Shown piece after piece: positions 1-32,209 of a DNA stretch of 32,209 bases. The stretch comes from Acidobacteriaceae bacterium (GTDB taxonomy: Bacteria > Acidobacteriota > Terriglobia > Terriglobales > Acidobacteriaceae). Position 1 is the first letter of the stretch. Every line of letters starts with the position of its first letter. Location of the stretch: positions 1 to 32,209 of the forward strand of contig JBEEGK010000020.1 in NCBI GenBank assembly GCA_041166845.1, in the 5' to 3' direction. The translations under genes were made by a program, and so were the position numbers. The notes under the pieces were generated by a model, which was not told where the DNA came from, did not search any database, and saw only the letters and a list, made by a program, of their open reading frames with translations.

Positions 1-992
1 TCGTCAACTTTTTCCTTATCGCGTTTGTCTTCTTGTTCAGTCTTCGAAATTTCGTACGACTTGTTCCGAATCCCCTGCACCCGGTTGTAGATCTTTTGCA
101 ACTTTATTTCCTGTGTATCGCTCGGAGAAATGAGTTTCTCCATCGCCTTGCGCTTGCCAATAAACTTTTCTAGGAGTGCGTAACGTTGTTTCCCAACTCT
201 CTGCCAATACTTTTCCGGGCTTGAGTCGGGGAGTTCGTCCTCATAAATAAACTCCACTCGGGACTTCAATTCATTCGCGGGCGGCATGAAATCTTCCTCA
301 TTGAAGGCCGGAACATTTGTAGTCTCCATGCGAATGATATGGTCCGGTCCGTTCCGAGGTTCTGATCCGGGCGGCAGGCCCTGCCAACTCCAGTGGAGAT
401 TAATTGAGGAGTAAGGGCTGGTGTATGGCTTTAAAGAAAATTGCGCTCGCTTGGTGAACAGTTCTTCGCTCAGGATCCAGTGAGAGTCGTAGATGTATTG
501 ACCTAAAAAGTTCACGGTGTAGGAATATTCAATGATGCCGCCAACTTCGACATCTGGAAGCGTGAAGGTTTTGGCGGCGTACCCGATTTTCTTTGTCTTC
601 ACTAAAGATTTTTCAAACACCTTACCGTCGAAGTTCACGACGGAGCCGTCTGGCCTTATCGTTCTGCCGTTGATGTGTACGATCTCCTCTCTGCTCTTTG
701 CAAACTGGAGTTCAACATCCGCGTGCTTGCGCCCTTCCTCGGTCAGAATCTTAATTCGGAGATAATTATCTTCGTGCATGGTGCCGCGTCCGTCGTCGTC
801 GCGGTCAACCTGGTGATAGAGAATGATGGCGGACGCTCCGGGCGCAGCCGGTTCGCTCTTCATCCTCAGCTCTTCGGAGGAAATTGGCGGAAATCCGTCG
901 CCAGCAGCCCGTGAGGTGGAGACGTAGATCGCAAAAATAAGAAGAACGATCCGCGGGAGACACAAGGTCCGAAACCATTTACCAAGTGGCAT
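1..992 (-). CDS. DUF3857-type secreted protein (N-terminal part of a transglutaminase-associated architecture). The C-terminus lies beyond the window start.
   Basis: Absent from the ORF track because its stop is outside the window. My minus-strand translation from ATG 992-990 stays open to position 1. It begins MPLGKWFRTLCLPRIVLLIFAIYVSTSRAAG (signal peptide). It continues ...SAIILYHQVDRDDDGRGTMHEDNYLRIKILTEEGRKHADVELQF...INGRTIRPDGSVVNFDG...KTFTLPDVEVGGIIEYSYTV. I associate this pattern with DUF3857 domains; the family assignment is from memory. Confidence 0.65.
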   Translation of the reverse strand, partial: MPLGKWFRTLCLPRIVLLIFAIYVSTSRAAGDGFPPISSEELRMKSEPAAPGASAIILYHQVDRDDDGRGTMHEDNYLRIKILTEEGRKHADVELQFAKSREEIVHINGRTIRPDGSVVNFDGKVFEKSLVKTKKIGYAAKTFTLPDVEVGGIIEYSYTVNFLGQYIYDSHWILSEELFTKRAQFSLKPYTSPYSSINLHWSWQGLPPGSEPRNGPDHIIRMETTNVPAFNEEDFMPPANELKSRVEFIYEDELPDSSPEKYWQRVGKQRYALLEKFIGKRKAMEKLISPSDTQEIKLQKIYNRVQGIRNKSYEISKTEQEDKRDKEKVD

Positions 993-1108
993 GGCAATCC
1001 CTTTTGAAGTGGCAACGAGCTTAATTCCCGGGTATAAGAGGGCCGAACACTTGTTTCAAAGGGCGATTGCGCGCGCCCCTGACGAGTGCTTCATCAGTGT
1101 TGGCCGCA

Positions 1109-1137
1109 AAATTACAGGGGCGAATTCGTCTTGTCAA
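1109..1137 (-). promoter_or_regulatory. Candidate sigma-70-type promoter for the DUF3857 gene
   Basis: On the minus strand: TTGACA (1137-1132), a 17-nt spacer, then TAATTT (1114-1109). This sits about 110 nt upstream of ATG 992. Positions 1, 2 and 6 of the -10 hexamer match consensus. Confidence 0.3.
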
Positions 1138-1357
1138 GCATGGGCGTCACCGAGTGATAAACCTGTGCTCGATGAAATAATCGTCAATTGGCGCAACGCT
1201 TGAGCGCCGCGAAGGGCATCTGAAACCATCTGCGGTCCGAGGCTTGGCAGGCTAAGTAGGAGACGTCCAGCTCCCGCCACGATATTGGCCAACATTTCGA
1301 AAGATTCTGCCGCTTACCACGAGGAATTGTTTGGTCGCGAAATGCACTTTGGCCCTG

Positions 1358-2383
1358 CTACCCGATCAAATTCAAAAAGCGCTCTGGATTATTATCGAAC
1401 TCCGGAAAGACTTCGGAGAGATTCTGCTTGCCCAGATGTCGATAGATCACTTCACCCAGGACACGTCGCCAGTCGGTCGTCACTGCGAGATCAAGTCCCA
1501 TATGCAGCTGTGACGGGCTGACGCCGGGCCAATCTCCGTAAACTTTTCTCCCCTTTACATTCGCACCCAGCACGAACATCACACTTCCATGGCCGTGATC
1601 TGTGCCGCCCCGATTGTTTTCGCCGACGCTTCTTCCAAATTCAGACATGGTAACCACCACGGTATCTTCGCGAAGAGTCCCCAGATCTGACCAGAACGCA
1701 ATCAATGCAAGCGAAACTTCGCGTAGTGAGTCTGCCATCTGACCTTCGAGGGCGCCCTGATTAGAGTGATAGTCCCATCTCCCCATCTCGGAGGACAGAA
1801 CTTGCGTTTGAGGGTTGGTTTTCATTAATTGCGAAAGTTGCCTCAGGTTTTCGGCAAAATCGCCAGAGGGGGTTTGAGCGCCTGGGATGGCCTCAAAATG
1901 TTGTCCCGCTAGAAAAATCTCCGCTGACGACCTTACCTCTTCGCTCCCGCAGCGACTCATCCAGCGGCTGTCTGCTCCTCGCTCGCGGGGAATGGCGCAC
2001 TCCATGAAATCTTGGGCCTCGAAATGTTTTCGACTTGGGCGCGGAGAGCCGGTCGCATGAACAATCGCCAACTGCCCTTGCTGCCACAGCAGCTCAAGAC
2101 TCGACATCCCGGGATGCAATCCGAAGAAACCGTCGAGATCAATCACTGCGCTCCTGGGAATATTGATGGTCGGCCTCATTTCATAGTAGGCAGGCTCTCC
2201 ATGCGGCACGACCATATTCAAACCGTCCGCAGCGCCTCGCAGAAAGACGACAACCAGCCGCTTGCTTCTACCGTGCGTGAAAGTTAAGGCATTCGCTGGC
2301 CCGTTAATGAGAGAAGGAATTATGCTCGCGCCTGCGAATGCAAAAGCGCTTTTTCGAAGAAACCTACGGCGGGTAATGGACAT
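1358..2383 (-). CDS. DUF1501 domain protein (sulfatase-like fold) with a twin-arginine signal
   Basis: N-terminus MSITRRRFLRKSAFAFAGAS is a Tat motif. Also present: VVVFLRGAADGLN, HATGSP..S.KHFEAQDFME, and VVVTMSEFGRSVGENNRGGTDHGHGS, which is typical of DUF1501. Confidence 0.85.
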   Translation of the reverse strand: MSITRRRFLRKSAFAFAGASIIPSLINGPANALTFTHGRSKRLVVVFLRGAADGLNMVVPHGEPAYYEMRPTINIPRSAVIDLDGFFGLHPGMSSLELLWQQGQLAIVHATGSPRPSRKHFEAQDFMECAIPRERGADSRWMSRCGSEEVRSSAEIFLAGQHFEAIPGAQTPSGDFAENLRQLSQLMKTNPQTQVLSSEMGRWDYHSNQGALEGQMADSLREVSLALIAFWSDLGTLREDTVVVTMSEFGRSVGENNRGGTDHGHGSVMFVLGANVKGRKVYGDWPGVSPSQLHMGLDLAVTTDWRRVLGEVIYRHLGKQNLSEVFPEFDNNPERFLNLIG

Positions 2384-2413
2384 GAAGACACCAACTCGAT
2401 GGGCAAATCGCGA

Positions 2414-3709
2414 CTACGTCAAGAAAAGACGTGCGTGACTCATCTTATGTTGCAATGCGGCGGCGAGTTGGTCAATGTCGCCTGCCGAGATTTGGATACC
2501 AGCCTGGTCATCCAAAAATGGCATGCGATTGCTGCCGACTGCATCACGCCGGATCTGTACCAGCAGGCCTTGCACCGCATTGGGATCGAATTTCTGCGGA
2601 GCCATGCGCACGATCTCACTAAGCGTGCCTCCCAACGAAAGCCGCTCGCGATAAGGACGTTCACTTGTCATCGCATCGAAAGTATCGGCAAGGCCGATAA
2701 TTCGTACCGGCATGGGAACGTCTTCCATCATTAGTCCATCGGGATAGCCGGAGCCATCCCCGCGTTCGTGGTGCCAACGGACAATTTCTGGAATCTGCGG
2801 CCATGGAAACTGTACACCGCTCACGATTTGATGCCCTACTACCGTGTGGTCCGCCATTTCACGAAATTCTTCCGGATCGAGCGATGTTGCTTTGGCAAAG
2901 AGACGCTTGTCCACTGCTACCTTTCCGATGTCATGCAGATAGCCAGCGGAGCGCAGTGCGGCAACTTCAGCCTGCTCCATGCCCATGGCTTCTCCGATGG
3001 CGGCGGCGTAGCGTCCAACGCGCAGAGAATGTCCATGAATATTGATGTGCTTTACATCAATTGCGGTGGCGAAGACCTCCAGAGCATTTTCATAAAATCC
3101 ATGTACGGAAGCCATGAGCCGCAAGTTTTCCGAAACTCGCTGCGCCAGAGTCTGGCTGAGAGAATGATTATGAATCGCGAGTGCTACGTAATTGCAGAGC
3201 ATCTCGAGCGATTCAAGATCGTCTTCATCGTAGAGCGCGTCGCCATCGCGGCGTCCGAGCGCAACTATGCCTACTAGTTTCCCTCCCACTCGCAATGCGG
3301 CAATGCAGCGAAATAATTCCGGCGCGACATTGCCGTTGGAGCTCAGAAACGCGTCGTAGGATCCCTGACTTAAAAGTATCGGTCCGCGTGAAGCACTCAG
3401 CGCATGAACGTGTTTCGGAAGCAGTGGAATGATGGCAGGCTCGGGCATGAGAGCAAAGCCATCGCTGGCAATGGAGGTCAACAGCGAGGGTTTGTCGCTG
3501 AAAGTGAAAAGCACAGTTTCGCGCGCTCCGCCGGCCTGTTGCAGAGCCGACAGCATGGACCTCGCCGTCTGCGAGAAGTCGCGTCCCGCCGTCATCTCGG
3601 GGCCGAGATCGGAGAGCGCTTCAACCGTGCGCAGGAGTCGCCGGAATTTGTCCTTCTGCACTGCCACGCTGAGTGGGAGCAGAAAACCAGAGCAAGGAGA
3701 GAGTACCAC
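2414..3709 (-). CDS. GAF-domain / HD-GYP-domain protein (putative c-di-GMP phosphodiesterase)
   Basis: GAF-like central region (VGGKLVGIVALGRRDGDALYDEDDLESLEMLCNYVALAIHN). This is followed by HGHSLRV..., YLHDIGK and WHHERGDGSGYPDGL, the HD...HHE..DGSGYP signature of HD-GYP. Confidence 0.85.
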   Translation of the reverse strand: MVLSPCSGFLLPLSVAVQKDKFRRLLRTVEALSDLGPEMTAGRDFSQTARSMLSALQQAGGARETVLFTFSDKPSLLTSIASDGFALMPEPAIIPLLPKHVHALSASRGPILLSQGSYDAFLSSNGNVAPELFRCIAALRVGGKLVGIVALGRRDGDALYDEDDLESLEMLCNYVALAIHNHSLSQTLAQRVSENLRLMASVHGFYENALEVFATAIDVKHINIHGHSLRVGRYAAAIGEAMGMEQAEVAALRSAGYLHDIGKVAVDKRLFAKATSLDPEEFREMADHTVVGHQIVSGVQFPWPQIPEIVRWHHERGDGSGYPDGLMMEDVPMPVRIIGLADTFDAMTSERPYRERLSLGGTLSEIVRMAPQKFDPNAVQGLLVQIRRDAVGSNRMPFLDDQAGIQISAGDIDQLAAALQHKMSHARLFLT

Positions 3710-3761
3710 GCGCGGAAATTACTTTAGCGCACGGTTCTGTTGGTTAGTTTGGTGCTGCAAT

Positions 3762-4337
3762 TCAACGGCTTGCACGCTTTCGGACGGCTTTGAATGTCAT
3801 CTCGTTCGCCGAACTTCCCGTTCTCTTCTTCCACTCAAAAAAAAGGCCCGCATAATTTTGCGTCATATAGTTTTTGGGGTCTACGTTCAGCGAGCGCGCG
3901 GTTTTATCGATCCAGCGCGAGGGACCCTCGATCTCTCCAAAATTGCCGATAGGAGTTTGGTCCACGACGACGTGACCATTGCCATCGCTCCACTCTGCGC
4001 GAAATTTCTCGTAACGGAATGACGGAGAATATCCCCGCGCGTGCAAGATGGCGTCCATCTTCATCCCGTCCTCAACTTTTGTCTCAGTTTCCACGCGCGT
4101 TTTGTGGCGGCCCTCTTTACCCTTCGCTTTGTGAGTCAGCACCCAGTCCGCGCCGTATTTGCGCAACCGCAGCAACTCGCCGCTGTTGGCGAGCTTTGCT
4201 CCTGGGAGATCGTAGAGAGTATTCACCTCGTGCGTGCGTGGAGTGACGAGGCGAAATCCGGCCTCGCGCAACTGTCGCGAAAGCGCGTGCATGTTGTCAA
4301 TCTTGAATTTGATTTCGATTTCTTTGTGTGAGGCCAT
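3762..4337 (-). CDS. CYTH-domain protein (CyaB-like class IV adenylate cyclase / triphosphate tunnel metalloenzyme family)
   Basis: MASHKEIEIKFKI carries the ExExK CYTH signature at the N-terminus, and the protein is about 190 aa. The ORF-track version (3762..4541, TTG start) has a 68-aa N-terminal extension. That extension is out of frame with, and overlaps, the rhodanese read-through segment, so I trimmed it to ATG 4337. An alternative start is ATG 4379-4377, which overlaps the upstream TAA as TAATG. Confidence 0.8.
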   Translation of the reverse strand: MASHKEIEIKFKIDNMHALSRQLREAGFRLVTPRTHEVNTLYDLPGAKLANSGELLRLRKYGADWVLTHKAKGKEGRHKTRVETETKVEDGMKMDAILHARGYSPSFRYEKFRAEWSDGNGHVVVDQTPIGNFGEIEGPSRWIDKTARSLNVDPKNYMTQNYAGLFFEWKKRTGSSANEMTFKAVRKRASR

Positions 4338-4378
4338 GGAAGTAATGGGACTATCTCGTGGTTCGAGACTGAAGGTCA

Positions 4379-5350
4379 TTAATTGAAGGTTGGAAGCTTT
4401 ACTAACTCGTCCGCCGGAACCGACTCGAGAGGCTGTCCAGCCTTGCGCCATGCCGTTAAGCCACCGACGATCACGAGCGCGTTGAATCCTTTTTCTCTCA
4501 GCATAAGCGCCACCCGGGCGCTGGTCGCTTCGCGTGCTCAAGTACAGTACACATAAATATCCTTATCTTTAGGAAGTGCCTTTAATTCTCTCTCCAGGTC
4601 ATTCGGCTCGATGCGAATGGAGCCTTTCATTCGCTGCGCTTTGGCGTCGTAATAACCATGACTGCGAACGTCCACGATTAGGACGTTGTCTTTCTCCTCG
4701 GACTTCAGCCTGCGCGCAAGTTCTTCCACCTGAACTCGCGGCACGACTCGGTAAACCTTGTTTTTCTGATATACCCATAGGCGATAGGCCACGTAGGCAA
4801 CGACCGCGGCAGCGAGCAGGTCTGAAAAAACGTGCCCGGTTGTCTGTATTCCCCGGGTCATCACCATGAGAAAGTCGCGGAAGACGAAGCCGAGAAGGCC
4901 GTAAGTCAGAACGTAAAGGGCTGCTCCACCAAAATCATAAAGAAGGAACTGGCGTGGGCGCATTTTCATGCTGCCCGCGAGCGGCGGCGCCATGGTATTG
5001 AGGCCGGGAACGAACTTGGCGAAAATCAATGTCACTTTTCCACGCTTATAAAATGATTCCGCCGAGTTGAGAATGCAGGCTTCCGGATTCAAAGATAGCT
5101 TGCACAGAAAGCCCAGGAGCGCCCATCCCATCATGCGTCCCATGAAAAACAGCAAAATGTCGCCGAGAATAAATCCGCCAATGGCAATCGCCAGCAGGAT
5201 GGGCACGGATAAACTTCCGGTTGCCGCCGCAGATCCTGCCGCGATCAGGGCCAATGCCGCGGGAAACGGCAGCCCTATAGCCTCGGCGAAGACGGCCATA
5301 AAGATAAACACGTACCCGTGATGTGCAAGCAACGCAAAGAAATGATTCAT
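4379..5350 (-). CDS. DedA/VTT-family membrane protein fused to a C-terminal rhodanese domain. Candidate selenoprotein: in-frame TGA at 4540-4538 read as Sec, giving a 323-aa product. A conventional stop-at-TGA call is 4538..5350 (270 aa).
   Basis: The N-terminal ~190 aa are multi-TM and DedA-like (FAEAIGLPFPA..., FAKFVPGLNTMAPPLAG). The rhodanese first half follows (NVLIVDVRS..., MKGSIRI, DIYVYCT). After TGA the same frame reads AREATSARVALMLREKGFNALVIVGGLTAWRKAGQPLESVPADELVKLPTFN before TAA at 4381-4379. This supplies the missing rhodanese second half. Confidence for the 4538..5350 part as a real gene is about 0.9. Confidence for Sec read-through is lower. Confidence 0.6.
4500..4529 (-). promoter_or_regulatory. 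SECIS-like stem-loop downstream of the in-frame UGA
   Basis: mRNA sequence: UGA GCACGCGAAGCGACC AGCGCC CGGGU GGCGCU UAUGC. The upper stem AGCGCC/GGCGCU is 6 bp (4522-4517 paired with 4511-4506) and the apical loop is CGGGU (4516-4512). A possible 4-bp lower stem (A-U, G-C, C-G, G.U; 4529-4526 with 4503-4500) lies across an internal loop. The loop starts about 21 nt after UGA and is G-rich. This fits my recollection of the bacterial SECIS geometry. Confidence 0.4.
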
Positions 5351-5395
5351 GGAATCGTGAATCGGGTTGCTCCCAGCTAACGAAACAGATGGACG

Positions 5396-6385
5396 CTACT
5401 TCTCTCTCGCCACCACGAATTCCGGAGCCCACAGCAACGCCCGCTTGATCTCGCTATCAGGAAAGGTGCAGATGGAGTTTCGCGCCAGTCCTGCATATTT
5501 TGCGGCGCATGCGTAGGCGGCATCCAGCGAACCATAATGGTTCAGAAGCGCGAGAATCTCTCTGTGGCTCACACTATCGAACATTCTTTCGTTCACAACC
5601 GTCTCGACCAGATCGCGTTCTGCGGGAGTGCAACGCTCCAGCGCGTGAATCACAGCCATGGTTACTTTGCCTTCGCGCAGGTCGCTCGCCACCGGTTTGC
5701 CCAGCACTTTTTCCGAAGCGGTGAGATCAAGCACGTCGTCCACGATCTGGAAAGCCATCCCGAGGTTGCGTCCATATTGCGCGAGATTGTCTTCCTGTTC
5801 CGCAGTGGCGCCCCCGAGAATCGCGCCCATACGCATGCAAACGGCAAACAGGCAGGCCGTTTTACGGAAGATCAAATCAAAATGTTCGTCCAGCGTGATG
5901 AGTTTGCCCAGCTTTTCCATCTGGAGCAACTCGCCTTCGACCATCTGCTGAGTGAGATCAATCAGAGTATCGAGGACGCGAAAACTTCTCTCCTGCAGCG
6001 CAACCTTGAAGGCCTGCATGTAGAGCCAGTCGCCGGCCAGTACGCACTTCGAATTTCCCCACTGTGTATTCGCAGCGGGACGTCCGCGACGCGTTTCCGC
6101 CTCATCAATAATGTCGTCGTGCACGAGGGTGGCTGTGTGAATAATCTCCACTACCGCGCCCAGCTTGATGGCGCCTCGACCTTCGTAACTGAAAAGTTTT
6201 GCGGAAAGCAAAAGAAGCGCGGGACGGATGCGCTTGCCTCCTCCACCACGCAAGTATTCGCCGATCTCAGTGATCGCTTCGACGCCCGAGACGGTGTCGC
6301 GTCCGAACTCACGCTCGATAGCGGACAAGTCCTCGCGCAGCATCTCGAAGATTTCTTTGCCGTTGATGGCGGCGGGTGTGCTCAA
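5396..6385 (-). CDS. trans-polyprenyl diphosphate synthase (IspB/HepT-like; chain length not determinable)
   Basis: First DDxxD motif in LVHDDIIDEAETRRGRP and second in FQIVDDVLD. The 329-aa size is typical of long-chain polyprenyl synthases. Confidence 0.9.
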   Translation of the reverse strand: MSTPAAINGKEIFEMLREDLSAIEREFGRDTVSGVEAITEIGEYLRGGGGKRIRPALLLLSAKLFSYEGRGAIKLGAVVEIIHTATLVHDDIIDEAETRRGRPAANTQWGNSKCVLAGDWLYMQAFKVALQERSFRVLDTLIDLTQQMVEGELLQMEKLGKLITLDEHFDLIFRKTACLFAVCMRMGAILGGATAEQEDNLAQYGRNLGMAFQIVDDVLDLTASEKVLGKPVASDLREGKVTMAVIHALERCTPAERDLVETVVNERMFDSVSHREILALLNHYGSLDAAYACAAKYAGLARNSICTFPDSEIKRALLWAPEFVVAREK

Positions 6386-6422
6386 TCGTTGGCCCTGGTT
6401 CTCCCGAGTGATAGTGCTGAAT

Positions 6423-6920
6423 TTAATTAGTACGGTAGTTAGTGAATTGCAGATCGAGGCCTAAATCTTTTTGCCGCAGCAGCGCGATAATGTCCTGCAG
6501 CGAGTCGCGATCTTTGCCGCTTATCCTGACCAGGTCCCCCTGAATTGAAGCCTGAACCTTCTTCTTGGATTCTTTCACGATCTTGACGATGTCTTTGGCT
6601 TTTTCGATTGGGATTCCCTGTTGCATCGTGATGCGCTGCTTCGATGTGCCACCGGCAGCCGATTCTATAGGGCCGTAAGTCAGGCCTTTCAGCGACACTC
6701 CGCGCTTGACCAATTTCGCTTGAAAGACATCGTTCACAGCTTTGAGTTTGTACTCGTCCGCCGAATGCATCACGATGGCGTCTTTACCCTCGAGCTCGAT
6801 GTTCGATTTCGAGTCTTTCAAATCAAAGCGCGTGTGGACCTCTTTCAGAGCCTGCTGGATCGCGTTAGCGACCTCTTGCAGGTCGAGCTTGCTGACAATA
6901 TCGAAAGTATTCTCTGGCAT
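6423..6920 (-). CDS. yajQ: YajQ-family nucleotide-binding protein (UPF0234)
   Basis: 165 aa. MPENTFDIVSKLDLQEVANAIQQALKEVHTRFDLKDS...LQFTNYR is the characteristic YajQ start and end. Confidence 0.9.
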   Translation of the reverse strand: MPENTFDIVSKLDLQEVANAIQQALKEVHTRFDLKDSKSNIELEGKDAIVMHSADEYKLKAVNDVFQAKLVKRGVSLKGLTYGPIESAAGGTSKQRITMQQGIPIEKAKDIVKIVKESKKKVQASIQGDLVRISGKDRDSLQDIIALLRQKDLGLDLQFTNYRTN

Positions 6921-6978
6921 GCTGTTTAGCTTCTGCTTGCTAGATTAGCTTGTCCCCGCAAAAGATGCACTAATCAGG

Positions 6979-7791
6979 CTAAATGGACTTTGCTATTTCG
7001 TGAAGCGAAAAGAACCGGTAAAAATTGTCTGCGGTCGTCGCGCCTATTTCTTCCCCGGAGAGTTGTAGTATTTCCCCCAACTTTTTGGCGGTTTCTTTCA
7101 CAAACGCGGGCTCGTTACGCTTGCCGCGATGCGGAACCGGGGCGAGAAAAGGCGCATCCGTCTCGATAAGAATTCGTTCAAGCGGGACGTCTTTGGCAGC
7201 ATCTCGAATCGGCTGCGCCTTCGGAAAAGTTATGTTGCCCGCGAAGGAAATCATGAATCCCATGTCCAGCGCCCGCTTTGCGTGACTGGGCGCGCCGGTG
7301 AAGCAGTGCAGGATGCCGCCTATTCCTGTGGCTGCCCATTGCTCGTTCAATAAATCGAGGCAGTCATCCCATGCGTTCTCGCTGCCATCAGACGGACGGC
7401 AGTGAATCACGATCGGAAGCTTCGCCGCTCGCGCAAGCTCCATTTGCCCAAGAAACACGCTTTGCTGAAGCTCGCGCGGCGAATGATCGTAGAAGTAGTC
7501 CAGACCAATCTCTCCCCAGGCAATTACTTTAGGACGCTTCGCCAACTGTTCCAGCTCCTTGAAATCATCTTCCGTCGCGAGCCTCGCCTCATGGGGATGA
7601 ATTCCGATAGTCGCGTAGATAAACGGATATTTTGCGGCCAATTGAATCCCGCAGTCCAGGGACCCCGGCCCGGTACCGCTCCCAATGGCAACCACCGTTG
7701 CAACACCCGCTTCTCGCGTGCGCTGAATCACCTGTTCGCGATCGGCATCGAACTGTTCCATCTCGAGATGGGCGTGGGAATCTACGTACAT
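6979..7791 (-). CDS. tatD: TatD-family metal-dependent hydrolase/DNase
   Basis: MYVDSHAHLEM..., IGEIGLDY, VIHCR, ILIETDAPFL. Placement directly downstream of metG is a common arrangement. Confidence 0.9.
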   Translation of the reverse strand: MYVDSHAHLEMEQFDADREQVIQRTREAGVATVVAIGSGTGPGSLDCGIQLAAKYPFIYATIGIHPHEARLATEDDFKELEQLAKRPKVIAWGEIGLDYFYDHSPRELQQSVFLGQMELARAAKLPIVIHCRPSDGSENAWDDCLDLLNEQWAATGIGGILHCFTGAPSHAKRALDMGFMISFAGNITFPKAQPIRDAAKDVPLERILIETDAPFLAPVPHRGKRNEPAFVKETAKKLGEILQLSGEEIGATTADNFYRFFSLHEIAKSI

Positions 7792-7830
7792 GGTGTCAGA
7801 ACCGATCTTTGTTTCTTCTGCGGCCGAAGG

Positions 7831-9924
7831 CTACTTAAGCCGCGTCCCAAGTGGCACGTCCTCCAGAAAGCTTGCCAGCACTGCCTTTCCGCCCTCTGGA
7901 GATGCCGCCACAATCATCCCGTTCGATTCCAATCCGCGCATTCTTCGGGGAGCGAGGTTGGTCACGACTACGACTTTGCGTCCGATCAATGATTCGGGCG
8001 CATACGATTCCGCAATACCCGCGAGCACTTGGCGGATTTCGGTCCCAAGGTCAACTTCGAGCCGCAGCAGCTTGTCGGCGCCCTTCACTTTTTCCGCCAC
8101 AGTTACCTGGGCCACACGCAATTCAACTTTCGCAAAATCATCAATGCTGATTTTCTCTTTCCCTGGTTCCACGCTCGGCTGCGACGTAGCCGCTGGGGCG
8201 TGCGCTGTTGCACCAGTTGCTCCCGCACCCTCGACTGCAAAAGTTGCACCCGTGCCGTGGGTAGGCTTGGCGGCAGGCGTTACTTGCGCTTCTGTTGCCC
8301 GCGCCGCAGTTTGCTGGGATGTTTCTCCCGCAACGCTGGGCCTTCCCTGATCCTCCATCTTCTGCATCCTTTCAATCGCACTCTTGTCAGCGCGCGGGAA
8401 AACGGCTTCCACTTTGCCCAGCTTGGTTCCTAAACGAAGCTGTCCCCATTTAAGATCTGAGAGCTCTAACTTTTGGATGTCGCCCAGTCCCATCTGCGCC
8501 CAGATTTTCGTCGTTGCATCTGGAATCACTGGATGCGCAACCGCTGTCACAATCCGCAACGCCTCGGCGCTCGTGTACAAGATTGTGGCCAAGCGCGAGC
8601 GGCTCACTTCATCCTGCTTTTCGCCGTAAGCCCAAGGCTCGTTCTCGACAATGTATTTGTCTACCGCCGCGATCAGGCGAATCCATATTGCTTCCAGCCC
8701 CGCTGAGAATTTGTACTCAGTAAAGGATTGGTTGCATTCTCGAATCACAGTTTCCGCGGCTTGACGGATGGCGTGGTCAGCCGGAGTGAGCGAAGCGCTG
8801 CCTGACGGATATGGAATCTCGCCGCGAAAATAACGCGTAATCATCGTCAACGTGCGGCTGGCTAGATTGCCCAGACCGTTGGCCAGATCAGAGTTGTAGC
8901 GCTGAACCAGAGCATCGAACGAGAACGATCCGTCTTGGCCGAAGATGATTTCACGCAGCAGAAAATATCGCAGCGCGTCCGCGCCCAAAACGTCGAGTAT
9001 CGTCTCAGTCCGGACAATGTTTCCCCGCGACTTCGACATTTTGCTCTCTTCAAACAACAGCCAGCCGTGCGCTACGATGCTCTTCGGCAACGGCAGCTCC
9101 GCCGCCATCAGAAACGCCGGCCAATAAACGCAATGGAAACGGACAATTTCTTTGCCAATCATTTGCAGATCGGCGGGCCAGAATTTTTCGAATAACTTCG
9201 TATCGGACGATCCATAGCCGAGCGCGGTAATGTAGTTGGCGAGCGCGTCGAGCCATACGTAGATGATGTGTTTGGGATCGTCCGGAACCGGGATGCCCCA
9301 TGAAAATGTGCTCCGGCTGATAGAGAGATCGCGCAATCCCGAGCGCACGAACGACATCACTTCGTTGCGCCGGGTATCAGGACGAATAAAATTTGGATCG
9401 CCAGTGTAGAGGTCGAGCAGCCTGTCTTGAAACTCAGAGAGTTTGAAGAAGTAATTTTCTTCTTTCACTGTTTCCGTGGGACGTCCACACTCCGGACAAG
9501 GCGCGCCCGGCCCTACCGCGTCCACGTAGAGCTCATCGAATACGCAATACTGTCCGCTATATTCGCCCTTGTAGATGTATCCCTTATCGCGAATGCGCCG
9601 GAAAAGTTCCTGCACTCCTTGTTTATGTTTCTCTGAAGTGGTGCGGATAAAGTCATCGTACGTCAGTCCCATCCGGTCCCACAGCGCGCGAAACTCCGCA
9701 GAAACCTCATTCGTAAGCTGCTGCGGAGTTTTGCCGGCGGCCTGAGCCGCACGTTCGATCTTCTGTCCGTGCTCATCGGTGCCCGTGAGAAAAAACGTGT
9801 CCTTGCCCAGCATGCGTTGCCGCCGAGCGATCGCATCGCACGCAATCGTGGTATAGGCGTGGCCGATGTGCGGACGCGCATTCACGTAGTAAATCGGAGT
9901 CGTAATGTAAAACTTTTCGGTCAT
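7831..9924 (-). CDS. metG: Methionine--tRNA ligase with a C-terminal Trbp111/EMAP-like tRNA-binding domain
   Basis: MTEKFYITTPIYYVNARPHIGH is the HIGH region and KMSKS is present (SKMSKSRGN). The C-terminal domain reads DFAKVELRVAQV...VVVVTNLAPRRMRG. The ORF track starts 12 codons earlier at TTG 9960. I prefer ATG 9924 because the conserved N-terminus starts there and GGAAAG lies 7 nt upstream. Confidence 0.95.
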   Translation of the reverse strand: MTEKFYITTPIYYVNARPHIGHAYTTIACDAIARRQRMLGKDTFFLTGTDEHGQKIERAAQAAGKTPQQLTNEVSAEFRALWDRMGLTYDDFIRTTSEKHKQGVQELFRRIRDKGYIYKGEYSGQYCVFDELYVDAVGPGAPCPECGRPTETVKEENYFFKLSEFQDRLLDLYTGDPNFIRPDTRRNEVMSFVRSGLRDLSISRSTFSWGIPVPDDPKHIIYVWLDALANYITALGYGSSDTKLFEKFWPADLQMIGKEIVRFHCVYWPAFLMAAELPLPKSIVAHGWLLFEESKMSKSRGNIVRTETILDVLGADALRYFLLREIIFGQDGSFSFDALVQRYNSDLANGLGNLASRTLTMITRYFRGEIPYPSGSASLTPADHAIRQAAETVIRECNQSFTEYKFSAGLEAIWIRLIAAVDKYIVENEPWAYGEKQDEVSRSRLATILYTSAEALRIVTAVAHPVIPDATTKIWAQMGLGDIQKLELSDLKWGQLRLGTKLGKVEAVFPRADKSAIERMQKMEDQGRPSVAGETSQQTAARATEAQVTPAAKPTHGTGATFAVEGAGATGATAHAPAATSQPSVEPGKEKISIDDFAKVELRVAQVTVAEKVKGADKLLRLEVDLGTEIRQVLAGIAESYAPESLIGRKVVVVTNLAPRRMRGLESNGMIVAASPEGGKAVLASFLEDVPLGTRLK

Positions 9925-10025
9925 TCGCTGCTTTCCATAAATCGGCGACAAATCCGGCAACCGTCTAAGTTATGTCCAGTTTTTCTAGAATTGCAAAGGA
10001 GGTTTCAGCCCGTGCTGGAGCTTTT

Positions 10026-10054
10026 ATCATAGGGAAGGCAACAATTGCCGTCAA
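10026..10054 (-). promoter_or_regulatory. Candidate sigma-70-type promoter for the metG operon
   Basis: On the minus strand: TTGACG (10054-10049), a 17-nt spacer, then TATGAT (10031-10026). It sits about 100 nt upstream of ATG 9924. Confidence 0.4.
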
Positions 10055-10074
10055 ACAGGCGGCCTCGCGTGCTC

Positions 10075-10083
10075 TGCTACAAT
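10075..10083 (+). promoter_or_regulatory. Candidate extended -10 promoter for argS
   Basis: TGcTACAAT at 10075-10083, about 32 nt upstream of the TTG start at 10115. The start is preceded by AGAGGGA. No convincing -35 element. Confidence 0.3.
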
Positions 10084-10114
10084 CACTTTTTTCTTCAACA
10101 GCTTAGAGGGACTC

Positions 10115-12106
10115 TTGTATCGCGACCTGGAACGCCAGCTTGCCCAACACATCCGCGACTTTCTGCTGCGAACTTACGACGTTGAACTGCCGAAAATTGT
10201 TATAGAGCAGCCTCCTAAGGTGGAATTTGGAGAGTACGCCCTGCCGCTCGCCTTTGAACTGGCGAAAAAGCTTCGAAAAGCACCACGCAAAATAGCCGAA
10301 GAAATCGTAACCGGAATTGGTGCGATCGAGGGTTTCGAGAAGTTGCAGGTCGCGGGCGCGGGCTACATCAATGCCAGCGTGGACCGCGCCAAGTTTGCCG
10401 CGGCCGTGGCGGCGGATAAGAAGCTCGAGTCCGAAATTTCTTCTGGCAAAATTTTGGTCGAACATTCCAGCATCAACCCCAACAAAGCCGCGCACGTCGG
10501 ACACCTGCGTAACGCTATCCTCGGAGACACTTTTGTCCGTCTGCTGAAGTCGGCAGGGCACGAGGTGGATGTGCAGAACTACATTGACAACACCGGCGTG
10601 CAGGTCGCGGATGTAGTGGTTGGTTTTCTTCATATAGAGCAAAAATCGCGCGCGGAAATCGAGCAGCTCGTCCGCCACCCACGATTTGATTACTACTGCT
10701 GGGATCTGTACGCGCGAACATCCCAGTGGTACGCGCAAGATAAAGAGAATCTCAAACTTCGTTCGCAGACCTTGCACGATTTGGAGCAGGGCAACAACGA
10801 GGTCGCCGCGATTGCCGAAATCATCGCAGTAGCTGTTCTTCGGCGGCACCTCGAGACTATGGACCGACTGGATATCGAATACGATTTCCTGCCTCGCGAA
10901 AGTGAAATTCTAAAACTCCATTTCTGGGATGCTGCCTTTATTCAACTCAAAGAGCGTGGTGTGCTCTCCTTCGAAACGGAAGGTAAAAACAAGGGCTGTT
11001 GGGTGATGCGGCGCGGTGGAACTACCAAATCCAAAACGTCAGACGCGGAGACCGCCCCGAAAGAGTCCGAGCCAGAAGACGACGATGTTGCAGAAGAAGA
11101 TCAGAAGGTCATAGTGCGCTCTAACGGGACCGTCGGTTACGTTGGCAAAGACATTGCCTATCATTTGTGGAAGTTTGGCCTGCTTGGGCGCGACTTCGGA
11201 TACCGCAAGTTCTATCGTTATCCCAATCAGCACGATTGCTGGATTTCCACGATTGATGGTGAGCCGGAGCATCCTCACTTCGGAGACGTCGCGGAAATTT
11301 ATAACGTGATCGACGCCCGCCAGTCAGAAGCGCAGAACACTGTGATTGATGCCCTGCGCGCCCTGCAATACAACCAGCAAGCCAATCATTACACGCATTT
11401 TTCTTACGAGATGGTTGCGCTTACTCCGCGCTGTGCCGCCGAACTGGGTTATCAACTCTCGGACGAAGACAAACTTCGTTCCTACATCGAAGTTTCAGGA
11501 CGAAAGGGTTTCGGCGTGAAGGCAGACGATCTCATTGACCGTCTGATCGCCTCAGCGAAAAGTGAAGTGGATGCTCGACATCCACAGTTGAGCGAGGATG
11601 AGAGGCTTACCATCGCAACTCAGATTGCCATCGGCGCGCTGCGCTATTTCATGCTCAAAGTCACGAAGTCGTCGGTGATCGCTTTCGATTTCAAGGAGGC
11701 CCTGAGCTTCGAGGGCGAGACCGGTCCCTACGCTCAATATGCCGTGGTGCGTGCAAGCAACATATTCCGCAAGGGAGGAATTGATCCCGATCATTTTTCA
11801 GCGGATGTAAACTTTGCGAAATATCTCGCCGGAGAATCCGGCAACGAGATCTGGGAGCTATGGCTGGCTGCGTCGAAAACTTCTTACCTGATTGACCAAT
11901 GCATCAGTACTACCGAACCTGCATATTTAGCGAAACATGCGTTCCAGATGGCGCAGCTTTTCAACGCGTTTTATCATCGCCATCCCATTCTCAATGAGGC
12001 CGCCGAAGAGCGCAGAGACTTTCTGCTGGCAGCCGCGTGGATCGTCCGCCGGGAACTGACCCGTGTTTTAAGTGTGATGGGGATCACCGTCCCCGCAGCA
12101 ATGTAA
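10115..12106 (+). CDS. argS: Arginine--tRNA ligase (long form with an acidic insertion)
   Basis: N-terminal Arg-tRNA-synthetase add-on domain. The HIGH-type motif is SSINPNKAAHVGHLRN. The C-terminal anticodon-binding (DALR) region is PYAQYAVVRASNIFRK...AFYHRHPIL. The start is TTG with a GAGGG Shine-Dalgarno 4 nt upstream. Confidence 0.95.
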   Translation: MYRDLERQLAQHIRDFLLRTYDVELPKIVIEQPPKVEFGEYALPLAFELAKKLRKAPRKIAEEIVTGIGAIEGFEKLQVAGAGYINASVDRAKFAAAVAADKKLESEISSGKILVEHSSINPNKAAHVGHLRNAILGDTFVRLLKSAGHEVDVQNYIDNTGVQVADVVVGFLHIEQKSRAEIEQLVRHPRFDYYCWDLYARTSQWYAQDKENLKLRSQTLHDLEQGNNEVAAIAEIIAVAVLRRHLETMDRLDIEYDFLPRESEILKLHFWDAAFIQLKERGVLSFETEGKNKGCWVMRRGGTTKSKTSDAETAPKESEPEDDDVAEEDQKVIVRSNGTVGYVGKDIAYHLWKFGLLGRDFGYRKFYRYPNQHDCWISTIDGEPEHPHFGDVAEIYNVIDARQSEAQNTVIDALRALQYNQQANHYTHFSYEMVALTPRCAAELGYQLSDEDKLRSYIEVSGRKGFGVKADDLIDRLIASAKSEVDARHPQLSEDERLTIATQIAIGALRYFMLKVTKSSVIAFDFKEALSFEGETGPYAQYAVVRASNIFRKGGIDPDHFSADVNFAKYLAGESGNEIWELWLAASKTSYLIDQCISTTEPAYLAKHAFQMAQLFNAFYHRHPILNEAAEERRDFLLAAAWIVRRELTRVLSVMGITVPAAM

Positions 12107-12207
12107 AGCTGAGATGACATGTGCTGTGACTCGGAAGCGGCTCATCTAGGAATCGAGTGGATCGAAAACCCGTTGCAGTTAAGCTCGTCCGAGCTCGCGT
12201 TTTACAT

Positions 12208-12423
12208 TCACGCTTTGCCGCGTCCCGCAAGCATCATTCCAGCACCCACAACGACGAGCGCCACACTCGCGCCGACCGGCAGTAAAGATTCATGCTTTGT
12301 CGTAACTCCAACATGTACGTCTCCGAGATCGGCGCCATGATGCTGTGAATGTGGCAGCGGCACGAAGAAGGAAAGAATTCCCAGCACCATAACTACCAGA
12401 CCTATGGAAAACAATGCTTTCAT
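12208..12423 (-). CDS. Small two-TM membrane protein (possibly DUF3185-like), co-directional with pepA
   Basis: MKALFSIGLVVMVLGILSFFVPLP...LLPVGASVALVVVGAGMMLAGRGKA has two hydrophobic helices flanking a His-rich loop. ATG 12423 is preferred over the longer ORF-track start at 12444. The family guess is from memory. Confidence 0.5.
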   Translation of the reverse strand: MKALFSIGLVVMVLGILSFFVPLPHSQHHGADLGDVHVGVTTKHESLLPVGASVALVVVGAGMMLAGRGKA

Positions 12424-12462
12424 GAAGCCTCCAGTTTGCTGCAATCTTCAACGTGTCGACTT

Positions 12463-14019
12463 CTACGCTTTAAATTCCTGAGCGAATTCAACCAAGCTTC
12501 GCACCGCAATCCCTGACGGGCCTTTCGCAATCCATGGCTTGCCTTCTTCCATCCATGCGGTGCCAGCGATGTCGAGATGCATCCACGGAGTGTCTTCCGC
12601 AAACTCTTTCAGGAACATGGCTGCCGTAACCGCGCCGCCGCCGCGTCCTGCGGAGTTTACAATGTCCGCGATGTTAGAGCGAATGCTCTCCTGATATTCT
12701 TCGTCCAAAGGAAGCCGCCAGAATTTTTCCCCCGCCTTGAGCAGCGCGCGGCTAAAGCTCTCATACATCTTTTCATCGTTGGAGAATACTCCCGCATTCA
12801 CATGGCCCAGAGCGACCACGACCGCACCCGTCAAAGTCGCGGCATCAATCAGGTGAGTGCACCCCAACTGGCGGGCGTAACAGAGACCATCGGCCAGCAC
12901 GAGTCGTCCTTCAGCATCGGTGTTAATAATCTCAATGCTCTTGCCGGACATTGCGATTTGAATGTCGCCCGGTTTCTGCGCTTTTCCGGAAGGCATGTTC
13001 TCCGACGCACAAACAATCGCCGTCACTCTAACCTGCGGCTTCAGCAAGGCGATCGCCCGCATAGCGCCCAACATTGCGGCTCCGCCGGCCATGTCGTATT
13101 TCATTTTCTCCATGCCGTCCGAGGGCTTGATGGAAATGCCGCCGGTATCGAACGTGATGCCTTTACCCACCAGGCCAAGCACCGGCTTTTCGGGAACGCC
13201 CGCAGGTTCATAGCGCAGTATGATCAGGGCCGGAGGTTCGTCTGAACCCTGGGCAACTCCCCAAAACGCGCCCATTTTCAGTTCGCGGATTTTCTCTCCG
13301 CCGAATACTTCGATTTTTAGTCCGACCTCTTCGGCCATCTTCTTCGCGCGCTCCGCGAGAATCGTCGGGGTCATGTGATTTCCGGGCTCGTTGACCAAGT
13401 CGCGAGTGAAGTTCTGCGACTCTCCAATAATTCGCGCGCGATCCAGGGCCGCTTGCAACGCGGACTGCTCGCCAGCAGCGACGACTGTTATCGTGTCAAT
13501 CTTCTGGTCCTTGCGGTCGCTCTTGTATGTGTCAGGATCGAAGTTGCCGACAAATGCTCCCTCTACGACCGCCTTGACCGCTTCATCAGCTGGCATGGCT
13601 TTCTCCGGTGCCAGAAAAGCGAAACTTCGAATTCCCTTGGCCTTCAACATTCGTGTCGCAGTTCCCGCCAGCTTGCGGAGTTCCACCGATCCGAAGTTCT
13701 TTGCTTTGCCGCCACCAAGCAACAGCAGCCGTTTGGCTTTCAACTTGGCGGGCCGATGCAGCAGCGTGGATTCAAACATCTTGCCGGTAACTTCCCCGCC
13801 GGCAAGAACGTCGGCCACAGCAGCAAGCACCGTTTCGTCAACCGTTTCTACGGAAACTTCGGTCGCTTTATTGGACTCGTTGTTCTTAGAGGAATTCTTG
13901 TCGAGGCTTCCGTTGCCGGATTCGCCAGCGCTCTTTTTTGGGCTGCGGTCCAGCGCGACCACGACTAGGCATTCAGTTTCAACTTCGGCGGGATTTGAGA
14001 GAGAGAGATTTGTTTTCAT
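12463..14019 (-). CDS. pepA: Leucyl aminopeptidase (M17 family)
   Basis: NTDAEGRLVLAD signature, VGKGITFDTGGISIKP and MKYDMAGGA. Confidence 0.95.
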   Translation of the reverse strand: MKTNLSLSNPAEVETECLVVVALDRSPKKSAGESGNGSLDKNSSKNNESNKATEVSVETVDETVLAAVADVLAGGEVTGKMFESTLLHRPAKLKAKRLLLLGGGKAKNFGSVELRKLAGTATRMLKAKGIRSFAFLAPEKAMPADEAVKAVVEGAFVGNFDPDTYKSDRKDQKIDTITVVAAGEQSALQAALDRARIIGESQNFTRDLVNEPGNHMTPTILAERAKKMAEEVGLKIEVFGGEKIRELKMGAFWGVAQGSDEPPALIILRYEPAGVPEKPVLGLVGKGITFDTGGISIKPSDGMEKMKYDMAGGAAMLGAMRAIALLKPQVRVTAIVCASENMPSGKAQKPGDIQIAMSGKSIEIINTDAEGRLVLADGLCYARQLGCTHLIDAATLTGAVVVALGHVNAGVFSNDEKMYESFSRALLKAGEKFWRLPLDEEYQESIRSNIADIVNSAGRGGGAVTAAMFLKEFAEDTPWMHLDIAGTAWMEEGKPWIAKGPSGIAVRSLVEFAQEFKA

Positions 14020-14201
14020 GAGGATGATCTAAGTATCGTTTGCATCCCGCCAAAAGCGCAAGGCCATGTGACGATGCAGTAAAGATCAATGACGTTAACA
14101 ACTAATGAGGAGCTCGACGATAACTCTAGTTACCTGCGTCATGCCAGCAGACGGATTCCGGTTGTGGAACTCATCATTCCGGGCTGAAATACCCCCTAAC
14201 T

Positions 14202-15074
14202 ATGAAAAATTTGCAGATTTTCGCGCTGCTATTGTGTGCATCCGTGAGCCTTGCCTTCGGACAAGACAAAGTTTTCGATTGGACAGCCGCCAACGCAGAA
14301 ACTCTGCAACTCGTGCCAGCTGAATATCAGACCGGCCGTGTCTACCGGCCCGGTCCCGAGGGTGGCAACATCCACGTGGATATTGATTCGGAAAAACCGA
14401 TTACCATCGCTCTCACGCCATTCGATGAGTGGAACGCGGCCTTGCAGAATCCCGAGTACATGAGCCGCATCGAGTGGAGATGTCTTGATCGGCATGTCGT
14501 CAGCGCGACCTACACCTGTGAGTTGCCGCCTAACCGTGCCATGGTTCTTGTGCTACGGGATGAACGGAACGATCACGCAGCACTAACTGGTGTTGACATC
14601 ATTCTGGGGCGCAATGCCCGTCCCTTTTTGCCCGCGAACGACGTTCACATTCAGTATTACAGTTGGACTTGCGTTGACCATTGCCTGCAGCCCGAGTTTC
14701 AGTGGGTACGCCTGGTGAAGGAAAAGTACGCAGTGACTTCAACGCCCAAGATTTACAGCTTGTTGACTCCCGAACGAGACGGACAGCAGCTCAGCGTCAA
14801 GATTAAGTCCGCGTCGCCGATGGTGATTGCCGTGATGTCATCCCAACTGGCCGACAAGGTTTACGATTCCCCGGGAATGATGGCATCAGCATTGTCGAAC
14901 ACTTCCTGCAAGCAGCGCGGCGTGCAGTCCATGAACTTCGATTGCACCTTCAATCTCGCGGACGGTCCGCAATCGCTGATCGTTATGCCGGATGGTCCGC
15001 AAATCTCGCACAAGAAAGCCGAGATCGAGTTGCAGACGGTGAAGTGTGTGGGGAATTGCGATTTGATGAAATAG
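14202..15074 (+). CDS. Secreted hypothetical protein built from two homologous Cys-containing modules
   Basis: Signal peptide MKNLQIFALLLCASVSLAFGQ. There is an internal duplication (aa ~54-161 versus ~194-286) with the same C-x11-C ... C-x3-C pattern in each copy. No family recognised. Confidence 0.75.
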   Translation: MKNLQIFALLLCASVSLAFGQDKVFDWTAANAETLQLVPAEYQTGRVYRPGPEGGNIHVDIDSEKPITIALTPFDEWNAALQNPEYMSRIEWRCLDRHVVSATYTCELPPNRAMVLVLRDERNDHAALTGVDIILGRNARPFLPANDVHIQYYSWTCVDHCLQPEFQWVRLVKEKYAVTSTPKIYSLLTPERDGQQLSVKIKSASPMVIAVMSSQLADKVYDSPGMMASALSNTSCKQRGVQSMNFDCTFNLADGPQSLIVMPDGPQISHKKAEIELQTVKCVGNCDLMK

Positions 15075-15113
15075 TGGCTTTTGGCTCTACGTTTTGGCTT
15101 TTGGCCAAGAGCC
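15075..15113. repeat. 11-bp direct repeat (TGGCTTTTGGC, two copies, 20-bp period) embedded in an imperfect hairpin, in the convergent gap between the hypothetical gene and smpB
   Basis: Copies lie at 15075-15085 and 15095-15105. TTGGC (15094-98) can pair with GCCAA (15104-08), and GGCTC (15083-87) with GAGCC (15109-13). No U-tract on either strand, so it is not a canonical intrinsic terminator. Confidence 0.3.
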
Positions 15114-15122
15114 GCCCTCGCC

Positions 15123-15650
15123 CTACCGTCTGCGCGATCTAGCCACGGCCTCTTTCGCTTCTTTATCCGCCGTCCTGCGCCGCTCGGTTTCGCGCTTGTC
15201 CCACAGTTGCTTCCCTTTAGCCAGGGCGAGTTCCAGCTTGACCCTGCCGTTTTTGAAATACATGCGTGTCGGGATCAGCGTCTGCCCACGTTGCTGCGTT
15301 TTTCCAATGAGTTTGCGGATCTCCTCCGCGTGCATCAACAGCTTACGAGTACGCAGCGGAGCATGGTTGGCAATGTTCCCGTGCTCATATGGACCAATAT
15401 GACAGTTCAAAAGCCACAGTTCCCCATCTTTCAGCAATCCATAGGCATCTTTGAGGTTAGCCAGTCCTGCGCGCACGGATTTGACCTCCGTTCCGCTTAA
15501 AACTATCCCAGTCTCAAATTTTTCGAGCAAGAAGTAGTTATGAGAAGCGATCCTATTAACAGCAGCGTCGCGCTGTCCGGCGGCGGTCGGGTCGCGCTGA
15601 ACGTTCTTTGGAGGAGCAGATTTCGTCGGATGCGCTGTCTGGCGTGCCAT
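15123..15650 (-). CDS. smpB: SsrA-binding protein SmpB (with a ~30-aa basic N-terminal extension)
   Basis: IASHNYFLLEKFETGIVLSGTEVKSVRAG...LLNCHIGPYEHGN...RTRKLLMH...IPTRMYFKNGRVKLELALAKGK. Confidence 0.95.
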   Translation of the reverse strand: MARQTAHPTKSAPPKNVQRDPTAAGQRDAAVNRIASHNYFLLEKFETGIVLSGTEVKSVRAGLANLKDAYGLLKDGELWLLNCHIGPYEHGNIANHAPLRTRKLLMHAEEIRKLIGKTQQRGQTLIPTRMYFKNGRVKLELALAKGKQLWDKRETERRRTADKEAKEAVARSRRR

Positions 15651-15793
15651 GGCAATGATAGGTTATCTCAATAACTTCGGATGCGTATGGCGTGCGCCGA
15701 TTAAACGAGTACCGGATTGAATTTTGTTGCAGCAAAAGTGGCCCTAATGAGTGTAACTACCTTGTACAGCAGTCACTTCGCAATGGAAGGCGA

Positions 15794-15802
15794 TGCTATA
15801 AT
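15794..15802 (+). promoter_or_regulatory. Candidate extended -10 promoter for the secretin/pseudopilin genes
   Basis: TGcTATAAT at 15794-15802 has a perfect -10 hexamer with an upstream TG. It lies about 90 nt upstream of ATG 15895. Confidence 0.35.
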
Positions 15803-15894
15803 CACGCGAGCTTTCGTCTTCTCCAGCGGGTATAAATGAGTAAAGTTTGGGTATTCTTTGCCCTTTGTGCAAGACTGCCTGCGAGGAACCATTC

Positions 15895-18237
15895 ATGAGA
15901 CGCCTGATTCGATTGGCGGCAATCGTCGTGTTGACGCTTTCCTTGGCCGCTGCGGCCATCGCTGAAAGCGCCAAAGCCTTGTACAACGAGGGTAAGGACG
16001 CCGAAGCCCGCCAGAATTATGAACAAGCTTTCGACCTGTACCGGCAGGCTTACGAGCTAAGGCCCACAGATCTTACCTATCGCTCCGCCTATGAACGCCT
16101 GCGCTTTCTGGCAGGCGCCTCGCACGTCCATCGCGGCCAATTGCTGCGGGATGCCGGCAAACTCGAAGAAGCGATGGCGGAGTTCCGCAAGGCAGCGGCC
16201 ACAGACTCGTCGAGTTTCATAGCCCAGCAGGAAATCCGCCGAACCCAAAAAATGATTGACGCTGCCGGGGCCGCGCCTGCTCCGAAGTCATCGAATGTTC
16301 CAGCGACGGGTCTGCAGAAGCGTCTGGACGACGCGCAGGGTCCAGTGGACCTCGCCGTTATTGCGAACATCCCCGTTACTCTTAAAGCGACCGAAGACAC
16401 CAAGGTGATCTACGAGACGATCGGAAAGCTAGCCGGAATTAACGTTCTCTTCGATCCTGACTACACATCGCGACGCATCAAGATCGAATTGAACGGAGTA
16501 TCGCTGGAGGAAGCGCTGCAGATTGTGGCGCTGGAATCGAAGACTTTCTGGCGTCCAGTCACGCCTAACACGATATTTGTTGCCGCCGACAATCCCGCAA
16601 AACGAAAAGATCTGGAACAAAGCGTCATCAAGACTTTTTATCTGGCTAATCTTTCCCAACCGACAGAGTTGCAGGACGTAGTCAACGCGCTCCGGCAGAT
16701 CCTCGAGATCGCCCGCATTCAGCCTCTGCCTTCGCAGGGGGCGATTGTGGTGCGCGGCACTCCAGACCAAGTCGCGCTGGCGCAAAAACTCGTGGGTGAT
16801 CTGGATAAATCGAAGTCCGAAGTCATCGTTGACATTGCCATCATGCAAGTGAGTCGTGATAAAACACGGAATCTGGGCATCAGTCCGCCCACCAGCGCTA
16901 CCGTCTCACTGCAGCCGAATATCAATACGACCACCACAACCACAACGAACGGGACCACGACGACACCCAGCACTACTCCCTCTACCGGCAACGGAATTAG
17001 CCTGAATGCCCTGGGAAATCTTAACGCCACCGACTTTCAAGTCACGATCACACCAGCAAGCCTGACTGCACTTTTCAGTGACAGTAATACCAAGCTCATT
17101 CAAAATCCGCAGATCAGAGCAGTAGATGGACAGAAGGCCTCGCTAAAAATTGGCGATCGCGTGCCGGTAGCGACCGGGTCGTTTCAGCCCGGCATCGGTG
17201 GCGTAGGTATCAACCCTCTTGTTAACACCCAATTCCAGTATCTGGATGTTGGAGTGAATATTGACATCACTCCCAAGGTCCACGCCGGCAGAGAGGTGAC
17301 CCTCAAAATCACAATGGATATCTCGTCGGTGACCAGTCAGGCGAATATTGGCGGTATCAGCCAGCCAATTATTGGCCAGAGAAAAATTGAACATGAAATC
17401 CGACTGAAAGAAGGTGAGGTCAACCTTCTGGGCGGGATGCTGGAAGATCAGCAGATCCGCTCTCTAAGTGGGATCCCCGGTCTGTCGCAGATTCCCATCC
17501 TCAAATACCTATTCGGACAGACCAACGTCGAACACAAAGAAAACGAAATTGTCTTTGTGATGGTCCCGCATATCGTGCGCGGGCAGGAACTAAACGAGTT
17601 GAACCAGACCGCGCTGGATGTCGGCACTGCGGGCGCGATCCAGATGCGTCGCGTGAATCATGCCGCTGTGACGAACTCCACTGATTCTTCATCAGCCACC
17701 ATGCCTCCACCGAATGCGAGCCAGCCGGCCGGACAGCCCCCGGCGGCAGTTTCGCCGAATCAAGGGCCGCAAGTTCCCCCTACGCAAGCTCCAGCTCCTC
17801 AGCCGCTAACTCCGCAACCGGGAGCAGCAAGCTTTGGATTTGATCCTCCGAACATTACCCAGCCGGCGGGTTCAACTTTCACGGTGAACGTAATGCTGAA
17901 TGGGGCTCAGAACGCATACTCGGTGCCGCTACAAGTGAGCTACGACCCAAAGCTCCTGCAGGTAGTAAACGTGTCGAATGGAGGCTTTCTCTCGCAGGAT
18001 GGCCAGCCGGTCGCACTCGTACATCGCGACGACGCCACGAGCGGCACCCTACAGATAACCGCAACCAGGCCTCCGGGCGTTAGCGGAGTCTCAGGACAGG
18101 GAGCAGTGGTCACTTTGACATTTATGGCAAAAGCTAGCGGACAAGGAACGCTGGCAATCTCCAAAGGTGGCGCGAAGGATCCCGGCATGCAGCCTATGCA
18201 GGTGGCAGGCACGGCTGCGACGATCACAATTCAATGA
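15895..18237 (+). CDS. Secretin (GspD/PilQ superfamily) with an N-terminal TPR-like segment, an internal Thr-rich tract, a Pro-rich linker and a C-terminal cohesin-like domain
   Basis: Start at ATG 15895 (MRRLIRLAAIVVLTLSLAAAAIA, signal peptide; GAGGA 7 nt upstream). The ORF-track start at 15847 is probably too long. Secretin core: LIQNPQIRAVDGQKASLKIGDRVP...LSGIPGLSQIPILKYLFG...VFVMVPHIV. C-terminal ~135 aa: FTVNVMLNGAQNAYSVPLQVSYDPKLLQVVNVSNGGFLSQDG...GTLQITATR...GAVVTLTFMAKASGQGTLAI. This matches my recollection of the cohesin (PF00963-like) pattern. Confidence 0.9.
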   Translation: MRRLIRLAAIVVLTLSLAAAAIAESAKALYNEGKDAEARQNYEQAFDLYRQAYELRPTDLTYRSAYERLRFLAGASHVHRGQLLRDAGKLEEAMAEFRKAAATDSSSFIAQQEIRRTQKMIDAAGAAPAPKSSNVPATGLQKRLDDAQGPVDLAVIANIPVTLKATEDTKVIYETIGKLAGINVLFDPDYTSRRIKIELNGVSLEEALQIVALESKTFWRPVTPNTIFVAADNPAKRKDLEQSVIKTFYLANLSQPTELQDVVNALRQILEIARIQPLPSQGAIVVRGTPDQVALAQKLVGDLDKSKSEVIVDIAIMQVSRDKTRNLGISPPTSATVSLQPNINTTTTTTTNGTTTTPSTTPSTGNGISLNALGNLNATDFQVTITPASLTALFSDSNTKLIQNPQIRAVDGQKASLKIGDRVPVATGSFQPGIGGVGINPLVNTQFQYLDVGVNIDITPKVHAGREVTLKITMDISSVTSQANIGGISQPIIGQRKIEHEIRLKEGEVNLLGGMLEDQQIRSLSGIPGLSQIPILKYLFGQTNVEHKENEIVFVMVPHIVRGQELNELNQTALDVGTAGAIQMRRVNHAAVTNSTDSSSATMPPPNASQPAGQPPAAVSPNQGPQVPPTQAPAPQPLTPQPGAASFGFDPPNITQPAGSTFTVNVMLNGAQNAYSVPLQVSYDPKLLQVVNVSNGGFLSQDGQPVALVHRDDATSGTLQITATRPPGVSGVSGQGAVVTLTFMAKASGQGTLAISKGGAKDPGMQPMQVAGTAATITIQ

Positions 18238-18770
18238 TGGATGGTTCCAACAAGGAAGGTCTGAAGGACTCGATTATTTCCGACGATAGTAAATCTATGA
18301 AGGCCGGCGCAAAGAGGCGAAGTGTCGAAAAGATGAGCGGATTCACGCTCATCGAGCTGATCGTGGCCACCACGATTCTGCTGATCCTGACGTCGCTCGC
18401 TTTGCCCATGGCCAGGATCACCATCAAGCGCGAGAAAGAACGCGAACTGCGGCGCGACCTGTGGGAGATGCGAGACGCGATTGATCGCTATAAAGACGCC
18501 GCTGATCGCGGGGCATTTCAGATGAAGGTCGGTTCCGATGGCTATCCGCCCGACCTCGATACTCTGGTAAACGGCGTCAGCGTGAACACCAAGAAGCTGC
18601 GTTTTCTGCGCAAAATCCCGATTGATCCCATGACTGGAAACGCGGAGTGGGGCATGCACTCCATGCAGGACGACCCGAAATCAGATTCGTGGGATGGCAA
18701 CAATATTTTCGATGTATTCACGAAATCACAAGGTACGGCGCTGGACGGAACGCAATATAAAGACTGGTAA
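18234..18770 (+). CDS. GspG-like pseudopilin (prepilin-type N-terminal cleavage/methylation domain)
   Basis: G|FTLIELIVATTILLIL prepilin motif with Glu at +5, then IPIDPMTG, and a C-terminal GT..Y..W. ATG 18234 overlaps the secretin stop as ATGA but would give a 35-aa leader. ATG 18297 (MKAGAKRRSVEKMSG|F) is an alternative start. Confidence 0.8.
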   Translation: MMDGSNKEGLKDSIISDDSKSMKAGAKRRSVEKMSGFTLIELIVATTILLILTSLALPMARITIKREKERELRRDLWEMRDAIDRYKDAADRGAFQMKVGSDGYPPDLDTLVNGVSVNTKKLRFLRKIPIDPMTGNAEWGMHSMQDDPKSDSWDGNNIFDVFTKSQGTALDGTQYKDW

Positions 18771-18782
18771 GTAGAAAATTAA

Positions 18783-19184
18783 ATGTTGAGCAAAAAGAAA
18801 ATCCGGGGCTTCACTCTGATCGAACTGATGGTCGTCATCAGCTTGATTCTGATCTTGGTCTCAGTGGCTGTCCCGGCTTATAACCAGTCCATTTTGCGTG
18901 CAAGGGAGTCCGTGCTGCGACAGAATTTGTTCACTTTGCGCTCAGTGATTTCGCAATACACTTTGGACAAACAAAAAGCGCCGCAATCGCTCGACGACCT
19001 GGTGCAGTCGCATTACATCAAGCAGATTCCCTCCGATCCGATGACCAGCAAAAACGATACCTGGGCAGTAGACCAGGAAGATTCCACGTTGATGTCTCCA
19101 GATCAGCAAGAGGGCGGAATCAACGACGTCCACAGCGGCTCAACCGCAGTCTCCAGCGACGGGACGGCGTATAGCACCTGGTAG
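18783..19184 (+). CDS. GspG-like pseudopilin (prepilin-type N-terminal cleavage/methylation domain)
   Basis: Classical leader MLSKKKIRG|FTLIELMVVISLILILVSVAVP. Also IPSDPMTS and a C-terminal GTAYSTW. 133 aa. Confidence 0.85.
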   Translation: MLSKKKIRGFTLIELMVVISLILILVSVAVPAYNQSILRARESVLRQNLFTLRSVISQYTLDKQKAPQSLDDLVQSHYIKQIPSDPMTSKNDTWAVDQEDSTLMSPDQQEGGINDVHSGSTAVSSDGTAYSTW

Positions 19185-19252
19185 TGGACGGTTTTCGTCG
19201 AGGGTGGGACTATCGGAGCGACGAGTAACCCCTTTCATGGTTGCAGTTATCA

Positions 19253-20164
19253 TTACTCTCCATGCGACTCGTCTTTCACGCCCTCCGGCGAAGCCTCACA
19301 ATCTACGTGTTTCGCTCCATCCAAAATCGCATGCTGCGGATCTTGTGTCAGATGTAGGTGAACGGAGACCAAGGCATCCCGACAATCAAGAAATACTCCA
19401 ACTCCATTTGTGGGACTGAAGCCCTCCGGAAGAAGCGAATTATTCTTTTCCAAGAAAGTCGTCACATAGGAAGCGTCGTACGGAGCTCCGGTCGGAAGTT
19501 CCCATCGCATCTGAAGCTTTTCAGCGATCTCAGCCGGCCCGAAGATCTCCAGTTTGTCCATTCGGTATTGCAAGCCTTCACGCACTTCGATGTTTAGCTT
19601 TACCGTCGAGCTCGAGTCCAGGTTTGCGTCCGGAATGAAAACTGCTTCAAGAAAGCCTCGTGACGTATAGATGTCTCGTATGCGCTCAAGCCCGGCTACA
19701 ACCTTGGATCGCGCGAACTCGCTGCCAGATTTAATCGGGAATCTCGCTCGCAAATCCTGTGACGTAAATGCGTGATTGCCACTGAACTCGATGTTGGACA
19801 ATGAGCACAATGGTCCTTCGCTGACTTGGGCCTCCAGACGCACGGGCTTAGGGGAGGCCAGCGGATCAAGCACTTTGATTTCCAGTTTCTCTACTTCCGC
19901 TTTGAAATAGCCACGATCTTGAAACTGCCCTTTTATTCTCTCTTTCAATTCTTCGGCATCATCGTTGAACGTGGATCCAGACACGCTGCCTGTGATCTCG
20001 GCCAATTTCTCGGAATCAATGGCCCGAGTCCCCAAAATTCTAAAGCTTTCGACGACGACCCTTCGGTCAGTTTTAGTTTGAGCGACTGCGCCGTGGCAGG
20101 AAATAATTGCGCAGGCAATCAAAGTAAGAGCAGACGACAGCAGCTTGCAGAAAGTCCGTGGCAT
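19253..20164 (-). CDS. Secreted POTRA-repeat protein with no beta-barrel domain
   Basis: Start at ATG 20164 (MPRTFCKLLSSALTLIACAIISCHGAVAQ, signal peptide; GGAG 6 nt upstream). A minus-strand TATAAT lies at 20219-20214, inside the longer ORF-track version. POTRA-like repeats are present: V.SFRILGTRAI...F..DAEELKERIKGQFQDRGYF.A, then L..IEFSGNHAFTSQDLR...ERIRDIYTSRGFLEA, then LNIEVREGLQYRMDKLEIFG. The protein ends about 100 aa later without any barrel. Confidence 0.75.
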   Translation of the reverse strand: MPRTFCKLLSSALTLIACAIISCHGAVAQTKTDRRVVVESFRILGTRAIDSEKLAEITGSVSGSTFNDDAEELKERIKGQFQDRGYFKAEVEKLEIKVLDPLASPKPVRLEAQVSEGPLCSLSNIEFSGNHAFTSQDLRARFPIKSGSEFARSKVVAGLERIRDIYTSRGFLEAVFIPDANLDSSSTVKLNIEVREGLQYRMDKLEIFGPAEIAEKLQMRWELPTGAPYDASYVTTFLEKNNSLLPEGFSPTNGVGVFLDCRDALVSVHLHLTQDPQHAILDGAKHVDCEASPEGVKDESHGE

Positions 20165-20357
20165 CGAAAACTCCGACAGGAAGCGTCCCTCGCCCTGACT
20201 TACGAACGGGCACATTATAAATCTTGGTTTCCGAATCTAGTGTTGCGAAAGGGCCCTAGGTCTTCTCATTCCGGACGAAGAATCCGTTAAGGGTGGGCCA
20301 TCCCATCATCTTCTTTTCAGATTTGATCCCATCTCTCCGAAGCACTAACATCTAAGA

Positions 20358-22037
20358 ATGCCGGTTGAAACAGAAATTCCTCCTTCGACTTACGCTCCCA
20401 TTCGCGCGCCTCGCGGAACTTCCCTGACCTGCAAAGGATGGCAACAGGAAGCAGCCATGCGCATGCTGATGAATAATCTCGATGAAGAAGTTGGAGAGCG
20501 TCCACGTGACCTGGTGGTTTACGGCGGCACCGGACGGGCCGCCCGCAGCTGGCCGGCGTATCACGCGATTGTGGCCTCGCTGAAAAGTTTGGACGATGAC
20601 GAAACCCTTCTAGTGCAATCCGGCAAGCCTGTAGGAATTTTAAAAACTCACGAGTATGCTCCGCGCGTGCTGATCGCAAATTCGAATCTGGTTGGGCATT
20701 GGTCCAACTGGGAGAAGTTTAACGAACTCGAACGCGCTGGACTCATGATGTATGGACAAATGACCGCGGGCTCGTGGATTTATATCGGCTCGCAAGGAAT
20801 TGTCCAAGGAACATTCGAGACTTTCGCATCGGCTGCAGAGAAACATTTTGGTGGAGACCTGGCCGGCAAGCTGATCGTCAGTGGAGGCATGGGTGGAATG
20901 GGTGGCGCTCAACCACTGGCCGCGACCATGGCTGGCGCGGCGTTTCTGGGGATTGACGTAGATCCCGAGCGTATCAAGAAACGCCTGACAACCGGCTACT
21001 GTGATTTCATGGTTACCACGCTCGATGAGGCGTTGCGAATTCTCAAGAACGCCGTCCGTAAAAAAGAAAATGTTTCTGTCGGGCTGGTGGGAAATTGCGC
21101 CGACGTGATTAACGAGCTCGCGGACCGGGGTGTCGTGCCAGACATTCTCACAGACCAGACCTCCGCTCATGATCCGTTGAACGGATACGTTCCGAATGGA
21201 ATGACGCTGGAAGATGCAATCGCGTTGCGCAAAAGCGATCCGAAGCAGTATGAAGAAAAATCCCTCAACGCCATTGCTCGCCACGTGGAAGGCATGCTGC
21301 GCCTGCAAAAGATGGGCGCGGTGACTTTCGATTACGGAAATAATATTCGTACATTTGCATTCCAGCAGGGCGTGAAGAACGCCTACGATTTTCCTGGGTT
21401 TGTGCCCGAATATATTCGTCCCCTCTTTTGCGAAGGCCGTGGGCCGTTTCGCTGGGTAGCACTTTCCGGTGAACCGTCCGATATCCATGTCACCGATGAC
21501 CTGGTGTTGGAACTTTTTCCCGAGAACCGAATTCTTCGCCGCTGGATTGAGCTTGCGAAGAAACGAATTAAATTTCAAGGATTGCCGGCACGCATCTGCT
21601 GGCTTGGATACGGTGAGCGCGCGCAATTCGGGCTCGCCATGAACGACCTGGTTAAAAAAGGAAAGCTCAAAGCGCCGATCGTCATCGGCCGGGATCACCT
21701 GGACTGCGGTTCGGTGGCTTCTCCCTATCGCGAAACAGAAAGCATGAAAGATGGCAGTGATGCGGTCGCGGATTGGCCCCTTCTGAATGCCATGGTAAAT
21801 ACCGCCGCGGGTGCGTCGTGGGTTTCAATTCACAACGGCGGCGGTGTCGGCATTGGATATTCTCTCCACGCAGGACAAGTTACGGTCGCTGATGGCACGG
21901 AAATGATGGCAAAGAGAATTGAGCGCGTTCTAACGACCGATCCGGGTATGGGGATTCTCCGCCACGTGGACGCTGGTTATGAGCAAGCCAAGGACTTCGC
22001 CGCCGGCAACGGGGTGAAGGTTCCGATGCAAAGGTAG
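20358..22037 (+). CDS. hutU: Urocanate hydratase
   Basis: 559 aa. [41 protein letters not shown], and a [16 protein letters not shown]-type region are typical of HutU. Confidence 0.95.
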
Positions 22038-22055
22038 CTGGTAAACTGCATCAGC

Positions 22056-23435
22056 GTGGGACCGTCTAAAAACAATCCATCGGCAAGCAGCAAACTCTCG
22101 CGCCGCAGGGTAGACAATCCTGAGACTAGCGATGTGCGCACAAAAACGCGTCCTCTGCTGCTGACAAATATCTCTCAACTTCTCACGCTACGCTCCTCCT
22201 CCGGAAAGTCTTCTTCCAGAAACCTAGCCCGCCTCGGAACTGAACTCAGCGATCTCGGCATGATCAACGATGCTGCCGTGCTCTGCATCGGAGGAAAGAT
22301 CGTGTCCGTCGGCTCGAATAAAGAGGCGAGGCGAGATCCTTGGATTTTCAAGAATCGCAAACGACTCTTCGAAATTGACTGCAAAAACAAAGTCGTGCTT
22401 CCCGGCTTCGTGGATTCTCATACTCATCCGGTATTCATGGAACCGCGATTAATCGATTTTGAGAAACGAATTGCCGGCGCGACCTACGAAGAAATTGCCG
22501 AGGCAGGCGGGGGCATCCGGTCAAGTCTCGACGGGGTCCGCAATACAAATAAGAGCGCCCTCGCAGAAAAAGTCGTGGCCGCATTGCACGAAATGGCCCA
22601 ACAGGGGACGACCACAGTAGAAGCGAAATCCGGCTACGGACTTACAGTGGAATCAGAACTGAAGTCGCTGGAAGCAATCCGCGCTGCCGCCAGGCAATGG
22701 CCGGGCACCGTCATAAGCACGTTGTTAGCAGCGCACGTAGTCCCCCACGAATTCAGGGGCCGCTCACCAAACTACGTCGAACTCGTCTGTAGAGAGATGG
22801 TCCCCGAGGCCGCAAGGCGCAAACTCGCTCAGTTCGTGGACGTATTCACTGAGCGCGGCGCTTTCACGCCGGAAGAAACTTCCCAGATATTTGAAGTTGC
22901 GAAACATCACGGACTAGAAGTGCGCGCGCATGTTGGCCAGTTGAGCCAGACGGATTTGCAACCGTTGCTGCGTTTCGATCCCGCGTCATTCGACCACGTT
23001 GACTACGTCAGTGACGCCGACATCAGACAACTTTCACGAAGCAACACGGTGGCCACACTGGTGCCCGGCGCCAACTTTTTTCTAGGATTGAAAAACTATC
23101 CGTCCGCAAGAAAGTTGATAGACGCTGGTGTTGCAGTTGCCTTGGCGACTGATTACAATCCCGGCTCCTCGCCAACTTCCAGCATGCCGTTCGTGATGTC
23201 GTTGGCCTGCACGCAGATGCAAATGTCGCCCGCCGAAGCCATTTCCGCAGCAACATTTAACGGCGCTTATGCGCTTCGATTGCAGCAGCGAAAAGGTTCC
23301 ATCGAGTCTGGTAAAGATGCCGACCTCGCGATATTTGATGTGGATGATTACCATGAAATCGCTTATTGGATTGGGGCCAGCAAATGCGAATTCACAGTCT
23401 TGAATGGAAATCTTGTTTCGAACTTTGTTCACTAG
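22056..23435 (+). CDS. hutI: Imidazolonepropionase
   Basis: PGFVDSHTHPVF, TTVEAKSGYGL, VRAHVGQLS, ALATDYNPGSSP and GKDADLAIFD. The GTG 22056 start gives a ~26-aa low-complexity extension. GTG 22134 (MRTKTRPLLLTNISQLLTL) is a plausible true start. Confidence 0.9.
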   Translation: MGPSKNNPSASSKLSRRRVDNPETSDVRTKTRPLLLTNISQLLTLRSSSGKSSSRNLARLGTELSDLGMINDAAVLCIGGKIVSVGSNKEARRDPWIFKNRKRLFEIDCKNKVVLPGFVDSHTHPVFMEPRLIDFEKRIAGATYEEIAEAGGGIRSSLDGVRNTNKSALAEKVVAALHEMAQQGTTTVEAKSGYGLTVESELKSLEAIRAAARQWPGTVISTLLAAHVVPHEFRGRSPNYVELVCREMVPEAARRKLAQFVDVFTERGAFTPEETSQIFEVAKHHGLEVRAHVGQLSQTDLQPLLRFDPASFDHVDYVSDADIRQLSRSNTVATLVPGANFFLGLKNYPSARKLIDAGVAVALATDYNPGSSPTSSMPFVMSLACTQMQMSPAEAISAATFNGAYALRLQQRKGSIESGKDADLAIFDVDDYHEIAYWIGASKCEFTVLNGNLVSNFVH

Positions 23436-23514
23436 CTATTCGTACCTAAATTGCCGGCAACGCAGTGTTCTTCAAACTGCATCCTACAAACTTCGAAACA
23501 ACGTCTGAGGAAAA

Positions 23515-26160
23515 ATGAAACAAATTGTCCTGCTCACCGCTTCCATTCTGCTGGGCGTGTGCCTCTGTTCGGCCCAGCGCCTGCCGATGACCACAGCGCC
23601 TGAGAATTATCGCCTGACGTTCACCCCGGATCTGGATAAGGCCACTTTCGCCGGGGATGAAACCATTCGCGTGCATCTCGCGCAGCCGACGTCCCAAATT
23701 GTCTTGAATGCGGCAGAACTCACCTTCGATACGGCCACAATCTCCGCCGCCGGAGCGACTCAGACCGCCAAAATCACGATTAATAAAGACAAAGAGCAGG
23801 CCGAGTTGGCCCTCGGGAAGCCCATTCCGGCGGGCGAGGCCATCATCCACATTAAGTACAGCGGCATCCTCAATAGCGATATGCGCGGTTTCTATCTTGG
23901 TAAAGACGATCACGGACGCAAGTATGCCGCGACGCAATTTGAACCGGTGGATGCGCGCCGCGCCTTCCCTTCTTTCGATGAGCCGAACTACAAAGCAACT
24001 TTCGACATATCCGTCGTTGCCACCAAAGGCTTGGCGGCGATTTCAAACAGCAAAATAATTTCTGAAACCGACGGCCCGGGAAATGGCCAGCGTACCGTGC
24101 GCTTCGCCACCACCCCGAAAATGTCTTCGTACCTCGCAGCCCTGATTGTCGGCAATTTCGAATATGTCGAGGGCGAGGCTGACGGGATTCCCATCCGCGT
24201 CTATGCCACTCCTGGCAAAAAAGAGCTCGGCAAATTTGCGCTCGAGGCCAGCGAAAACATTTTGAAATTTTACGACCACTATTTTGGAATTAAATATCCC
24301 TACGCAAAACTTGACCTGATCGGGCTGCCTGACTTCTCTCCGGGCGCAATGGAAAATACCGGCTGTATCACTTATCGCGAAAGCCTGCTGCTCGCCGATG
24401 ACCAGCATGCATCTGTCAAGTCCAAAAAGTTGGTCGCTGGCGTCATCGCGCATGAAATGGCACACCAATGGTTCGGCGACCTCGTCACCATGAAATGGTG
24501 GGACGACATCTGGCTCAACGAAGGCTTTGCCACTTGGATGGAGAGCAAACCGATCGAGACATGGAAGCCGGAGTGGAATGGCAAATTGGACGACGTCAGC
24601 GCAATAACAACCGCGCTCAATGTGGATTCCCTCGCCAACACTCGGCCCATCCTGCAGGCGGCGGAAACTCCGGACCAAATCTTCGAATTGTTCGACGGCA
24701 TCGCTTACGGCAAGGCGGCCGCAGTGCTGCAAATGCTGGAAGCTTATCTGGGCCGTGAAGGCTTTCGCGCCGGCGTCAACGAATACCTGAAACAACATAC
24801 TTACGGAAACGCTACTGCTGGGGATTTCTGGGGCACGCTGGCCAAAGTTTCCAGAAAGCCGGTCGACAAAATCATGCCCACATTTGTAAAGCAGGCAGGA
24901 GCTCCCATGATCAGCGCCAGCGCACAATGCTCCGCCGGCAGCACCACGGTTTCGCTGGCGCAACAGCGCTATTACTATGACCGGCAGCGCTTCGAGCAGG
25001 CTGCGGCGGGGGACAACGAACTGTGGCAGGTCCCGGTATGCTTGAAGGAAGCTCCAGATGGATCGAGTAAAGGCGAACAGAAATGTGAACTGCTTACCGA
25101 AAAGCAGGGAACGTTCACGATGAAAGGATGCGTGCCCTGGGTACTGGCAAATGCCGGGGCCACTGGCTACTATCGCTCCAGCTACTCACCGGATGCACTG
25201 CGCAACATGGCGAAGTCCGCCGAGAGCGCGTTGACTCCAGAGGAGCGGATTATTTTGTTGTCCGATGCCTGGGCCTCCATGCGTGTTGGGCGCGATTCGA
25301 TCGGAGACTATCTTGCGCTCGCGGAAGGGTTGCAAGCGGACCGCAATCGCGCAGTGCTGGAGACCCTGCTGAACCAGCTAGAGTACGTTGGCCGACATCT
25401 TGCGAATGACAACAATAGTGATCGCGAGAAATTTCAAGCCTGGTTGCGGCAGTTACTGGCTCCTGCTGTCCGCGATCTAGGTTGGCAAGCGAAACCCGGC
25501 GAGAGTGACGAGCAGAGAAGTTTGCGAGCGCAGCTGCTAATGGTCTTGGGTGAAACCGGAAAAGATCCAGAGGCGCTCGAAGCAGCGAAAAGGATGACCG
25601 AGCAGGTGCTGGCGGATCCGAACTCAGTTGATTCGGAATTAGCTCAACCTGCTTTACATTTGGCCGCGATGTCAGGCAGTGAGGAACTCTACGACCGCGT
25701 GCTGGCGAAAATCAAAACCGCCAAAACGCCGGAGCAGTATTACCTGTTTGTAAATACTCTCGGATACTTCAGTGATCCCAAGCTGTTGCAGCGGACACTG
25801 GAATATGCGATCAGCGAAGACGTCCGGTCACAAGACAGTTTGGGATTAATCGCCAAAGTCATGACAAATCCAGCGGGAGAAAGGTTGGCGTGGGAGTTTG
25901 TGCGCTCTCATTGGTCAGAAGTAGAGAAAAAAGGGGGACCATTCGCAAGCGCCGATGTCGTTGCCGTTGCAGGTTCGTTCTGTGACCCCGGACTGCGCGA
26001 TGATGTCACGGATTTCTTCACTGCGCACCGGGTGAATGCAGCAGAAAGAACCTTCAAGCAAACAGTCGAAAGAATTAATTATTGCGTAGATCTGAAATCG
26101 CGGCAGTCGCCGCAACTGGCTTCATGGCTGCAGCAGCACACGCCATCCGCAGCGAAGTAA
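23515..26160 (+). CDS. pepN: Secreted M1-family aminopeptidase N
   Basis: Signal peptide MKQIVLLTASILLGVCLCSAQ. GAMEN exopeptidase motif and the zinc motif HEMAHQWFGD...WLNEGFA. A long C-terminal ERAP1-like helical domain follows. GAGGA lies 4 nt upstream of the ATG. Confidence 0.95.
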   Translation: MKQIVLLTASILLGVCLCSAQRLPMTTAPENYRLTFTPDLDKATFAGDETIRVHLAQPTSQIVLNAAELTFDTATISAAGATQTAKITINKDKEQAELALGKPIPAGEAIIHIKYSGILNSDMRGFYLGKDDHGRKYAATQFEPVDARRAFPSFDEPNYKATFDISVVATKGLAAISNSKIISETDGPGNGQRTVRFATTPKMSSYLAALIVGNFEYVEGEADGIPIRVYATPGKKELGKFALEASENILKFYDHYFGIKYPYAKLDLIGLPDFSPGAMENTGCITYRESLLLADDQHASVKSKKLVAGVIAHEMAHQWFGDLVTMKWWDDIWLNEGFATWMESKPIETWKPEWNGKLDDVSAITTALNVDSLANTRPILQAAETPDQIFELFDGIAYGKAAAVLQMLEAYLGREGFRAGVNEYLKQHTYGNATAGDFWGTLAKVSRKPVDKIMPTFVKQAGAPMISASAQCSAGSTTVSLAQQRYYYDRQRFEQAAAGDNELWQVPVCLKEAPDGSSKGEQKCELLTEKQGTFTMKGCVPWVLANAGATGYYRSSYSPDALRNMAKSAESALTPEERIILLSDAWASMRVGRDSIGDYLALAEGLQADRNRAVLETLLNQLEYVGRHLANDNNSDREKFQAWLRQLLAPAVRDLGWQAKPGESDEQRSLRAQLLMVLGETGKDPEALEAAKRMTEQVLADPNSVDSELAQPALHLAAMSGSEELYDRVLAKIKTAKTPEQYYLFVNTLGYFSDPKLLQRTLEYAISEDVRSQDSLGLIAKVMTNPAGERLAWEFVRSHWSEVEKKGGPFASADVVAVAGSFCDPGLRDDVTDFFTAHRVNAAERTFKQTVERINYCVDLKSRQSPQLASWLQQHTPSAAK

Positions 26161-26201
26161 ATAGCAACGGGCCGCTGGCAGAAGAGATGAATGCTGCCGG
26201 A

Positions 26202-26230
26202 TTGAGTGATTCAATTTCGATTGCTATAAT
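26202..26230 (+). promoter_or_regulatory. Candidate sigma-70-type promoter upstream of tRNA-Phe
   Basis: TTGAGT (26202-07), a 17-nt spacer, then a perfect TATAAT (26225-30). This implies a ~110-nt leader before the mature tRNA 5' end. Confidence 0.4.
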
Positions 26231-26346
26231 CTACCTGTTCATAAATGCCTTCTGCAGCTGCACTGTTAGCTGTGGACGGCATCCCGCCTCAATCGAAACG
26301 CTCCCCGCAACGGTCGCGCGTTGGCAAACAATCGGGGGACGTATCG

Positions 26347-26422
26347 TGGCCAGGTAGCTCAGGTGGTAGAGCGCAGCCCTGAAAAGGCTGGCGTCGGCGG
26401 TTCAACTCCGTCCCTGGCCACC
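26347..26422 (+). tRNA. tRNA-Phe (anticodon GAA), CCA encoded
   Basis: Cloverleaf folded by hand. Acceptor GGCCAGG/CCTGGCC, D-arm GCTC-AGGTGGTA-GAGC, anticodon arm CAGCC-CTGAAAA-GGCTG, variable loop GCGTC, T-arm GGCGG-TTCAACT-CCGTC, discriminator A, then CCA. 76 nt. Confidence 0.95.
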
Positions 26423-27190
26423 ACATTTTCAAGCACTTCGATTCGCCCGAAACCCCCAACCTGTTCCGTTCTGTTTCAATAAACAACTCAACCTTGCCCG
26501 CCGGAGTTTGCCTCAGCTTCTCTCGCGCGGTTCAAAAGCGCTCGGCTGTAACTATCCCGTTTCTGAGGCTCTGGACATTGGCGAACTACTAAGAAAAGGT
26601 CACGCAATCGCCGGCGTAGGGCATCGAGCCTGATCAAAAGCTCTGATTCCAGCACCCTGTCGATAGATAACCCCATTCATCCTCTGGAGGGCCGAAATGC
26701 CGACTAGAAACAATGACATTGAGCTCCTTGTCTACTCCGTTATTTCTCCGGGGGGACGTATTTTGCGACTTGTAGCGAAGACGAAATCCAGGAAATCGGT
26801 GGGATCCATGCTGTCGAGCGGACTCTGCAAGAAGAAAGCTACTGGTTTGCCAAGTGGGGAAAGATCCGAGGAGAACTTACTTCGTAGAACGTTCTCATGT
26901 CCAAATCAGAGCTAGCGAACCTCCCGGAATTCCGGAGAGAGTTTGGCAGATGGGACGTCGAAATCCAGTCTTCGTCGGGTCGGAACTGGGGGCGCGACAC
27001 TGCTTATTTGTCTCATCAAGATCTTCAAACTTATTGGCTGGTGAAAGCGCGTGGCCAATCAATGCCATTTCATCCGCAAGAACCACTGGGTCTAGACGTT
27101 TCTTTGAGGCAGCGTCATAAAACATGTTGAATTACCTGCTGTGCAGCATAAAGTAGCCGAAAGCGCCCGAATTTCCATTGACTTCAAAAA

Positions 27191-28684
27191 CTATTTGCTG
27201 CTCACTAGCTTGCCGCAGCATTCGGGCCGAGCTGGCAGGCTTGAGCGATCCCATCCTCCGCCGAGTGCCTGGATGAGAAGCACGGTGTTTGCCATCCGCC
27301 GTCCTAAGATATTGACCGCTGTGACCTCATCCGAGAGTGCAGCACTCTGGGCGGTGATCACCTCGAGGTAACTTGTGACGCCGCCCTTGTAACGAGTCTC
27401 TGAAAGATCGAGCGAATGCTGGGCTGCGACGACTGCTTCATCCTGAACATAGGCCTCGTTCTCGAGGATTCTCACCGCCGCTAAATTGTCTTCCACCTGT
27501 TGGAATCCAGTCAGCACGTTCTCTCGATAAGCAGCGACTTGATAGTCATAAGAGGCACGCGCCTGGTCGTTGAGAGCTCGGCGTCTCCCGCCATCGAAGA
27601 CTGTCTCGATGGCCGACAGCCCCACTGACCATATTCCGCTTGGCCCATTCATAAGTGTCGTGATGGCAGAACTTTCAAATCCTCCGGTAGCGCCCAAATT
27701 GATCAGCGGGTAGTAGGCCGACTTCACAACTCCGATCTGAGCGTTGGCCGACGCTACCCGTCTCTCTGCCGCCGCAATATCCGGACGTCTTTCCAGCAAC
27801 TCTGATGGCACGGAGATGGGGACATGCGGAGGCGGGGTCGTAAGAGGCAGGGGCCGCAGGTTGAACTCCGCCGGCGGTTTCCCAATCAGGATTGCTACCG
27901 CGTGTTCGTATTGCGCGCGCAGTACGCCCACATCAATCGCCGCAGCTCGGGTCGTTTGCAGTTGGGTCTTTGCTTGTTCAACTTCCACCTCCGAAGCAAT
28001 GCCTCCCTGGAAGCGGCTTTCATTCAACTCCAGTGCCTGCTCGTACTGCTTCACTGTTGAGTTCAGGAGCTCTTCCTCGGCATCCAGGCTGCGGGCCTGA
28101 AAATAATCGACGGCTAGATCCGCGTGCATGCTCAGATTAACTGTCGCCAGATCTGCCGCACTGGCTTGTGCTTGCTCCCGATAGGACTCGACGTTTTTTC
28201 GAACGCGACCCCAGACGTCAGCCTGGTAGGACACACTGACCGGCAGTACAAAGTCGTTGTAGGTGGCGCCACGCAAGAGTGAGCTACTTGGACTATTACC
28301 GGAAATGCGGGTTCGAGTCGCTGATGCCCCTGCGGTCACCGTTGGGTAGTAGTCAGCTCGAGAGTAGCGTAGGACGGCGCGAGCTTGCTGGAACTGGGCT
28401 TCCGCAGCTTTTAGATTCTGATTGGATACATTGACCTGAACTTCAAGCGCATCCAGTTGCGGATCCTGGAATATCGTCCACCATGCACCGCCAAGATTCT
28501 GGTCATTAGGCTGCGCAGGCTTCCAGTTCCCTACTTCTTTATATGCAGGAGGAGTCGGTACCGCTGGCGCGTGGTACTTTGGCCCAACCGCGCATCCCGT
28601 GAACTGCAGTGCTGCGATCGCTATCAAAACACGTTTGGCCGTTTTCCCTGAGCTTGTGAAATTCAATTTTCGGGGTAGCTTCAC
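27191..28684 (-). CDS. RND efflux outer-membrane factor lipoprotein (NodT/OprM family)
   Basis: Lipobox ALQFTGC|AVGPKYHAP and two TolC-like repeats (ADYYPT..., SAYYPLINL...). The GTG start overlaps the adaptor stop as GTGA. Confidence 0.9.
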   Translation of the reverse strand: MKLPRKLNFTSSGKTAKRVLIAIAALQFTGCAVGPKYHAPAVPTPPAYKEVGNWKPAQPNDQNLGGAWWTIFQDPQLDALEVQVNVSNQNLKAAEAQFQQARAVLRYSRADYYPTVTAGASATRTRISGNSPSSSLLRGATYNDFVLPVSVSYQADVWGRVRKNVESYREQAQASAADLATVNLSMHADLAVDYFQARSLDAEEELLNSTVKQYEQALELNESRFQGGIASEVEVEQAKTQLQTTRAAAIDVGVLRAQYEHAVAILIGKPPAEFNLRPLPLTTPPPHVPISVPSELLERRPDIAAAERRVASANAQIGVVKSAYYPLINLGATGGFESSAITTLMNGPSGIWSVGLSAIETVFDGGRRRALNDQARASYDYQVAAYRENVLTGFQQVEDNLAAVRILENEAYVQDEAVVAAQHSLDLSETRYKGGVTSYLEVITAQSAALSDEVTAVNILGRRMANTVLLIQALGGGWDRSSLPARPECCGKLVSSK

Positions 28685-29913
28685 TTGATATCTCCCGGCA
28701 ACGTTGCCTGAACAATTTGGACTTGCTGACCGGACACAATCGAGTCAGGTGGATTAATAATGACCTTATCGTCCGGCTTGATGCCGGAGACAATCTCTAT
28801 CTGGTTGCCGAAATCATGCCCGGGAGTCACGGCGGTCAGTACGACTTTCCCGTCCTTCACAATTCCTACCCGTAACCCTTCGGTCCGGAAGATCAGACTA
28901 TTAACCGGAAGGAGAAAGGTGGAGGCCTGCGTTGGAATCGCCAGATGGACCTCCGCATAGGAACCCGTGAGCAGCGTGCCGGTCGGATTGTCCACATCAA
29001 TTTCAATGAGCAGAGTACGAGTTGTGACGTTGATGTCATTGGCGGTGCGTACTAGTTTCCCTTGAAATTTGCGGTCTGGAAACTCAGTGAGACTGAGGTC
29101 GGCTGTCATACCGACCTTGACTCCCCGCGAATATTCCTCGGGAACGTTCACGTAAACACGCAGTTTTCCAGGTTGAGCGATGTGGAACAGATCGGTTTTC
29201 ACACTGCTACTGCTGCCAGAATTGATGAGGTCGCCGATATCGGTGTTGCGCGCTGTAATCACTCCGTCGAAAGGAGCGTAGATCTTTTCGAAAGATACCA
29301 GCGCTGAATACTGCTCCACGGCTGCCTTGTCAGCTTCCACAATTGCTTTATTGGCGTTGTAGGTGCCGACCGCGTTGTCAACGTCCTGTTGCGCTACCGC
29401 GTTGCTCTTCAAAAGTCCCTGATAACGAGTCTTGGTAATGGAAGCGAGCTCAAGATTTGCCTGCGCGGTTAGCAGGTTGCTGCGCGCTTGCTGCAGTTGC
29501 TGATCCACTTCCGGCGTTTCGATGACAGCCAGCAACTGGCCTTTCTTAACGTGTGCCCCAATATCGAAGTACCATTTCTTCAGATAACCATTCGTGCGAG
29601 CGTAGATGGGGGAAGTAATGAATGGTTGAACGTTTCCAGGCAAGATGATTTCATCGGCTGGAGCTGTTCGTTGGGGCGACACAACCGACACTGCGGGGAG
29701 GGCCGCTTGAGCCGTTTCCATACGTAGAGTTGTAGTGGCTTTGACGCGGGACCAGATGCCAGAAACCAGGAGGGCAGCTACCGCAATCACTGCGAGTGCC
29801 AGGACAATCCAGGCTTTGCGTGACCGCTTCCGCGCGCCCACATTGTTCAATGGAGGTGTGAGTTCACTCGCTTGTCTATCTTCTATTTGAGGCAACATAA
29901 AATATCTCTCCAT
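28681..29913 (-). CDS. RND efflux periplasmic adaptor (membrane fusion protein)
   Basis: N-terminal TM anchor. Lipoyl/hairpin region: NGYLKKWYFDIGAHVKKGQLLAVIETPEVDQQLQQARSNLLTAQANL. Beta-barrel/MP region: IYAPFDGVITARNTDIGDLI. The alternative start MLPQIEDRQ is 5 codons downstream. Confidence 0.9.
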   Translation of the reverse strand: MERYFMLPQIEDRQASELTPPLNNVGARKRSRKAWIVLALAVIAVAALLVSGIWSRVKATTTLRMETAQAALPAVSVVSPQRTAPADEIILPGNVQPFITSPIYARTNGYLKKWYFDIGAHVKKGQLLAVIETPEVDQQLQQARSNLLTAQANLELASITKTRYQGLLKSNAVAQQDVDNAVGTYNANKAIVEADKAAVEQYSALVSFEKIYAPFDGVITARNTDIGDLINSGSSSSVKTDLFHIAQPGKLRVYVNVPEEYSRGVKVGMTADLSLTEFPDRKFQGKLVRTANDINVTTRTLLIEIDVDNPTGTLLTGSYAEVHLAIPTQASTFLLPVNSLIFRTEGLRVGIVKDGKVVLTAVTPGHDFGNQIEIVSGIKPDDKVIINPPDSIVSGQQVQIVQATLPGDIK

Positions 29914-29922
29914 GGCTCCTTG

Positions 29923-32209
29923 TTAGTGTGCTCGTTCCGCCTGGGCCGAATGCCGGCGCGAGGCTTGCAGAACGCTGAAAAATGTCGGAACAAATAACAG
30001 CGTCGAAACCGTTGCGAAAATCAGTCCGCCTATGACTGCCCGGCCAAGGGGAGCATTCTGTTCCCCGCCATCCCCGAGTCCGAGAGCCATTGGCACCATG
30101 CCGATGATCATGGCGAGAGCGGTCATCAACACGGGACGAAAACGCGTGAAGCCCGCCTCCAGCGCTGCGCTTACGGAATCCATTCCTTCGGTCATTTTTT
30201 CCGCGGCGAAGCTCACTACCAGAATGCTGTTTGAGGTAGCGACGCCCATGCACATGATGGCTCCCATGAGCGCCGGCACGCTGAGGTTTGTGTGGGTGAT
30301 AAACAGGAACCAAGCAATCCCGGCGAGCGCGGCGGGCAGCGCAGAAATCATGATGAAAGGGTCGAGCCAGGACTGAAAGTTGACCACGATCAGCAAGTAC
30401 ACCAGCACTATCGAGAACAGCAGTCCACCTAGAAGTCCGACGTAAGAAGCACGCATGGTCTGAACCTGTCCCCGAACGATGACGCGAGACCCACGTGGCA
30501 ATTGCTGGCGGGTGGCGTCAATGATCTTGTTGATGTCGCCGGCCACGCCACCCAGATCGCGCCCAGCCACAGATCCGAAGATGTCAATCACCGGAGCAAC
30601 GTTGTAGTCAGAAACGACAGCCATTCCCGCTCCTCGCTGTGTGGACACCAGACTGGCCATAAGCGATGGAGGAGCGTTCGGATTTGTCCCCGTGATAGGA
30701 ATGTTTTCTACATCCTGCAACGTATTCGTTCGATACTGTGGCGTCTGAGTCGCGATCTGGTAGCTGACATGAGTCTTGGGATCAAGCCAGAACGAAGGCG
30801 AGGTTTGGAAGCTACCACTCAGAGACACAAGGAGGTTCTGCGCAATGTCATGGGTGGTGAAACCAAGTTGTTCCGCTTTGGTGCGTTCGACCCTCAGGCG
30901 GAGATAAGGTTGGTCGAAGGTTTGTTGAATCCGCAGATCAGTCGCTCCTGACACATATCTGATCTTCGCGAGCAGTGCGTCTGCATACTGGCGGTTTCCT
31001 TGTAAGTCGTTTCCTACGACCTGCACATCGATGGGTGCCGGTAATCCAAAATTGAGAATCTGCGCGACCATGTCGGCGGGCAGGAAAGAGAATGTAACTC
31101 CCGGAAACTGCCTGGGGAGTGCCAATCGAAGCTGATGAATGTAGTTATCCGTGGGATGGTGCTTGGCGGACAAGGTCACAAGAATGTCGGCATCCGAACT
31201 GCCCACCGGCGCCGAGTTGCTGTAAGAAAGATTGATGCCGCTGTAGGGCAGGCCTATGTTGTCTATGACGCTTTGGACCTCAGCTGCCGGAATCTCCCTT
31301 CGAATCGACTGCTCGACCCGATCGCATAGGTTGGCGGTCTCTTCAATACGCATTCCCGTCGGAGCGCGCATGTGGAGCTTGAACGTGCCGCTGTCCACGC
31401 TGGGAAAGAAGTCCTGGCCAAGCCAGGGAATCAGAACCAGAACAGAGCCGATACAAAACACGAAGAACGCAACCAGAAAAATTGCTCGGTGATGAAGGCA
31501 AACTTCCAATAGGCCACGAAAGCTGTGACGAAGTTTCTCGAACCCCTCTTCGAACCGCTTCTGAAGACGCACCAGGGGATTACGGCTAGGGGCGTCCCAT
31601 ACCTGTTCTTTTTCTCCACGTAGCAGGTACTTCGCCATGGTCGGGACGATGGTCCGCGAAAGGAAATACGAAGCCAACATGGCGATAACGACGGCCTCGG
31701 CGAGAGGCACAAACAGATATCGCGCCACGCCAGAGAGCAAGAACATCGGGGCAAACACAATGCAGATGGAGAGCGTGGAGACGAAAGCGGGTGTTGCAAT
31801 TTGGGATGCGCTGTCCAGAACAACATCATTCAGATTCTTCGCCGGCTCTGCCTCCCGGTTGCGATTGATGTTCTCGACCTCGACAGTGGCGTCGTCAACC
31901 AGGATGCCGACCGCCAGCGCTAGTCCGCCGAGGGTCATGATGTTAATGGTTTGTCCGATCGCGCTTAGAACAATGATCGAAGTGAGGATCGCCAGTGGAA
32001 TGGAGGTCGCGATGATCACGGTGCTTCGCCAACTACCCAGGAATGTGAGAATCATGAACGCGGTCAGGCACGCGGCAATTAAAGTTTCCCGGACCACTCC
32101 GCTGATCGCACCTCGAACAAAAATGGACTGATCCGCGAGTGGTGTTATCTGCAGGGCGGCAGGAACCTGTGTTTTGATCTGAGGCAGAAGCGCCTTGATG
32201 CCAGAAATT
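29923..32209 (-). CDS. RND efflux permease (AcrB/HAE1-like). The N-terminal ~300 aa lie beyond the window end.
   Basis: The ORF-track entry starts at an internal GTG (32097). The frame stays open upstream to 32209 (...ISGIKALLPQIKTQVPAALQITPLADQSIFVRGAISGVVRETL). Typical AcrB TM and porter segments are present throughout (GGLALAVGILVDDATVEVENI, ALPAALAGIAWFLF, RFRPVLMTALAMIIGMVPMALG). Confidence 0.9.
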   Translation of the reverse strand, partial: ISGIKALLPQIKTQVPAALQITPLADQSIFVRGAISGVVRETLIAACLTAFMILTFLGSWRSTVIIATSIPLAILTSIIVLSAIGQTINIMTLGGLALAVGILVDDATVEVENINRNREAEPAKNLNDVVLDSASQIATPAFVSTLSICIVFAPMFLLSGVARYLFVPLAEAVVIAMLASYFLSRTIVPTMAKYLLRGEKEQVWDAPSRNPLVRLQKRFEEGFEKLRHSFRGLLEVCLHHRAIFLVAFFVFCIGSVLVLIPWLGQDFFPSVDSGTFKLHMRAPTGMRIEETANLCDRVEQSIRREIPAAEVQSVIDNIGLPYSGINLSYSNSAPVGSSDADILVTLSAKHHPTDNYIHQLRLALPRQFPGVTFSFLPADMVAQILNFGLPAPIDVQVVGNDLQGNRQYADALLAKIRYVSGATDLRIQQTFDQPYLRLRVERTKAEQLGFTTHDIAQNLLVSLSGSFQTSPSFWLDPKTHVSYQIATQTPQYRTNTLQDVENIPITGTNPNAPPSLMASLVSTQRGAGMAVVSDYNVAPVIDIFGSVAGRDLGGVAGDINKIIDATRQQLPRGSRVIVRGQVQTMRASYVGLLGGLLFSIVLVYLLIVVNFQSWLDPFIMISALPAALAGIAWFLFITHTNLSVPALMGAIMCMGVATSNSILVVSFAAEKMTEGMDSVSAALEAGFTRFRPVLMTALAMIIGMVPMALGLGDGGEQNAPLGRAVIGGLIFATVSTLLFVPTFFSVLQASRRHSAQAERAH

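Follow-up and report, generated by a model that had tools for sequence, protein, structure and literature searches.

We propose that the in-frame UGA at codon 271 of a gene fusing a DedA/VTT membrane domain to a rhodanese domain is very probably recoded as selenocysteine (Sec), a conclusion drawn from comparative sequence evidence. The gene lies on the minus strand of a 32,209-nucleotide stretch of Acidobacteriaceae DNA (contig JBEEGK010000020.1), all of which was analyzed and which we refer to as the window; its features are collected in the table. It is common in soil Acidobacteria and is everywhere annotated as a truncated 270-residue protein: all public gene calls end at residue 270, some of them adding a downstream ORF of 41 residues, and the only public names are ‘VTT domain-containing protein’ and ‘membrane protein DedA’. 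For the annotation of the Terriglobia, a major soil group, this means that a widespread gene is cut at residue 270, while its inferred product is a selenoprotein of 323 residues. The product would add a membrane-integral DedA fusion to the list of prokaryotic selenoproteins.

Table. Features of the DedA-rhodanese gene, in window coordinates
Feature	Position	Strand	Details
Predicted DedA-rhodanese selenoprotein gene, 323 codons	4379..5350	-	ATG 5350, Sec-UGA codon 271, TAA 4381-4379
DedA/VTT membrane domain, residues 30-154	4889..5263	-	Pfam PF09335, 35.1 bits (gathering threshold 33.9)
CX8C motif	5075..5104	-	Cys83 TGC 5104-5102, Cys92 TGC 5077-5075; DedA loop, predicted cytoplasmic
Rhodanese homology domain, residues 209-303	4442..4726	-	Pfam PF00581, 45 bits, model 3-101/102
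Cys269 (TGT), C-x-U partner	4544..4546	-	Candidate resolving thiol; invariant in alignments, 2 residues before Sec
In-frame TGA, predicted U271	4538..4540	-	Catalytic-Cys position, rhodanese active-site loop
UGA context and spacer, frozen synonymous sites	4523..4543	-	Thr270 ACT 98%, Arg273 CGC 94%, Glu274 GAA 91%
Candidate bacterial SECIS hairpin	4506..4522	-	RNAalifold consensus

Read with the TGA as a stop, the gene is an ORF of 270 residues (4538-5350) that ends in ...DKDIYVYCT. The same frame then continues for 52 further codons, AREATSARVALMLREKGFNALVIVGGLTAWRKAGQPLESVPADELVKLPTFN, before it is closed by TAA. This layout had been described in an earlier, sequence-only reading of the same DNA and is confirmed here. 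Since the chance of 52 open codons past a stop is about 8% ((61/64)^52), an open frame is weak evidence by itself, and domain continuity and comparative data have to decide. The gap to the CYTH gene (ATG 4334) is 203 nt if the TGA is a stop and 44 nt if it is read through, and the remaining gaps in the window's minus-strand gene row are 37-58 nt, which agrees with the earlier remark that a stop would leave some 200 nt in an operon with shorter gaps.

The rhodanese domain runs across the TGA. The 323-residue conceptual product scores well above the Pfam gathering threshold of 22.2 bits, and the match, from residue 209 to 303, spans codon 271, as expected from the earlier claim that the TGA splits a single fold into two halves. 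The AF2 model of the window protein resembles single-domain, GlpE-like rhodaneses (TM 0.65-0.80 relative to the target); Foldseek searches with this model returned rhodanese matches only, the PDB being without any DedA structure. The TGA had been placed in the active-site loop, two residues past a Cys. It does stand there and, beyond this, occupies the canonical catalytic-Cys position: in alignment, residue 271 falls where 6mxv has its catalytic Cys (CGGGFRS). Full-length homologues carry Cys in this column, within YC[TSA]C(P N E|A R E/D)x[ST][SA]AR, and the motif Y-C-x-C-P-x-E-A-(S/T)-S-A-R, which the sequence-only reading had given, is real.

The best NCBIfam match of the window protein is NF041203 (rhodanese_LYCAU, rhodanese form 3, CxU). 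Catalogues list the CxU rhodanese as a predicted selenoprotein (PMC13188914, PMC9312934), in keeping with the earlier statement that rhodaneses are among the bacterial selenoprotein families. The two proteins share the rhodanese subfamily and the position of Sec: the NF041203 exemplar (TKB26178.1) reads LYC-A-U-PNEYTSAR, the window protein VYC-T-U-AREATSAR and divergent DedA fusions YC[TSA]-U-PNEA[ST]SAR. BLASTP sets U271 opposite the Sec of the exemplar (YCT[U]/YCA[U], 36% identity over 108 residues). The scores of the fusions, 85.2 bits for the window protein and 78-92 for five others, lie below the NF041203 cutoff of 115 bits, and the architectures differ. The known form is small and consists of a single domain (about 126-150 residues; the model has 126 positions and the exemplar 150 aa), whereas the window protein has 323 residues, with a DedA domain ahead of the rhodanese and a CX8C motif that is co-conserved. 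The hydrophobic, signal-peptide-like N-terminus of the exemplar suggests that the known form is probably exported, whereas the rhodanese of the fusion is C-terminal and probably cytoplasmic.

The TGA is conserved far beyond this contig. Among related Terriglobia/Terriglobales loci, the site is TGA in 153, TGC or TGT in 10, and TAA or TAG in none. Species-representative genomes have TGA in 75 of the 77 that were parsed and in all 3 that were not, as do about 81 of 82 metagenome loci; the metagenome scan was seeded with Cys forms and yielded TGA forms almost exclusively. TGA forms persist in representatives with just 32-43% protein identity, and about one third of the family representatives at 50% clustering are Sec forms. 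Of the 120 best database matches, about 55 are Cys forms that run uninterrupted across the position (CTC motif), YCxC occurs in about 65 representatives, and Cys orthologues with the full 323 residues were found within a matching gene neighbourhood. The codons that follow the TGA are, as their substitution pattern indicates, translated and under purifying selection. Codons 283-323 have a pS of 0.68 and a pN of 0.145 (pN/pS 0.21, compared with 0.16 for the upstream codons), and protein conservation past the TGA extends to forms that are 32-36% identical. UGA is not reassigned, since three genes of the window end in TGA, each followed by 5-8 further open codons only, and TGA is a common stop in relatives.

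These results support the candidate membrane selenoprotein put forward in the sequence-only reading, through the TGA loci, the Cys homologues and the pN/pS value. That reading had looked to homologues that continue across the position with Cys, which exist among the database matches and, at the DNA level, in 10 loci, and to Sec-using relatives with TGA in the same column, where the 153 loci have it followed by a conserved, constrained frame. It had also considered a pseudogene and a wrongly called A. No decay is seen downstream, and the identical TGA is present in 6 independently assembled contigs from at least 5 samples.

A candidate SECIS hairpin, which the sequence-only reading had not predicted, follows the UGA. 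Its 5' stem (GCGCC, 4521-4517), loop (CGGGU, 4516-4512) and 3' stem (GGCGC, 4511-4507) are supplemented by an A4522-U4506 pair, with the stem 16 nt and the loop 21 nt downstream of the UGA; the spacer is unpaired in the predicted structure. Bacterial SECIS elements are described as stable stem-loops that directly follow the UGA and whose small apical loop contains guanosine (PMC1088965), and the hairpin, with its short G-containing loop, agrees with this description. The family consensus is GCGCC-CG(G/U)GU-GGCGC with a helix of 5-7 bp, and the identical core is found in Sec forms of 32-36% protein identity. All five stem pairs are intact in 118 of 118 unique Sec forms, compared with 2 of the 10 Cys forms that encode the same peptide; in the other 8 Cys forms the hairpin is decayed. 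The constraint at the RNA level is confined to the TGA forms, which are nearly fixed at codons 277-281 (AGC 99%, GCC 100%, CGG/CGT, GTG 100%, GCG 100%), where synonymous entropy is close to 0 compared with 1.3-2.0 bits at other fourfold and sixfold codons, and pS drops to 0.26 over codons 272-282. Over 132 unique TGA-form sequences, the 27-nt segment spanning the hairpin has a mean folding energy of -10.7 kcal/mol, whereas the same segment in three Cys forms (L045, L074, L093) has values of -3.5 to -6.2 kcal/mol.

The five core stem pairs are invariant and hence give no covariation signal; one flanking pair alone covaries. This pair, formed by the third bases of the Thr276 and Leu282 codons, shows compensatory covariation that would lengthen the helix (ACC..CTG 47, ACG..CTC 9, ACT..CTG 2, ACC..CTC 0, ACG..CTG 0), with the caveat that the Fisher test applied to it ignores phylogeny. 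In the window itself the pair is a C.U mismatch (ACC..CTT), giving a 6-bp helix. A single-sequence fold of the 86 nt past the UGA was not more stable than shuffled sequences (z = +1.95); we rejected this fold as a test, since a 17-nt hairpin within GC-rich coding sequence cannot stand out. A gathering-threshold Rfam search of the window returned a tRNA-Phe only, with no family matching the hairpin. The comparison of Sec and Cys forms shows repeated Sec-to-Cys switches, after which the hairpin decayed stepwise. Together with the frozen synonymous sites and the covarying pair, this decay makes the family useful for training SECIS and selenoprotein predictors.

ARAGORN did not find a tRNA-Sec in the 32-kb window or in the relatives' loci. 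When E. coli SelA, SelB and SelD were used as tblastn queries on the window and on every one of these loci (2.14 Mb), a generic GTPase match was the only result, and three Occallatibacter riparius selenoproteins (AhpD-like, deiodinase-like and FdhA) had no matches in the loci. According to the literature, the Acidobacteriota lineage can use Sec: selenoproteins are present in Acidobacteria (PMC1794560), and the isolate O. riparius is a Sec-utiliser with three selenoproteins (PMC12013277).

Other explanations of the in-frame TGA have to be weighed against Sec insertion. Recoding could have a dual, selenium-dependent output, with inefficient insertion yielding a 270-residue DedA protein beside the full-length one and the UGA acting as a switch for selenium status. 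Termination and Sec insertion compete at UGA in bacterial recoding generally, and the nearly fixed ACT codon 5' of the UGA (98%) suggests a tuned context. However, there is no sign of a function for the truncated product, and Cys forms, which make the full-length protein only, repeatedly replace Sec forms in the same synteny, which points to the full-length protein as the functional unit; we regard such a switch as improbable. A different amino acid might also be inserted, if the UGA and its hairpin were read as Cys by a SelB-dependent tRNA of the selC* type (tRNA-ReC/tRNA-Cys, UCA anticodon), giving C-x-C. Such tRNAs have been described (PMC7609411, PMC13582414), and a conserved TGA with a SECIS and Cys homologues cannot separate Sec from Cys insertion. 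We nonetheless consider this very improbable, as selC* tRNAs are reportedly confined to a minority of lineages and ordinary selenoproteins are documented in Acidobacteriota. Moreover, a costly recoding signal kept in more than 150 lineages merely for Cys is hard to explain when a TGA-to-TGC/TGT change gives the same result and has occurred repeatedly.

It is extremely unlikely that the TGA is a true stop, leaving a DedA protein of 270 residues whose half-rhodanese is a vestige, and that the codons beyond it are a decaying remnant or a separate small ORF (GTG 4513, 44 aa). Half of a rhodanese cannot fold by itself, as judged from the Pfam domain and the AF2 model, and only TGA, never TAA or TAG, fills the 153 loci. 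Purifying selection downstream is as strong as upstream while synonymous change is nearly saturated, and conservation reaches the most divergent forms (32-36% identical). The public gene calls, some with their 41-residue ORF, all speak for a stop. An error in sequencing or assembly, or a nonsense mutation (pseudogene) peculiar to one strain, has a negligible probability: TGA is one base from TGC or TGT, but its presence in the 6 contigs of different samples and in the 153 related loci refutes this reading.

Assuming that codon 271 encodes Sec, as we prefer, the hairpin at 4522-4506 would act as a SECIS and recruit SelB with Sec-tRNA(Sec), by analogy to the standard bacterial system, and the ribosome would then translate 52 more codons past the UGA. 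The resulting protein of 323 residues would sit in the inner membrane, its DedA/VTT domain at the N-terminus and its rhodanese domain at the C-terminus. Sec271 could serve as the nucleophile for sulfane sulfur, selenium or an oxidised substrate, with Cys269 resolving it as a selenenylsulfide, possibly followed by onward relay to the CX8C pair. This chemistry might be coupled to, or regulate, the movement of the DedA domain's cargo, be it through the membrane or inside it. The relay, the substrate and the coupling to DedA, for which we draw on conservation and topology, are much less certain than Sec recoding itself.

The DedA part passes its Pfam threshold marginally. The assignment is supported by NCBIfam DedA/UptA matches (E 1e-10 to 1e-13), which are far under the family cutoffs, the UptA equivalogs NF052604 and NF052605 scoring 24.9 and 41.3 bits where the cutoffs are 250 and 300. 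With the DedA superfamily (YqjA/YghB/DedA, the UptA undecaprenyl-phosphate flippases and PetA) the window protein shares the VTT/DedA domain, a GD...GR motif, the E39 equivalent and two proline-containing hairpin motifs. The charged residues E39, D51, R130 and R136 are important in YqjA, and W102 is placed at the cytoplasmic face (preprint 10.64898/2026.09.20.752871). E39 is kept in the window protein as E23, whereas D51 is replaced by Ala, R130 by Lys112 and R136 by Asn118; C83 adjoins W102 in the alignment to E. coli YqjA. The CX8C motif is invariant in the alignments, persists in almost every representative until identity falls to about 30%, and is co-conserved with the C-x-U/C site. Going by the topology determined experimentally for YqjA of E. 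coli and by the positive-inside rule, we infer that the rhodanese domain and the CX8C loop are both cytoplasmic.

The functions of the DedA superfamily are still being studied and include lipid and C55-P flipping, ion homeostasis and a selenite phenotype. In our literature search no described member is a selenoprotein, none has a rhodanese domain, and the 2026 review has no such protein; DedA fusions are likewise absent from the prokaryotic selenoprotein catalogues searched, including those of 2022 and 2026. There are precedents in other families. TsoB (rhodanese/DsbD fusion-like, rhodanese form 5, NF045694) places a Sec rhodanese on a membrane thiol-relay module, and the YeeE/YedE family, a putative mercuric transport protein and SaoP are membrane-transporter selenoproteins (PMC13188914). 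TsoB has a DsbD partner and a UxxxxU motif with two Sec residues, whereas the window protein has a DedA partner and C-x-U. All of these belong to different families, their homology to the window protein being compared at the rhodanese fold only.

That one DedA clade is strictly tied to a redox or sulfurtransferase partner and has a CX8C loop hints that thiol-reactive or chalcogen compounds are the substrates of some DedA proteins. A DedA protein of C. metallidurans CH34 has been linked to selenite uptake (Ledgham 2005, as cited in PMC8679861), and to the extent of that citation the link named in the sequence-only reading is correct. A specific prokaryotic system for selenium uptake and trafficking has not been identified, according to a 2026 review (PMC13188914). 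A bolder and, in our estimate, unlikely proposal is that the fusion, in which four Cys/Sec residues are co-conserved (CX8C and C-x-U), is a dedicated membrane system that takes up or handles a chalcogen species, for example selenite or thiosulfate. DedA would deliver the substrate, and the Sec rhodanese would reduce it or pass it on at the cytoplasmic face. If true, this would be the first functional assignment that ties the DedA superfamily to sulfur and selenium chemistry, and it would provide a candidate for such a selenium system. Synteny was not used as a functional clue, since the loci come from fairly close relatives and other neighbours flank some Cys forms and both divergent Sec forms examined. 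Across the relatives' loci, the neighbours include a polyprenyl synthetase gene in 100 of 134 and the CYTH gene in 108 of 148.

The minus-strand gene at 4379-5350, a fusion of a DedA/VTT membrane protein with a rhodanese, is very probably a genuine selenoprotein gene, in which the in-frame TGA at codon 271 would place selenocysteine (Sec) at the catalytic position of the rhodanese, in a C-x-U motif. On the conceptual 323-residue product, Pfam assigns residues 30-154 to the VTT/DedA domain and residues 209-303 to the rhodanese domain (model positions 3-101 of 102), which therefore straddles the TGA, confirming the sequence-only reading of a stop that splits an otherwise intact domain; the window sequence likewise bears out the further codons to a TAA. 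The next gene, encoding a CYTH-domain protein (ATG 4334), follows after 203 nt if TGA is a stop, as against 37-58 nt for the other gaps of this gene row, so the gap of about 200 nt noted earlier is real; read-through leaves 44 nt, which agrees with the rest of the row. Since such an open frame has a chance expectation of about 8%, the case rests on comparative evidence and not on the frame. Public annotations end the product at residue 270, naming this part 'VTT domain-containing protein' or 'membrane protein DedA'. Inside the read-through part (window 4379-4513, minus strand; related loci L171, 6471-6596, and L173, 1441-1566), gene calling on metagenomes yields an ORF of 41 aa with a GTG start, which is spurious.

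Features of the DedA-rhodanese gene and of other window content
Feature	Position	Strand	Remarks
DedA/VTT ORF up to TGA	5350..4538	-	270 residues, C-terminal end ...DKDIYVYCT
CX8C motif, C83...C92	5075-5104	-	DedA loop, invariant
In-frame TGA	4540-4538	-	directly after ...DKDIYVYCT
Read-through part	up to TAA 4381-4379	-	52 sense codons, same frame: AREATSARVALMLREKGFNALVIVGGLTAWRKAGQPLESVPADELVKLPTFN
Additional hairpin pair	A4522-U4506	-	present in the window
Hairpin 5' stem	4521-4517	-	RNAalifold
Hairpin loop	4516-4512	-	RNAalifold
Hairpin 3' stem	4511-4507	-	RNAalifold
SmpB	15123-15650	-	ordinary housekeeping content
Urocanase and amidohydrolase (histidine utilisation)	20358-23435	+	ordinary housekeeping content
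tRNA-Phe(GAA)	26348-26423	+	ordinary housekeeping content
OEP/HlyD/AcrB-type RND efflux operon	27191-32097	-	runs towards window end

Homologues that run uninterrupted through this position with Cys, as the sequence-only reading anticipated, were recovered from about 5.8 billion proteins: the best 120 matches comprise about 55 full-length 323-residue proteins whose motif YCTC(A/V)R(E/D)ATSARV puts Cys at column 271, and about 60 clusters with a length of exactly 269-270 residues and, in every case, YCT at the end, at 67-92% identity. Codon 271 is TGA in 78 of 80 species-representative Acidobacteriota/Terriglobia genomes (TGC and TGT once each) and in all except one of 80 metagenome contigs. 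Overall, TGA is found at 153 loci (Sec forms) and TGC/TGT at 10 (Cys forms), and neither TAA nor TAG occurs there at any of these loci.

Other accounts of the TGA fall away. An A introduced by sequencing or assembly is ruled out, given that six contigs, drawn from five or more different samples, all encode the identical 270-residue product, with the TGA and downstream frame identical in all five contigs compared at the DNA level, and that relatives share the TGA. A pseudogene, of which intact TGC relatives and further decay would be the signature, is excluded by the 153 TGA loci, every one of which continues in frame to ...KLPTF(S/N/A) and a stop; across codons 283-323, pS is 0.68 and pN 0.145, and the resulting pN/pS of 0.21, compared with 0.16 upstream, indicates that the tail is translated and constrained. 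Genome-wide reassignment of UGA is incompatible with three other window genes that end in TGA and are followed by just 5-8 open codons, and TGA is a frequent stop in relatives too. Stop usage in the 22 main window ORFs is unusually TAG-rich (TAG 12, TAA 7, TGA 3); in long stop-to-stop frames of related loci it is about equal (TAG 374, TGA 356, TAA 296). Three homologues from the protein collection (P0126, P0130 and P0158) read the TGA region out of frame (…LLYLSARSDQRPGG…) and are probably frameshifted assemblies, not biology.

Synonymous variation collapses right after the UGA. Among 140 unique TGA-form sequences, Ser277 is AGC in 99%, Ala278 GCC, Val280 GTG and Ala281 GCG in 100%, and Arg279 exclusively CGG or CGT; synonymous entropy is 1.3-2.0 bits at other four-/six-fold degenerate codons of the same alignment, and pS across codons 272-282 is 0.26. 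RNAalifold pairs GCGCC with GGCGC around a CG(G/U)GU loop, the stem starting 16 nt and the loop 21 nt downstream of the UGA. All five stem pairs are kept in 118 of 118 unique Sec-form sequences but in just two of ten Cys forms (L163 and L164, the two that lie closest to Sec forms); the remaining eight retain 3-4 pairs because other synonymous codons encode the same S-A-R-V-A peptide. A 27-nt segment spanning the hairpin averages -10.7 kcal/mol over 132 unique TGA-form sequences, compared with -3.5 to -6.2 kcal/mol in the Cys forms L045, L074 and L093. The core stem shows no covariation because it never varies, but the pair just outside it covaries through synonymous changes on both sides (Thr276/Leu282): where residue 282 is Leu, ACC..CTG occurs 47 times, ACG..CTC 9 times, ACT..CTG twice and mismatched combinations 6 times, with no ACC..CTC or ACG..CTG (Fisher's exact test p = 1.3e-10, not phylogeny-corrected), and the ACG..CTC cases are spread over several sequence subgroups. 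The window carries the mismatch ACC..CTT, and its helix is therefore 6 bp. The TGA and the same hairpin core (GAGCGCC-CGGGC-GGCGC) recur in L175 and L176, two Sec forms with a protein identity of only 32-36%. Bacterial SECIS elements are described as stable stem-loops that directly follow the UGA and have guanosine in a small apical loop (PMC1088965), a description that the candidate hairpin matches; single-sequence folding was uninformative on it and Rfam has no match. Near-frozen codons also occur at Thr270 (ACT 98%; 4541-4543), and at Arg273 (CGC 94%) and Glu274 (GAA 91%), which together occupy 4529-4534 (all minus strand), in the 140 TGA forms. These are unpaired in the predicted hairpin, so that pairing leaves their freezing unexplained, and they may reflect a UGA context or spacer constraint.

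Cys forms are interspersed among Sec forms: L163, L164, L166, L167 and L168 each have a Sec form as nearest neighbour, at 70-87% identity, and only L045, L074 and L165 make up a small Cys group. Cys forms nearest Sec forms keep the hairpin intact and in the others it has decayed. Such a pattern would be expected if Sec had repeatedly been exchanged for Cys and the SECIS constraint had then been lost. L163 (P0005) and L093, at 83-87% identity to the nearest Sec form, and L164 (P0012), at 79%, have the hairpin complete or with four of five pairs; they look like recent switches in which SECIS decay is still pending. Conserved TGA, Cys homologues, constrained tail and hairpin together support the selenoprotein reading.

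Residue 271 aligns with the catalytic Cys of the rhodanese loop (phmmer against PDB sequences; CGGGFRS of 6mxv against U-AREATS) and Cys269 lies two residues before it, at the strand end; Sec would therefore replace the catalytic nucleophile, with C269 as an extra neighbouring thiol. For the Cys orthologue P0005, AlphaFold2 predicts (mean pLDDT 81) a strand at 264-268, a short loop and a helix at 272-286, and the model's PDB matches are single-domain rhodaneses only. NF041203 ("rhodanese_LYCAU, rhodanese-related (seleno)protein") is the best NCBIfam match: the window protein scores 85 bits and five other DedA fusions 78-92 bits, against a cutoff of 115. The family corresponds to the selenoprotein catalogued as "rhodanese-like form 3, CxU" (PMC13188914; PMC9312934). 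Its exemplar, TKB26178.1, is a 150-residue protein that has a hydrophobic N-terminus and carries the motif IVLYCAUPNEYTSARLA; the Sec positions coincide when it is aligned to the rhodanese domain here, at 36% identity, and the C-x-U motif at the active site is thus upheld. Predicted selenoproteins of the same kind as this rhodanese module are already known; the protein differs from NF041203, under whose curated threshold it falls, in its fusion to a DedA membrane domain and a co-conserved CX8C motif. The literature searched makes no mention of a DedA or VTT selenoprotein, and the 2022 and 2026 selenoprotein catalogues list none.

The fusion family is large, with 8183 matches at E <= 1e-3 and 221 at E <= 1e-30 among 1.84 billion cluster representatives. 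About 33 of the best 150 are Sec forms truncated at YC[TSAVD] and about 65 are full length with YCxCPNEx[ST][SA]A, and nearly all of these carry the CX8C motif as C[RK][IL]S[LI]xP[DE]xC in the DedA part. This co-conservation with the C-x-U/C site holds even at about 30% identity and hints at a thiol/selenol relay of four residues or at a metal site. When aligned with YqjA, an E. coli DedA-superfamily protein, the window protein keeps E39 (E23 here), with D51 replaced by Ala, R130 by Lys and R136 by Asn, and C83 adjoins W102. In YqjA, W102 is reported to be on the cytoplasmic face, the termini on opposite sides and the N-terminal helices periplasmic (preprint 10.64898/2026.09.20.752871). This topology, with a Lys/Arg cluster after the last membrane helix of the window protein, points to a cytoplasmic location for both the rhodanese domain and the CX8C loop. 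Candidate biochemical roles are transfer of sulfur or selenium, reduction by way of a selenenylsulfide intermediate, and redox regulation of the DedA domain.

Sec and Cys forms share the order MetRS-TatD-YajQ-polyprenyl synthetase-[DedA-rhodanese]-CYTH-GAF/HD-GYP, with different neighbours in the Cys forms L166-L169 and two divergent Sec forms examined. Polyprenyl synthetase is directly upstream in 100 of 134 loci and a CYTH-domain gene downstream in 108 of 148 (window 3762-6385, minus strand). This neighbourhood attracts notice, since flipping of undecaprenyl phosphate is an activity of some DedA proteins, but the synteny may equally reflect inheritance among close relatives.

Neither sel genes nor tRNA-Sec turned up in the window or across 2.14 Mb of flanking DNA from the relatives. 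Partial support for Sec use comes from the Acidobacteriota literature: selenoproteins are reported in Acidobacteria (PMC1794560), the isolate Occallatibacter riparius is listed as using Sec, its selenoproteins being AhpD-like, deiodinase-like and FdhA (PMC12013277), and Sec-type hydrogenases occur in Acidobacteriota MAGs (PMC13582414).

Elsewhere in the window, the ORFs at 14202-15074 (plus strand, 290 aa) and 10103-10849 (minus strand, 248 aa) have no Pfam match; the latter, in opposite-strand overlap with the ArgRS gene, is probably no real gene. A secretin of the type II/III secretion family (15847-19184, plus strand) carries TPR repeats at its N-terminus and, unusually, a cohesin domain at its C-terminus; after it come two small ORFs that bear prepilin N-methylation motifs.
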